From: an uncultured delta proteobacterium
GTDB lineage: Bacteria > Myxococcota > Myxococcia > SLRQ01
Length of the DNA: 64,000 nt
Assembly (NCBI GenBank): GCA_963727485.1
Contig: CAVSGM010000001.1
Span: forward strand, 1-64,000
Direction of reading: 5' to 3'
Shown: one piece after another, positions 1 through 64,000 of the stretch
Layout of the letters: the number at the start of each line of letters is the position of its first letter
Position numbering within the stretch: the stretch's first letter is position 1
The notes under the pieces: generated by a model
Databases searched by the model: none
Seen by the model: only the letters and a program-made list of their open reading frames with translations
What the model was told of the DNA's origin: nothing
Translations under genes and position numbers: made by a program

Positions 1-50
1 ACCCGTCTCGACGAGGCCGGCGGTCGGCGAGCTCGTCGGCGCACCCCGCG

Positions 51-1563
51 CTACTCCGCGCGGGCGTCGGCAATCTCGTGAGGCAGCGGAGGCGGCGGGC
101 CGCCGGCGATGGCCGCCTCGACCGCAGTGCGCAGGTAGGCCTTCGGATAGATGCCGACCAGCTTGCACGCGTCGACCACGCTGTAGAGCATCGCTGCCAC
201 CTCGGCGCCGCGTCTCGACTTGGACCCGTAGTGGTCTTCCCCCCAGCACCACGCCTCGCATCGCGCGCTCCGCCGCGTTGTTGTCCAGCGGCACGCGGGG
301 GTCACCCAGGAAGCGCGTCAGCGGCTCCCACAGGTCGAGCAGGTAACGGACGCCTTGCCAAGCCCGCTGCGCGGAAGCACCGTCGGTGCCGTCTCGATGG
401 CCCAGGCCTTGATGCGCGCCACGATGGCCTGCGAGCGCTCACTTCGCAGCCTCGCCCGCAGCTCGAACGTGCCTTCGCCTCGTCACCGACCAGCCGCCCG
501 CTCGGCACCTCGCGCTCCACCGCGTAGAGCTCCCCGAATGAGATGAGGATCTCCCCGCAGCGCACCGGATCCTGCGCCTCCGCCTCCACGTACTTCCGCC
601 TTGCGTGCGCCCAGCACCCCGCCAGCACCAGGCGGGGGCCGTCCCGCGCGAGCCGTTGGTAGCCTGTACCGTCGGCCACCAGCACCCCCTCGTAGCCTTC
701 GAGCAGCTCGGCCGCGGCCCGCTTCCCCCGCGTGTCCGCCATCCGGTAGTAGACCGCGTCCTCACTCGCGGCGCCCCAGCACTGCCAGCGCTTCTTCGCG
801 CCGTTGAGCATGCGCCAGGGCGTCTCGTCCGCGTGCAGGACGCCCGCCTTCTTCACCTGCTCCCCAATCCGCTCGTACAGGCCCGGCAGCCATCCTGCGA
901 GCGCATTGATCTGGTCCCACAGCGTCTGCGAGTCCACGCGCAGGCCCTCGCGCGCCATGATCGCCACCTGGCGCTCCAGCGGCACGTGGTCGCCGTACTT
1001 GCCGACCGCCACCTCCACCGCGAAGCCGATGCCGTACCGGCCTCCAGGGATGAGCTTCGGCGGCGCCGGTGCCGTCTCCACGTGCGCGTTGCAGCCGCAC
1101 CGGTACTTCTTCCGCCGGTGCTTCACCAGCACGAAGCGCCGCTCGATGACGTCGATCTCCTCGCTCTCCTCGTACTGCTCCTTCATCTCACCGAGCTCGC
1201 CGCCGCACTTCGGACAGACCCGGTCGGGCTCGTCGAGCTCGTGCACCTTCTCCACCATCGGGAGGTCGGGCTGCACGCGCGGCCCGTGCCCCTTGCGCGG
1301 CTTCGGCTCCTGCTCGCGCAGCCTCACTCGCGGACGCTGCTCGGAGCTGTCGCCAAAGAGCCGGTGCCGGGCGTTCTCCAGCTGCGCCTCCACCTCGGCC
1401 AACTGAAGCTCGAGCTCCGCCTGATCCCTTCCCTGCGCCCGCATCAGCCGCTGCGTGAGCTCGACCACCTTGCGCGTCAGCCGGCGGTTCTCCGCCTCCA
1501 GCAGCATCGCCGCCTTGCGCAGGATCTTCCGGGTCCTTCTCGGTCTCCAGCCGGATCGCCACG
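51..1563 (-). CDS. tnpC: IS66 transposase TnpC (several frameshifts; start approximate)
   Basis: Coiled-coil N-terminus with LFGDSSE, CPKCGG zinc finger, KYGDHVPLERQ, LHADET, GCWAHARRK and C-terminal YSVVDACKL, spread across ORFs 1188-1625, 302-1621 and 51-305. Confidence 0.9.
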
Positions 1564-1625
1564 ACACCTTCATCGCACGCGCGCGATCCCGCCGCCATCG
1601 ATCGAATGACGGATGGGACACGCAC

Positions 1626-1988
1626 CTACACGCGCGCCGCGAGCGAGAAGGCCGGCGGCGAGAGCGAGACCTTGCCGACCAGGCGGCTGCCCTCCAGGAA
1701 GAGCGCGAGCTCGCTCATCGTCATCTCCAGCGGACCCTCGCCGTGCTCCCACGGCGCCCCGAAGCGCCCGCGCTCGAGCCGCTTGGCGTACACGCACAGG
1801 CCCGTGCCGTCCCACAAGAGCGCCTTCGCACGCTGCCGGTTCCGGGCGACGAAGAGGTAGACGTCGCCCGAGAGCGGGTCGCGCCCCAGCCCCTGCTGGA
1901 CCAGCGCCGACAGGCCGTCAAAGCCCTTGCGCATGTCGACCGGACCGGCGAAGGCGAAGACTCGCAGCTGACGGGTCGAGCCGATCAT
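1626..1988 (-). CDS. tnpB: IS66 accessory protein TnpB
   Basis: PVDMRKGFDGL...DPLSGDVYLF...KALLWDGTGLCVYAKRLERGRF signature. Confidence 0.95.
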   Translation of the reverse strand: MIGSTRQLRVFAFAGPVDMRKGFDGLSALVQQGLGRDPLSGDVYLFVARNRQRAKALLWDGTGLCVYAKRLERGRFGAPWEHGEGPLEMTMSELALFLEGSRLVGKVSLSPPAFSLAARV

Positions 1989-2337
1989 GCCAGCTGCGAG
2001 AGAAGGGCCACGACCCCACCGAGGTCGAGACCCTCGACGCGGATGCCGCTCGGCAGGACGACCACGGGGCGGGGATCCTCGCGGTGCTCGACCACGGCCA
2101 CCTCATGGAAGCACGGCTTCGCCGGCGCCGGCCCCCCGGCCTTCGCCCACCGGCGCAGCGACGTGACCCGGATGCCGAGCTGCTTGGCGACCTGCGCACC
2201 GCTGATCCCAGAGGCTCGGGCCTCGCGAAGCAGACCGACCGCCTCCTCTCGCAGCTCCGCGGGGAAGCGCCTGCCGACCCCTCGCTCCGGCACCCGGCGA
2301 TCGAGCTCACGACGCAACCGTCTCGCTTGGCCTTCAT
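1985..2337 (-). CDS. tnpA: IS66 TnpA-like HTH protein (probable frameshift just after the ATG)
   Basis: RRFPAELREEAV...GAQVAKQLGIRVTSLRRW helix-turn-helix, then VVVLPSGIRVEGL; overlaps the tnpB start. Confidence 0.8.
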
Positions 2338-2397
2338 GCCCGCGAGTGTCGGGCACCACGCCGTCCCCCGTCACGACGGGGTCGGGCGAGGAGCTAC

Positions 2398-2919
2398 GAC
2401 GAGTCCATATTCGACCAGGTACGCGCCGCCTTCTTCGCGGCGTTCGTCTGCACCGAGTCGGCCTACCAAGTAGCCGGAATGGATCCCTTCTTGGCCTTCG
2501 CAGCTCCCGAGGCTGATGGGGCATCCATGATTGATGCGGCGGGGGGAAGCATGGGCAGCGACGCCGCACTCCTGGATGCCTACGTCGCGGAAGAGGAAGA
2601 CGGAGCACCGCCTGTCCTGTATCACTACACGAGCAAGGAGGCGCTGGTGGGCCTCAGGCAATCGCCGCTCTATGCCAATTCGTCCGCCACCGATGTTGGT
2701 ACATACACCCCGGAGGAGGCCAGCCAGAGGCTCGGCGTCCCACCTGAGACTACAGATGTGGTAATCACCTACACCGCAGACGCCAAGGCTTGGGTGCCCG
2801 AGGATCCGCCAGTTGTTGGACCGCACAAGTGGGGAGCCGGGGGCGGCAGGTCGTGGCGCAATGTGCTCCCCATAGAACCCGGTAACATTCGATCAGTTAG
2901 GTGGCTGAAGCCACAATGA
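2398..2919 (+). pseudogene. C-terminal polymorphic toxin domain (LYHYT, ADP-ribosyltransferase HYD1-like), cut off from its N-terminus by IS66
   Basis: The frame of ORF 2479-2919 stays open back to the IS end at 2398. LYHYTS, YTPEEASQRLGVP and GGG motifs; codon usage less GC-biased than the host; Rhs context. Confidence 0.6.
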
Positions 2920-3239
2920 ATGCCAAGCTCATTCAGCTAGTCACGAGGGAACTTTCGGATCGAGGCTTTGCCTCGGATGGTACTGCACCAAATGGGACCA
3001 TGGCGCTGGCACGCGCCTACCTTGAGGTGGTGGAGCTCTCTGACCTCTTGGAACTGATGGCCATACGGCGGTACAAGCTGATCTGGTCAGTGACGACCAT
3101 TGGCCAGGAGGCCGTCGACCTTTCCTATGACGATGTGTCGAAGGTCATCGACGCCATCAAGACGGTCATTGAGCGCCTCCTCTTGCCAACTGCTAGGAGC
3201 CAGACGGCGATGCGGGCTAGCTTGTCCTGCTCTTGTTAG
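2916..3239 (+). CDS. Putative immunity protein for the upstream toxin
   Basis: ATG overlaps the toxin stop (ATGA at 2916-2919); small helical protein with atypical codon usage. Confidence 0.55.
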   Translation: MNAKLIQLVTRELSDRGFASDGTAPNGTMALARAYLEVVELSDLLELMAIRRYKLIWSVTTIGQEAVDLSYDDVSKVIDAIKTVIERLLLPTARSQTAMRASLSCSC

Positions 3240-3256
3240 GTGGAGACTGGGCCTGA

Positions 3257-4681
3257 CCCAGTCGCGTTAGCAGCTTCGGCACCGGCACCTACAGCTACGG
3301 CAACCCGGCGCCGCACCAGCTCACCCGGATCGGCACCAGCGGGCTGTTCACCTACGACGCCGACGGGAACGTCACCACCGACGGCAGCACCGGGGCGACC
3401 TACACCTACGACGTGGAGAACCGGGTCGCCACGGCGACCGGGCCGTCAGCCGGCACGGGCTTCACCTTCCACTACGGCCCCCAGGGCGGCCGGATCCGGA
3501 AGACCGGCACCGTCGGCTACGGCTCGCAGTGGGTCGACTACTACGGCCCCGAGCTGGAGTCGAGCTACGTCGGGAGCGCGTTCCACACGGACCGCTACGT
3601 GCTCTGGGGCGGCCAGCGGATCGTCAAGGTGCACGACGGCGAGCTGGTGTACCTGCACCCGGACGTCGAGGGGAGCGTCTCGGTGTACAGCAGCAGCGCC
3701 GGGATCCCGCTGGAGCGGCGGACCTATGCGCCCTACGGGTCGCTGTACCCGGCGCCGACCGGCTCGACGCTGACGTTCACGCCGAGGTACGGGTACGCCG
3801 GGTCGGAGGAGGACCACAACCTGGGGCTCTTGCACCTCGGGCCGCGGGAGGACTCCACGTCGCTGGGCCTGATGCTCCAGCCGGACCCGCTCGGGCCCCA
3901 GGGCCGGTCGCCCAAGGAGCTGAACCCGTATGCCTACGCGGACTTCAACCCGATCTTCTACAAGGATCCAAGTGGCTACGTGCCTGACGAAGACATCCCC
4001 GAGCCTGGCGGTCCCTACACGGCCTGGGAGATTGACCAGGGCGAAGGCGGCTTCGGGAGCTCTGAGCCAGTGTTGCAGGAGCCCGGAGGAGGTGGAAGTT
4101 CCGGTGATGCAACGACAGATACGGCTACCACGGATAGTACTTCCCAGGATGCGAGCACCAGCGATAGCTCGTCGAAGGAGTCCAACAGCAACAACGCGAA
4201 GGGGAAAGCGGGCACCCCGGCGGCGGGGCCACCAAGTGACGTCACGCCGCAGGCGGAAGGCAACGCCGGCTCGGAAGGGTCCGGCCGTGGCGGCGCGGGC
4301 GGAGCAACAGGGACAGCGGCCAACTCACCACCGACTGATGTCACGCCACAGGCGAGAGGCGGCGTCAGTTCAAGCGGCAGTAGCGGCGGCCCCAGTGTGC
4401 AGGGGGGCGGCCAAGGTGGGGAACGTGGTACCATCGTGGTCGATGAACATGGAAATGCGGTGGTGACGCCGCCTGGTGGGCGCGTCGATAGCTCTCCCGA
4501 CGGGAGGTTTGTCCAGGCGAAGGATGCCGAAGGCCAACCCACGGGCGTCCGCCTTGATGGACCGCACAACCCGGCAAGGCATCCGGACCCTCGAGCACAG
4601 GCGCCACACGCGCACGTGCCTGGCGTAACAAACGAAGATGGTACTCCGTGGCTGCCAGTGTACCCAAAGGGAGGAACCTGA
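3257..4681 (+). CDS. Orphan Rhs core fragment with C-terminal toxin domain
   Basis: YD repeats (FTYDADGN, YTYDVENR), YLHPDVEGSV, RTYAPYG, LNPYAYADFNPIFYKDPSG core end, then a Gly/Ser linker and a PHAH-containing C-terminus. The frame opens after TGA 3254-3256 with no start codon until GTG 3413. Confidence 0.85.
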   Translation, partial: PSRVSSFGTGTYSYGNPAPHQLTRIGTSGLFTYDADGNVTTDGSTGATYTYDVENRVATATGPSAGTGFTFHYGPQGGRIRKTGTVGYGSQWVDYYGPELESSYVGSAFHTDRYVLWGGQRIVKVHDGELVYLHPDVEGSVSVYSSSAGIPLERRTYAPYGSLYPAPTGSTLTFTPRYGYAGSEEDHNLGLLHLGPREDSTSLGLMLQPDPLGPQGRSPKELNPYAYADFNPIFYKDPSGYVPDEDIPEPGGPYTAWEIDQGEGGFGSSEPVLQEPGGGGSSGDATTDTATTDSTSQDASTSDSSSKESNSNNAKGKAGTPAAGPPSDVTPQAEGNAGSEGSGRGGAGGATGTAANSPPTDVTPQARGGVSSSGSSGGPSVQGGGQGGERGTIVVDEHGNAVVTPPGGRVDSSPDGRFVQAKDAEGQPTGVRLDGPHNPARHPDPRAQAPHAHVPGVTNEDGTPWLPVYPKGGT

Positions 4682-4683
4682 CC

Positions 4684-4911
4684 GTGGCGGAATTTACCTG
4701 GGGTGACGAGGTCAGGGTTCGTGCTGATGCTCCGCCTGGTTGCCGGCCAGGCGCCGTGGGAGCTGTGTGCGGCTGGTGGACCGTCAATACGAAGGCACAA
4801 GCGATCAAGTTTGGTGTCGTCGTAGGAACGGCCCTGTATACGGTGGAGTTCGGAGATGGGAGTAGCCTGGAATTGCCAGCCATATTCCTGGAGCGTGCCG
4901 GTGGCGGCTAG
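4684..4911 (+). CDS. Putative immunity protein (small, beta-rich, SH3-like)
   Basis: GTG 2 nt after the Rhs stop with GGAGG upstream; FTWGDEVRV...LYTVEFGDGSSLELP pattern. Confidence 0.6.
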   Translation: MAEFTWGDEVRVRADAPPGCRPGAVGAVCGWWTVNTKAQAIKFGVVVGTALYTVEFGDGSSLELPAIFLERAGGG

Positions 4912-5162
4912 GGGCCGTGGGCCTGCCCCAGGCTGGTGGACAACCCAGAGGAGCCCATGACGGCCATGGCCACCTCGGTTCGGTCAGGGATTCTGTCCGT
5001 TCGACGGCTCTTACGAGCTGGGACGACGGGGTACGCAGCCGGGATGAGACTTCGCTGACGGGAATGGGGCCGACGCGCGCCGGGGCGGGCTGCGGGAAGC
5101 CGTCTTTGAGAACGACCGGGAGGCTGCCTCCCGCGCAGCGCTGGTAGTAGAGTACGCGTCCC

Positions 5163-7415
5163 ATGAAGACCCAGCTGCCGCTCCTCCTCGTCCTCGCCTT
5201 GGCCGCCTGCACCACCGCCAAGACGGTGCCCACCCACCCCACGGCGGCGAGCACGCCCACGGCCACGAAGACGGCCGCGCCCGAGGCCGCGACCGCCTCC
5301 GCCAAGCGCGCGACCAACGGCAACGCCAAGCCCGTCGCCAAGGCCCCTGCGAGGCCCGTCGCCAAGCCCGTCGCCAAGCCCGCCGCCAGCGCCGACCCCT
5401 ACCTCTGGCTCGAGAAGGTCAATGGCAAGCGCGCCATGGCCTGGGTGCACAAGCAGAACGCGGTCACCATGGGCTCCATCGGCAAGGACCCGAGCTTCAC
5501 CAAGGTCGAGGGTGGCATCCGCGAGGTCCTCGACTCCAAGGAGAAGATCCCCTACGTCACCCGCCGCGGGAAGTACCTCTACAACTTCTGGACCGACGCC
5601 GAGCACCCCCACGGCCTCTGGCGCCGCACCACCTTGCGGGAGTACCGCAAGGCCCACCCCAAGTGGCAGGTGCTCCTCGACGTCGACGCCCTGGGCAAGA
5701 AGGAGCACCAGAGCTGGGTCTTCCACGGGGTGGAGTGCCTCAAGCCGAGGTACCGCCGGTGCCTGGTTCAGCTCTCCCCCGGCGGGTCCGACGCCGAGGT
5801 GATCCGGGAGATGGATTCGAAGACCCGGACCTTCGTGAAAGGCGGCTTCGACCTCCCGGCGGCGAAGAGCGAGGTGGCCTGGATCGACAAGGACCACATC
5901 TACGTGGGCACCGACTTCGGGAAGGGCTCGATGACCGCCTCGAGCTACCCGGCGATCATGAAGATCTGGACGCGCGGTACCCCGCTGGCGAGCGCGAAGA
6001 AGATCTACGAGGTGAAGCACACCGACCTGGCCGCCGGCGCCTGGCGCGACCTCACTCCGGGCTACAAGCGCGACTTCGTGGAGCGCCAGATCGACTTCTG
6101 GAAGAGCGAGACCTTCCTGCGCAAGAAGGACGGGTCGCTCCAGAAGATCGACGTGCCCCTCGACGCCAACCTGGGCGTGGAGCGGCAGTGGCTGACCATC
6201 GAGCTGCGCACCCCCTGGAAGGTCGGCGGCAAGACCTACCCGGCGGGCGCGCTCCTGGCGACGAACTTCGACGCCTTCATGAAGGGCGAGCGCCACCTCA
6301 CCGTGCTCTTCGAGCCCGACGGCCACACCTTCCTGTCGTCGACGAGCTGGACCCGGCACCACCTGCTGCTCAACGAGATGCACGACGTGGCCAGCCGCAT
6401 CGAGGTGCTCACCCCGCGCCGCAAGGGCGCCTGGAAGCGCCAGCCCCTGGGCGGGGCGCCGAAGCTCGCCCGGCTGGTCGCCACCGGCATCGATCCCGAC
6501 CACTCCGACGCCTACTTCCTAACCCAGGAGGGCTTCCTCCACCCCACCACCCTGGCGCGGGGCGTGGTCGGCCACGGCGCGGCGAAGATCCTCAAGCGCA
6601 CCCCGGCGTACTTCGACGCCTCCAAGGACCAGGTGCAGCAGTTCTTCGCCACCTCCAAGGACGGCACCCGGGTGCCCTACTTCATGGTCTCGCCGAAGGA
6701 CCTGAAGCTCGACGGCACCAACCCGACGCTCCTCTACGGCTACGGGGGCTTCGAGGTCTCCCTGCGGCCGTTCTACAGCGGCACCGTGGGCCGCTCCTGG
6801 CTGGCCCGCGGCGGCGTCTACGTGGTGGCCAACATCCGCGGCGGGGGCGAGTACGGGCCCAAGTGGCACGAGGCGGCGCTCAAGGCCCACCGGCTGCGTG
6901 CCTACCAGGACTTCGCCGCCGTGGCCCGGGACCTCATCGCCCGGAAGATCACCTCGCCCGCGCACCTCGCCTGCCAGGGCGGGAGCAACGGCGGGCTGCT
7001 CGTCGGCAACATGCTGACCCTCTACCCCAAGCTCTTCGGCGCCATCGCCTGCGAGGTGCCGCTCCTCGACATGAAGCGCTACACCCACATCGAGGCCGGG
7101 GCCTCGTGGATCGGCGAGTACGGCAACCCCGACGATCCCAAGCAGTGGGCCTTCATCAAGACCTTCTCGCCGTACCAGAACGTGCAGCAGGGCACGAAGT
7201 ACCCGCCGGTGATCTTCACCACCACCACCCGCGACGACCGCGTGGGCCCGCAGCACGCGCGCAAGATGGCGGCGAAGATGCTCGCCTTCGGCGACGACGT
7301 GCACTTCTACGAGAACACCGAGGGCGGCCACGGGTTCGGCGCCGACAACAAGGAGCGGGCGCGCATGGAGGCGCTGGAGTTCGTCTTCCTCTGGGAGCAC
7401 GTGCACGGACCATGA
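5163..7415 (+). CDS. Prolyl oligopeptidase (S9A) lipoprotein
   Basis: LAAC lipobox, [30 protein letters not shown] nucleophile, RDDRV and GGHG catalytic motifs. Confidence 0.95.
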
Positions 7416-8101
7416 ACCGCGGACCCGTCGACAAGCCGTCGCCCGAGGAGCGCGATCGGCTGCGCGCCGAGCGCCTGGCCGAGGTCTCGCGCTTCTACTC
7501 GCCGCTGGCCCACTTCCTGGCGACGACGATCTTCGGCGTCGGGGTCGCCGTCCTGGCGGCCCTCCAGGTGCACCACCCGAGCCTGCTCGAGCTGGGCGTC
7601 ATCCCCCTGGCGCTGGTGATCGCCAACGCCGCCGAGTGGCGCATCCACAAGAGCATCCTCCACGAGCGGCACTTCCCCTTCCAGCCGCTCTACGACCGGC
7701 ACACGCCGCAGCACCACATGATCTACGTGCACGGCGACATGGCGATGCGCGCGTGGAAGGAGACCCGCCTGGTGATGATCCCCGCCTACGGCGTGCTGCT
7801 CATCGCCATCGCCATCTTCCCGCTGGCGCTCTTGCTCTGGTGGCTCGGCATCCCCAACGTCGGCTTCCTCTACATGGCCACCAGCGTGGGCTACGTGGTC
7901 CTCTACGAGTGGCTGCACGTCACCTACCACCTGCCCGAGGACCATCCGATCTCGCGGATCGGCTTCATCAAGCGCCTCCAGCACCATCACTCGGTGCACC
8001 ACGATCCGCGGCTGATGCAGCGCTACAACTTCAACGTGACCTTCCCGGTGTGGGACCGCGTCCGCGGGACCATGGCGCCGCGCGAGGCCGTCCGGGACTG
8101 A
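7412..8101 (+). CDS. Fatty acid hydroxylase/sterol desaturase family membrane protein
   Basis: His boxes HKSILH, HTPQHH, HVTYH and HHSVHH, plus [18 protein letters not shown] overlaps the upstream stop. Confidence 0.85.
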
Positions 8102-8126
8102 CCGCGCGCGCCGCGCCCCGGCGTCC

Positions 8127-10076
<1,950 letters not shown>

Positions 10077-10077
<1 letters not shown>

Positions 10078-11324
10078 CAGGCGCCCCCCTCGCTGGCCTC
10101 GGCGGTCTTCGCGGGCACGGTCGTGGTGCGGACCTTGGCGCCGGGCTGCACCTTGCCGTCGGTGGCGGGCACCAGCCGCGCCCCCGCCGAGACCCCCGAG
10201 GCGATCTCCACCTCCCGGTCGCCGACGATCCCCAGCTTCACCGGGACCTTCGCCGTCCGCCCGTCCTGCACCAGCAGCACCCAGGGCGCGTCGCTGGTGA
10301 GGTCCCTCACCGCCTCGGCGGGGACCACCAGGGCGTCCGGCTTCCGGGCGGTCTCGATGTTCACCGACACCGTCATGTCCGGGCGCAGGTAGGCCGGGGG
10401 ATCCTTCACCGTCAGCCGCACCTCCACCGTGCCCCGATCCGGGTCCACCGCCGGGGCGATGCGGGTCACCGTGGCCTCGAAGGTGCGCTGGGGGAAGGCG
10501 TCGGCGCTGGCCACCGCGGGCTCGCCCACCCGGAGGAAGCGCAGGTTCTTCTCGTCGGTGTTCACCACCAGGAGGGTGTCACCGGCCTTGTCCAGGCGCA
10601 GCAGCGCCTTGCCCGGCTGCACGCTGTCCCCCGGCTCGACCATCCGCGCCACCACCACCCCGTCCACCGGGGCGGTGAGGCGGCTGTGGGCGAGGCGGGC
10701 CTTTGCGGCGACCACCGCGGCCTGGGCCGCCTTCACCGCGGCGACCGCCAGGCGGCTGTCGCTCCCCCCGGCGGCGCTCCCGGCGGCCTGGGCGGTGGCG
10801 ATGGTGGCGTGGGCCTTCGCCTGCTGGTAGGCCAGCCGCGCCTCGTCGAGCTGGCTCTGGCTCACCGACCCGGCCTTCCGGAGGCGCTGGGCGCGCTGGT
10901 AGGCGAGGCGCGCCCGCTCCAGGGCGAGCTTCGCCTCGTCGAGGGTGGCCCGGGCCACCGGCGACTGCACCTGGCGGAGCTGGGCGAGGCGGGCGCGCGC
11001 CTGGCCGAGGCTCGCCAAAGCCTGGTCGAGGTTCGCCTGGGCCTCCTGGTCGTCGATGGTGACGAGCAGGTCGCCCTTCTTCACCAGGCTCCCCTCGTCC
11101 ACCTTCACCTGGTCCACCGTCCCCGACACCAGGCTGCCCACCGCCACCCGGCTGGTGGACATCACGTGGCCGCTGGCGACCACGGTCTGGACGATGGGGC
11201 CGCGGTGCACCTGCACCACCGCGACCTTGGGCCCGGCGATGAGGCGGATGGTCGCGAGCACCGCCACCGGCACGGCGACGGCGGCGACGATGACCCAGAG
11301 GGCGATCTTGCGCTTCCTGGTCAC
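10077..11324 (-). CDS. Efflux periplasmic adaptor subunit (MacA/HlyD-like)
   Basis: N-terminal anchor, lipoyl motifs VDEGSLVKKGDLL and APVDGVV, coiled-coil hairpin, LRPDMTV. Confidence 0.9.
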
Positions 11325-11785
11325 GACGGGTCCTCCTGCGCCTCGTAGAGGCGCTCCGAGGCGGAGATCATCACCTTCATGGCGGCGAAGACCTGCTGAA
11401 GCTCGGCGACGGTCATCACCTCCAGGAGCCGGGCGGTGCGCATCCGGCTGTCGGCGTGGAGGCGGTAGGTGAGGGCGCGCCCGTCCTCGGTGAGGCCGAG
11501 GCGCAGGTACCGGCGGTCTGCGGGGTCGGGCTCGCGGCTCACCAGCCCGGCGACGACCAGGCGGTCGACCACGCCGCTGGCGGTGGCGACCTTCACCTGC
11601 ATCATCCTGGCGAGCTCGCCCAGCGACAGGGGACCTGCCACCAGGAGCACGAAGAGCACCTTGACCTGGGTCATGGTGAGCTCGGCGCCGAGCCACGCCA
11701 CCGGGTCGGCGTAGCCCACCGCCCGGTGCATCTGCGCCTCGAGGGCGAGGATCTGGTCGATGATCCGCTTGCGCCTGGCCGCCAC
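11321..11785 (-). CDS. MarR-family transcriptional regulator
   Basis: LTMTQVKVL...SLGELA...SGVVDRLVVAGLVSREPDPADRR...LTEDG. Confidence 0.93.
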   Translation of the reverse strand: MAARRKRIIDQILALEAQMHRAVGYADPVAWLGAELTMTQVKVLFVLLVAGPLSLGELARMMQVKVATASGVVDRLVVAGLVSREPDPADRRYLRLGLTEDGRALTYRLHADSRMRTARLLEVMTVAELQQVFAAMKVMISASERLYEAQEDPS

Positions 11786-11827
11786 GGACAGAGCCTCCCG
11801 TCGGTGGACGAGAGGCTAGGTCCGGCC

Positions 11828-11852
11828 AACAGTTCGCGCAAGCCTAACTGTT
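11828..11852. promoter_or_regulatory. Inverted repeat, probable MarR autoregulatory operator
   Basis: AACAGTT-N11-AACTGTT, AT-rich, about 45 bp upstream of the marR start. Confidence 0.6.
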
Positions 11853-11881
11853 AGCCTCCCCCGAAGTGGGTGGATCCGGCG

Positions 11882-13183
11882 CTAGTCGGTGGCGGCGATG
11901 GGGTGCTCCACCATCAGGTGCGCCTCGGGCACCGGGGGAAGCACCACCCCGAGCACCGGCTCCGGGGACAGATCGTAGGCCCGCATCCCGTGCTCGCCCA
12001 GGTCGAGGCCCAGGTGCTCCTCCTCCTCGCTGACCCGCAGGCCCATGACCTTGTCGATGGCGAAGAGCAGGGCGTAGGCGCTCACGAAGGCGAACGCCCC
12101 GACCACCGCCACCCCGACGAGCTGGTCGAGGAGCTGCCCCGGCGAGGCCAGCGAGCCGAACACCCCCACCGCCAGGGTCCCGAACACGCCGTTGACCAGG
12201 TGCACCGGCACCGCGCCCACCGGGTCGTCGATGCGCAGCTTGTCGAGGACGACGACCCCGCCGACCACCAGGAACCCGGCGATGGCGCCGACCAGCACCG
12301 CGGCCAGCGGCCCCATGACGTCGGCGCCGGCGGTGATCGCCACCAGCCCGGCGAGGATGCCGTTGAGCACCATGGAGAAGTCGGGCTTCTTGGACATCGT
12401 CCAGGAGGCCAGGGTGCTGGTGATCGCCCCGGCGGCGGCGGCGAGGTTGGTGGTCACCAGCACGTGGGAGACCATGGCCGGGTCGGCGGAGAGCACCGAG
12501 CCCCCGTTGAACCCGAACCAGCCCAGCCAGAGCATGAACACCCCGATGGTCGCCAGGGGCATCGAGTGGCCCACCACCGGGTGGACCTTCCCGCCGGCGT
12601 ACTTCCCCAGGCGGGGCCCGAGGCGCAGGGCGCCGGCGAGCGCCGCGAACCCGCCCACGGCGTGGACCATGGTCGAGCCGGCGAAGTCGTGGAACGGGTG
12701 CGAGAGGGTGTGGAGGAAGCCGCCGCCCCAGGCCCAGAACCCGGCCACCGGGTAGCACAGCGCCACGAAGATCACCGAGAACACCAGGAAGCTTGAGAGC
12801 TTCACCCGCTCGGCGACGGCGCCGGAGACGATGGTCGCCGCCGTGGCCGCGAACATCCCCTGGAAGAGGTAGTCGGTCCAGTAGGTGAACGACCCGTTGT
12901 AGTGGGCGGTGAGCCCGCCGGCGGGCACGTGGAGGCCGAAGCCCGCGAAGCCGAGGACCCCGCCGGCAAACGCCTTGCCCGGGTACATCAGGGAGAAGCC
13001 GATGGCCGCGTAGGTGAGCAGGCCGATGGCGGGGATGAGGGTGTTCTTGAAGAGCACGTTGACCGTGTTCTTCGAGCGCGTGAGCCCGGCCTCCAGGGTG
13101 GCGAAGCCCAGGTGCATCACGAACACCAGGGCGGTGGCGATCATCATCCAGAGGTTGGCGACGGTGAAGGTGACCTGCTCCAT
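11882..13183 (-). CDS. amtB: Ammonium transporter
   Basis: GFATLEAG, FQGMFAATAATIVSGAVAER, DFAGSTMVH, LWLGWFGFNGGS, IDDPVGAVPVH. Confidence 0.97.
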   Translation of the reverse strand: MEQVTFTVANLWMMIATALVFVMHLGFATLEAGLTRSKNTVNVLFKNTLIPAIGLLTYAAIGFSLMYPGKAFAGGVLGFAGFGLHVPAGGLTAHYNGSFTYWTDYLFQGMFAATAATIVSGAVAERVKLSSFLVFSVIFVALCYPVAGFWAWGGGFLHTLSHPFHDFAGSTMVHAVGGFAALAGALRLGPRLGKYAGGKVHPVVGHSMPLATIGVFMLWLGWFGFNGGSVLSADPAMVSHVLVTTNLAAAAGAITSTLASWTMSKKPDFSMVLNGILAGLVAITAGADVMGPLAAVLVGAIAGFLVVGGVVVLDKLRIDDPVGAVPVHLVNGVFGTLAVGVFGSLASPGQLLDQLVGVAVVGAFAFVSAYALLFAIDKVMGLRVSEEEEHLGLDLGEHGMRAYDLSPEPVLGVVLPPVPEAHLMVEHPIAATD

Positions 13184-13196
13184 GACGCATCACGTC

Positions 13197-13212
13197 AGCA
13201 CGGAGCGTGCCA
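13197..13212 (-). promoter_or_regulatory. sigma54 -24/-12 promoter of amtB
   Basis: - strand reads TGGCACGCTCCGTGCT against the consensus TGGCACG-N4-TTGCW, with correct GG/GC spacing. Confidence 0.75.
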
Positions 13213-13276
13213 GGGCGGATCCGGGCGTTTTTCGCCCGTTTCGTGCGCCTTCCGGCCGCCGCCGCCCCCGGGCTGG

Positions 13277-13312
13277 TGCCCAGGATCGGGGCAGATGCCC
13301 GCGCCTTGGGCA
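13277..13312. promoter_or_regulatory. Two tandem NtrC-like enhancer palindromes
   Basis: TGCCC-N7-GGGCA at 13277-13293 and 13296-13312, about 100 bp upstream of the predicted amtB transcription start. Confidence 0.6.
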
Positions 13313-13372
13313 GGGCCGCGCCGCGGCGGGAAGCGCCCCCCTGATCCGATGTGCGGTAGGCCGATCAAGAAA

Positions 13373-13400
13373 TTTACAGGCCCCCAGGCGCCGGTATCCT
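13373..13400 (+). promoter_or_regulatory. sigma70-type promoter of the methyltransferase (probably leaderless)
   Basis: TTTACA-N16-TATCCT, 8 nt before ATG 13409. Confidence 0.5.
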
Positions 13401-13408
13401 CGGTGCCG

Positions 13409-14296
13409 ATGACCCGCCGTGACGACGCCCGGACCCTCCAGGCCACCCGCCTCGCCCGCCTCGCCCGCCGCGACGAGCGGGCCCTCGACGCGGCCCTGTC
13501 CACCGGCCCCCTCGCCGACGCCGCCCGCCACGGCGGCGACAGCTGGCGCCTCCTCCAGGGCGACAGCCTCGAGCTCCTCGGGGCGCTGCCGCCGCGCACC
13601 GTCGATCTCGTCTTCGCCGACCCGCCCTACAACCTCTCCAACGGCGGCACCACCTGCCAGGCCGGGCGCCGGGTGAAGGTGGACAAGGGCGCCTGGGACG
13701 TGAGCCACGGCGTCGACGCCGACCAGGCCTTCCACCGCGCCTGGCTCGCCGAGGTCCAGCGGGTGCTCAAGCCGTCCGGGACCGTGTGGGTCAGCGGCAC
13801 CCAGCACGTGATCTTCCAGCTCGGCTTCGCCATGCAGTCGCTGGGCTTCCACCTCTTGAACACCGTCACCTGGTTCAAGCCCAACGCGGCGCCGAACCTC
13901 GCCTGCCGCTTCTTCACCCACTCCAGCGAGCTGCTCATCTGGGCGGCGCCGGCCCGGATGAAGCCGCTCCCCCACCACTTCGCCTACCAGGAGATGAAGG
14001 CGGAGAACGGGGGCAAGCAGATGCGCGACCTGTGGACCCTGCCCACCCCGGGCAAGCGCGAGAAGCTCCACGGCAAGCACCCGACCCAGAAGCCGCTGGC
14101 GCTCCTCGACCGGGTGATCCGGGCGTCGACCCACGAGCGGGCCCTGGTGGTGGACCCGTTCAACGGGTCGGGGACCACCGGGGTCGCCGCGGTGGCCCTC
14201 GGCCGGCGCTACCTGGGCATCGAGCGCGAGGCCGGGTACCTCGAGCTCTCGGCCCGCCGCCTCGAGGCGCTGGACGCCCACGCGGCGACGGGCTGA
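13409..14296 (+). CDS. N4/N6 DNA methyltransferase, beta class, DpnA-like
   Basis: FADPPYNLSNGG...VDKGAWD, KPNAAPNL, HPTQKP, DPFNGSGTT; motif order DPPY before FxGxG. Confidence 0.92.
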   Translation: MTRRDDARTLQATRLARLARRDERALDAALSTGPLADAARHGGDSWRLLQGDSLELLGALPPRTVDLVFADPPYNLSNGGTTCQAGRRVKVDKGAWDVSHGVDADQAFHRAWLAEVQRVLKPSGTVWVSGTQHVIFQLGFAMQSLGFHLLNTVTWFKPNAAPNLACRFFTHSSELLIWAAPARMKPLPHHFAYQEMKAENGGKQMRDLWTLPTPGKREKLHGKHPTQKPLALLDRVIRASTHERALVVDPFNGSGTTGVAAVALGRRYLGIEREAGYLELSARRLEALDAHAATG

Positions 14297-14388
14297 CGCG
14301 GCCTACCGGCTCCGGTCGCCGACCATCACCCGGCCGCAGGTCTCGTGGGCCTGGCCGAGGTAGGGGTTGTGGACGCCGTGGCCGGCCT
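14287..14388 (+). repeat. 102-bp direct repeat, left copy (att-like)
   Basis: Matches 19698-19799 except A14296 vs G19707; offset 5411 bp. Confidence 0.95.
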
Positions 14389-14571
14389 GGAGGCGCCGTT
14401 GGCGGCCGACGTCGTACGCCCCCGAAATTCCTGCGCGTTGCCGAGGCGTCAGCATCCGCGGTACGTAAGGAAATGCCTGTCTACCCGTAGGTGACACCCT
14501 GTCAGGTGGTGACCACCGGCCGCCGAACCCCCGGGTGGATGGGCAACGCATGGCAGACCACGGGAGGGTCG

Positions 14572-17455
14572 ATGAAGACGGCCGAGGTTCTGGACAGCTA
14601 CGCCGACGGGGATTCGGATCAGCTCGCGGCGGACAAGGTCGATGAGGTCAGCAACCTGCGGCTCCCTCGGCCCGTGCTGATCCATGAGATCGCCGAAGCC
14701 CTGGGGTCGCAGAGCTACGTCGCTGCCGCCCTCGCCCCGATTCGCCCTCCGGCCTACGCATGCATCAAGCTGCTCCTCGACGCTCCCGACCACCAGCTGC
14801 CGGCCGCTGGTTTCCGGGAGGCCGTGGTCGCGACCACCGACGGCATGACGGACCGTGTTGCTGCCGGGGAGGGCCTGGTGGGCGGCAAGGAGTACGGCCT
14901 CTACCGGACCATGCTTCGGGCGGCCTACGAGGATGATGGCCAGATTGACAGAAGCGAGGCCTTGCTCCTCGAAGCCCTTCGTCGAGAGCTGGGGATCTGG
15001 ACGCGAGAGCACCTGCTCCTGGAGCACCATCCGGAAGTTCGTCCACACTGGGACGACGGCCGGGCCTTCGAGCGGGCCCGGAACCAGCTGCTCACCAGCG
15101 GGCTGGTGCTGACCCTGGGCGACGACTACGTGATGCCCGACGAGGTTGCCACCCAGGTTCGTCAGGCCTGGGGCATCGCGCTCGAGGACGCTGCCTACGT
15201 GCGGCTCCTGGACCGCCTCACGGTCAACCAGCTTCGCGCCGTTCTCCAGGCAACGGGGCTGCCCTCGAGCGGGAGCAAGGAAGAGCGGATCGCCCGAATC
15301 GTCGCTGGCTTCGTGCCACCAGCCGAGGTCCTCGACGTCCTCCATATCAACGACGTCAAGAGCCTGTGTCGCGACCTCGGCCTTGCGGTGAGCGCCGCGA
15401 AGGCCGACCTCATCGACGGCGTGGTCGAGGCCTTCGAGATCGGTCGCGACCTCCAGGAGGCGTCCGGCGAGCCGGCCGATGCCCCGCTGGTAAAGGAGGA
15501 GAAGCAGCTCGAACCCGTCGCCTTCCGTCGTCTCTTCGACCAGCTGACCGTCGACCAGCTCTACGACCTCCTGACCACCGACCGGCTGAAGCGGGCCGGC
15601 TCAAAGGCCGAGCGAATCGAGCGGCTCCTGGGTGGCCCCCTCGGCGAGACCGCCCTTCTGGGCGAGCTGCGGCGCTCCGACCTGGTGAAGACCTGCCGGC
15701 GCCTGGGCGTCCCCGTCTCCGGCGTCAAGGCCGAGTTGGTCGAGCGGCTGATCGAGTGGGCTCGCGAGCCGCTGCGAACTGACGAGGGCGAAGTGGCCTT
15801 GTCGCCGCGGCCCGATTCCGCCGAAGACGGCAGACCTCGCCGAGCCTGCACCCCCCAGTCCCCCCACCGACGTTTCGCCACCGCCCAGCCCTCCGCCGGC
15901 CGGCATGCACGACATCCAGACCGACTTTCCGGATTTGCCGAGAGATGAGCAGATCGTGCTGTCCCTGCTCCGTGAGGCTCGGTCGTTGACCGAACGCGAC
16001 GTGAAGCGGGCGGCGGAGCGCCATCGCCTGGGCTGGTTCCTGATCAAGGCGCACATGGCCGACCTCGTGGCGCGACTGCGGCAGCAGGATCGGGGTCCGG
16101 TGCGGATCCGCAGCGCCGGCGCCACCAACATCTACGAGTGGGTGGACGACGCCCCGAGCAAGCCGGAGCGGGACCAGAAGAGCTCGGCGCGTGATCTCAT
16201 TGACGCCCTGCGCCACGGTGTCGTGCCGGATCGACACCTGGGGCAGCTCATCGTTGGGCAGCAAGCGGCTCGGACCTACCTCCAGAAGCAGCTGTCGGAG
16301 ACGCCGTCAGGGCGCTCGGAGTTCAAGTTCATCCGTGGGCCCTACGGAAGTGGCAAGACCTTTCTGTGCTCCTGGCTTCGGGAGCAAGCGTTCCAACTCG
16401 AGATGGCGGTGGCCACGGTGCGGATTGGCCCCGACCAGCCAATCTCCGATTTGCCGATCTTCTTCTCCGGGTTGGTCAGCGGCCTGCGGACTCCCGAGAA
16501 GCGAGACGCCTCGGCACTTCCGGACGTGCTCGAGTCGTGGCTCCTCGAGGTCCAGCGCAAGGCCGCGAAGCTGGAGGGTCTCGATCCCCTCGAATCCCGT
16601 GGAGAGAGGTCGCCTCACGAGCCTGGTCGAGGCCCGGATCTCCGAAGAGCTGGCTCGGCTCGGAGGCATGGACCCCGGGTTCGCGCCGGCCCTGGGGGCC
16701 TTTTACCGGGCGCGGGTCGATGGTGACCTCGAGACCGCCAGCGTCGCCCTCGGCTGGCTTCGCGGTAGCCGCTCCCTTCCGTCGGCGGCGTTGAAGGCAA
16801 TCGGGGTGAGGGGATACCTCGAGAGCGATCAGGTGCTGCCGCGCCTCAAGGCCCTTCTCGAGGTCATCCGTCGCGGGCGCCTGAACGGCCTGTTGATCCT
16901 AGTGGACGAGCTCGAGCTGATCCGGCGCATGCCCCATGCCCGACAGCGGGAGGAGGCCTACGAGACCCTGCGCCTTCTCATCGACGAGACCGGAGAGAAC
17001 AACCTGCCGGGGTGCCTGCTGGTGTTCACCGGGACCGACGCCCTCTTCGACGACGATCGCTATGGGATGGGGAGCTACGAGGCCCTCCTCAACCGGGTGT
17101 CTCCGCCGGCGCTTCCGGGCGGACTGGTGAGCATGCGCCAGCCGGTCATTCGCCTGGAGCCCCTCGATCGTGACAAGCTCCTCGACGTCGCCCGGAGCGT
17201 CACGCGACTCCACGGCGACGCCTACGGCTGGCCTTCTGGCGAGCGGGTGGGCGACCCTGCCCTGGAGCGGTTGGTGGACTGTGGACCTCCTTCGGAGAGG
17301 GTCAGATCAGCCGGCTGCCAAGGCCGATCCTCCGGGAGCTCGTTCACGTGCTCGATCTCTGCGAGGAGAACCCCGGGATCACCGCCGAGAGCTGCATGCG
17401 CGCACCCTCCGCCGATCTGGACCTGGCGGCGGCCGCAGACATCCTGGACGGGTAG
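14572..17455 (+). CDS. TerB-like + four SAP-like motifs + BrxD-like (DUF2791) P-loop ATPase, probable single fusion with about 3 frameshifts
   Basis: GGGAGG RBS before ATG 14572. DDGQIDRSEALLLEALRRELGI; four SAP-like motifs; IDALRHGVVP, Walker A GPYGSGKT, WLRG, Walker B LLILVDELE, LVFTGT, SYEAL. Ends TAG 17453-17455. Joined from ORFs 14491-15948, 15905-16726 and 16191-17783. Confidence 0.78.
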
Positions 17456-19663
17456 ATGGCGCCCGCCAACGATCTCTCGGACGCCTCCATCCTGGCATTC
17501 AGACCTGGGTGAAGGAGCAGAGCTGGCCGGACCTCACCGCTGTTCAGAAAGCAGCGATGCCCGTGATCCTCGCCGGGCGGCACTGCCTGGTCGAGGCGCC
17601 GACGGCCGGTGGCAAGACCGAGGCAGTGCTCTTCCCGGCGCTGACCCGGGTCGCCGAAGCGCAGGGTGCCGGGGTTCGGATCCTCTACCTGGCGCCGCTT
17701 CGGGCATTGCTCAACGACCTCGAGATCCGGGCTCGGGTCTACGCTTCCGCCTGCGGCTTGCACGCGTTCAAGTGGCACGGTGACGTGAGCCAGCGCTCCA
17801 AGCTGGACAGCTTCCATATGCCGCCGGAGGTGTTGCTGACCACCCCGGAGTCAGTGGAGGCGATCCTCCTGAGGAAGGCGGGGTGGGAGCGCTTCTTCCA
17901 GGGCCTTCAGATCATCGTGATCGACGAGGCCCACAACTTCGCCTTCGGCGAGCGCGGCCATCACCTGTTGGCGCTTCTCGAGCGCCTGGAGAGCCGGATC
18001 GGTCATCGCAGCGAGCGAATCGCGATCACGGCCACGATCGGGAACCCCGTGGCGATGGCACGCTGGCTGGTGCCCAAGGGCACCGAGCCGGCGGAGCGGA
18101 TCTCCGTGTCGGGAGCGACCCCACGACGAGACTTCAGCCTCCGGCTCTTTGACGAGGCGGGCGATAGCCCCGATGGCGACACCGGGCCCAGTGCCACGGT
18201 TCGTCGGTTTGCCTTCTTGGCGAAGGAGCTCCGAGGACGGAGATCGATCGTCTTCGTGAGGTCGAGAGCCGGCGCCGAGGACCTGGCGAAGGTGTTCCTG
18301 AGGGCAGGCAGGGGGCCAAGCGCCCTGCGGGTCCGGACCCATCACTCGGCGGTGAGTCGCTACTTCCGCGAAGAGGCGGAGGCGCTGATCAAGACCAAGT
18401 CGGAGACGGGGCTGGATGCCATCCGTAAGCACCTCGACCCTCGAGCTGGGCATCGACATCGGGGCCCTGGATTGGTCGTCCAGCTCGATGCCCTGTCGAG
18501 TCCAGCGGCCTTTCTGCAGCGGATCGGCCGGACTGGCCGGCGCCCCGGCATGCCTCAACGCTTCCGGGGGCTATGTCTCGACGTGGAGGCCTTGCTCCAG
18601 CTGGCCGCAACGGTCAGCCTCGGCCTCGAGGGGAGGTCGGAGGCGCTCCGATTCCGGTCCAGGGCGTTCCACATCCTGGCGCACCAGACCATCTGCCTCG
18701 CCTGCAGGAGAACGGTGTCACCCTGGACGGGGCTTGGCGAGTCCTCAAGGGGCGGGCTCCTTCTCTGGGATTCCGCCAGGCCGAATACGAAGTCCTGATC
18801 CATCACATGCTGCAGGAGGACTACCTGCGATGGGACGGCCCCATTCTCCTCGTGGGTGAGCAGACCGAGAAGCGGTTCCTGGGGGCTGGCTGGCGCCGGC
18901 TCTTTGCCGTCTTCGACTCGGCACCGCTCTATGAGGTCTTCCATGGGGAGGCCCAGGTCGGCACCCTCGATGCCGGCTTCGTGGAGGGCTTGGAGGTTCC
19001 GTTCAACTTCATCCTCGCCGGCCGGCCCTGGACGGCCACGTCGGTCGATCCGAAGTCGAGAGCGGTGAGGGCGAAGCCCACTCGCAACGCAGAGCCGCCG
19101 CGCTGGGACAGTTACGGCGGGCTGGATGTGCCGCCAGAGACGGCCCGCCGGGTGGGAGAGATTCTGGGTGGCGCGGTTGCGGTGCCCGACCTGGGGTCCG
19201 ACGCGGAGGCCGCGGTGCGACAGGCGATCGACGACGCCCTGCCGTGGCGCCCCGGCCAGATCGTGGTGGCGCGGCGCGGTGCTTCGGTGCTGCTTCGCAC
19301 CTTCGCTGGCGACAAGATCAATCGAACCCTCGCCAAACTCCTGGAGGCCGAGGGGCTTATCCGGGTGAGGGCGAACTACAGGGAGCTTCGCGTCGACCAT
19401 GCCGGCAACGACCTCGACCAGGTCGTGCCCATGCTCGAAGACGTGCGACGGCGTCTGCGAGAGGCACCAGCGCCCGCGACACGGGTTTCTCAGGCGCTCG
19501 CGCTCACGGTGCGACGCTTCCCTTCTCGCTGTTCGCACAGTGTCTACCGGACGACCTTTTCGTTGCCGCCCTCGCGGACGAACGGCTGGACGCAGAGGGC
19601 GCGGCGGCGCTGCTCGAGGCCGCGACGGTGGAGATTCTGGTCGACGACGCGGCGGCTCCCTGA
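17456..19663 (+). CDS. Lhr-like/BrxHI-like DEAH-box SF2 helicase (about 5 frameshifts)
   Basis: ATG directly after the ATPase stop. LTAVQ, APTAGGKTEA, APLRALLND, TTPES, IDEAH, TAT, HHSAVS, STSTLELGIDIG, QRIGRTGRR, and C-terminal FILAGRPW. Confidence 0.85.
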
Positions 19664-19697
19664 CCTCCGGGACCGCGGGCGGCGGGGGGGGGCGAGG

Positions 19698-19799
19698 GAC
19701 GGGCTGGCGCGGCCTACCGGCTCCGGTCGCCGACCATCACCCGGCCGCAGGTCTCGTGGGCCTGGCCGAGGTAGGGGTTGTGGACGCCGTGGCCGGCCT
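19698..19799 (+). repeat. 102-bp direct repeat, right copy (contains the 3' end of the DUF3347-like gene)
   Basis: Matches 14287-14388 with one mismatch. Confidence 0.95.
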
Positions 19800-20220
19800 C
19801 GACCCAGGTCGCCTTGACCATGGGGCAGTAGAGGACCCGGGCCCCCTTGGGGTGCGCGGTGATCACCCAGACCACCAGGTGCTTGCCCAGGGCCAGGAAC
19901 GCGGCGCGGGCGGCCTTCAGGTCCTTGGCGGCGGCGAGGGCCCGGGCGTCCTCGGCGATGTGCCCGGGGAGGCTGCCGTAGCGGGCGGCGTGGCCGGCGG
20001 CGGTGCGCACCGGCTCCAGCTTGGCGCTGGCGGCGACGATGGCCAGGGCCGCGGGCGCGACGCCGTCGAGACGGTCGTGGGCCAGGGCGTGCTCCACCAC
20101 CAGGTACTGGGCCAGGATCGGCGCCATCTGCCGGTCGAAGACCGGGCGGGTCGGCGCCGCCAGGGCGGTGGTGGCGAGGACGGCGGCGAGGGCTGGGATC
20201 ACCAGGCGTACGGGCTTCAT
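19714..20220 (-). CDS. Exported DUF3347-like (putative metal-binding) protein
   Basis: Signal peptide; YLVVEHALAHD, ARAAFLALG, YCPMVKATW...NPYLG...TCG. Confidence 0.75.
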   Translation of the reverse strand: MKPVRLVIPALAAVLATTALAAPTRPVFDRQMAPILAQYLVVEHALAHDRLDGVAPAALAIVAASAKLEPVRTAAGHAARYGSLPGHIAEDARALAAAKDLKAARAAFLALGKHLVVWVITAHPKGARVLYCPMVKATWVEAGHGVHNPYLGQAHETCGRVMVGDRSR

Positions 20221-20263
20221 CACGGTCACTCCCTTCGGATGTTCGAGCCAACCGACCAGAGGG

Positions 20264-20279
20264 AGCATCAATCGTGCCT
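20264..20279 (-). promoter_or_regulatory. sigma54 -24/-12 promoter of the DUF3347-like gene
   Basis: - strand reads AGGCACGATTGATGCT with correct GG/GC spacing, upstream of a GAAGGGAG RBS. Confidence 0.6.
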
Positions 20280-20459
20280 AAGGGGGTGCCTTCAGGACCC
20301 CGGGGCCTCCGCGCGTCGCCGAGCCACCGCCCGGGAGGCGCGTAACGAACCGGGATGCCTATTGTTTCTTGGAGCGCCGGCCTCGCCGAGCGGTCCGTCT
20401 CCGCGAACCGGTGCCGTCGTCCGGTTTGGTCGCGCCCGCGCAGGTGTCGCGTGACGCGC

Positions 20460-20534
20460 GTGACCTGCGCGTCCCCCGCGCGTGACCTGCGCCCCCCGCG
20501 TGTGACCTGCGCCCCCCGCGCGCGTGACCTGCGC
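20460..20534 (+). repeat. Intergenic tandem repeat, 4 x GTGACCTGCGC
   Basis: Copies start at 20460, 20482, 20502 and 20524. Confidence 0.85.
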
Positions 20535-20558
20535 CAGGTGCGCGCAGGCTGCGCCGCC

Positions 20559-22631
20559 TCACTTCACCTCGAGGACGTGGACGCCGTCCCAGTCCTCGGG
20601 CGGGGGCGCGGCGGCGAAGGCGCGGCTGCGCGCGGCGAGGACCCGGGCGGGCCCGTCCCCGGGCACCGTCTCCAGGCAGGCGTCGAAGGCGGCGGCGGCG
20701 GCGGCGAAGCGCCGGGCGAGGTAGGCCTCGCGCCCCTCGGCCCAGCGCGCGAGCAGGGTCTGCCAGGCGGGCCCCAGGCTCCCGGCCCGGCCCAGGACCT
20801 CGTAGACCCGCACCCCCTGCAGCTTGCCCTTGACCCGGAGCAGGTCCAGCTCCCGGAAGGCGAAGCGCTCGGCGCACCCGGCGAGGCTGTCCTCGGTGAC
20901 CATCAGCCGGCTGCCGTAGACCTTGTTGGCCCCCTCGAGGCGCGAGGCGAGGTTCACCGCGTCGCCGATGACCGTGTAGTCCTGGGCCTGGCTGGAGCCG
21001 ATGTTCCCCACCACCACCTCGCCGGTGTTCACCCCGATGCGGCAGTCCACCGGCGGCTTCCCCGCGGCGACCCACTCGGCCCGGAGCCGGTCCACCGCCG
21101 CCAGGTGGTCGAGGGCGGCCAGGATCGCCCGGGCCCGGTGGTCGGCCTGGGGCAGGGGCGCCCCGAAGAAGCACATCACCGCGTCGCCGGCGAACTTGTC
21201 GAGGGTCCCCCCGGCGGCGACGATGGGCGCGGTCACCGCGTCGAAGTAGGTGTTGAGCAGGGAGACCACCTCGGCGGCGCTGCGCCCCTCGGAGAGCGAG
21301 GTGAAGCCCACCAGGTCGCTGAAGAGGATGGTGAGCTCGCGGGTCTCGCCCCCGAGGCCGAGCTTGTCCGGGTGGGCGAGGAGCTCCTCGACCACCGCCG
21401 GGGCCATGTAGCGCTCGAAGGTGGCCTTGATGGTGTCCCGCTGGCGCAGGCCCTCGGTCATCTCGTTGAAGGCGGCGCCGAGGCGGGCGAACTCGTCGCC
21501 GCCGGTGACCGCCACGTGGGTCTCGAGGTCCCCGGCGGCGACCCGCCTGGCCCCGGCCTCCAGCGCCACCAGGGGCGCCGAGAGGCGCCGGGCCAGCAGC
21601 GCCGCGGCGATGAGGCTGGCGAGGAAGGCGAAGAGCGCGATGGCGGCCATGGCCAGGCGCAGGCGCCGGCGGAAGCCCCCGAGCTCCCGGTCCAGGCTCT
21701 TGAGGAGCACCGCCCGCCCGATGACCACCCCGGCCTCCTTGAGGGGGGCGACCTCGGCGAGCCAGGGGGCGCCGCCGAAGGGCACCTCCTGCGGCGCGTT
21801 GCGGGCGTGGGCGGCGAGGCGGCCGGCGACCCGGCGGACCTCGGGGAGGCGCAAGGCGAGGTCCGGGGAGAGATCGAAGGCGTCGCCCTCGTGGTCGGCC
21901 ACCGCCACCAGGGCCCCGCTGGCCAGCTCGAGCTGGGGGCGGATCCGGGCGAGCGGCTCGCCGACGATCATGGCGCCGAGGACCTGCCCCTGGGAGGTCA
22001 CCGGCTCGGCGAGGACCAGGAAGAGCCCGGTGGCGCCCTGGGTCGGGACCACGTGGTCGGCGCGGAGCCGGGTCCCCGCCGCCGGCCACAGGGCCACCGC
22101 CTTGGCGCCGGCGAGGGCCTGGCGCACCACCGGGAGCCCCGAGAGGTCGGCGCCGTAGGCCCTCCGGTCGGCCCGGGAGAAGAGGAGCACCCCCTGGTGA
22201 TCGAGGACCGCGAGCACCGGGTAGTCGTGGAAGAGCGGGAGGTCGACGCTGGCGAAGACGTCGTGGGTGTCCCGCACCGCGTGGCCGTCGTCGCCGCCGC
22301 CGAGGCCCAGGGCGTCGTCGGAGACCCGGGTGAGCGAGAGCTGGCTTCTGAAGACCTGGTCGGAGACCGTGGCCTCCACCACCTGGTCGAAGGCCCGGAC
22401 CCGGGCGGCGAGGATGTCGTGGAAGGCCGACAGCGCCCCGTGGAAGTCCCGGGTCACCCGGTCCCGGGCGGCGGTCTCGGCGGCCCGGTTGGCGGCGACC
22501 AGCGCCACCACCAGCACCAGCGCCGCCACCAGGACGAAGAGGAGGCGCAGCCGTGCCCCGAAGCTCATCCCCCGCCGGGGGGCGCCCCGCCGGCGGCCCG
22601 CATCCGCGGGGGCATCGGTGGCGGCGCGCAT
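20559..22631 (-). CDS. Membrane class III adenylate/guanylate cyclase (sensor domain, HAMP, cyclase, TPR-like tail)
   Basis: Two TMs, DEFARLGAAFNEM HAMP, LFSDLVGFT, DKFAGDAVM, RIGVNTG, DYTVIGDAVNLASRLEG, VKGK. Alternative start 22568. Confidence 0.93.
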   Translation of the reverse strand: MRAATDAPADAGRRRGAPRRGMSFGARLRLLFVLVAALVLVVALVAANRAAETAARDRVTRDFHGALSAFHDILAARVRAFDQVVEATVSDQVFRSQLSLTRVSDDALGLGGGDDGHAVRDTHDVFASVDLPLFHDYPVLAVLDHQGVLLFSRADRRAYGADLSGLPVVRQALAGAKAVALWPAAGTRLRADHVVPTQGATGLFLVLAEPVTSQGQVLGAMIVGEPLARIRPQLELASGALVAVADHEGDAFDLSPDLALRLPEVRRVAGRLAAHARNAPQEVPFGGAPWLAEVAPLKEAGVVIGRAVLLKSLDRELGGFRRRLRLAMAAIALFAFLASLIAAALLARRLSAPLVALEAGARRVAAGDLETHVAVTGGDEFARLGAAFNEMTEGLRQRDTIKATFERYMAPAVVEELLAHPDKLGLGGETRELTILFSDLVGFTSLSEGRSAAEVVSLLNTYFDAVTAPIVAAGGTLDKFAGDAVMCFFGAPLPQADHRARAILAALDHLAAVDRLRAEWVAAGKPPVDCRIGVNTGEVVVGNIGSSQAQDYTVIGDAVNLASRLEGANKVYGSRLMVTEDSLAGCAERFAFRELDLLRVKGKLQGVRVYEVLGRAGSLGPAWQTLLARWAEGREAYLARRFAAAAAAFDACLETVPGDGPARVLAARSRAFAAAPPPEDWDGVHVLEVK

Positions 22632-22636
22632 GGGCT

Positions 22637-23310
22637 GAGTAGTGCGGGTGCTTGCGGTACGGCTCCCCGTACTTGTCCATGTGGGGCTTGACCTGCTTGG
22701 TGAGCGCCAGGGAGAGCGTGAGCTTCACCGTCCCCCCGGCTTTCACCGTGACCTTCTGGCGGATGGGGTCGGCCAGCGGCTGCCACACGTAGAGGGTCCA
22801 GGTCCCGGCGGGGACGTCGTCGATGGCGAAGTGGCCGGTGTGGTCGGTGACCGCGAAGGCGCGGTTGGGGAGCACCAGGATGGTCCCGGCCATCTGGGGG
22901 TGGATGTTGCAGTAGACGTTCACCAGCCCGGTGCGGTCGAAGTGGATCGTGGGCCGGGCGCCGGGGTGGGCGAGCCCGAGGTCGAAGCGCCGCGCCTGGG
23001 AGACGCTGAAGACGTTGTGGCGCTCCTTGTCGAGGTTGGGGAAGGCCACGGTCTGGCCCCGGGTGATGGGGAGCACCGCCGGCTCGAAGGCCTTGTGCTT
23101 CTGCATCATCACCGCGACCTTGTCCGGCGCGGCCTGGGAGAAGCCCACCAGGTAGACCACCGCCCCGCCGTTGCCCTGCGGGCGCGGGTGCCCGCCCCGG
23201 GTGAGGGTGACCACGCCCTCGACCCGTCCCCCGCTCCCGGCCCGGGCCGCGGCGGCGGGGACGAAGAGGGCCAGGCAGACGAGGACGCCGAGGCGGGGGC
23301 GCGCCCGCAT
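22637..23310 (-). CDS. Exported cupredoxin-like protein with carboxypeptidase-regulatory-like domain (stop codon not seen; 3' end approximate)
   Basis: Signal peptide; FPNLD..HNVFS and YCNIHPQM type-1 copper ligand motifs; TDHTGHFAIDDVPAGTWTL. Confidence 0.8.
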
Positions 23311-24078
23311 CAGATGGCCACCGCGACGATGAGCCGGGGCATCACCACCGGCGTGGTCGGGGTGAGGCCGAAGAGGACCCCGAAGGTCATCCACACCCGC
23401 CCCCGGGAGAAGGCGAGGTCGGGGCCGGCGAAGAAGTGCTTGAGGCCGGTGACCGCGCTGCCCACGGAGATTCTGGTGGAAGTACTCGGCCCCGAGGCGC
23501 CACTCGTCGGAGAGGCGCTGGGTGTAGCCGATCGAGAGGTTCTGGAGGACCATGGTCTTGGGGCCGAAGCCCACGTCGGCGAGGATCCCGGCGTCGACGG
23601 TGAGGTGGCTGCCGTCGAGGTCGCCGAAGGAGACCACCACGTCGGCGCCGGCGAAGGGGTACTGGTGTCCCCGGCCGGCGTTGAGCGGATGGGCGAAGTT
23701 CTGCTGGTAGATGAGGCGGACCAGGGGCCGGACGAAGGCCTGGTCGTCGTTGGGATCGTAGAGGCGGATCCGGGCCTCGGCGGCGAAGTCGGTCATCTGG
23801 GTGCCGGCGGGGGTGACCACCGCCTCCCAGGGGAAGGCCAGCTCCAGGTGCTGGGTGAGGCCGTAGACCGGCGCCAGCCACAGCCACCCCGGCGAGGGGG
23901 TGCCGGGCTTGGGGGCGTGGACCGGGGCCCAGAGCCACTCCTCGAGCTCGAAGTCGCCCTGGTCGACGGTCTGCGTGTCCCAGACCCAGGTGAAGGCCCG
24001 GCGTCCGGCGTGGGCGGGGTGGGCCCAGGCGAGGCCCGAGCAGAGGACGAGGAGGGCGAGGGCGGTGCGTGTGCGCAT
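23310..24078 (-). CDS. Exported protein, probable outer-membrane beta-barrel (frameshift about 23470)
   Basis: Signal peptide (AHA), RAFTWVWDT...ELEEW, amphipathic strands, FAGPDLAFSRGRVW C-terminus in the alternate frame. Confidence 0.6.
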
Positions 24079-24198
24079 GAGCGTTCCCGGCAGGCGGTCC
24101 ATGGTCCCCGCGGGGTCGGGCCGGTGTCAATCGGCCCCGGCTGGCGGCCCCCGCGGCTACGTCTATACTCCTTCGCTGCATCCCCTCTGGAGGTCACC

Positions 24199-24597
24199 AT
24201 GGACAAGGTGCACAAGACCGACGCCGAGTGGCGCGCCCTCCTCGACGAGGCGACCTACCGGGTGACCCGGAAGGGCGCCACCGAGCCCCCGTTCACCGGG
24301 AAGTTCGTGGACCACCACCAAGACGGCACCTACACCTGCGCCGCCTGCGGGGCCCCGCTCTTCTCGTCCGAGACCAAGTACGAGTCGGGGAGCGGGTGGC
24401 CGAGCTTCTTCGCGCCCCTCGGGGCCGAGGGCGTCACCACCGCCCTCGACGAGAGCGGGGGGATGCGGCGGATTGAGATCCGCTGCGCGAGGTGCGACGC
24501 CCACCTCGGGCACCTGTTCGACGACGGGCCCAACCCCACCGGGCGCCGCTACTGCGTCAACTCGGCGTCGCTGGGGTTCGAGCCCGGGGACACCTGA
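24199..24597 (+). CDS. msrB: Peptide-methionine (R)-S-oxide reductase
   Basis: ATEPPFTG, CAAC, KYESGSGWPSF, CARCDAHLGHLFDDGP, RYCVNS; GGAGG RBS. Confidence 0.97.
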   Translation: MDKVHKTDAEWRALLDEATYRVTRKGATEPPFTGKFVDHHQDGTYTCAACGAPLFSSETKYESGSGWPSFFAPLGAEGVTTALDESGGMRRIEIRCARCDAHLGHLFDDGPNPTGRRYCVNSASLGFEPGDT

Positions 24598-24619
24598 GGC
24601 GCCGCCGGGCCCCTCGCCG

Positions 24620-25660
24620 CTAGTACCCGGGCTCGTCCAGGGAGACCTTCCCGGCGAACCAGCGGTAGGCGAACACGAAGTAGAGCCCCACCAGGATCAT
24701 CCCCGGGATCCACCACACCAGGCCGATCTTCAGGCCGTAGGGGGCGGCCGCGGCGGTCTGGACGGTGAGGGCGGGGCCGTCGCCGCCGCGCACCGGGAGC
24801 AGCAGCGGGTACATCCCGAAGACCACCGAGGTGAGCATCCCCAGCAGGTAGGTGGCCGAGCCGAGGAAGGCGCCCAGGGCCCGCCCCCGGCGGTGGAGGA
24901 CGAAGCCGGCCGCGAGGCCCGCCAGCGCCAGGGCCGGGAAGGCGAAGCCCCAGGGTGCCCCGAGCATCCGGGCCCCGAGGTGGGGCTGCACCGCGAAGCT
25001 GGCCACGGTCACCGCGACGGTGAGCGCCGCCACCGCGAGGAAGAGCCCCCCGGCGTAGCGGCGGGCCCGCTCGGCGACCGGGCCCTCGGTCTTGTAGACG
25101 AGCCACAGGGAGCCGTGGAGGGCGAGCGCCACCGCCGAGGCGACGCCGATGATCACCGTGTACCAGTCGAGGATCCCGAGCTGCCCCCCGATGCCGAAGT
25201 CGGTCCACAGGGGCAGGAAGAAGCGGCCGCCGGCGTCGAGGGGCACCCCGCGCACCACGTTGCCCAGGGCGGCCCCGAGGAAGACGGTGAGCAGGGCGCT
25301 CGAGACGAAGAAGATGGTGTCCCAGAACCGCCGCCACACCTCGTGCGCCACGTGGTGGCGGAACTCCAGGGAGATGCCCCGGCCGATGAGCATCCACAGC
25401 ACCAGCATCAGCGGCAGGTAGAAGCCGGAGAAGCTCGCGGCGTAGAGGGGCGGGAAGGCGAAGTAGAGGGCGCCGCCGGCGGCGAGCAGCCACACCTCGT
25501 TGCCGTCCCACACCGGGCCGATGGCGCGCATCACCGTCCCCCGCTCCTCGGGGGTGCGGGCGACGAAGCGCGCCATGGCGCCGGCGCCGAGGTCGAAGCC
25601 GTCGAGGACCACGTAGAGGGCGAGCATCACCGCCACCAGCCAGAACCAGAGGGTAGGCAT
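24620..25660 (-). CDS. cydB: Cytochrome bd ubiquinol oxidase subunit II
   Basis: YVVLDGFDLG, IGPVWDGNEVWL, AFPPLYA. Confidence 0.96.
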   Translation of the reverse strand: MPTLWFWLVAVMLALYVVLDGFDLGAGAMARFVARTPEERGTVMRAIGPVWDGNEVWLLAAGGALYFAFPPLYAASFSGFYLPLMLVLWMLIGRGISLEFRHHVAHEVWRRFWDTIFFVSSALLTVFLGAALGNVVRGVPLDAGGRFFLPLWTDFGIGGQLGILDWYTVIIGVASAVALALHGSLWLVYKTEGPVAERARRYAGGLFLAVAALTVAVTVASFAVQPHLGARMLGAPWGFAFPALALAGLAAGFVLHRRGRALGAFLGSATYLLGMLTSVVFGMYPLLLPVRGGDGPALTVQTAAAAPYGLKIGLVWWIPGMILVGLYFVFAYRWFAGKVSLDEPGY

Positions 25661-25677
25661 CGCGCGTCTCCTTGGGA

Positions 25678-27024
<1,347 letters not shown>

Positions 27025-27136
27025 GGGGTGGACTCCCGAGCGGGTGGGTTCGCAGGGAGGTTAGGCACTCCCGCCGGCGGCGCAGGTTCCGGGTCCCGAT
27101 CAGGCGGGATGGGCACCGCGAGGGTGCGTCCCGGCG

Positions 27137-28054
27137 TCAGTCGCCGGTGGGCAGCGGGCCGGTGAGGGCCTCGAGCTCCTCGGGGGTGAGCTCGGTGATC
27201 TCGTCGTCCCCGGAGCCGGCGGGGGGCACCCATGGCGGGCGCACCTCCGGCCGGGTCTTCTCATAGACCACCGCAAGCACCAGGGTCAGGAGGACCGAGG
27301 TGAGGTGGTGGGCGAGGTAGAGGCCGATGTGGAGCGGGTCGCCGTCGAAAGCGAGGGGGTGGTGGCGGTGGCGGGCGAGCCACACCAGGCGCGGCACGTT
27401 GATGACGCCCCAGACCACGGTGGCCGGGAGCATCGCCACCAGGTAGGCCCCGCCGGCGACGAGGCGGCGGCCCTTCATCCGGTCGTAGCTCGCGGCCAGG
27501 GCGTGGGCTCCCCGGAGGTCCTCGTGGAGGGCGATGGGGCCGGCGAGCCAGAAGGAGAAGAAGACGTAGAGCCCGGGAAACACCAAGAGCCACAGGCCGA
27601 GGTTCCGCCCGAGGCCGATGACCACCTCGACGAGGAGGACGGGCCAGTACCGGCGCACGCCGTCGGCCACGGCGACGGCTACCGAGGGCCTCCGGCCGGT
27701 GACCGCCGCCCGGGCGAGGCCGAGGACCGCCGCCATGCCGAGGACGCCCACGGCGGCGCCGGCGAGGGCCAGGAGGCGCAGGTGGTTCGGCCACGCCACC
27801 TCCGAGGCGATGACCGGGATCGCGAAGATCACCGCGACCACCGCCACCCGGAACCCCACCGCCCGCAGGAGCTTCCACACGCCGCCGAGGATGCCGCCGA
27901 CGGTGAGGGGGTCGCGCTGGATTGGGTGGCGCAGGCGCGCCACGCAGGGCTCGCAGTAGCGCCCGCCCTCCCCGTCGAAGAGGGGCGCGAAGGCGCCGCA
28001 GCGGTCGCAGGGCTCGACGGGGGTCGCGGGGATCGGCGTCGCCGTGGGTTCCAT
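27137..28054 (-). CDS. Hypothetical integral membrane protein with N-terminal CxxC...CxxC motif
   Basis: CDRC...CEPC followed by about 6 hydrophobic segments; host-like codon usage. Confidence 0.65.
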   Translation of the reverse strand: MEPTATPIPATPVEPCDRCGAFAPLFDGEGGRYCEPCVARLRHPIQRDPLTVGGILGGVWKLLRAVGFRVAVVAVIFAIPVIASEVAWPNHLRLLALAGAAVGVLGMAAVLGLARAAVTGRRPSVAVAVADGVRRYWPVLLVEVVIGLGRNLGLWLLVFPGLYVFFSFWLAGPIALHEDLRGAHALAASYDRMKGRRLVAGGAYLVAMLPATVVWGVINVPRLVWLARHRHHPLAFDGDPLHIGLYLAHHLTSVLLTLVLAVVYEKTRPEVRPPWVPPAGSGDDEITELTPEELEALTGPLPTGD

Positions 28055-28384
28055 CGTAGGCCACTCTACCCCACGGCTCCCGCCGGCGTGCGCCCGTCGA
28101 CCGATCCCCCGTGCACGCCGGGGCCGGGGAAAATTCCTGGCATCCGACGGGGATTGGGGCCATACACTGGTCGCCATGGACAGCGACGTTCCCAGTCCCG
28201 GCGGGACTCTCCGCCTCGACACCTAGTCTCGCGTCCTCTGGGTCTCTCTCGCCCTCGGATCGCGAGGAGAAAGAGACCAACCCATGCGTCACCCCGCAGT
28301 GCGTCCCCACCGCACCGGCCGACAGGGCTACCCCTGCGCCGTCTGCGGCCAGGTGGCTCCCCCCGGCCGGATGGAGGTGCTCGG

Positions 28385-29716
28385 ATGACCCCGCCCGCCC
28401 TCGATCCCATCGACGACGTCAACGAGGACGACATCCGGGAGGCCTGGTCGGTGCTCTCCGCCGAGGAGCGCGTCGGCGGCTTCCAGCTCCTCCCCCGGAC
28501 CGAGGCCGAGGACCTCTTCCTCGAGCTCGACAGCCGGGACCAGACCGAGCTCCTCCTCGGGCTCCCGGGGACCGAGCAGCGCCTGTGGATGCGCCTGCTC
28601 GCCCCGGACGACGCCGCCGACCTGGTGCAGGAGGCCCCCGAGTCCGAGCGCCCGGCGCTGCTCTCGCTCCTCGACGCGCCGAGCCGCAAGGAGGTCACGG
28701 CGCTGATGGCCTACAACGAGGACGACGCCGGCGGCCTGATGAGCCCCCGCTTCGTCCGGGTGCGCCCGACCATGAGCGTCGACGAGGCCATCAGCTACGT
28801 GCGCAAGCAGGCCCCGAGCCGCACCGAGACCATCTACTACGTCTACGTCCTCGACGCCGACCAGCACCTCGAGGGCGTGGTCTCCCTGCGCCAGCTCCTC
28901 GCCGCCCCGGCCACCCAGAACGTCCGGGAGGTGATGGAGACCGACGTGGTCACCGCCACCGAGGAGATGGACCAGGAGGCCCTCTCGCGCCTCATCGCCC
29001 GCCACGACCTCCCGGCGGTCCCGGTCCTCGACCCCGAGGGGCGGATGAAGGGCATCGTCACCGCCGACGACATCCTCGACGTCGTCGAGGAGGAGGCCAC
29101 CGAGGACATCCAGAAGATCGGCGGCACCGAGGCCCTCGGCGAGCCCTACCTCCAGATCGCCCTGCCCCGGATGGTGGAGAAGCGCGCCGGGTGGCTGGCG
29201 ATCCTCTTCGTGGGCGAGATGCTCACCGCCACCGCGCTCGGCTACTTCCAGACCGAGATCCACCAGGCGGTGGTCCTGGCCCTGTTCATGCCCCTGATCA
29301 TCAGCTCCGGGGGCAACTCGGGCTCCCAGGCCACCACCCTGGTGATCCGCGCCATGGCCCTGGGCGAGGTGCGGCTCCGGGACATCCTCCGGGTCGGACG
29401 CCGGGAGGTCGCCGCCGGCTTCCTCCTCGGGATCATCCTCGGGATCATCGGCCTCACCCGGATCAGCGTGTGGCACGCCGCCTTCGGCAGCTACGGCCCC
29501 GACTGGTTCTACGTGGCCCTCACCGTGTCCATCAGCCTGGTGGGCGTGGTGCTCTGGGGGACCCTGATGGGCGCGATGCTGCCCTTCGCCCTCCGGAGCC
29601 TGGGCTTCGACCCGGCGAGCGCCTCGGCGCCCTTCGTGGCGACCCTGGTCGACGTGAGCGGCCTCATCATCTACTTCACCGTCGCCCACTTCGTCCTCGC
29701 CGGCCGCCTCCTATGA
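28385..29716 (+). CDS. mgtE: Magnesium transporter MgtE
   Basis: MgtE-N (APDDAAD), CBS pair, EEEATEDI, PLIISSGGNSGSQ, DPASASAPFVATLVDV; GGAGG RBS. Confidence 0.97.
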   Translation: MTPPALDPIDDVNEDDIREAWSVLSAEERVGGFQLLPRTEAEDLFLELDSRDQTELLLGLPGTEQRLWMRLLAPDDAADLVQEAPESERPALLSLLDAPSRKEVTALMAYNEDDAGGLMSPRFVRVRPTMSVDEAISYVRKQAPSRTETIYYVYVLDADQHLEGVVSLRQLLAAPATQNVREVMETDVVTATEEMDQEALSRLIARHDLPAVPVLDPEGRMKGIVTADDILDVVEEEATEDIQKIGGTEALGEPYLQIALPRMVEKRAGWLAILFVGEMLTATALGYFQTEIHQAVVLALFMPLIISSGGNSGSQATTLVIRAMALGEVRLRDILRVGRREVAAGFLLGIILGIIGLTRISVWHAAFGSYGPDWFYVALTVSISLVGVVLWGTLMGAMLPFALRSLGFDPASASAPFVATLVDVSGLIIYFTVAHFVLAGRLL

Positions 29717-31375
29717 GGCCGGCGGGACCGGCGGGACCGGCGGGGCCGCCGCCCGGACCGTGACCACCTGCTCCACCAGGGACCGGCCGAGGTCCTGGGG
29801 ACCGGCGAGGGGCCGGGGCGGCGGGGTGAGGTGGCGCAGGCGGCTGGGGATGTAGCAGCGGAAGGCGCTCCCCTGGCCAAGGAGGCTCTCCACCTCGAGG
29901 CGGGCGCCCATCTCGTGGAGGAGCTGCACCACCACCGAGAGCCCCAGGCCGTAGGAGCCCGGCCGGCGCCGCGCCGGGTCGGAGCCCGCGGGCTCGAAGA
30001 TGGAGCGCAGGTCCTCGGCGGCGATGCCCTGGCCGGTGTCCTTCACCGACACCACCAGGGTCCGGCCCGCGTCGGCGCCGGAGAGCTCCACCTCCACCGA
30101 GCCCTGGTCGGTGTACTTCAGGGCGTTCATCATCAGGTTGTCGAGGACCCGGTCGAGGGCGAGGGCGTCGACCTCGACCTCCTCGGGCGCCGAGGGCCGG
30201 CGGCTCAAGGACACGGTCAGGGGTCGCCCCCGGCCCAGGGCCCGGAGCCGGCGCTCGGTCCGGGCGGCGAGGGCGTCGACGCGTACCGGCTGACGCGCCC
30301 GCTGGCTCTTCCCGTGGCCCAGGGTCGCGAGCATCCCCGCCACCAGCTCGTCGACCTCGTCGAGGGTGTGCAGGTGCTCGTCGACGAGGTGGATGGGGCC
30401 GCCGTGCCGCGCCAGCTCCCGCCGGAGGAGCTCGGCCTGGAGCCGGAGCACCGCCAGGGGGTTGCGCAGGTCGTGGGAGAAGCCCCGGAGGCGGGCGGCC
30501 TCCACCGTGCGGTCCAGGTCCAGGTCGTTGGCCCACTGCCGGCGGATCTCCTCCAGGCGCTGGAGCTCGCGCCGCGCCTCGATCTCCTCCCGGCTCATCC
30601 GCTGCAGGGCCTCGCCGATCTCCCCGGCGACGACGAGGTTGTGGCGGTGGGTGCGGCTGGTCTCCCAGAGCTGCGCCAGGGCGCCCACCAGGAGCGGCAC
30701 CGACACCAGCCCCGCGGGCTCCAGGAGGCCAAAGGCCCGGAGCCCCGCCCCGGCCGCGCCCCCGGCGAGGAGGCCGAGGAGGCCCGGGAGCCACCGCCGG
30801 CCGGCGAGGAAGCGCAGCTCGTAGACGCAGGCGTCGTCGCCCCGGGCGAGGCAGGCGCGCTCGCCCACGTGGGCCGGGGGCATGCCCCAGAGCGAGGGCA
30901 GGGCGGCGCCGCGGCCCATGCGGGCCAGGCACATCAGGCGGCTCTCGGGGAAGGGGCTGACGTAGCGCACCGTGAGCCGCCTCGGCGCCGAGGCCACCAC
31001 CTCGAACCGGGTGCGCGGCGACACCTGGCCGCTGTGGAGGCAGGCGGTGATGAGCAGCCGCCGGGAGGTCCTCGCCAGGAGCGTGAGCACCCCCCCGAAG
31101 CGGCGGAGGTTGCCCGCGAGGCCGTACCCGGCGGCCTCCTGGAAGACCCGGCCGTCGCCGCAGTACCAGTAGACCGCCTGGAGCCACCGCTCCGCCTGCT
31201 CGTGGCTGACGAAGCGCTGGCGATTGTCGAGGTCGGCGGGGTCGAGGCCGGCCTCGCCGGCGGCGCACAGCAGGGCGTCGCGCCCGTGCGTCTCCTCGAG
31301 CCACCGGGCGAGCGGCGCGTACATCTGCAGCCGCAGGTCCTGGGGCCCGGCCCCCCCCGTCGCATCCCCCCTCAC
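29711..31375 (-). CDS. Sensor histidine kinase with N-terminal V4R-like domain
   Basis: C...ERACLARGDDACVYEL V4R-like motif, 2 TMs, H-box FSHDLRNPL, NLMMNALKYT, DTGQGI, GLGLS. Confidence 0.88.
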   Translation of the reverse strand: MRGDATGGAGPQDLRLQMYAPLARWLEETHGRDALLCAAGEAGLDPADLDNRQRFVSHEQAERWLQAVYWYCGDGRVFQEAAGYGLAGNLRRFGGVLTLLARTSRRLLITACLHSGQVSPRTRFEVVASAPRRLTVRYVSPFPESRLMCLARMGRGAALPSLWGMPPAHVGERACLARGDDACVYELRFLAGRRWLPGLLGLLAGGAAGAGLRAFGLLEPAGLVSVPLLVGALAQLWETSRTHRHNLVVAGEIGEALQRMSREEIEARRELQRLEEIRRQWANDLDLDRTVEAARLRGFSHDLRNPLAVLRLQAELLRRELARHGGPIHLVDEHLHTLDEVDELVAGMLATLGHGKSQRARQPVRVDALAARTERRLRALGRGRPLTVSLSRRPSAPEEVEVDALALDRVLDNLMMNALKYTDQGSVEVELSGADAGRTLVVSVKDTGQGIAAEDLRSIFEPAGSDPARRRPGSYGLGLSVVVQLLHEMGARLEVESLLGQGSAFRCYIPSRLRHLTPPPRPLAGPQDLGRSLVEQVVTVRAAAPPVPPVPPAS

Positions 31376-31805
31376 AGCCCCACTATAATCGATCCGCCCG
31401 GCTTGGGGGTCCCCCCGGAGCTGCCCGGGTCACATGCGACCCATCCTGGGGGACCCGGTAGACCCGGACGGGGTCGTGGCGGCCGGGCTCGATGACCTGG
31501 CGCTCCGGCCCGGGGTGCCGGAAACGGTCGCCGGCCTGCTCGGCCTCGCGGCACGGGCGCCTGGCGGGTGGACGCCTGGGGACGGCAGGTTGGCGTTGGC
31601 CAGGAACTTCGAACTCGAGCGCTCGCCGTCCCGGAAGCCGACGTGCATGACATCCATGTCAGGGGAGCGGGCATCCGAATGCGCCCCAACCGTTCGGATT
31701 CACGAGGCTGACGCGCCATGCTCGTCATGGAACACGCCTTGCTGTGCCCTACAGCATGACCCGGCGCCGTCTCGCCTCGCGTCGAACTGGTCCCCCGGAG
31801 GAACC

Positions 31806-33417
31806 ATGAAGCCCGCCCGCCTCGCTGCCCTCGCCTGCGCGCTGTCCCTCTGCTGCGTCCTCGCCGCCTGCGGCGGGTCAGTCCTGACCGGCGGCCCCGG
31901 CGCGAACGGGGCGGTGGGGGCCGGGGACGGTCGAGCGATCCAGGAGGCCGACATCTACAAGCTCGTCGGCCACACGCTGTTCATCCTGAACGCGACCAAG
32001 CACGACCTGGAGATCGTCGACGTCACCCAGCTCAAGCGCCCGAAGCTCCTCGCGACCGTCCCGACCGCCCAGAGCCCACGGCAGATCTACGTGGATGGCA
32101 AGACCGCCTACGTCCTCACCAGCAACGCCGAGGATGTCGACTGCGGCGGCTACCAGGGGGTGTGCGGCTGGCGCGCGCCCGGTGGCGCGGTCACCCAGGT
32201 GGACGTCGTCGACGTGACCGACCCGGCCGCCCCGAAGGTCCTGGGCACGCAGACGCTCCCGGGCGATCTCCAGGACAGCCGCATCGCGGGGCACATCCTC
32301 TACGTGGCCGGGATCGACGCGACCGGCGCCAGCACCCTGGTCGCCAGCTACGACGTCGGCGATCCGACCTCGTTCACCCAGGTGGCCGAGGTCGAGTTCC
32401 CCTTCGGCGATTGGGACATCGGGGTCTTCCTGAACGTCACCGCCACGCGGATTGTGGTCGCGCAGACGGGCGACACCTGTGACCTCGTCCACGACCAGGG
32501 GGACTGCTCGGACGAGCCGGTCACCCAGTTCGTGCCCATCGACATCACCGATCCGAGCGGTGCGCTCACCCGCGGCACGCCCTTCCTGGGCAACGGCGTG
32601 GTGTGGGACCGCTGGGCCATGGACTTCGACCCCTCGACCGGAATCTTCCGCGCCGTGATGTCGAGCGATTGGAACGGCAACCCCGGCGGCGGCGCCCTCA
32701 CCGTCTGGTCGGCGCCCACCACGACCCACGCCCCGACCAGGCTGGGCCGCTTGAGCTTCACCGCGGGCGATCACGTCACCTCGACGGCCTTCGACGGCGC
32801 GCGGGTCTACGTCTCGTCCAACACCTCCGGCACCGGCTGCCCGGATCCCGTGGTCGTCCTCGACACCACCAACCCCACGCATCCCGTCAAGCTCGGCTCC
32901 GTCGACATGCCGGGCGTGAACGACCTGCTCCATCCCCGCGGCGACCGGCTCATCGGCCTCGGTCACGCCGAGCCGGGTGACGCCAACGCCTGCGGGCAGG
33001 GGCAGGGCTACGTCTCCTTCCAGGGCCGCGGGCAGCTCGCCGTCTCCCTCTTCGACGTGAGCGACCCGAGCACGCCGGCGCTCCTGTCGCAGGTCGGCTT
33101 CGGTGCGACCAACAGCACCATCGCGGCCAGCCGCGACGACCTGCGGAAGGCCTTCAAGAATCGTGGACCCGATGGGGCTCATCATCGTGCCCTTCCAGAA
33201 CCTGAAGCCGACGGCGAACCAGGATCAGAGCGACGTCCAGCTCATCGATCTGGGCGACTCGAACCTCACCTTGCGGGGGATGGCGCCGCACCCGGGGCTC
33301 GTCAAGCGGGCGTTCCCGGTAGACCACGACCTCGTCGCCTTCTCGGACCGGACCCTGCAGGTCCTCGACATCCGCGACCGCGACCAGCCCGCCACGGCGG
33401 CGCAGCTCACCTGGTAG
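31806..33417 (+). CDS. Beta-propeller domain lipoprotein (frameshift about 33160)
   Basis: LAAC lipobox, IQEADIYK, repeated DVTDP..P..L strands, LHPRGDRLIGLG, SLFDVSDP; C-terminus in ORF 33103-33417. Confidence 0.8.
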
Positions 33418-34720
33418 CGGGCTGCTGCCGCACGGCGTAGACCCGCACCGGGTAGTGGAGGCCCTTGACCCGGAGCTCGCCCTGGGGGTCGCAGGGGATC
33501 TCGTCGCGGACCAGGGCCCAGGTGGCGTGGCTGATGAGGATCCCCCCGGGCGGGCACTCGGCCTCGAGGCGGGCGGCGAGGTTCACCTGGTTGCCGATCG
33601 CGGTGTAGTCGCGGCGGCCCTCGGAGCCGAAGCTCCCGACGCTCGCCGGGCCGGTGTTGACGCCCATGCGCACCTGGAAGGGCACGGGGATGCCCTCGTG
33701 GAACCACCGGGTGGCGAGCTCGGCGGTGCGCCGCTGCATCTGAACCGCCATGCGCACCGCCCGGAGGGCGTGGTCCCGGTCGTCGGTGGCCACCGGCGCC
33801 CCGAAGAAGATCATCACCGCGTCGCCCACGAACTTGTCGATGGTGCCCCCGTGGCGCTCGGCGATGGTGGCCATCTCCGAGAGGTACTCGTTGAGGATCC
33901 GCGAGAGGTCCTCGGCCTCGAGCTGGTCGGTGGTCTGGGTGAAGTCCTTGATGTCGGAGAAGAAGAGGGTGAGCTTCCGGCGCTCGGGCGGGGCGTCGGC
34001 CTGGTGCTCCCCGGAGAGGATCCGGGCGGCGAGCTGGGCGGGGACGTAGCGGGCGATGACGTCGTTGGCGGAGGCGAGCTCGAGCTCCCGGTGGCGGAAC
34101 AGGCGCATCAGGCGCCGGGCGAGGGCCAGGGAGAGGGGCAGGGCGAAGACGGTGAAGCCGATGGCCTGCTCGGCGAGGACCGGGTTGCGGAGCACCTCGG
34201 GGGGCACCCCGGCGGCGGCGGCGAGAGGGCTGGCGGGCACCAGGCCCATCAGCTGGGCCACGATCAGGGCCAGGTGCGCCGCGCCGGCGAGCAACCAGAG
34301 GACCAGGGTCGCCCCCTCGTCCAGGTAGAAGGCCGCGGCGATGAGGATCGCCGGCAGCCAGAAGATCGCGTGGGTGACCAGCACCCCGAACTGCCAGATC
34401 ACGTACTCGGTGAGCATCAGGTCGAGGACGAAGAGCCCCGTGTTCACCGCCCGGAAGGCCCGGACGCGCCGGAGCACCGGCCAGGTGGCGAGGGCCACGG
34501 TGGCGAGGGTCAGGGAGAGCCACCACAGCCGGCCCGTGTAGTGGCGGAAGGGCAGGCCGATGAGACCGCCGACCCCCCAGGCCGCGATCCGGAAGGCCTG
34601 GAGCTGGAGGGTTCGGCGGCGATCGATCGCCTCGACGCCCGCCCGCACTCCCGGGGCGGTCCGCGCGCCGAGGGCGCGCAGCTGTTCCGCCGACCCGGCG
34701 GGTGAGCAGGCCTCAGGCAT
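33407..34720 (-). CDS. Membrane class III adenylate/guanylate cyclase (start uncertain)
   Basis: About 6 TMs, FFSDIKDFT, DKFVGDAVM, RMGVNTG, DYTAIGNQVNLAARLE, VKG. Confidence 0.92.
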   Translation of the reverse strand: MPEACSPAGSAEQLRALGARTAPGVRAGVEAIDRRRTLQLQAFRIAAWGVGGLIGLPFRHYTGRLWWLSLTLATVALATWPVLRRVRAFRAVNTGLFVLDLMLTEYVIWQFGVLVTHAIFWLPAILIAAAFYLDEGATLVLWLLAGAAHLALIVAQLMGLVPASPLAAAAGVPPEVLRNPVLAEQAIGFTVFALPLSLALARRLMRLFRHRELELASANDVIARYVPAQLAARILSGEHQADAPPERRKLTLFFSDIKDFTQTTDQLEAEDLSRILNEYLSEMATIAERHGGTIDKFVGDAVMIFFGAPVATDDRDHALRAVRMAVQMQRRTAELATRWFHEGIPVPFQVRMGVNTGPASVGSFGSEGRRDYTAIGNQVNLAARLEAECPPGGILISHATWALVRDEIPCDPQGELRVKGLHYPVRVYAVRQQPATR

Positions 34721-34907
34721 TCTTGCCGAGCATACCCGAGGGCCCGTGTCCCCAGCGAGGGGCCGATCCCCCACCGCCGGTCCGCGCGGGCCCCTGCCGA
34801 CGGCCCGGGCCGCCGCCCGCCGGGGCCCCGGGCCGCCGCCCGCCGCCTCCCCGAAAAACGGCGCGGATTTCAGAGGCTTGCGCCCGCACGAGAAGCTGCG
34901 TGGCTGC

Positions 34908-34936
34908 TTGACAACCCAGGGGGGCTCGCATAGTGT
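34908..34936 (+). promoter_or_regulatory. sigma70 promoter of the nuo operon
   Basis: TTGACA-N17-TAGTGT, 70 nt upstream of nuoE. Confidence 0.75.
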
Positions 34937-35005
34937 CCGCGCCCCCGGATGGGCCGGCTACGGGTGCTGCGCCCCGTCCCTTTCCGTCACACCCGCGGAC
35001 ACACC

Positions 35006-35500
35006 ATGGCAGAGCTTTCCGCCGAGCAGCGCCGCCGCCTGGACGACGGTATCGCCGAACTCCTCACCCGCTACCCCGACGACCAGAAGGGTGCGGCGCT
35101 CCTCGAGGTCCTGCACCTGGTGCAGGAGATTGTGGGGTGGGTCCCCGAGTCGGTGATGCCCGTCGTCGCCGAGCAGCTCGAGATCCCCGTGGTGCGGGTC
35201 CGGGAGGTGGCGAGCTTCTACGTGATGTACCTCCTCGAGCGCCCGGGGAAGCACCTCCTCGAGGTGTGCACCAACCCCTCGTGCTCCATCCGCGGCGGCG
35301 ACGAGATCCTCCGCCGGGCCTGCGAGCGCTATAAGGTGAAGCCCGGCCACACCAGCGCCGACGGCCGGGTCACCCTCGAGGTCGTCGAGTGCATGGGCAG
35401 CTGCGGCACCGCCCCCATGGTCGCCGTCGACCGCGAGTACCGCGAGAACCTCACCCGGACCACCCTCGAGCAGCTCTTCGCCGAGATCGAGAGGGACTGA
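35006..35500 (+). CDS. nuoE: NADH-quinone oxidoreductase subunit E
   Basis: EVASFY, CTNPSC...ECMGSCGTAP 2Fe-2S ligands. Confidence 0.95.
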   Translation: MAELSAEQRRRLDDGIAELLTRYPDDQKGAALLEVLHLVQEIVGWVPESVMPVVAEQLEIPVVRVREVASFYVMYLLERPGKHLLEVCTNPSCSIRGGDEILRRACERYKVKPGHTSADGRVTLEVVECMGSCGTAPMVAVDREYRENLTRTTLEQLFAEIERD

Positions 35501-36789
35501 TGGCCACCGAGAAGATCCTCACCAAGCACTGGGATCGGCCCGACTCCCACCAGCTCTCGAGCTACCAGCCCGGGGAGCGCTACCAGCAGCTCAAGCGGGT
35601 CCTCGACGGCGGCCTCGACCACGACGCGGTCATCAAGGAGCTGAAGACCTCCAACCTCCGGGGCGCCGGCGGCGCCGGCTTCCCCGCGGGGCTCAAGTGG
35701 TCCTTCGTGCCCCAGGACACCGGCAAGCCCATCTACCTGGTGGTCAACGCCGACGAGTCCGAGCCCGGCACCTTCAAGGATCGCTACATCATGGAGCGCG
35801 ATCCCCACATGCTCATCGAGGGCATCGGGATCGCCTGCCGCACCATCGGCGCCCACACCGCCTACATCTTCATCCGCGGCGAGTACACCGGCCCCCGGCG
35901 CATCCTCATGGGCGCCATCCAGGAGGCCTACGACGCCGGGATCCTCGGCCCCTCGTGCATGGGCTCGGGCTACGCCCTCGACGTCTACGTCCACCGCGGC
36001 GCCGGCGCCTACATCTGCGGCGAGGAGACCGGGCTCCTCGAGGCTCTCGAGGGCAAGAAGGGCGAGCCGCGGGTCAAGCCCCCGTTCCCCGCGGTCGAGG
36101 GCGTGTTCGGCTGCCCCACCCTCATCAACAACGTCCAGACCATCGCCAGCGTCCCCGCGGTCCTGGAGATGGGCGGCGAGGCCTTCGCGGCGCTGGGCTC
36201 CGAGCGCTGCGGCGGCACCCACCTCTACAACGTCTCCGGCCACGTGAAGAACCCGGGCGTCTACGAGCTGCCCTTTGGCACCACCTACCGCGAGCTCATC
36301 TACGACGTCTGCGGCGGGATGCGCTCGGACAAGCCGCTCAAGGCGGTGATCCCCGGCGGCGCCTCCACCCCGATCCTCCTCCCCGACGAGCTCGACATCA
36401 AGAGCGACTTCGACTCGCTCAAGCAGATCGGTTCCATGTTCGGGACCGGCGCGGTGATGGTCCTCGAGGAGGGCACCTGCATGGTCCGCACCTGCCTGCG
36501 GCTCATGGCGTTCTTCCATCACGAGTCCTGCGGCCAGTGCACCCCCTGCCGCGAAGGCTGCGGCTGGGCCGAGAAGGTCATCCGCCGCGTCGAGCAGGGG
36601 GAGAGCCGCCGTGAGGATCTCGATCTCGTTCTCGACATCGCCAACAACATCCAGGGCAACACCATCTGTGCCCTCGGGGATGCCGCGGGGATGATGGCCA
36701 AGCCCTTCGTCGAGAAGTTCCGCGACGAGTGGACGCGCCACATCGACAACCGCGGCTGTCCGTTCCCCGAGTACCCCCTGGCCGACTGA
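35500..36789 (+). CDS. nuoF: NADH-quinone oxidoreductase subunit F
   Basis: GGAGFPAGLKW, NADESEPGTFKDR, GAGAYICGEETG, ESCGQCTPCREG. Confidence 0.97.
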   Translation: MATEKILTKHWDRPDSHQLSSYQPGERYQQLKRVLDGGLDHDAVIKELKTSNLRGAGGAGFPAGLKWSFVPQDTGKPIYLVVNADESEPGTFKDRYIMERDPHMLIEGIGIACRTIGAHTAYIFIRGEYTGPRRILMGAIQEAYDAGILGPSCMGSGYALDVYVHRGAGAYICGEETGLLEALEGKKGEPRVKPPFPAVEGVFGCPTLINNVQTIASVPAVLEMGGEAFAALGSERCGGTHLYNVSGHVKNPGVYELPFGTTYRELIYDVCGGMRSDKPLKAVIPGGASTPILLPDELDIKSDFDSLKQIGSMFGTGAVMVLEEGTCMVRTCLRLMAFFHHESCGQCTPCREGCGWAEKVIRRVEQGESRREDLDLVLDIANNIQGNTICALGDAAGMMAKPFVEKFRDEWTRHIDNRGCPFPEYPLAD

Positions 36790-36816
36790 AATCCCCAAGC
36801 GAGGGAGGCCGTCCCC

Positions 36817-37305
<489 letters not shown>

Positions 37306-37306
<1 letters not shown>

Positions 37307-37611
37307 TGCACATCGGGATGACCCACTACCTGGTGCTGGCGGCGATCCTCTTCGCCATCGGCATGATCGGCGTGGTGATCCGCCGCAACGCGCTCATCAT
37401 CCTCATGAGCGTGGAGCTGATGCTCAACGCGGTGAACCTCACCCTCATCGCCGCCGGGCGGTTCACCGGAAACCTCGGGGGGCAGGCCATGGCCATCTTC
37501 GTGATGGCCGTCGCCGCCGCCGAGGCCTCGGTGGGCCTCGCCATCGTCATCTCCATCTTCCGCACCCGGAAGACGGTCAACGTCGACGAGCTCGACATGC
37601 TCAAGGGCTGA
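37306..37611 (+). CDS. nuoK: NADH-quinone oxidoreductase subunit K
   Basis: [31 protein letters not shown]. Confidence 0.95.
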
Positions 37612-37614
37612 CCT

Positions 37615-39686
37615 GTGGCACTGTCCATTCATCCGGAAGCCGTCGAGCACCTGCTCTTCCTCATCGTCCTCGCGCCCCTGGTGGGCGCGGCCGTGAACGG
37701 ACTCTTCGGGAAGTGGCTGGGCCGCGCCAACGTCAACTTCATCGCCAACGCCGCGGTGGGCATCGCCTTCCTGGTGAGCCTCGGCGCCCTGATCTCGGTC
37801 TACGGGGCCGAGGGGCGGCCGCTCACCGACCACCTCTTCCCCTGGATCCACGCCGGCGGCCTCTCGATCGACGTCACCTTCTACGTCGATCACCTCACCG
37901 CGGTGATGCTGATGGTCATCACCGGGGTCGGCTTCTTCATCCACGTCTACTCCACCGGCTACATGGCCCACGACGAGGGGTACTGGCGCTACTTCGCCTA
38001 CCTCAACCTCTTCGTGGCGATGATGCTGATCCTGGTCCTTGGCGACTCCCTGCCCCTGATCTTCGTGGGCTGGGAGGGCGTGGGCCTGTGCAGCTACCTG
38101 CTCATCGGCTTCTGGTACGACGACACCGAGAAGTCCATCGCCGGGATGAAGGCCTTCGTGGTCAACCGGGTGGGCGACTTCGGCTTCCTCATCGGGATGT
38201 TCACCCTCTTCGCCCTCTTCGGCACCCTGAACATCCCCGAGCTCCACGCCCTCTCCGGCGGGATCCACACCGGCCAGACCATCGCCATCACCCACCTCTT
38301 CGGCGGGTGGACCTACGGCGCGGCGCTGACGTTGGCCATGGGCATGATCTTCCTCGGCTGCACCGGGAAGAGCGCCCAGATCCCGCTCTTCGTCTGGCTC
38401 CCCGACGCCATGGCCGGCCCCACCCCGGTGTCCGCGCTGATCCACGCGGCCACCATGGTCACCGCCGGCGTCTACCTGCTCTCGCGGCTCTCGTTCTTCC
38501 TGGTGCTCACCCCCGCGATCATGATGCTGGTGGCCTTCATCGGCGCGCTCACCGCGCTGGTGGGCGCCTACATGGGCCTGTTCCAGAACGGCATCAAGAA
38601 GGTCCTCGCCTACTCCACCGTCTCCCAGCTCGGCTACATGTTCATGGGCGTCGGGGTCGCCTCCTTCGCCGGCGGGGTCTACCACCTGGTGACCCACGCC
38701 TTCTTCAAGGGCCTGCTCTTCCTCGCCGCCGGCTCGGTGATGCACGCCCTGTCCAACGAAGAGGACATCCGGAAGATGGGGGGGCTGGCCAAGGTCCTGC
38801 CCCACACCCACAAGACCTTCCTCATCGCCACCTTCGCCATCACCGGCGTGCTCCCCCTCTCGGGCTTCTTCTCCAAGGACGGGATCCTCCACGCGGTGCT
38901 CTCGGCGCACCTCGGCGCCGCCTGGTTCCCCTGGCTGCTCTGGGGGATGGGCACCCTCGGCGCCCTGTTCACCTCCATCTACATGTGGCGCCTCTACTTC
39001 CTCACCTTCCGGGGTGAGCCCCGGTCGATGGAGCTCCACGAGCACGCCCACGAGTCTCCGGCGTCCATGACCCTCCCGCTCTGGGTGCTCGCCATCGGCG
39101 CCATCGTCACCGCCTGGTGGGGCCTGGCCGAGGTCATCAACGCCGTCGCCGGCACCCACCTGGGCACCCTGGAGAGCTGGCTGGAGCCGGCGGTCACCGC
39201 GGCGCCCGCCAGCGTGGCCGGGGGCGAGGGCTCCACGGCCATGCTCCTGCTCTTCCTCGGCATCGCCCTGGCCGTCGCCTGGGCGGGCCTGGGGATCGCC
39301 TGGGTGATGTGGGGCCGCCAGGGCGTCCCCGCCGACGCCAAGGCCAAGAAGGCCCTGGGCCCGATCTACACCGCCAGCTTCGCCAAGCTCTGGTGGGACG
39401 AGGCCTACGACCTCTTCTTCGTCCGGCCCCTCATCGGGCTGTCCAACGCCGTGTGGTGGTCATCGACGTCATCCTCATCGACCGGCTGGTGGTCGAGGGC
39501 ATCGCGCGGCTCGCTCGCCTGGCCAGCTCGGGCCTCCGGCGCCTCCAGAACGGGGACGCCCAGCGCTACGCGGCGATCATCGCCGTGGGCGCGGCCCTGG
39601 TCCTGGGCCTCCTGGTCGGCAGCCGGATGAGCCACGCCTCGGACCACCCGGTGGCCCGAGCCCAGCAGACCCAGGGGGTGCGCTGA
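37615..39686 (+). CDS. nuoL: NADH-quinone oxidoreductase subunit L (frameshift about 39455)
   Basis: IHVYSTGYM, GWEGVGLCSYLLIGFW, GKSAQIPLFVWLPDAMAGPTPVSALIHAATMV; C-terminal LQNG..QRY in ORF 39117-39686. Confidence 0.95.
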
Positions 39687-41516
39687 TGGACCTCTTCGGC
39701 CGCGGTCTCCTCCCCCTGGTGGTCTTCCTGCCGCTCGCCGGCGCGGTGATCCTGGCCTTCCTCCCCAAGGAGGAGAGCGGCCAGCACCGGACGGTGGCGT
39801 TCATCGTCTCCCTGCTGACCTTCGCCGCCAGCGTCCTCATCCTCTTCCGCTTCGTCCCCGGGGTCGCCGGCTTCCAGCGCAGCCTCACCGTGGACGTCCC
39901 CTGGATCCCCTCGGCGAACATCCACTTCCACATGGCCCTCGACGGCATCAGCCTCTTCCTGGTGATGCTGACGACCTTCCTCTCGCCGATCGTCATCCTC
40001 TCGGCGTTCAAGGCGGTCAACGACCGGACCAAGGAGTTCATGATCGCCCTGCTCCTCCTGGAGACGGGGATGCTGGGCGCCTTCGTCTCGGTCGATCTCG
40101 ATCCTCTTCTACGTCTTCTGGGAGGCGATGCTCATCCCGATGTACCTCATCATCGGGATCTGGGGCGGGCCCCGGCGCATCTACAGCGCCCTCAAGTTCT
40201 TCCTCTACACCATGGTCGGCTCGCTCTTGATGCTGCTGGCCATCCTCTACCTCTACTTCGCCCACGGCAGCTTCGACTTCCAGACCCTGCTCGCCGCCCA
40301 CCTCTCGCTCACCGAGCAGCGCTGGCTGTTCTGGGCCTTCGTGGTCGCGTTTGCGGTGAAGGTGCCCATGGTGCCGGTCCACACCTGGCTCCCCGACGCC
40401 CACGTCGAGGCGCCCACCGCCGGGTCGGTGATCCTCGCCGGGGTGCTCCTGAAGATGGGGAGCTACGGGCTGATGCGCTTCGCCTTCCCCCTCTTCCCGC
40501 AGGCCGCGGCGATCTACGCCCCGGTCCTGGGGACCCTCGGGGTCCTGGGCATCGTCTACGGGGCGATGATGGCCATCGCCCAGAAGGACGTGAAGAAGCT
40601 CATCGCCTACTCCTCGGTCTCGCACATGGGCTTCGTGGTCCTCGGCCTGTGCGCCCTGACCCCCGAGGCGGGCACCGGCGCGGTCTACCAGATGCTCAAC
40701 CACGGCGTCTCCTCCGGGGCGCTCTTCCTCCTGGTGGGCGTGGTCTACGAGCGGCGCCACACCCGGCTGATGTCCGACTACGGCGGGATCGCCCGGGCGA
40801 TGCCGGTGTTCGCGGCCTTCTTCCTCCTGGTGGCGCTCTCGTCTGCGGGCCTCCCGGGGACCAACGGCTTCGTCGGCGAGTTCCTGATCCTGGTGGGCAG
40901 CTTCTCCGCCGCCCCCATCTGGATCCGCTGGGCCACCAGCATCGGCGCCACCGGCGTCATCCTCGGCGCCGTCTACCTCCTGTGGATGTACCGCCGGGTG
41001 TTCTACGGGCCGCTGACCAACAGCGAGAACAAGAAGCTCAAGGACCTCTCGATTCGCGAGTGGTTCGTGCTGGCGCCGCTGGCGGTGCTCATCATCGTCA
41101 TGGGCGTCTACCCCAAGCCCTTCCTCGACCGCATCGGGCCCTCGGTGGACGCCTACGTGGGCCGGGTGGTGGCCTATGCCGCGCCCACCCGCCCCCAGGG
41201 CTCCGAGGTCGCCGCCGCCTCCGGCCCCGTGGCCCGGGCGCTCGGCGCCCCCGCCGGCGCCCTGGCCCTCATCGGCCCGGGACAGAAGGCGGGCGCCGCC
41301 GGGAACCCCGAGCTGATGCGGGCCCTGGCGAGGCGTGACGCCTGGCTCCGGGGTCCCCACCCGATGCCCGCCAACCGGCCCGAGTTCCACATCATCCGGC
41401 CGATGCCGGGGCGGCAGCCCCGGCAGATCGACCCCCAGCGCAAGCAACAAATCCTCGAGCAGCTCCGTCGGCGCCTACGGCTCCAAGTGCGCCCGGAGCG
41501 GGAGGGGCAGAAGTGA
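39686..41516 (+). CDS. nuoM: NADH-quinone oxidoreductase subunit M (frameshift about 40100)
   Basis: [51 protein letters not shown]. Confidence 0.95.
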
Positions 41517-43099
41517 CCCCCGTCCTCCTCGCCACCGCCCTCCCGACCTGGGCCGACATCGCCAGCGTCGCCCCCGCCCTGACCCTGGTGGTCGGCGGCG
41601 CCCTGCTCATCCTCCTCGAGGTCGCCACCAAGAGCCAGCGGCGGACCCACATGCCCTGGCTCACCGCCGGGTTCGCGGTCGTCGCCGCCCTGCTCGCCTG
41701 GAACGGCCGGGGCCCGGCCCACTCGGTCTTCGGCGGCTCGGCCATGGCCGACGACTTCTCGGTGTTCTTCGCCCTGCTGGTCTGCGCCGCCCTGGCCCTG
41801 GCGGCGCTGGCCGCCGCCGGCTACCTGCGCGAGCGCGACATCGAGCGCGGCGAGTACTACGGCCTGCTGCTCTTCTCCGCCTCGGGGATGCTGCTGCTGA
41901 CCATGGCCGCCGACCTGCTCACCATGTTCGTGGCCCTCGAGGTCATGTCCATCGCCACCTACGCCCTGGTGGCCTTCCGTCGGGACCAGGACCGCAGCGC
42001 CGAGGCGGCCTTCAAGTACCTGGTCCTCGGGGCCCTCTCCAGCGCGCTCTTCCTCTACGGCGCGGCGCTCCTCTTCGCCGCCACCGGCCACATCAAGCTG
42101 GTCGAGCTCACCCGCTACGCGGCAACCGGCCACCCCGCCACCCTCTTCTACGCCGGCGCCGGGCTGGCCGCGGTGGGCTTCGCCTTCAAGGTGGCGGCCG
42201 TGCCCTTCCACATGTGGACCCCCGACGTCTACGAGGGCGCCCCCACCCCGGTCACCGCCTTCATGGCCGCCGGGGTCAAGGCCGCGGCCTTCGCCGCGCT
42301 CCTGCGCCTGCTGCTCATCGGCTTCGGGCCCCAGATCGTCGCCACCGCGGGCGTCGGCTGGGGGCAGATCTTCTACGTCCTGGCCCTGCTCACGGTGGTG
42401 GTGGGCAACCTCCTCGCCATCGTCCAGGACAACGTCAAGCGCCTGCTGGCCTACTCCTCGGTGGCCCACGCCGGCTACGCGCTGCTGGCGGTGACCGCCG
42501 CGGCCTGGGGCGGGCCCCTGGTCACCGCCTCGGTCCTCTTCTACCTGCTGGTCTACGCGGTGACCGCGGTGGGCGCCTTCGCGGTGGTCGCCGCGGTGGA
42601 GAAGAACAAGCCCGAGAACGGGGTGAACACCGGGCACCTCGACGAGCTGGCCGGCCTCGGTCGCCGGCACCCGGGCCTGGCCTTCGCCATGACGGTGTTC
42701 ATGTTCTCGCTGGCCGGGGTGCCCCCCACCGGCGGGTTCATGGCCAAGCTCGAGGTGTTCCGGGCCCTCTTCGCCGCCGCCCGGACCAGCCCCGCCATGG
42801 CCACGCCCCTCTACTGGCTGGCGGTCATCGGCGTCCTCGCCGCCGTCGCCGGCGTCTACTACTACCTGCGGGTGGTGGTGTGGATGTACATGAAGCCCGA
42901 GCCCGAGTCGCCGGTGGTCGCCCGGGGTGTCGAGGTGCGCGTCGGCGTCGCCCTCGCCGCCCTGGCGGTGCTCCTCCTGGGCATCCTCCCGGGGACGGCC
43001 AGCTCCTGGGCCCAGGACGCGGTGAAGAGCGCCTTCGTGCGTCCCGGGGCGGTGGCCCACTACGTGGCCCCGGGCGCCGTCCAACCCACCGGCGAGTAG
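41513..43099 (+). CDS. nuoN: NADH-quinone oxidoreductase subunit N
   Basis: [53 protein letters not shown]. Confidence 0.96.
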
Positions 43100-43108
43100 C
43101 CCCGGCGG

Positions 43109-44527
<1,419 letters not shown>

Positions 44528-44538
44528 CTCATGTCCCC

Positions 44539-46087
44539 CTAGCCATCAGCTTCGGCCCTTCGCAGCCACAAGGCAAACGACACGCCGCCCTTGGTGCTCT
44601 CCAGCTCCACCTGCCCCCCCAGGTCCTCCAGGACCCGCCGCACCGCCGCCAGGCCCAGCCCCGAGCCAGACGGCTTGGTGGTGAAGAAGGGCTCGAAGAC
44701 GTGGGGCGCGACCTCCGGGGGGATCGGGGGGCCGTCGTTGACCAGTCTGACGAGTACGTAGTCACCGCGTACCGAGGCTTCCACCCGAATCTGCCCGCCC
44801 TCGGGCACGTGCTGCCAGGCGTTGAGGAGCATCGCCCGGAGGCACCGGCGGAGGAGCACCGGGTCGGCCTCCACCGGCGGCAGATCCTGGGGGAGGATGG
44901 CTCCGAAGTCCACCTGCTTGGCCATCACCGACCCGTCGCCCCCGGCGGCGGCGGCCGCGGCCTCGATCTCCGGGGCCAGGGGGACCGCCCGCACCTCGGG
45001 GACCGCCGGCCGGGCGAAGTCGAGGAGCTCGCTGACCACCAGCTTGAGGCGCTCGGCCTCCTCGTTGATGGTCCGGAGGCGGCGCCGGGCGTCCGGGTCG
45101 TCGCCGACCATCCGCCCCAGGCCCACGGCGACGTTGAACACCACCCCCAGGGGGTTCCTCACCTCGTGGGCGAGGACCGCGGCCATCTCGCCCAGGGCGG
45201 CGAGGCGCTCCCGGCGGACGAGGGCGGCGCCCACGCCCGCCAGCCGCACCGCCGAGGCGATCTGGGCGGCGAAGAGCTGCACCGCCACGAAGTCGTGCTC
45301 GGTGAGGTCCTTGGCCAGGACCACCAGCAGGTGGCTCCAGCGATCGGCGGTGCGGATGGGGACCCAGGCCCCCCGGCTCACCCCGGTCTCCTCCAGGGCC
45401 TGGGCGAAGGCCCGGGTCACCGGACCTTCGCCCTTGAGGCGGCTGGGCAGCTCGTCGAGGAAGAGGGGCCGGCCCTCGAGGACCGCCTTGCGCACCAGGG
45501 TGAGGGACTCCAGGGGGACCGGGGCGGCATCGGTGGCGAAGGTCTCGGCGTACCGGCGCAGGGGGGTCACCTCTTCGGCGCGGAAGCCCAGGCGGCGCAC
45601 GGTGCGCAGGCCCTCGGGGGTGACCTCGTAGAGCAGGGTGCGCCAGTCGAGGGCCTGGAACACCGGCTCGCTGGCGTCGAGGAGGGCGTCGAGGCCCATC
45701 GCCGCCCGCCCCTCGCTGACCAGCTGGGCCAGCCGGCCGGCGAGCTCCTCGGCCCGGGCGCTCCCCGAGGCGTCCCGGGCGCAGAGGAGCTGGCGCCCGC
45801 CCTCGGCCGGGCGGACCGAGACGTCCACGGGGACCAGGCCCCCGGAGAGGGTGCGCAGACGCACCCGCAAGGTCGCCGAGAATCCGGGCGCCCTGCTGGC
45901 GGAGGAGGAGGTCGCGCTGGAGCCGCTCCGGGGCGCCGGGCTCGAGGAGACCGGCCAGCGGCAGCCCGGCCACCTCGCCCCCCACCAGCCGGCGGAAGGC
46001 GGCGTTGGCCCAGATCACCTCCGCGCCCTCGACCACCAGCACGCCGTCGGGCAGCGCGTCGAGGATCTCCCGGGGCGTGGGGCTCAT
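44539..46087 (-). CDS. PAS-GAF sensor histidine kinase (frameshift about 45880)
   Basis: LDALPDGVLVV PAS start; H-box LAHEVRNPL, NDGPPIP, FEPFFTTK, GLGLA. Confidence 0.9.
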
Positions 46088-47628
46088 CGCGCCACCCGCA
46101 GGACCACGCGGAACCGGACGCCGTCGTCGCTGGGCTCCAGGGTCACGGTGCCCCCGAGCTCCTCGACGGTGCGCCGGACCATGGCGAGGCCCAGCCCGGT
46201 GCCCGTGGCCTTGGTGGTGAAGAAGGGCTCGAAGACCCGGGGGGCGACCTCGGCGGGGATCGGCGGGCCGTCGTTCTCCAGGGTGAGCGCCACCTGGCCG
46301 TCGGCCTGGGACGCCCGGACCTTCACCCGCCCCCCCGGGGGCAGGTGCTGGAAGGCGTTGAGGAGCATCGCCCCCACCGCCTCGGGGAGGAGCTGGGCGT
46401 CGCCGGCGACCCGGGGGAGGGTCTCGGGGACGTCGACGCTCGCCTCGGCGGCGGCGGCGCCGGGGCCCGCGGCGGCCCGGGCGGCGGCGAGGGCGGTGCG
46501 CACCACCGCCCCCAGGTCCATGGCCACGACCTGGGTGGTCACCGGACGGGCGAAGGCCACCAGGTCCAGGGCGAGGCGCCCCAGGCGCGCCACCTCCTCC
46601 CGGAGCATCCCCAGGAGCTGGCTGCCGGCGCCCGCCTCGGGGAGCGTCCCCTCGAGGCGGACGGCGGCGTCGTCGATGATCGCCGCGCTCCGGGAGAGGC
46701 GGCGGGCGAACTCGGTGTTGAGGTCGCCGAGGCCGGCGAGGCGCTCCCGGGCCACCAGCTCCGCCTGGAGGCCCGCGAGGCGGAGGGTGGAGCCGAGCTG
46801 GGCGGCGAAGAGCTCGATGGCCACGAAGTCCCAGTCCGAGAGATCGGCGCCGGCGACCGCGACCACGTGGGCGATGCGCTCACCGGTGTGCACCGGGCAG
46901 TAGGCGGCCCGGAGGATCCCGTGGCGGGTGAGGGCCTCGGCGAGGGCGGCGGTGCCGGGGCGGGCGGCGACGAGGCCCCCGGGGAGATCGTCGACCCGGA
47001 CCCCCCGGCCGGTGGCCAGCGCCCGGTAGACCCCCACCGTGTGCTCGGTGGGGATGCGCTCACCCGGGTGGGGCATCAGCGGGGGCACCTCGAGGTTGCC
47101 CCGGGCGGGGCGGATGAACCGGCGCACCGTGACCGTCTCGCCGTCGACGTCGAGGAAGACCAGGTACCAGCCCAGGGCCTGGAAGATGGGCTCGCTGGTC
47201 TCGAGGAGGGCGTCGACGTCGGCGAAGGTCTCGGCGGTGCCGGTGAGCTGGGCGAGGTAGCCGATGAGGTCCTCGGCCCGGGCGGTGGCGGTGGCGTCCC
47301 GGGCGCAGAGGACCACCTGGCGTCCGGACGCGGCCAGCCGCAGGTCCACCGGCACCTCCCGGTGGTCCGAGAGGCGCGAGAGGCGCAGGCGCAGGGGCCT
47401 CGGCTGGGCCTCCCGGGCCAGCACCCGCTCGAGGATCCGCGAGAGGCGTTCGACCTCCTCCGCGCAGACCACCGCCTTCAGGGGCCGGCCGGGGAGGCTC
47501 TCCACCGGGGCGTCGAGGAGCCGGGCGGCGCCGGCGTTGGCGGCGGTGATCCGCCCGGCCTCGACCACCAGCACCGCCTCCCCGAGGCCATCGAGCCAGG
47601 TGGCCGCCTGGGTATCGACGTCGGTCAT
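46084..47628 (-). CDS. PAS-GAF histidine kinase paralog lacking the phosphoacceptor His
   Basis: Collinear with the downstream kinase; H-box position reads FARRLSRSA; ATPase boxes NDGPPIP, FEPFFTTK and GTGLGL intact. Confidence 0.85.
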   Translation of the reverse strand: MTDVDTQAATWLDGLGEAVLVVEAGRITAANAGAARLLDAPVESLPGRPLKAVVCAEEVERLSRILERVLAREAQPRPLRLRLSRLSDHREVPVDLRLAASGRQVVLCARDATATARAEDLIGYLAQLTGTAETFADVDALLETSEPIFQALGWYLVFLDVDGETVTVRRFIRPARGNLEVPPLMPHPGERIPTEHTVGVYRALATGRGVRVDDLPGGLVAARPGTAALAEALTRHGILRAAYCPVHTGERIAHVVAVAGADLSDWDFVAIELFAAQLGSTLRLAGLQAELVARERLAGLGDLNTEFARRLSRSAAIIDDAAVRLEGTLPEAGAGSQLLGMLREEVARLGRLALDLVAFARPVTTQVVAMDLGAVVRTALAAARAAAGPGAAAAEASVDVPETLPRVAGDAQLLPEAVGAMLLNAFQHLPPGGRVKVRASQADGQVALTLENDGPPIPAEVAPRVFEPFFTTKATGTGLGLAMVRRTVEELGGTVTLEPSDDGVRFRVVLRVAR

Positions 47629-49577
47629 CCGTTTGCCCGGGACGCGGCGCCGCGGCGCACGCGCTTGTCGCCGACCCGGAGGGTCACGTGCTGGCGGTCG
47701 AAGTGCTCGGAGAGGGGGATGGCGTGCTTGCGGGTGGCCCCGGTGAGGTCCTTGAAGGCCTGGGTGGTGATCGCGCCGTGCGCGTCGAGGTAGGCGACGA
47801 GGCGGCGCTCGAGCTCGGCGAGGGCCGGGGTGGCGAAGTAGAGGTCGTCCTTGACCTTGACCACCTCCCCGGCGTCGGCGAGGCGGCCGAGGAGGGCGGC
47901 GGCCCGCCCGGCGTCGAGGCCGAGGTCGGCGGCGAGGTCCTTGACCCGGGGGGGGGTGAGGGCGGCGGTCTGGATCCGGTCGAGGAGGCGCGCGCCCTCG
48001 TCGGCGGCGTCCCCGGCGAGGGCGCCGCCGGCGCCGGCGAGGCGCACCCGGTCGGTGTCGAGCTCGGCGTCGCCGGCATCGACGAGGGCCCCGAGGACCC
48101 GGTGGAAGAGCCTCGGGGGCGGGGGGCCGGGGAGGGCGGCCCGCAGGGCCTCCTTGGAGAGGCCGGCGCTCAGGGGATCGGCGCCGTGGTGGTCGGCGAG
48201 GGCCTGCCGGGCCGCGGTCTCGAGGGCGGCGACGGCGTCGGGGTGGACCAGGCGCCGCGCGTCCGGGTCGGCGAGGAAGAGCCGGCGCCGGGCGAGGTGG
48301 CCCTCGACCAGGCGCGCCAGGACCCGCTTCGGCCGGCCGGTGGCGTAGGGGAGGTCGGCCTCGGGGAGGCCGGCGGTGCCCGCGAGGCGGACCAGGGCCT
48401 CCACCCGGGCGCCGTCGTCGTCCCCGGCGAGGCGGGCGAGGCCGTCGAGGGCCCCGGGGCGGCTCGGGCGCCGGCGCTTCTCGGCGAGGGCGAGGACGCG
48501 GCCCCCGGCGAGGGTCCGGCCCCGGCCGGCGAGGGTGCGGGGGCCCCGGAGGATGAAGCGCTGCCCCGGGAGCACCGCGACCTCCCGGTCGAGGTGGAGC
48601 TGGGCGAGGCCCCGGCCGCCGGGGGCGAGCTGCCGGTCCTCGAGGAGGATCAGGGTGGCCTCGGCGTGGCCGGTGCCCAGGTGGAGCTCCAGGGCCCGGC
48701 GCTGGCGCAGGGGACGATCGAGGGCGGGCAGCGCCTCGAGGGACACGTCGAGGAGGCGGCCGGTGGCCCGGGCCCCGGGGGCCACCAGGACCTGGCCCCG
48801 GCTCACCCGGTCCTTCTCGATGCCCGAAAGGTTGGCGGCGGTGCGCTGGCCGGCCCGGGCGGCCTCGGCGGCCTCGCCGTGGACCTGCACCCCCCGGACC
48901 CGGAGGCGCGGGCCGCCGGGGACCAGCTCGACCTCGTCCTCCGGGGCCACCGCCCCGGAGAGCAGGGTGCCGGTGACCACGGTGCCGAAGCCCTTGAGGG
49001 TGAAGGCCCGGTCCACCGGCAGGAAGAGCGGGCCGTCGGCGGGGCGCTCGTCGGTCTCGCCCACCGCCGCCACCAGGGCGGCGCGGAGGGCCTCGAGGCC
49101 GTCCCCGGTGCGGGCGCTGACCTGCACCACCTCGGCGCCCTCGAGGAAGGTCCCCTTCACGGTGTCGGCGACGTCGCCGCGGACCAGGTCCGCCCAGCCG
49201 GGCTCCAGGCCCTCGAGGAGGTCGGCCTTGGTGAGGGCGACGATCCCCCGGCGGAGGCCCAGGAGACGGCAGATGTCCAGGTGCTCCCGGGTCTGGGGCA
49301 TCACCCCCTCGTCGGCGGCGACCACCAGGACCACCAGGTCCACGCCCCCGGCGCCGGCCACCATGGTGCGCACGAAGCGCTCGTGCCCCGGGACATCGAC
49401 CACCCCGGCCACCAGGCCGCCCCCCAGGTCCAGGTGGGCGAAGCCCAGGTCGATGGTGATCCCCCGGCGCCGCTCCTCCTCGAGGCGGTCGGGGTCGGTG
49501 CCGGTCAGGGCGCGGACCAGGGCCGACTTCCCATGGTCGATGTGTCCGGCGGTCCCGATGACGATGCGACGGCTCAC
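47625..49577 (-). CDS. selB: Selenocysteine-specific elongation factor
   Basis: GTAGHIDHGKS, EERRRGITIDLGFA, DVPGHERFV, PQTREH, C-terminal winged helix TRKHAIPLSEHFD. Confidence 0.96.
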   Translation of the reverse strand: MSRRIVIGTAGHIDHGKSALVRALTGTDPDRLEEERRRGITIDLGFAHLDLGGGLVAGVVDVPGHERFVRTMVAGAGGVDLVVLVVAADEGVMPQTREHLDICRLLGLRRGIVALTKADLLEGLEPGWADLVRGDVADTVKGTFLEGAEVVQVSARTGDGLEALRAALVAAVGETDERPADGPLFLPVDRAFTLKGFGTVVTGTLLSGAVAPEDEVELVPGGPRLRVRGVQVHGEAAEAARAGQRTAANLSGIEKDRVSRGQVLVAPGARATGRLLDVSLEALPALDRPLRQRRALELHLGTGHAEATLILLEDRQLAPGGRGLAQLHLDREVAVLPGQRFILRGPRTLAGRGRTLAGGRVLALAEKRRRPSRPGALDGLARLAGDDDGARVEALVRLAGTAGLPEADLPYATGRPKRVLARLVEGHLARRRLFLADPDARRLVHPDAVAALETAARQALADHHGADPLSAGLSKEALRAALPGPPPPRLFHRVLGALVDAGDAELDTDRVRLAGAGGALAGDAADEGARLLDRIQTAALTPPRVKDLAADLGLDAGRAAALLGRLADAGEVVKVKDDLYFATPALAELERRLVAYLDAHGAITTQAFKDLTGATRKHAIPLSEHFDRQHVTLRVGDKRVRRGAASRANG

Positions 49578-49772
49578 GTCGGCCTCTGCTCCCCTGACCG
49601 GGCGGCGGCGGGCGGAATGTTGCCTCGCGTCGGCCGGATCCCGTATCGTCCGAGGTGTTAGAGTAAATCCAAGCGGATTGCGTGGCCAGCGCCGGTCCCA
49701 GGGCCCTGGCTTCGAGGGGCATGGCACCGACCGTCGCGGATGGCCGGTGACCGCAGGGGATCCAGCCGGTCC

Positions 49773-51497
49773 ATGAACGGCCTCTGTCAGCAGTGCCAGG
49801 TCTACTACCCGATGCCCGAGGACTTCGCTCGCGGCGTCCCCTACGCGTGCCCTCAGTGCCAGACCCTCCTGGTGCCCTATGCGGAGGCCGCGTCGCCGGT
49901 GGCGGTCCAGCCCTCCGGGCCCCCCGCCGGGACCCCGCCCCCCGACGCCGGGGGCTACGAGATCTCCGCGCCGATGGACGCCGACGCCCCTGACGACATC
50001 ACCCTGGTGGGCCGGGCTCCCGACGGCTTTCGCCAGGGCCCGGTGGCGCCTCCGCCGGAGGATCCCGGGGCCCGGGTGCGGGTCGTCTGGTTCCATCCCC
50101 ACCCGTCGCCGGAGGTCGCCGCCGCCCGGGCCGAGCTCGCCGCCGAGGAGCCCAAGACCCCGGCCGGGCCGGTCTCGCCCCTGCCCCCCGTCGGCGCCGG
50201 CGTGCCCGATGACCCCTGGCTCTCCGGGGAGGCGACCCCGCCCTCGCCGGGTCCGACCCCCGCCGCGCCCGAGGCCGGGAAGCCGACCACCTTCGTGCTC
50301 CGCGGCGCCGGCGAAGGCGTCGCCCGGGAGGAGCTCCCCCTCGACCTGCCCAAGCGATCGGCGGCGCCCCCGGCGGCCGCCGAGCCCTCGCCGCGGCGGA
50401 CCCAGGAGCCGGTGCCCAGGTTCCGTCAGATCACCACCGCCGCCACCCCGGTGCGCCGGCGCGGGGCCGCGGCGATCTGGGCGGTGCTGGGTTTCCTGCT
50501 CCTCGGCGGGGCCGGCGCCGCCTGGTACTTCACCGGCCCCGGCGCCGAGACCTGGCAGCGCCTCGCCGGGAGCGGGGCCCACCCGGCCGCCGCCCGCGAG
50601 CGCCCGGCGTCGGACCCCGCCGCGGCGGACGACGCCCCCGGCGCCGCCACCTCCGGCACCGCCGCGCCCGAGGGGACCCCGGCCACCGGGGGGGCCGCGC
50701 CGGCCGGGGGCGCGCCCGGCCACCCGGCCGCCGCCCAGCCCGCCCACGGCAAGCCGGCGCCGACGGAGCCCGCCGCCCGGACGGCTCCGGCGCCCAAGGG
50801 CGGGGCCACACCCGCCAAGGCCAAGGCCACGGTGAGGCACGCGACCAAGGCCGCCGCCAGGCCCAAGGCCGCCGCCCGGCCCAAGGCCGCCGCCCGGCCC
50901 AAGGCCGCCGCCAGGCCCAAGGCCGCCGCCAGGCCCAAGGCCGCCGCCAGGCCCAAGGCCGCCGCCAGGCCCAAGGCCGCCGCCAGGCCCGAGGCCGCCG
51001 CCAGGCCCAAGGCCGCCGCCAGGCCCAAGGCCGCCGCCAGGCCCAAGGCCGCCGCCAGGCCCAAGGCCGCCGCCAGGCCCAAGGCCGCCGCCAGGCCCAA
51101 GGCCGCCGCCAGGCCCAAGGCCGCCGCCAGGCCCGAGGCCGCCGCCAGGCCCAAGGCCGCCGCCAGGCCCAAGGCCGCCGCCAGGCCCAAGCCGAAGGCT
51201 GCCGCGGACCCGGCGCCCGGCGGCGACGCGCTCTCCGAGGTCCGCACCGGCAACCTCCTCTTCGGCCAGGGCAGGATTGACGCGGCCATCTCCGCCTACC
51301 GGGCGGCGCTGAAGCTCGACCCCAACAGCGGCCTGGCGCACCGGGGCCTCGGGGTCGCCTACGCCAAGCTCGGCCGAGCGGCCGCCGCGGCCAAGGAGTA
51401 CCAGCGGTATCTCGACCTGGATCCGAACGCCCCCGACGCGCCCCAGGTGCGGCGCATCGTCAAGGCGTACTACGACCAGACCGGGAAGACGCCCTAG
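49773..51497 (+). CDS. Membrane protein: N-terminal Cys4 zinc ribbon, Pro-rich linker, TM, AAARPK repeats, C-terminal TPR
   Basis: CQQC...CPQC; TM IWAVLGFLLLGGAGAAWYF; TPR AISAYRAALKLDP...AHRGLGVAY. Confidence 0.8.
   Translation: MNGLCQQCQVYYPMPEDFARGVPYACPQCQTLLVPYAEAASPVAVQPSGPPAGTPPPDAGGYEISAPMDADAPDDITLVGRAPDGFRQGPVAPPPEDPGARVRVVWFHPHPSPEVAAARAELAAEEPKTPAGPVSPLPPVGAGVPDDPWLSGEATPPSPGPTPAAPEAGKPTTFVLRGAGEGVAREELPLDLPKRSAAPPAAAEPSPRRTQEPVPRFRQITTAATPVRRRGAAAIWAVLGFLLLGGAGAAWYFTGPGAETWQRLAGSGAHPAAARERPASDPAAADDAPGAATSGTAAPEGTPATGGAAPAGGAPGHPAAAQPAHGKPAPTEPAARTAPAPKGGATPAKAKATVRHATKAAARPKAAARPKAAARPKAAARPKAAARPKAAARPKAAARPKAAARPEAAARPKAAARPKAAARPKAAARPKAAARPKAAARPKAAARPKAAARPEAAARPKAAARPKAAARPKPKAAADPAPGGDALSEVRTGNLLFGQGRIDAAISAYRAALKLDPNSGLAHRGLGVAYAKLGRAAAAAKEYQRYLDLDPNAPDAPQVRRIVKAYYDQTGKTP
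50850..51191 (+). repeat. Coding tandem repeat, 19 x 18 bp (AAARPK/E)
   Basis: GCCGCCGCCAGGCCCAAG units; K-to-E variants at units 8 and 16. Confidence 0.95.
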
Positions 51498-51767
51498 GCG
51501 CGTGTGCCGCACCCGCTCCGGGTGGGACCCGGTGGTCTCTCGAGCCCCTTCACGCTCGGGGTGAGGTGCGCGCGGTCGGGCGGCTCGTTCGTCACCGGCG
51601 GCGCCACGATCACCTTCGCTTCCCCAGCCCCCCTCATCCTCGGCACCCCTCGGAACGCGTCACGTTGGGATACGCTGGGAGACGTTGGGGCGGATTGCCC
51701 CAATGGGATACGTTGTGACGCGTTCGACGGGTCGACCGCCCCCCGCCGCCCGGGTACGCCCCGCCGC

Positions 51768-53123
51768 CTAGAGCGAGAGCTCGTAGCCCACGGCCACCCC
51801 GAGCTCCCCGAGAGGGCCGGAGAGCACGGCGGTGCGGTCGAACCCCGAGCCCGGTGCCACGGTGCCGAAGCCGCCGGCGCCGCGGAGCGAAAGGGACAGG
51901 GCCCCGGGGCCGGCGTCGAAGAGCACGCCCAGGGAGGCCTCGCCCCCGGGCGCCAGGCCCGAGCCGCTCCGGCCGGCCAGGGTCGCCGAGGCGTAGACGA
52001 CCCCGGCGCCGACGGTGGCCTCGAGGGACAGGGGGCCGTCGCCGAGGCGCTGGGTGTAGGCGGCCACCGCCAGGATGGGCAGGGCCTGCACCGCGCCCCG
52101 GGCGCTCAAGGCCGCGCCGCCGGCGCTGACATAGTCCACCCGGAGGGCGTAGGGCACCACGTCGACCGAGAGCCCGAAGGCGACCCGGCCGTCGAGGAGC
52201 CCCGGGCGCAGGCGGACCCCCACGCCGCCGCCGAGGGTGCCGCCGCCGATCCCGTGGGTGGCGACGAGGCCCCGGAGGGCGACCACGATGTTGCCGGTGG
52301 GATGGGCGCGGGGCGGCGCCTCGGGGAGGGCCACCGGGGGCGCGGTGGGCCCCTGGTCGGCCTGGGCGGTCACGTGGGTGACCTGGACGTCGTGGCCCGA
52401 GTTGAGGGCGAGGGCCCCGCCGTGGCCGGTGCCGCCCGACGACGCGGCCTTGCCGGCGCCGGCGCCGTGCTGGGTCGCGTGGCTCCCGTCGGGGTGCTTC
52501 TTGGGCGGGGTGAGGCCCACCAGGGGCACCGCGTCGGGGTTGGGGACGCTCCGGTGGGACACCAGGCCCACCAAGGGGATGCCCCCGCCCGAGGCGCCGT
52601 TGTCGGCGTGCTCGGCGCGGTGCGCCGGCTTCTTGGCGTGGAGGGGCACCAGGGGCACCAGGGCCAGGGGCGAGGCCGCCGGCGCGAGGCGCGGCGCCAC
52701 CGCCAGCTCCCGGTGCCGGGGACCGACCTCGAGGCGGTAGCGGTGGGTGCCGTCGGGGACGTCGAGCTCGAGGGTCCGGGGGGTCGACGGCCGGCCGCGC
52801 ATGGGCGCCCGGTACCAGCGGCCGCCCACGGGCTGGCGCACGTAGAAGGTCTGGAGGCGGTTGCCGTCCTGGGAGACGATGACCCGGGTCACGGTGCGGC
52901 CCGGCCGCATCCCCGGGTGGAAGGCCTGGCGGACCTCGAGCTGCACCTTCGCCGGCCCGGTGACCTCGAAGGTCAGGGGCACCCCGGCGCGGACCAGGGC
53001 GTAGTGGGCGTGGTCGCCGCGGACCCGGAGGTGGCGCTCGTGGTGGCTGGTGATGTGGACACCGCCGGCGAAGGCCAGCGACGGCACCAGGGCCGCGGCG
53101 GCGATGGTCATGAGCCTGCGCAT
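51768..53123 (-). CDS. Exported protein with probable C-terminal beta-barrel
   Basis: Signal peptide (AFA), low-complexity linker, alternating strands ending LGVAVGYELSL. Confidence 0.6.
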   Translation of the reverse strand: MRRLMTIAAAALVPSLAFAGGVHITSHHERHLRVRGDHAHYALVRAGVPLTFEVTGPAKVQLEVRQAFHPGMRPGRTVTRVIVSQDGNRLQTFYVRQPVGGRWYRAPMRGRPSTPRTLELDVPDGTHRYRLEVGPRHRELAVAPRLAPAASPLALVPLVPLHAKKPAHRAEHADNGASGGGIPLVGLVSHRSVPNPDAVPLVGLTPPKKHPDGSHATQHGAGAGKAASSGGTGHGGALALNSGHDVQVTHVTAQADQGPTAPPVALPEAPPRAHPTGNIVVALRGLVATHGIGGGTLGGGVGVRLRPGLLDGRVAFGLSVDVVPYALRVDYVSAGGAALSARGAVQALPILAVAAYTQRLGDGPLSLEATVGAGVVYASATLAGRSGSGLAPGGEASLGVLFDAGPGALSLSLRGAGGFGTVAPGSGFDRTAVLSGPLGELGVAVGYELSL

Positions 53124-53245
53124 CTGCACCCCTCTTGGCCGGAAGCTCCCGGTGGGGAGACGGCCCGTCCCGCCATCGTAGAGAGGCCCTGGAAGCCCTG
53201 TCAAACCGGTCGGGTGGCCGGGGCCCGGGCCGGGCGCGGCCGCCG

Positions 53246-54181
53246 TCAGCGCCGGGCGTCGACCGAGAGGATGGTGTCCCGGAGGCTGTGGGCGGGCGCG
53301 TAGCCCCACTCCTTGCGGAACCGGCTTCCGTCGGTGACGCAGAGGTAGCGGATGTGGTCCAGCTCCGGGGGCGGGAACCCGGTGAGGTGCAGGTCCCAGA
53401 GCCGCTCGAGCATGGGCCGGGCGAGGAAGTGGGGGATGGGCACCGGCCGGCGCCCCAGGACCTCGAGGACCCGGGAGAGCGGCGCCTCGCCGGGGCCGGT
53501 GACGTTGTAGACCCCGCGGACCCCGGGCTCGAGGGCCGCCTGGATCGCTCGGGCCACGTCGTCCTGGTGGATGAGCTGCACGATGGGATCGAAGCCGGCC
53601 ATGGTCCAGGGCCGCGGCTTGCGCAGGTAGTTCGAGGGGGCGTTCTTCACCGAGGGGCCGACGATGTGCACCGGCCGGAGGATCACCGTCTCCAGATCCG
53701 GGTGCCGCCAGAAGAAGCTCTGGGCGTACATGTCGACCTCGACCAGGTCCCGGATGTCGCCGTAGCGCACCGCGGCCCGCAGCGGCGCGTCCTCGGTGAG
53801 GAAGTTGGAGTTCTGGGGGTCGGGGCCGTAGACGTTCGCCGAGGAGAGGGCCACCACCTTCTTGACCCCGTACTTCACGCAGTACTCGAGGATGTGCTGG
53901 GTGCCGACCACGTTGAAGCTGTGGTGCTCCTCGGGCGAGAGCCGCGGGTCGTGGACGATGCCCATGTGCACCAGCGCCTTGATGTTGTGGCGCCGGAAGA
54001 TGTCGCCGGCCTTCTTGCGGCGGATGTCGAGGTCGTAGAGGGCGATGTCCTTGGGCCGGCCGGGGAAGGGACGGCGGTCGATGCCGATCACCTTCTCCTC
54101 GCGGTGGAGGAGCCGGGCGATGGTGCGCCCGAGGTTCCCGCTGATGCCGGTGATGACGACTGCTGGCCGATCGTCTGCCAT
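53246..54181 (-). CDS. NAD-dependent epimerase/dehydratase (extended SDR)
   Basis: ITGISGNLG, NVVGT, LSSANVYG, ILRP, IHQDDVA, YNV. Confidence 0.9.
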   Translation of the reverse strand: MADDRPAVVITGISGNLGRTIARLLHREEKVIGIDRRPFPGRPKDIALYDLDIRRKKAGDIFRRHNIKALVHMGIVHDPRLSPEEHHSFNVVGTQHILEYCVKYGVKKVVALSSANVYGPDPQNSNFLTEDAPLRAAVRYGDIRDLVEVDMYAQSFFWRHPDLETVILRPVHIVGPSVKNAPSNYLRKPRPWTMAGFDPIVQLIHQDDVARAIQAALEPGVRGVYNVTGPGEAPLSRVLEVLGRRPVPIPHFLARPMLERLWDLHLTGFPPPELDHIRYLCVTDGSRFRKEWGYAPAHSLRDTILSVDARR

Positions 54182-54189
54182 CGCTCCCC

Positions 54190-55113
54190 CTAGAAGAACC
54201 ATCCCCGGCGCGACGCCAGGCCCGCCTGGATCATCTGCCGGATGCGGTTCTCGACCACCTTGACCTTCTTGCCCACCTCGGCGTCCTCGTCGTCGGGGTT
54301 GCCGGTGAAGTGCATCGGCTCGCCGAAGTAGATCCGGTACTTGGTCGGCAGCGGCACCCACCCGAGGATCGGCACCAGCAGCTGCGGGATCACCGGGAAG
54401 GCGGGCATGCCGAAAAGCTTGCCCAGCGAGGTGAGGTTCGCCAGGGAGATCACCTGCTCCTCGGCGCCGACGATGGCCACCGGGACGATGGGCGTGTCGT
54501 TCTCCAGGGCGAGGCGCATGAACCCCAGGCCGAACTTCTCCAGCTGGTAGCGCTGGCTGAACGGCTTGCTGATCCCCCGGGCGCCCTCGGGGAAGACCAT
54601 GATGCACTCGCCCTGCTCCAGGAGGCGCTGGCAGTTCTCCGGGGTGCCCACCACCTGTCCCAGGCGGCTGAAGAGCACCGAGATGTAGGGGAGCGAGGGC
54701 ACCCACTTCTCGAACATCGCCCGCACCACCCGGGGGGGGCTCCCCTCGAGGAACACCGAGAGGCCGAGCATCGCCGCGTCGAGGGGGATCTGGCCCGAGT
54801 GGTTGGAGATGAGGAAGAACCGGCCCTCGGGGAGGTGCTCGATGCCGTGGACCTCGACCCGGAAGTAGTTGCGGTAGAGCCAGACGATGGGGGCGATGGC
54901 CGCCTTCACCACCTCGGGATCGAGGCCGTAGGGATCGAGGCCGAACTCGCCGAGCTGGTCCCAGGGGACCGCCTGGAGCCGCCGCTCGAAGTCCTCGCCG
55001 CCCTGGGCGTAGGTCCAGTCGACGAGGCGGTCGCGGATCCGGTCGCCGAGCCCCGAGAGGAGGCCCGGCCGGGGCGGGTGCCGGCGGGCGAGGGCGCGGG
55101 TCCGGGCAGGCAT
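54190..55113 (-). CDS. Lysophospholipid acyltransferase family protein
   Basis: NHSGQIPLD (HxxxxxD), FPEG, PIVPVAIVG. Confidence 0.9.
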   Translation of the reverse strand: MPARTRALARRHPPRPGLLSGLGDRIRDRLVDWTYAQGGEDFERRLQAVPWDQLGEFGLDPYGLDPEVVKAAIAPIVWLYRNYFRVEVHGIEHLPEGRFFLISNHSGQIPLDAAMLGLSVFLEGSPPRVVRAMFEKWVPSLPYISVLFSRLGQVVGTPENCQRLLEQGECIMVFPEGARGISKPFSQRYQLEKFGLGFMRLALENDTPIVPVAIVGAEEQVISLANLTSLGKLFGMPAFPVIPQLLVPILGWVPLPTKYRIYFGEPMHFTGNPDDEDAEVGKKVKVVENRIRQMIQAGLASRRGWFF

Positions 55114-55125
55114 GACCTGACCTTC

Positions 55126-56100
55126 CTACACCTTGCCGCCCGCCTCAACAAAGCCGGCGATCCCGGTGGTCTCCCGCGCCGCCGTCAGGAGGGGGACGAC
55201 CTCCCAGCCGTCCTCGAGGCGCGAGAGGACGTGGTCGAGGCGGCGGCGCTTCTCGGACAGGGGGATGGCGAGGTCCCGCTGCCGGCGCACCAGGGGCGCC
55301 GGGATCCCGTCGGCGGAGTCCATGAGGTCGATGCCGTGGAGCTCGAGGCTCACGAAGTCCCGGCGGGCCATGAGGGCGAGGCCCGCCTGCACCAGGCCGA
55401 AGGGGAGGCTGGTGACGCTGGTGCCGATGAAGGGGATGCCGGTGAGCGGGACCGTGGCCACCGGGAGCTCCACCAGGGGCCCGTGGCCCTGGCGCCAGAA
55501 GGCCGCCGGGTCCGGGCGGTAGGGCCCGGTGGGGGCCAGGAGGACCTCGGGGCGGCCGGCGTGGGACTGGGAGGGGCGGCCGGCGAGGCGCAGGGCCCCG
55601 ATGACCGAGGCCCGGGCGGCGTAGTAGGGCGCCGAGGGGAAGACCGAGGCGTCGTAGGTGTAGCCCTGGGCGGCGAGGGCGGCGAAGAGGGTCTCGCTGA
55701 CGTTGTAGCCCGGGGCCCGGAAGCCCAGCGGCCGGGTGCCGGTGGCCGCCTCGATGGCGGCGGCGCCCCGGGCGATCTCGTCGTCGATGCGCGCCCGGGA
55801 GAGGCCGGCGAGGCCGTAGACGTGGCGGAAGGTGTGGTTGCCGATCTCGTGGCCGGCGTCCGCCAGGGCCTTGAGCGCCGCCCGGGCCGCCTCGCCGTCG
55901 GGGCCTTCGCCCCGGAGGGTCTCGCCGATGGCGAAGACCGTGCCCTGGAGGCCGTGGCGGTCCATCAGCTCGGCGAAGCGCTGGCCCCCGAGGCGGAGGA
56001 CGTCGCTCTCGGCACCGGTGAGCCCCTCGGGGAGCCCGTGGATCCGCGCGTAGTGGACCAGCTCGTCGAGGTCGATGCTCACGCAGGCCAGCCGGCGCAT
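55126..56100 (-). CDS. Polysaccharide deacetylase family protein
   Basis: SIDLD, HEIGNHTFRH, GFRAPGY, YDASVFP. Confidence 0.9.
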   Translation of the reverse strand: MRRLACVSIDLDELVHYARIHGLPEGLTGAESDVLRLGGQRFAELMDRHGLQGTVFAIGETLRGEGPDGEAARAALKALADAGHEIGNHTFRHVYGLAGLSRARIDDEIARGAAAIEAATGTRPLGFRAPGYNVSETLFAALAAQGYTYDASVFPSAPYYAARASVIGALRLAGRPSQSHAGRPEVLLAPTGPYRPDPAAFWRQGHGPLVELPVATVPLTGIPFIGTSVTSLPFGLVQAGLALMARRDFVSLELHGIDLMDSADGIPAPLVRRQRDLAIPLSEKRRRLDHVLSRLEDGWEVVPLLTAARETTGIAGFVEAGGKV

Positions 56101-56825
56101 CAGTCCCCCTGCAGGCGGATGACCCACACCAGCTTCGCCAGGCCCGAGAGCACCCGGGGCACCCGCCGCATCAGGTGGATCGACGGCGGCCGCTTCTCGT
56201 GGACGTCCACCGGGATCTCGACCACCCGCCGGCCCATGCGCTCGGCGCGGATCACCAGCTCGGAGGCGAAGAGGTCGCGGGTGACCACGCAGCGCTCGAC
56301 CACCGGGAGCAGCCGCGCCCGGCGGAAGGCCTTGAGGCCGTGGGTGTCGGTGCCGTGGAAGCCGAGGCTCACCCGGAGCATCCCGTTGATCACCCGGGTC
56401 GCCGACCGGCGGATGAGGGGCCTGGAGTCGTTGGCGCCCCGCGCCGTCTTGGAGCCGACCACCAGGTCCGCCTCGTCGAGGCGGAGCATGGGCAGGGCCC
56501 GGTCGTAGAAGTCGACGTCGCACAGGTCGATCTCGTCGCAGTGGACGATCTCGCCCCGGGCCTCGAGGATCCCCCGGCGCAGGGCGGCGCCGTAGTCGGG
56601 GGTGTCGGAGGTGAGCCCCCGGATCCGCGGGTCGGCGCCGGTGAGCCGCTCGAGGATCTCCCGGGTGCGATCGGTGGAGCCGTTCTCCGAGAGGAGGATC
56701 TCGAAGTCGAGGCCCCGCTCGTCGAGGGCGGCGGCGAGCCCGGTGGCGGCGGACTCGACGATGGCCTCCTCGTTGTACACGGGGATGACCACCGAGACCT
56801 CGGGCGTGGCTCGGGCGCCGCTCAT
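56100..56825 (-). CDS. Glycosyltransferase family 2 (DPM1-like)
   Basis: SVVIPVYNE, ENGSTDRT, YGAALRRG, DEID, VVGSK, DTHGLKAF. Confidence 0.92.
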   Translation of the reverse strand: MSGARATPEVSVVIPVYNEEAIVESAATGLAAALDERGLDFEILLSENGSTDRTREILERLTGADPRIRGLTSDTPDYGAALRRGILEARGEIVHCDEIDLCDVDFYDRALPMLRLDEADLVVGSKTARGANDSRPLIRRSATRVINGMLRVSLGFHGTDTHGLKAFRRARLLPVVERCVVTRDLFASELVIRAERMGRRVVEIPVDVHEKRPPSIHLMRRVPRVLSGLAKLVWVIRLQGD

Positions 56826-58151
56826 GACGCCGCGGCTCCGAGGATCCCCTTCGCGGCCTCCCGGCCGGCGATGAGCGCGTCCTCCATCGACGAGTACTCC
56901 CAGTTGCCGAAGCGGCCGATGCTGCGCACCCCCCGGCGCTCCAGCCAGTCGAGGACCGCGGCGCGGCGGGGGCCGTGGTGGTGGTCGAAGATCACGTAGG
57001 CCACGGGGATGACCTTGGCCTCGGTGAACCGGACGCGGTCCTCGGCGCGGATGAGGCCGCAGGCCTTCAGGCCCTCCACCGCCTGCCGCTCACAGGTGGC
57101 GCCGTCGAGGGGCCCCTGGTGGGCGAACTCCACGTAGAACGACCGGCCGCCCGGAGGGGCGAGGCCCGGGACCGCCGCCGAGGCGCACCCGGCGCGGTAG
57201 AAGGGGAAGCGCGGCTCCGGGAAGTAGACCCACTGGTAGTCGAGGGGTGGGGTGCCGGCGCCGATCTCCACCGCCACGTTCACATAGGTGACGCTGGTGG
57301 CGGTGAGCCCCGCCGCCGCCTCGCGGACCGGGTCCGGGGCGTCGGTCACCCGCTCCACCAGGGCCGGCAGGGGCAGGGTGGAGACCAGGTGGTCGTAGCC
57401 GTGCCGGGCCCCGGAGGCGGTCTGCACCTCCCGGCGGGCTGGTGTCGACGGCGGTGACCGGGTCGGCGAGGTCGAGGGGGCCGGTGAGCCGGGCGGCGAG
57501 GCGGTCGGGGATCACCTGGATGCCGCCTTCGCGGGGGTAGACGAAGCGCGCGTTGTAGCCCTGCTCACCGGTGGGGGCGCCGAGGGCCCCGCGCACCACG
57601 TCCTCCACCGAGGGGTGGGGGACGAAGCGGCCGGTCCACTCGGCGGAGATCCCGTCGAGGTCCACGGTCCACAGCTTCTCGTTGTAGGGGAACATGAAGT
57701 GGCGGCCGATGCCCTCGCCGAGCTCCCGGAGGACGAACTCCCGGAAGCTCTTCGGCTCGCCCTCGCGCCGCGCCCGGCCGCCCTCGCCGAAGCGGGCCTC
57801 GATGAAGCCCATGAGGCACTCGTAGCGCGCCTCCGGGGGGAGCGCCCAGGTGTTGGTCTGGAACGGGTAGGGCAGGAAGGTCCCGTGGGTGTGGATCCAG
57901 GCCGAGCGGGCGACCCAGACGGCGTCGTCGCCGAGGAGGTCCTCGACCAGGGCCTTGGTCGCCGGATCCCGGAGGTGGAGCCAGTGGCCGGTGGCGTCGA
58001 AGGTGAAGCCGTCCCGGTGGCTGGAGCGGGCCAGCCCGCCGACCCGGTCCCGGGCCTCGAGGACGCGGTAGTCGGCCCCCGCCTGCTCGAGGGTGTGGGC
58101 GGTGCCGAGTCCGGCGAGGCCGGCGCCGAGGATGAGGGTGGTGGGGGGCAC
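56822..58151 (-). CDS. FAD-dependent oxidoreductase (protoporphyrinogen oxidase/UDP-galactopyranose mutase-like), frameshift about 57440
   Basis: ILGAGLAGL...LEARDRVGG, FDATGH, PYNEKLW, FVYPREGG, GRFGNWEYSSME. Confidence 0.85.
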
Positions 58152-58322
58152 GCAGTCAGCCCCATACCACACGGCCCGCTCGCGCCCAACGCGGTCGGCG
58201 AGCGTGGCGGCCTCGGGCCCGCGGGGGGCGCCCGCCGGCACCGGGCCCGGCACGTTGCCCCGCGGCCGACACGGATGGTAGCGTTCCTCCCGCGGCCTTA
58301 AGCGACTTCTGGCAGAGGTGCC

Positions 58323-61300
58323 ATGCTCGTTTCCTGCCCTTCGTGTCAGGCGAAGTACAACATCGATGACGCGCGCATCCCCGCCTCGGGGCTGAAGCTC
58401 AAGTGCCCCAAGTGCACCACGGTGTTTCCGGTGCAGGGGGGTGCGGGCGGCGGCGGTGATGTGCCCCTTCCCGGTGCCGGTGCCCCAGCGGGTGGCGGCG
58501 CCCCGGGTGCCGTGCCCCTCCCGGGCAACGCGCCCCCGGCCGGCCCGCCTCCGGGGGCCGCCGCGCCCCCCTCCGGTGCCGTGCCCCTCCCGGGCAACGC
58601 GCCCCCCGCCGGCCCGCCTCCGGGGGCCGCCGCGCCCCCGTCCGGCGGCGTGCCCCTCCCGGGTGGCGCGCCCCCCGCCGGCCCGCCTCCGGGGGCCGCC
58701 GCGCCCCCGTCCGGCGGCGTGCCCCTCCCGGGTGGCGCGCCCCCCGCCGGCCCGCCTCCGGGGGCCGCCGCGCCGCCGTCCTCTGGCGTGCCCCTCCCGG
58801 GTGGCGCGCCCCCCGCCGGCCCGCCTCCAGGGGCCGCCGCGCCGCCGTCCTCTGGCGTGCCCCTCCCGGGTGGCGCGCCCCCCGCCGGCCCGCCTCCAGG
58901 GGCCGCCGCGCCGCCGTCCTCTGGCGTGCCCCTCCCGGGTGGCGCGCCCCCCGCCGGCCCGCCTCCGGGGGCCGCCGCGCCGCCGTCCTCTGGCGTGCCC
59001 CTCCCGGGCGGCGCGCCACCCGCCGGCCCGCCTCCGGGGGCCGCCGCGCCGCCGTTCGGCGGCGTGCCCCTCCCGGGCGCCCCCGCCGCCGGCGGCGCCG
59101 ACTACGGCAACGTCGACCTCGGCGACGCCCCGGACAGCGGCGCCACCCGGGTCTACGCCGCGCCCCCGTCCATGCCCGAGTTCGGGAACGTCGACCTCGG
59201 CGCCGACGATCCGGCGCCGGCCCCGGACGGTGGCGCCGGCTTCGATCCCTTCTCGGGCGTCGATCTCCCCGACCCCGGCGCCGCGCCCCCGGCCGCCCCG
59301 CCAGTCGCCGCGCCCCCGGTGCCTCCGCCGGTCGCCGCCCCGCTCCCCCCGCAGGCGCCGGGCTCCGGCTTCGCCTTCGGGGACGACGGCACGGACGACC
59401 TCTCGTTCGATCCCGCCGCGGCCCCGACGCCCTCGGCGCCGCCCCCGGGCGACGACCTCTCCTTCGATCCCACCGCGGCCCCGGCCCCGGACGGCGGCGA
59501 CCTCGAGCTCGACCTCGGCGACGCCCCGGCCCCGGCCCCCGCGGCCCCCGCGGGCGGGGGCGGCGACGACCTGGAGATCCTCGACTTCATCGACAACGAG
59601 TACCAGGCCGCCAAGGACTCGGGCGCCAAGGTCCGCGAGGCCGGCCCCGAGAAGTACCGGGTCCGCCGGAAGAGCGGGAAGACCTTCGGCCCCTTCGAGC
59701 CGGAGGTGGTGGTCACCATGCTCAAGGAGGGCCAGCTCCTCGGCAACGAGGAGGTGTCCACCGACGGCAACACCTGGAAGCCCATCGGCTCGGTGCCCCA
59801 GTTCGCCGAGGCCATCCAGGCCCTGATGGAGGCCCCGTCGCTGGGCCACGACGCCCCGATGATGGGGGCCCTGCCTGAGGGCGCCGACGACCTCGACGAC
59901 ACCGACACCGTGGCCCCCAAGGGCAAGGGCTACGGGGTCTACGGGATGTCGGCGGCGGTGAAGAGCACCACCGCCGCCCGGACCGCCCCGAGCAAGGTCT
60001 TCCTGGCCAAGCTCAAGAAGCGCTGGCCCCTGGTGACCGCCGGCGTGCTCCTCCTGGGGATCCTCGGCTTCGGCATCTACCTCGGCTTCACGCCCTACGG
60101 CTACTTCGCGTACAAGCTGGTGTTCACCCCCGGCGCCGGGGGGCACAACAAGCCCACGAGGGAGCTGCTCTCCGACGCCCGCAAGGGCATCGCCGACGAC
60201 ACCTTCGCCGGGTACACCCAGGCCCTCGAGAGCGCCAAGGCGGCGCTGGCGGCCAACGGCGACGACGTCGAGGCCCAGAGCCTCTACTGCCAGGCGGCCT
60301 TCTACCTCCAGCGCCTCTACGAGGGCCACAGCGTCCAGGTGAAGCGGGCGCTCGGCTACATGCACGACCTCTCGGTCACCAGCAAGGACTACCCGCCCTA
60401 CCTCAAGGCGAAGATGGACGAGGCCCTCCTCGAGGGCAACGAGGCCGCCGCCCGGCCGGCCCTGGTGGCCCTGGTGAACAAGCACCCCAAGGACCTCGAG
60501 GCCCTCTACCTCCTCGGGGCCTCGTACTTCCACGCCCGGGACGCCAAGCACGCCACCGCCTGGATCGACAAGATCCTGGTCGTCGATCCCACGAACGCCA
60601 AGGCCTTCCACGCCGAGGCGTTCATCCACACCATGCTCAAGACGCCCGAGGCCCGGGACACGGCCATCGCCTACTTCCAGAAGGCCCTGGACGCGAACCC
60701 CCAGCACCTCTCCTCGGCCCTCGAGCTCGCCCACCTCTACCTGGTGAACGACGACCCGAACCTGGCCAAGGGCGAGGCCGCGTTGGATCGGGTGGCCGGG
60801 GACGCCTTCAAGACCCTCTCGCGGTCGGAGCAGGCCCGCGCCGACTACCTGCGCGGGGTCCTCGACAGCCTCAAGGGCCAGGTGGCCAAGGCCGCCAAGG
60901 TCTTCGACCAGGCGGTCACCCTCGATCCCAAGTCGGCGTTTGGCCGCACCGCCTACGGCGAGTTCCTCCTCAAGCGTCACCAGTACGAGAGCGCCGCCAA
61001 CCAGCTCGCCGCGGCGGTGAAGCTCGCGCCGGGGAGCATCCGGGTCGCCGGCCTCCACGTCGAGGCGCTCATCCGCTCCGGCCGGGCCCTCGACGCCACC
61101 CAGGCCCTCAACGCCCTCAAGGGGCGGGCGCCGGCCAACGCCCAGGTGATCTTCCTCGAGGGCCTCCTCGCCCACAGCAAGGGCGACGACGACGTGGCCC
61201 AGGGCCTCTACGCCAAGGCGATGAAGGCCGACCCCCACTACTACCGGGCCGCCCTGGCGCTCGGGAACCTCTTCCTCGAGGAGCGGCGGGTCAAGGAGGC

Positions 61301-62420
61301 GGAGGCCCCGATGCGCGCCGCGGTGGCCGGGGGCCCGCGAATCCCGAGACCCACGTGGGCCTGGGTCAGTACCTCCTCGCCGCCCACCGGGCCCCCGAGG
61401 CCAAGGCCGCCTTCGAGGACGCCCTCAAGCTCTCCAGCGACAATCCCGGGGCCCACCTGGGCCTCGCCCGGGCCTACGCCCAGATGGGCGACAACGACCA
61501 GGCCAAGGCCGAGTTCGGCAAGGTCCGCCAGACCTCCAAGGACTTCCCGGACCTCGCCTTCTACTATGGCAGCTGGCTGTGGAAGCAGGGCCAGCTCGAG
61601 TCCGCCGCCGACAGCCTGAAGCAGGCCCACGCCCAGGACCCCAAGAACCCGGCGGTCCAGGCCCGCTACGGGGCCGTGCTCTACGACCTGGGCAAGATCG
61701 ACGAGGCGGGCCAGCAGCTCGTCGCCGCCACCAACGAGGGCGGCAACCTCGGCGAGGCCTTCTACTACCTGGGCCTGGTCTACGCGAAGCAGGGGGACCT
61801 GCGCTCGGCGGAGAACCGGATGCAGACCGCCATCCACCTCGAGCCCGAGAACTCCCGCTACCGCTTCGCCCTCGGCGAGCTCAACGAGAAGGACAACGAA
61901 TCTCACCGCGGCCCTGCGCGACTACCAGGAGGCCACCAAGCTCGACGATCAGTACGTCGACGCCTGGGTGAAGATCGGCACGGTGGACGCGAGCCTCAAC
62001 GACTACCCGGACGCGGTGCGCGCCTACAAGTCGGCGCTGAAGGTGGACCCGGAGCGCGGCGACATCCTCGCCCGCATCGCCGACACCTACACCCGGACCT
62101 CGCAGCTCAAGCGGGCCATCGACTGGTACCGCAAGGCCCTGGCCGCCAAGAGCGGCGACGTCCACGGGGTCTACTTCAAGCTCGCCCGGGCCGACGACGA
62201 CGCGGGGCACAAGCGCGAGGCCGAGGCGATGTACCTCAAGGCCCTCAAGGTCGACCCCAAGAACGCCAAGCCCCACTACTACCTGGGCTACCTCTACAAG
62301 GACCAGCGCAAGTGGAAGCAGGCCCTGGCCCACTTCGAGGCCTACCTCAAGGCCACCCCCAAGACCGACTCGACCTACGCCGAGGTCAAGGACGAGGTCT
62401 ACGACCTCAAGCACCAGTAG
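58323..62420 (+). CDS. Large zinc-ribbon / Pro-rich / GYF-like / TM / multi-TPR protein (frameshifts about 61340 and 61900)
   Basis: CPSCQAKY...KCPKC MJ0042-type finger, YRVRRKSGKTFGPF...EEVSTDGNTW GYF_2-like motif, one TM, many TPRs continuing in ORFs 61355- and 61968-62420. Confidence 0.85.
58506..59057 (+). repeat. Coding tandem repeat, 8 x 69 bp (23 aa, xxVPLPGxAPPAGPPPGAAAPPS)
   Basis: Near-identical units seen in both DNA and translation. Confidence 0.92.
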
Positions 62421-62462
62421 GGGCCGGCCCCGGGGCTCCCGGGCCGGGGGCCCCGGCGGGGA

Positions 62463-63081
62463 TCAGCGCCCGGAGGCGGCGGCCTGGCCGGCGCCGGGCT
62501 TGGGACCCCGGAGCTGGCGGAGGCGCTCGGCACGCCGGAGCAGCCGCCGGATCTCCCGGGGGAAGTCCCGGTAGAAGCGCATCAGCCGGGCCTTCTGCTG
62601 CGGGGTGAGGCCCTGCATCATCTCCTGGGCCTCCTGGGCCCGGAGGTCGTCGATCTTGGCCTGGGCGGTGAGGACCTCCTGCACCGCGGCGTCGACGGTG
62701 GCGGCGTCGGCCTGCTTGGCGCGGGAGGCCTGGTCCAGGGTCTTCATCCCCGCCTTGAGCTGCTCGCGGATCTCGGCGCGCTGCTCGTCGTAGCGCTCCA
62801 TGATCGCGTTGAGCTTGAGGGCGGTGGCCGAGTCGAGGTTCAGGCGGTTGGCCAGCGCCAGGGCCCGCAGGGTCTTGATCCGGTCCTCGACCCGCTCGAG
62901 GCGGGCCTCGGCGGCGGCCTTGCGGGCCGCCTCGTGCTTCGCCTGGGCGGCGGCCCGGGCCTGGGCCTGGGCGGCCGCAGGGCGGCCGGGGGCGGGCGGC
63001 GTGGGCCGGGGCGCCCGAGGCGGCGTGGGCGGCCAGGGGCGCGGCGAGGAGGGCAAGGGCGACAACGAGGGACGTGCGCAT
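62463..63081 (-). CDS. Periplasmic Spy/CpxP-like helical protein (frameshift about 62980)
   Basis: Signal peptide MRTSLVVALALLAAPLAAHA; LTPQQ motif; lies downstream of the anti-sigma gene. Confidence 0.7.
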
Positions 63082-63095
63082 GGGCGCGGTTGCTC

Positions 63096-63692
63096 CTAGC
63101 CGGGGAAGTCGTCGAGGACCGAGTCGAGGTCCGTCGGCGAGGCACCGGCCATCAGGTCGTGGACGTCGACCCCCCAGGTCCCGCCGCCGAGGACCGAGTC
63201 GAGGTCGTCGGGGGTCACGCCGTCGGGGTCGACGACGGCGGCCTCGAGGGCGGAGACCGACTGGGGATCGAGCTGGGTGGCGTCTTGGAGGATGGTGCCC
63301 GGGCCGATGGGATCGTCGGGTCCCGGATCGAGGACGGCCGCCGGGAGGGCGACCAGGCTCCGGCTCGGGCCCCGGCGGTGCCAGGGGCCAGGGGCCACCT
63401 GGAGGATCAGGGCCACGGCGACCACCATGGTGGCCGCGGGGGCCAGGGCGAAGAGGGCGAAGGTCTTGCGGTGGCGCCCCTTGTCCGCCTCGCCGCGGAT
63501 CCGGGCGGCGAGCCAGGGGCCCGGTTCGGGGGCGGGCTCGGGGGCCAGGTAGGCGAGGTCGGCGTGGAGGGTGTCGAGCTCGGCCCGGCAGGCCGCGCAC
63601 CCCTCGAGGTGGGCGGCGAGGGACGGGGTGGGGCGGTGGCCCTCGGCGGCGTCGACCAGGTCGGCGACGAATGGCTCACAGGCGGCATTCAT
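63096..63692 (-). CDS. Zinc-binding (HxxxCxxC) transmembrane anti-sigma factor
   Basis: HLEGCAAC motif, single TM; overlaps the sigma factor stop. Confidence 0.85.
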   Translation of the reverse strand: MNAACEPFVADLVDAAEGHRPTPSLAAHLEGCAACRAELDTLHADLAYLAPEPAPEPGPWLAARIRGEADKGRHRKTFALFALAPAATMVVAVALILQVAPGPWHRRGPSRSLVALPAAVLDPGPDDPIGPGTILQDATQLDPQSVSALEAAVVDPDGVTPDDLDSVLGGGTWGVDVHDLMAGASPTDLDSVLDDFPG

Positions 63693-64000
63693 GGCAGGTC
63701 CGCGAGACGCTGGCGCAGGGTGCGCACGGCGTGGTGGAAGGACACCTTGGCGCTCGCCTCCGTGGTGTCGAGGATCCGGGCAATCTCCTTGAAGGGCAGG
63801 TCGGCGTCCAGGCGCAGGCGGACGACCTCCCGCTGCATCCTCGGGAGCTTGTCGACCGCCGCCCGGATGGCGTCGGCCCGCTCCCTCGCTTCCAGGACCT
63901 CGTGGGGGTCGTCATCGGCCACCGGGGTCTCGAAGATGGCCTCGGGCTCCGCCTGGCGCCACCTTCGGGCGTTGCGGTGGCGGTTTCTGGCGAGGTTGAG
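63689..64000 (-). CDS. ECF RNA polymerase sigma factor, C-terminal part (runs off window)
   Basis: Region 4: AVDKLPRMQREVVRLR...FKEIARILDTTEASAKVSFHHA. Confidence 0.9.
   Translation of the reverse strand, partial: LNLARNRHRNARRWRQAEPEAIFETPVADDDPHEVLEARERADAIRAAVDKLPRMQREVVRLRLDADLPFKEIARILDTTEASAKVSFHHAVRTLRQRLADLP

Follow-up and report, generated by a model that had tools for sequence, protein, structure and literature searches.

A two-gene cassette encoding a SAP-headed BrxD-type ATPase and a BrxHI/Lhr-type helicase, a likely relative of the Shango and BREX anti-phage systems

The Shango system, for which background along with that on TerB is given in 10.1101/2022.05.11.491447, 10.1101/2022.11.11.516204 and 10.1101/2025.09.30.679545, consists of SngA, a protein with TerB_N, TerB and TerB_C domains, the ATPase SngB and the helicase SngC. 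A homologous pair of enzymes, the BrxD–BrxHI dyad, is found in type-2 BREX (Pgl) systems; section 24 of PMC12839542 classes BrxD as an ORC-Cdc6 protein and proposes that it loads BrxHI, the same article portrays BrxD as free of additional domains for DNA binding or regulation, and the 2026 survey of BREX calls the role of BrxD uncharacterized. In CglI-type systems, according to PMC5861437, a DEAD-Z1 motor drives a nuclease. The locus described here, a two-gene cassette, is likely a relative of Shango and BREX and a member of neither; it bears on how Shango and the BrxD–BrxHI dyad of BREX-2 work.

The cassette is located in a window of 64,000 nucleotides (positions 1 to 64,000 of contig CAVSGM010000001.1), which is the whole stretch of DNA analysed. 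The first gene (14572..17455, forward strand; 960 aa with indels at 15816, 16593 and 17278 set aside) encodes a predicted winged helix, four SAP motifs, a linker, a second predicted winged helix and a BrxD-type AAA+ ATPase; the second (17456..19663, forward strand; about 736 aa with seven indels set aside) begins directly after the ATPase stop codon and encodes a BrxHI/Lhr-type SF2 helicase. Both lengths were calculated by hand from the coordinates and the corrected indels. The assembly as given contains no intact first gene and carries ten frameshifts over the two genes; six-frame translation and codon-position GC reveal frame shifts that recur across both, with the codon-position GC switching frame near 15800. 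All ten indels, of which three affect the first gene and the other seven the helicase gene, are corrected by short-read contigs from public runs, and the first gene is therefore delimited as above. The preliminary description of this DNA had proposed that one indel near 15805 separates two open reading frames of a fusion of roughly 960 aa, with the frame of ORF 15905 open upstream through a Pro-rich stretch, and had pointed to the reads across 15780-15830 as the place to look. Six-frame translation confirms the open upstream frame, and the joining indel is a spurious extra base at 15816, not at 15805: the X2 contig 15293-15966 bridges the site and lacks the base, which is also absent from the X1 contig, extending just 30 letters past the site, one short of the bridging rule. 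The two runs come from different studies, that of X1 being possibly the one to which the source sample belongs.

The fusion is not peculiar to this genome. Among 7,993 scored candidates, there are 99 longer homologs, mostly of 940-990 aa, all of which combine SAP with PF10923, and the Walker A pattern is matched in 97 of these. A GTDB scan yielded 75 loci, 55 of them of the fused family, in Myxococcota, Acidobacteriota, Bacteroidota, Gammaproteobacteria, Planctomycetota, Clostridia and other groups. The N-terminal part and the ATPase form one ORF in 49 of the 50 loci with an N-terminal match, the exception, L001, having a stop near the start. The helicase gene is present in 53 of the 55 loci (in the other two, the contigs end), directly downstream and on the same strand in 52 of the 53, with a convergent orientation in L028. 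The preliminary description correctly named the fusion to the ATPase; it omitted this obligatory helicase partner and the direct repeats that flank the cassette. No third conserved gene accompanies the pair in the 55 loci. The fused protein of L028 (P0037) has an extra N-terminal domain of ~90 aa that appears winged-helix-like by eye, and two PF10923-type ATPase genes occur in tandem at L075:6475-8913. In three loci, a gene for a DEDDh exonuclease with a BRCT domain (PDC-S48) immediately follows the helicase gene (L006:12739-13998, L010:13068-14354 and L022:5573-6406) and is possibly an optional effector there.

The N-terminal part of the fused protein, hereafter the head, contains four SAP motifs, all within ORF 14572 and all on the forward strand. 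Motifs 1 and 2 make up a first tandem pair (15208..15435; units at nt 15208-15312 and 15331-15435) and motifs 3 and 4 a second, homologous one (15535..15759; units at nt 15535-15633 and 15658-15759). A Pfam search gives SAP (PF02037) 71 bits summed over the repeats (cut-off 23.9, E 5e-20), two stretches passing singly, and the structural model shows four helix-extended loop-helix units in pairs, with pLDDT of about 85-97. Pfam and the model agree on the two tandem pairs of SAP/HeH motifs that had been proposed from the letters. SAP1-2 are net acidic (9 K+R, 12 D+E), and only SAP3-4 are basic. DEK is a eukaryotic chromatin protein. When the N-terminal model is searched with Foldseek, its tandem SAP comes out on top, at prob 0.98 over about 116 columns, with a weak E of 0.08-0.26 and a TM of 0.35-0.39 to the target, the likeness being in the arrangement of the pair only.

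The SAP pairs are preceded by an N-terminal domain (14572..15180, forward strand) that is net acidic (20 K+R, 34 D+E). In the AlphaFold model of residues 1-397 (pLDDT 89), a helical cap and a predicted winged helix (aa 47-203), which carries a helical insert, come before the two SAP pairs. Structure comparison of the N-domain (VIA) places the N-half of TFIIH p52/Tfb2 on top, at Z 9.1 over 104 aligned positions (rmsd 4.9) and Z 8.2 over 93 (rmsd 2.8), the former within the range that helical models can reach through common arrangement; many generic winged helices follow with Z of 5.5-7, and the ENT domain matches the helical insert with Z 6.2. PDB sequence searches with the profiles of this domain and of the second winged helix gave chance matches only. 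The insert includes a helical hairpin (14872..15021, forward strand) with the conserved acidic residues E120 and D126 and the invariant E129, which had been called TerB-like. A full TerB domain can be rejected: Pfam TerB matches neither the window protein nor any of 48 N-domains at E up to 1, and this is a single hairpin inside a winged helix, a fold that the preliminary description left unnamed. No TerB structure stands among the best 50 rows of the structural comparison, though some may rank lower. The head likewise has no Pfam match to TerB_N or TerB and no PADLOC match to SngA, for which true SngA proteins score well above the cut-off. The alignment of the hairpin to the TerB region of SngA is marginal (hhalign 20, shuffled maximum 19.4). 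Nevertheless, among 18 repeat proteins hand-picked for their match to the hairpin (240 profile matches, of which the best 150 were listed and 50 scanned), 8 pass the Pfam TerB cut-off on the C-terminal half of TerB and 17 list ENT, so that "TerB-like hairpin" is fair as the name of a half-TerB/ENT-like motif, not of a domain. Four related proteins of ~320-340 aa (P0330, P0336, P0341 and P0372) contain an N-terminal HTH followed by three half-TerB/ENT-like repeats.

Downstream of the SAP pairs lies a low-complexity linker of 48 aa (15760..15904, forward strand; 33-72 in homologs, median 47), which holds the spurious base 15816 and has pLDDT under 50 in the model of the homolog P0003. The full-length model of P0003 (pLDDT 86.5, pTM 0.59) proceeds from this disordered linker to a domain of winged-helix topology and then to the ATPase. 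The second predicted winged helix (15905..16144, forward strand) has the topology H-S-H-H-S-S in this model, where the domain is seen within the full-length fold and its atlas leads stay under 0.9; the topology is in keeping with the possible winged helix that had been noted ahead of the ATPase. Pfam TerB_C does not match this domain. A profile comparison with 8 SngA and 7 PglZ sequences aligns it to the C-terminus of SngA, i.e., TerB_C (hhalign 35, shuffled maximum 16; 79% probability, 37 columns), and to that of type-2 PglZ (hhalign 24, shuffled maximum 14.5). For split-type heads, the respective scores are 32 and 34, with a shuffled maximum of 17.3. In the split locus L150, a head of this kind is a separate gene (518 aa) that precedes the genes for the ATPase (433 aa) and the helicase (742 aa), and in each of the two trees described below these enzymes branch as the sister group of the fused clade. 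Given that in nine proteins the chain stops directly behind the second winged helix and that L150 is split there, the natural seam lies at this point, just as it does in Shango and PglZ-BrxD. A Shango-shaped operon of three genes, the first two of which became joined, is the probable origin of the fused gene, as suggested by this one split locus and by FastTree support values.

The ATPase (16175..17455, forward strand; Walker A at 16337-16360) belongs to the ORC/Cdc6-like BrxD/SngB family. In the Pfam search, the downstream ORF pieces match PF10923 (BrxC_BrxD) and then, from 17456, a DEAD/Lhr-type helicase; in the model of P0003, the ATPase fold is nearest to AAA+/Cdc6/ORC structures. PADLOC ranks BrxD and BrxHI (the latter with E 1e-93) above SngB and SngC for the window pieces, and a full-length homolog scores 253 bits for BrxD vs 195 for SngB; the two ATPase pieces of the window, at 95 and 122 bits, are below the NCBIfam BrxD cut-off of 350. 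In FastTree trees of both enzymes, which sampled 13 and 9 family members along with 8 SngB and 6 SngC, the fused family forms its own group, sister to BrxD/BrxHI of BREX-2, and falls outside the SngB/SngC clades. The window's genome (G000, 93% complete) contains a single PF10923 gene. At L056:7335-9344, a BREX-2 BrxD carries an N-terminal NERD nuclease domain, another exception to the description of BrxD as free of extra domains; and in L060, L061, L064 and L071, which are nested among BrxD in the tree, a beta-helix (NosD-like) protein replaces PglZ upstream of BrxD(-BrxHI).

The cassette resembles Shango in the stand-alone order of head, ATPase and helicase without a methyltransferase, with homologous enzymes, i.e., a DUF2791 ATPase followed by a DEAD/DEAH helicase, in the apparent likeness of its second winged helix to the TerB_C end of SngA, and in the split form L150, which has three genes in the same order. 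It differs from Shango in that TerB_N and full TerB are missing, the head is a winged helix with four SAP motifs and is fused to the ATPase, and both enzymes are nearer to BrxD/BrxHI than to SngB/SngC. With type-2 BREX, the cassette shares the BrxD–BrxHI dyad, which gives the best profile matches, is the sister clade in both trees and shows the same tight gene coupling; moreover, PglZ, which is encoded upstream in BREX-2, ends in a winged helix similar to the second one of the cassette. However, no linked PglW, PglX, BrxC/PglY or PglZ was found among 133 neighbours of 47 loci, and six additional domains precede the cassette ATPase, in contrast to BrxD as portrayed in PMC12839542. The term "SAP" does not occur in the main text of that article, and the literature searched, mostly outside subscription journals, yielded no description of a SAP-BrxD fusion or of SAP combined with Z1/DUF4420.

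Analysis of the genomic context reveals two direct repeats of 105 bp that enclose both cassette genes. The left copy (14287..14391) contains the stop codon of a methyltransferase gene and reproduces the 3' end of gene 19714-20271, and the right copy (19698..19802) is contiguous with the intact gene 19714-20271, so that the repeats duplicate the end of a flanking gene. They are 98% identical and are the only two full copies in the genome. The cassette has 68% GC vs 72-73% in the flanks. No empty site or excision joint between the repeats was found in the contigs of four runs, an absence that is uninformative; a flanking repeat was obtained in 2 of 41 other carrier loci, and gene 19714-20271 does not adjoin the methyltransferase gene in the short loci of three relatives. 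The upstream gene itself (13415-14296) encodes an orphan, CcrM-like N6/N4 methyltransferase. As a part of the system it was rejected: it lies outside the repeats and is kept in three of four cassette-less relatives of the family, and no N6/N4 methyltransferase recurs beside the homologs in 55 loci.

The distribution is very patchy. The N-domain was detected in none of 60 relatives, and the module formed by the winged helix and four SAP motifs in 13 of 401 genomes of the phylum (the window's genome included) and in 1, 3 and 2 of 401 genomes in three other phyla, each count including the seed genome. Viral contigs yielded no relative with either alignment, and plasmids no match to the split-type head. 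A scan of neighbours covered 133 of 167 chosen ORFs, the nearest ones of 47 loci, and detected no BREX core gene or SngA. PADLOC matches were found near 23 of the 47 loci, or 19 after four loci with generic matches are dropped, which is a raw count; they include CBASS, Wadjet, Cas9, R-M and a defence RT. Altogether, the absence from 60 relatives, the carriers in multiple phyla, the direct repeats and the 19 of 47 loci with PADLOC matches are suggestive of a defence-like ecology.

The same head is reused outside the fused family. PADLOC has no match for it. As a stand-alone protein of 400-430 aa, the winged helix-4xSAP module is common in metagenomes and has named members in Myxococcota; a longer version of about 600 aa includes an additional domain and a zinc ribbon. 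The count over 44 stand-alone loci excludes two duplicates, the window itself and three further loci (a fused, a weak and a repeated one). DUF4420 is found in 33 of 36, a Z1 helicase in 27 of the 29 whose upstream DNA is long enough, and a C5 methyltransferase in 14 of the 16 that span at least 7 kb; none of the three occurs in the 55 fused loci. In loci L090-L137 (e.g., L090:3761-8242 and L107:2892-7863), the conserved operon runs Z1 helicase, DUF4420, module, with the C5 methyltransferase and Vsr nearby, and this arrangement is a candidate for an undescribed restriction-like system. The stand-alone loci, and these only, are similar to CglI/NgoAVII-type restriction and Mza systems in combining a DEAD-Z1 helicase-like motor with a nuclease-family gene and a C5 methyltransferase. 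They differ in having DUF4420 as the nuclease-family gene and the winged helix-4xSAP module as the third gene; the MutL/MORC and AIPR genes of Mza do not recur among their clustered neighbours. Finally, 10 of 12 aligned proteins contain after the module a motif that we take to be PD-(D/E)xK-like. Single-gene fusions of a head with 2 or 4 SAP motifs to a PD-(D/E)xK-like domain include L151:6186-8096, L152:5670-7172, P0324, P0331, P0353 and P0261, the last of which also ends in the second winged helix.

The preliminary description viewed the head as a multivalent nucleic-acid sensor attached to the ATPase. This prediction is plausible and gains from the reuse of the module with restriction-type motors and nucleases, with DNA anchoring being equally compatible. 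For the intact two-gene cassette as a whole, the reading to which we give slightly better than even credence is that of an anti-invader motor working on its own, whose SAP head would hold on to DNA so that the ATPase could load the helicase there or switch it on. Starting from the observed architecture, gene pairing, patchy spread, lack of linked BREX core genes and reuse of the head, the steps of such a motor can be proposed. The two SAP pairs would contact the DNA backbone largely irrespective of sequence, with a possible bias towards DNA that is bent, branched or unprotected. Docking of the variable head onto the ATPase might fall to the second winged helix, which is part of a separate upstream protein in Shango, in BREX-2 and in the split form and is tethered here. 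The ATPase would oligomerise on DNA and load the helicase; unwinding or displacement of proteins could then stall invader replication or expose invader DNA to host nucleases, no nuclease being detected in the cassette itself. Several observations count against the motor. There is no linked nuclease or methyltransferase, so that the effector step and the discrimination of self from non-self are unexplained; the N-domain and SAP1-2 are acidic, the DEK match is weak, and the p52 Z score possibly reflects a common arrangement; conservation of the head is close to that of the ATPase (0.61-0.78 vs 0.71), unlike what a fast-evolving phage sensor would show; and in 28 of the 47 loci, the scanned ORFs include only non-defence neighbours.

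With the targeting head tethered to the ATPase, this natural two-protein version allows the idea of a helicase loader to be tested with two purified proteins. The recurrence of the head in restriction-like operons and in fusions to nucleases suggests a reusable bacterial DNA-recognition module of SAP repeats that is missed by current defence profiles. A broader and tentative proposal, which we regard as rather less probable than not, joins these observations: the winged helix-4xSAP module may be a portable head, not described so far, by which bacterial immune systems recognise DNA and which serves at least three machines, the BrxD/BrxHI motor, the restriction-like Z1-translocase/DUF4420 system and directly fused nucleases; and the small winged helix that ends SngA, PglZ and the head may be a universal adaptor that provides BrxD-type ORC/Cdc6 ATPases, in trans or in cis, with a winged helix missing from their own sequence. 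On this proposal, the two-gene fusion would be a minimal, directly reconstitutable model of Shango/BREX-2 helicase loading on foreign DNA, one that reads the shape of DNA and not its methylation.

SAP motifs occur in Ku70 and other repair proteins. The cassette might be a mobile module for DNA repair or damage tolerance, its SAP head locating damaged or branched DNA for the Lhr-type helicase to remodel. The helicase has sub-threshold matches to Lhr and to ligase-associated DEXH repair helicases, FAN1 appears beside p52/Tfb2 among the structural neighbours of the head, there is a weak match to ku70 (E 0.08), and many loci lie amid housekeeping genes. This alternative is nonetheless unlikely, the closest profiles being BrxD/BrxHI and SngB/SngC, the distribution very patchy and the head reused in restriction-like operons. 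Another possibility, which we consider distinctly unlikely, is abortive infection, whereby the head, on sensing a DNA structure or a phage protein, would set the ATPase and helicase loose to drain ATP or wreck host replication, leading to arrest or death. Two NTP-hydrolysing enzymes without a nuclease or self-marking enzyme are compatible with such a role, and the acidic N-domain and the conserved acidic hairpin could bind protein or metal instead of DNA; against it, the other partners of the head are DNA-cutting machines. It is improbable, too, that the cassette is an accessory acting in trans for BREX or restriction-modification encoded elsewhere in the genome and not a self-standing defence. 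The sister relationship of both enzymes to BREX-2 BrxD/BrxHI and the lack of an effector would suit an accessory, as would the PglZ-domain matches elsewhere in three of five other carrier genomes (one weak, none typed as BREX-2), but PglZ is absent from the window's genome (93% complete) and from the other two carriers, and none of the 133 neighbours is a BREX core gene.

That the ten frameshifts mark a pseudogene in decay, or that this organism has two genes here instead of a fusion, as the existence of natural split forms might suggest, is very improbable and was rejected, given that the short-read contigs correct all ten, the N-terminal part and ATPase form a single ORF in nearly all homolog loci, natural split forms are divided behind the second winged helix and not at 15816, and the linker length fits that of homologs. 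The assembly is error-rich at window positions 12800-21000, where dozens of substitutions, many of them T for C, are common to independent short-read contigs; other frameshifts in the window therefore deserve caution. No clear methylation motif is apparent by eye among these substitutions. Low-complexity tblastn matches also revealed Pro-rich tandem repeats at window positions 50737-51225 and 58515-59060, with spacings of 18-bp and about 69-bp.

Follow-up and report, generated by a model that had tools for sequence, protein, structure and literature searches.

The 64,000-nt stretch analysed here (the window) carries a two-gene unit that encodes a SAP array–ATPase fusion followed by an Lhr-type helicase. 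We read this unit as horizontally acquired and likely to act in Shango-like defence against phages or plasmids, with a probability of about two in three. Most likely it is a sister lineage of Shango, so far without a name, that has two genes through a fusion; it belongs neither to BREX (type 2 or type 6) nor to Shango itself. The features of the locus are collected in Table 1.

Table 1. Features of the two-gene unit and its flanks (positions in the window)
Feature	Position	Strand	Remarks
CcrM-like orphan N6/N4 DNA methyltransferase	13409–14296	+	Flank, outside the unit
Left direct repeat	14287–14391	.	105 nt, comprising the final 10 nt of the methyltransferase gene and a second copy of the final 89 nt of the DUF3347-like gene
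Leader	14392–14571	+	Non-coding, 180 nt, presumed promoter region
Gene 1	14572–17455	+	960 aa, read through three indels (15816, 16593, 17278)
N-terminal domain	14572–15171	+	Residues 1–200; conserved, outside Pfam families
Four SAP motifs in two pairs	15202–15762	+	Residues 211–247, 254–290, 320–356, 361–397
Winged-helix-like domain	15911–16177	+	Conserved, ~90 aa; winged-helix-like by eye only
DUF2791/BrxD-type AAA+ ATPase	16178–17410	+	PF10923; PADLOC prefers BrxD over SngB
Gene 2, Lhr-core-like SF2 helicase (BrxHI/SngC type)	17456–19663	+	736 aa, read through seven indels
Right direct repeat	19698–19802	.	3′ end of the intact DUF3347-like gene
DUF3347-like gene	19714–20271	−	Flank, outside the unit; 3′ end duplicated by the insertion

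The island and its insertion

As the first-pass annotation described, the two genes abut (stop codon TAG at 17453–17455, start codon ATG at 17456) and are the sole cargo of a repeat-bounded insert; it measures 5.3 kb and lies between 105-nt direct repeats. The repeat copies are 98% identical and occur at full length nowhere else in the genome; the 5,306 nt between them contain nothing beyond the two genes and spacers of 180 nt upstream and 34 nt downstream. Domain searches found no PglX, PglZ, BrxC or nuclease in the island, again as claimed, and a scan of the leader for a sigma-70 consensus or terminator found neither. The GC content of the island is 68% compared to 72.5% elsewhere in the window, and GC3 is 0.83–0.84 compared to 0.99 in the three flanking genes. 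The left repeat–island junction is spanned by a short-read contig (14358–15114), no contig spanning the right junction is among the matches listed, and an empty insertion site was found neither in relatives nor, as an exact pattern, in metagenomes. The neighbours of the island in the window are housekeeping genes, and the flanking CcrM-like methyltransferase has host-like codon use and is matched in 36 of 40 relatives.

Frameshifts in the assembly

In the assembly, ten single-base indels disrupt the two reading frames. Among the matches listed, short-read contigs have a compensating indel at all ten sites: eight in both X1 and X2, which are runs from two separate studies, one in X1 and X3, and one in X3 alone. 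Reading through the ten indels, the correction that had been proposed, gives exactly two open reading frames of 960 and 736 aa with intact motifs. As near-identical short-read contigs lack the frameshifts and the read-through yields proteins with intact motifs, the frameshifts are most likely assembly errors. It is improbable that they are real and that this copy, as distinct from the family, is a decayed pseudogene or BREX leftover. Decay would fit the density of ten indels in 5.1 kb compared to four frame switches among other genes totalling 30 kb (a count that covered 90 of 163 ORFs), and the short-read contigs come from related strains that are not provably the assembled one. However, all the indels are single-base, and 21 of the 32 changed codons are synonymous and none is a stop, which is unlike decay; the assembly shows further frameshifts in core genes, and the family is not nested in BREX.

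Gene 1 is a SAP array–ATPase fusion

The first protein runs from the N-terminal domain through four SAP motifs, a proline-rich linker and the winged-helix-like domain to a BrxD/SngB-type AAA+ ATPase. The fusion itself is real, with SAP (PF02037) and PF10923 together in all 96 longer homologues (search range 750–2140 aa); a reading as two genes (a SAP ORF at 14572–15948 and an ATPase ORF from 15905) was ruled out by homologues and reads. The first-pass annotation had also placed TerB in the fusion, and this part needs narrowing: there is no direct match to Pfam TerB (PF05099), and the likeness is confined to residues ~100–151 (14869–15024), which resemble the second half of TerB. A family profile over these residues finds repeats that Pfam calls the TerB second half (E to 6e-11), a half domain at most, and a profile alignment to SngA lands on its TerB motif with P 0.013 compared to 0.064 for the best of 11 controls, a weak call. 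The N-domain profile found nothing in the PDB.

The SAP array scores 71 bits on PF02037 (E 5e-20, Pfam cut-off 23.9), the family of a 35-residue two-helix motif. The repeats match the SAP motifs of Ku70, SIZ1, Tho1 and DEK with E 2e-4 to 0.06, Ku70 being the best, and all four are predicted to bind DNA. The winged-helix-like domain, which is the last domain in the split forms (~520 aa), gave no PDB match as a profile; its candidacy as a TerB_C homologue (P 0.012) was rejected, with 1 of 13 controls scoring better. The ATPase has Walker A GPYGSGKT (16337–16360) and Walker B LILVDELE, and gene 1 fragments score 96 and 123 bits on NCBIfam BrxD, below its cut-off of 350.

Elsewhere the SAP module is fused to nucleases or lies within restriction-like operons. 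The TerB-half/SAP-array module is absent from PADLOC and from the literature searched, and an Atlas search gave only an unnamed 418-aa SAP cluster. No description of a SAP–DUF2791 fusion was found in the literature searched, and subscription papers could list such an architecture.

Gene 2 is an Lhr-type helicase

The helicase motifs APTAGGKT, DEAH, TAT and QRIGRTGR are intact, and no nuclease domain is present. Its best PDB matches are Lhr-core helicases (E 1e-84), which places it among Lhr-type SF2 enzymes, and it scores below the cut-offs of the full-length Lhr equivalogs. PADLOC's top matches are BrxD for the ATPase and BrxHI for the helicase, in the BrxD-then-BrxHI order; these component matches agree with the first-pass annotation, and they amount to membership of neither BREX nor Shango.

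The unit recurs as a stand-alone pair

Related loci come from about a dozen bacterial phyla, and in 52 of the 55 the ATPase fusion and the helicase lie side by side. Cultured strains of Chitinophaga, Flavihumibacter, Marinimicrobium and Natronospirillum carry the unit intact; a split three-gene form is present at L182. None of 435 neighbour ORFs at 50 loci matches a BREX core gene or SngA, which bears out the expected recurrence without BREX genes. The fusion clade of the ATPase (support 100) is separate from the BREX clade (99), so the ATPase is not nested in the BrxD clade, and in both the ATPase and helicase trees the family is separate from Shango; the trees do not settle the branching order among the three lineages. 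The family is patchy, under purifying selection, and occurs in 10% of a genus, at sites unrelated to one another. Given the adjacency, the clade of its own and the purifying selection, sequence comparison supports the proposal that the unit is stand-alone and not a deletion remnant.

The suggestion that it lies near defence islands held in part. Nearby ORFs are moderately enriched for defence genes, in a count of operon ORFs that are not independent, but the enrichment is not significant at locus level (24/50 compared to 6/20, p 0.19), and 26 of the 50 loci have no defence neighbour at the cut-off used. Some defence calls are doubtful, namely UvrD in L005, a transposon ATPase in L004 and generic ATPases called PDC-S01. 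The loci have no recurrent partner or methylase in common near the unit. A DEDDh-BRCT exonuclease follows it in L013, L014 and L022, and an Ada-type gene does so in L035. No relatives of the unit were found in viral contigs, plasmids or phages.

Within the 49 host genomes, BREX-sized PglZ occurs in four, type-2 BrxC in one and TerB_N in two, and BREX markers in at most five. PglZ matches were found in 33 of them, 29 being ORFs of 441–558 aa, which we take to be the size of Bacteroidota PorX. In the window's own genome (93% complete), PglZ, type-2 BrxC and TerB_N were not found; the PglZ search missed the gene in G026, a BrxC genome, so absences are soft.

Proposed mechanism and alternative explanations

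We regard a defence role as probable, in which the SAP array would bind invader DNA by its structure and let the ATPase load the helicase there. Somewhat favoured is sequence-independent DNA binding by the four SAP motifs, with a preference for ends, forks or branched intermediates. More tentatively, at a little under even odds, DNA binding would oligomerise the ORC/Cdc6-clade ATPase, which would open the duplex and load or switch on the 3′–5′ helicase. It is doubtful, though conceivable, that the helicase then strips or collapses the replication forks or transcription bubbles of the invader, so that replication stalls without cutting, and the host might also stop growing. The unit brings no modifying enzyme, so self/non-self discrimination would rest on DNA structure; BREX-style self-marking by methylation is not indicated, as no methylase recurs and the adjacent one is a widespread orphan. 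Against the defence reading stand the limits of the neighbour counts given above and the housekeeping genes around the window's copy; the unit also has no obvious effector, and Lhr proteins are characterised as repair helicases (PMC7437997).

A rather unlikely alternative is a mobile DNA-repair or replication-stress module, in which the SAP array would find breaks or stalled forks in the host chromosome and the Lhr-type helicase, once loaded there, would remodel them. Forks are the preferred substrate of archaeal Lhr, which acts where replication has stalled (PMC7437997), loss of mycobacterial lhr sensitises to crosslinkers (PMC9841417), and both Ku70 as best SAP match and the exonuclease and Ada-type genes at some loci would suit repair. 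Yet it is unusual for repair genes to turn up at unrelated positions in a tenth of a genus, the two sister lineages both serve in defence, and restriction-type nucleases have acquired the SAP module too. The absence of an effector domain in either protein would also suit an accessory unwinding module that needs a nuclease or system encoded elsewhere (BREX, RM, RecBCD-like), as the BREX type 2 pair is thought to serve PglZ (PMC12839542). We consider this improbable: the few host genomes with BREX-sized PglZ or type-2 BrxC favour it, but the unit lacks a common neighbour, BREX markers are rare and missing from the window's genome, and three-gene Shango works without a nuclease in a heterologous strain (PMC10250203).

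Least probable is that the pair is a selfish element which drives its own insertion and leaves long duplications of the target. The island has repeats and no recombinase or integrase gene, and L051 is likewise tightly bracketed by a duplicated 3′ gene end (164 nt, 91%, with gaps of 150 and 32 nt compared to 180 and 34 nt here); against this, neither protein has a strand-transfer domain, the phage, plasmid and viral collections gave no match, and flanking repeats are unsupported as a family trait (4/42 loci compared to 3/60 control placements).

The unit bears on two open questions, the mechanism of Shango and the role of BrxD–BrxHI in BREX. With sensor and ATPase on one chain, this two-gene, 5-kb form offers the simplest setting in which to probe the proposed loading of the helicase, and it would add a TerB-half/SAP-array module to the swappable defence sensors. 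Defence-system finders would miss the unit or call it a BREX fragment. In a broader and speculative view, the AAA+ ATPase/Lhr-helicase pair may be a self-sufficient anti-invader engine in at least three lineages (BREX type 2, Shango, and the SAP-fusion family as its minimal form), in which a eukaryote-style SAP array would read DNA ends, forks and junctions and an ORC/Cdc6-like loader would set the helicase, stopping phage replication without nuclease, methylase or toxin; the array would then be a new interchangeable DNA sensor in prokaryotic immunity that is coupled to nucleases as well.

Comparison with known systems

The four repeats match the eukaryotic SAP proteins Ku70, SIZ1, Tho1 and DEK in sequence, and their tandem pairs presumably resemble DEK; unlike these, the unit is bacterial, has four copies fused to an AAA+ ATPase, and its DNA binding is a prediction. 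With Lhr-core helicases (M. smegmatis 5V9X, archaeal Lhr; PMC5758891, PMC7437997), gene 2 shares the helicase motifs and a weak WH_Lhr match, whereas it is ~735 aa, lacks the long Lhr C-terminal domain, is always coupled to the ATPase fusion, and is patchy and not core.

The BREX type 2 dyad has the same ATPase and helicase families, tight linkage and an Lhr-type helicase C-terminus, and a loader hypothesis for BrxD–BrxHI has already been proposed (PMC12839542). In contrast to BREX type 2, the unit lacks PglW, PglX, BrxC and PglZ, and its ATPase has ~535 extra residues, while BrxD is described without DNA-binding or regulatory domains (PMC12839542). True BrxD scores ~470 bits on its model compared to 263–268 for the unit's ATPase.

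Shango comprises SngA (TerB_N-TerB-TerB_C), the DUF2791 ATPase SngB and the helicase SngC (Millman et al., preprint 10.1101/2022.05.11.491447; PMC10250203), and its three genes defend a heterologous strain without BREX core or nuclease (PMC10250203). The related ATPase–Lhr pair with TerB-N/C proteins invoked by the first-pass annotation does exist, but it is this named and tested system, and the novelty was overstated to that extent. The unit shares with Shango a homologous SngB-type ATPase and SngC-type helicase in tandem and in the same order, with no BREX core or nuclease, and a sensor-like module in front that includes the half-TerB motif; the split form at L182 adds to the likeness. It departs from Shango in having two genes in place of three, the sensor being fused to the ATPase, and in clades separate from SngB and SngC. 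Four SAP motifs stand in place of TerB_N and TerB_C: Pfam TerB_N, TerB and TerB_C were found neither in the window nor in the homologue fusions, and all three in 5/5 Shango controls. Both proteins also score higher on BREX models (at L002, BrxD 263 compared to SngB 161 bits, and BrxHI 543 compared to SngC 403). As Shango's pair already defends without BREX or a nuclease, the unit is not a new category; the new elements are the SAP array at the front and its joining to the ATPase in one protein.

Domain organisation of the two genes

Gene 1 had been described in the first-pass annotation as a TerB/SAP-BrxD ATPase fusion and gene 2 as an Lhr/BrxHI helicase. The SAP-ATPase fusion is borne out, as SAP and PF10923 occur together in 96/96 longer homologues, and the PDB matches of the SAP array are Ku70, SIZ1, Tho1 and DEK. 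A profile of residues 447-535 found no match in the PDB. The TerB label stands only in part: no direct Pfam match to TerB was found in gene 1, but the family profile of the N-domain finds repeats that Pfam labels as the second half of TerB, and the profile alignment to SngA, the TerB protein of Shango, falls on this half-domain motif (P 0.013). Gene 2 encodes an SF2 helicase whose motifs are all intact, whose top models are BrxHI and then SngC (the Shango helicase) and whose top structural matches are Lhr, in agreement with the initial assignment; a domain search found no nuclease domain in it.

Features of the two-gene island and of the gene 1 protein
Feature	Position	Element	Remark
Gene 1	14572..17455, +	island	
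Gene 2	17456..19663, +	island	
N-domain	residues 1-200	gene 1	conserved, matches no Pfam family
Four SAP motifs, two pairs	residues 211-397	gene 1	PF02037, 71 bits
Linker	between SAP array and residue 447	gene 1	variable
Conserved domain, winged-helix-like by eye	residues 447-535	gene 1	
DUF2791/BrxD ATPase	residues about 540-945	gene 1	Walker motifs intact
Direct repeat, 105 nt, 98% identical	14287-14391 and 19698-19802	window	bounds island

A search restricted to the length of the front half returned 12 proteins, mostly on short contigs. Two homologues of about 1215 aa (P0091, P0094) carry an additional C-terminal extension of ~240 aa with no Pfam family. On P0135, P0137, P0218, P0243 and L181:782-2329, the N-domain/SAP module shares one chain with a FokI-like PD-(D/E)xK nuclease, and P0137 also retains the winged-helix-like tail; these proteins are candidate one-gene restriction systems.

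Conservation and neighbours of the unit

The two-gene unit is real, conserved and unnamed. Scanning species genomes yielded 75 loci. Of these, 55 belong to the fusion family (N-domain, SAP motifs, winged-helix-like domain and BrxD/SngB-type ATPase on one chain) and span, by record titles and with MAG binning errors possible, about a dozen phyla. The SAP half is visible in 50 of the 55, the other 5 being truncated by contig ends, and the helicase lies immediately downstream on the same strand in 52, with 2 stopping at a contig edge. In the chromosome-level assembly of L026, an intact helicase gene (13009-15237) is inverted relative to the fusion gene. Where measurable, dN/dS is 0.01-0.16, several comparisons being saturated.

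No third gene family was found to recur beside the unit. Among all 435 ORFs of at least 140 aa from 50 loci, none matched BREX core or SngA models at 1e-25, which did match in the control loci L056, L057 and L071; the pair recurs without BREX core genes beside it. Host genomes, many of them incomplete MAGs, contain BREX-sized PglZ in 4/49, type-2 BrxC in 1/49 and TerB_N in 2/49, and none of these was found in the window's own genome. Proximity to defence genes is significant at the ORF level, where PADLOC matched 44/435 neighbours vs 6/260 control ORFs (p 6e-5; 260 of 268 ORFs called in 20 arbitrary regions of 16 genomes), but short of significance at the locus level (24/50 loci vs 6/20 control regions with a matching neighbour, p 0.19). 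Enrichment of defence genes near the unit is real but moderate, and some matches are doubtful.

Distribution is patchy: the unit is present in 10/103 genomes of one genus, and the N-domain in 12/401 genomes of the host phylum and 0/4 of the host family. Three flanking proteins are in common among 15 Chitinophagaceae loci. A DEDDh exonuclease immediately follows the helicase at L013:12739-13998, L022:15074-16360 and L014:5573-6406, with BRCT present in two of the three (the two scanned by Pfam), and is a possible optional effector.

Descent of the fusion family

An ATPase tree of 98 rows, from which ten short or duplicate loci were omitted, joins the 49 fusion ATPases in a single clade (support 100) and separates them from BREX BrxD (99) and Shango SngB (100), with no firm branching order among the three. 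The grouping holds in reduced trees from which long-branch rows were removed, and it is recovered in the helicase tree as well, so the family is a third lineage beside BREX and Shango and not a deletion remnant of BREX. The nearest neighbour of the window ATPase is from Myxococcota, on a contig marked as being of the same phylum, so the host too probably belongs to Myxococcota. A split form is represented by seven ~520-aa proteins terminating exactly at the winged-helix-like domain; at L182, the split-form locus with context, ATPase, helicase and Hachiman genes follow. In the trees, the helicase of L182 branches beside the fused clade as its sister (99), while the placement of the L182 ATPase has a support of only 46.

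Bare BrxD and BrxHI pairs at L061-L063, L065, L067 (Vulcanimicrobiota-type) and L064 (Burkholderiales) fall inside the BREX clade with neither BREX core nor sensor gene in view, frequently adjoin asparagine-synthase and beta-helix genes, and are a second, independent case in which the dyad is used without BREX. Tandem pairs of DUF2791-type ATPase genes occur at L155:7400-12218, where a helicase follows, and L075:6475-8913.

The island and its frameshifts

The island was correctly recognised as repeat-bounded, with two abutting genes as its sole cargo. A DUF3347-like gene on the minus strand (19714-20271) contributes its final 89 nt to the repeat; the other 16 nt lie past its stop and run into the stop of a methyltransferase gene convergent with it. 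Between the repeat copies lie 5,306 nt without a recombinase gene, which differ from the surroundings in GC (68% vs 72.5%) and GC3 (0.83-0.84 vs 0.99) and are therefore foreign DNA. In the unrelated genome of L051, the neighbouring gene has its 3' end duplicated (9687-9850 and 15153-15316; 164 nt, 91%), and the two copies closely flank the same two genes, with similar gaps of 150/32 nt vs 180/34 nt in the window and likewise no integrase; L002 and L003 show looser repeat brackets.

As assembled, both genes are interrupted by indels, with ten breaks. When contigs from four short-read runs were placed on the region, every break coincided with a single-base indel; X1 and X2, runs of two separate studies, both show eight of these, X1 and X3 share one, and another is seen in X3 only. 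Reading through all ten yields two ORFs, one of 960 aa and one of 736 aa, both of which match intact homologues over their whole length at 51-61%; among codons with substitutions listed, 21/32 are synonymous and 0/32 are stops. Elsewhere, 4 frame switches (3 sites) occur over 30 kb and 30 other genes, and therefore the assembly contains indel errors, at ~15 times this frequency in the island. We infer that the island is a badly polished stretch, perhaps owing to carriage by only part of the population; genuine recent decay of this copy is less likely than poor polishing, and improbable.

Outside the island, the window has a further frameshift at 40100 in an NADH dehydrogenase-like gene, an apparent one at about 23390 (judged from the chimeric ORF 20359-24102), and tandem arrays with units of 18 nt and 69 nt (50755-51299 and 58370-59197) that are probably coding low-complexity repeats.

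Proposed mechanism and comparison with known systems

The most likely mechanism in the fusion family is that the SAP array and winged-helix-like domain would attach to DNA according to its shape, that the ORC/Cdc6-clade ATPase would oligomerise at these sites, and that it would load or activate the helicase, which would take apart forks or transcription complexes of the invader. PMC12839542 assigns BrxD to the ORC/Cdc6 clade and proposes the BrxD-BrxHI loader idea; 3'-to-5' translocation and fork preference, predicted for the helicase here, come from work on Lhr-type helicases (PMC5758891 and PMC7437997, respectively). That the unit is instead a mobile repair module is unlikely, that it is accessory to a nuclease in trans is somewhat less likely still, and that it is a device for its own mobility is very improbable.

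No description of the SAP-ATPase fusion was found in the literature searched, and nothing on it was found in PMC11096173, 10.1101/2025.09.30.679545, 10.1101/2024.10.26.620412 or PMC13700489. The unit is not a BREX member. BREX BrxD is described in PMC12839542 as being without DNA-binding domains, whereas the ATPase here carries predicted ones. It also lies outside Shango because it is without SngA, has two genes and forms clades separate from SngB and SngC. Among known systems, however, Shango would be closest in mode of action: it too has the ATPase/helicase pair, there behind a TerB protein, and it protects 10-100-fold according to PMC10250203 and 10.1101/2022.05.11.491447.
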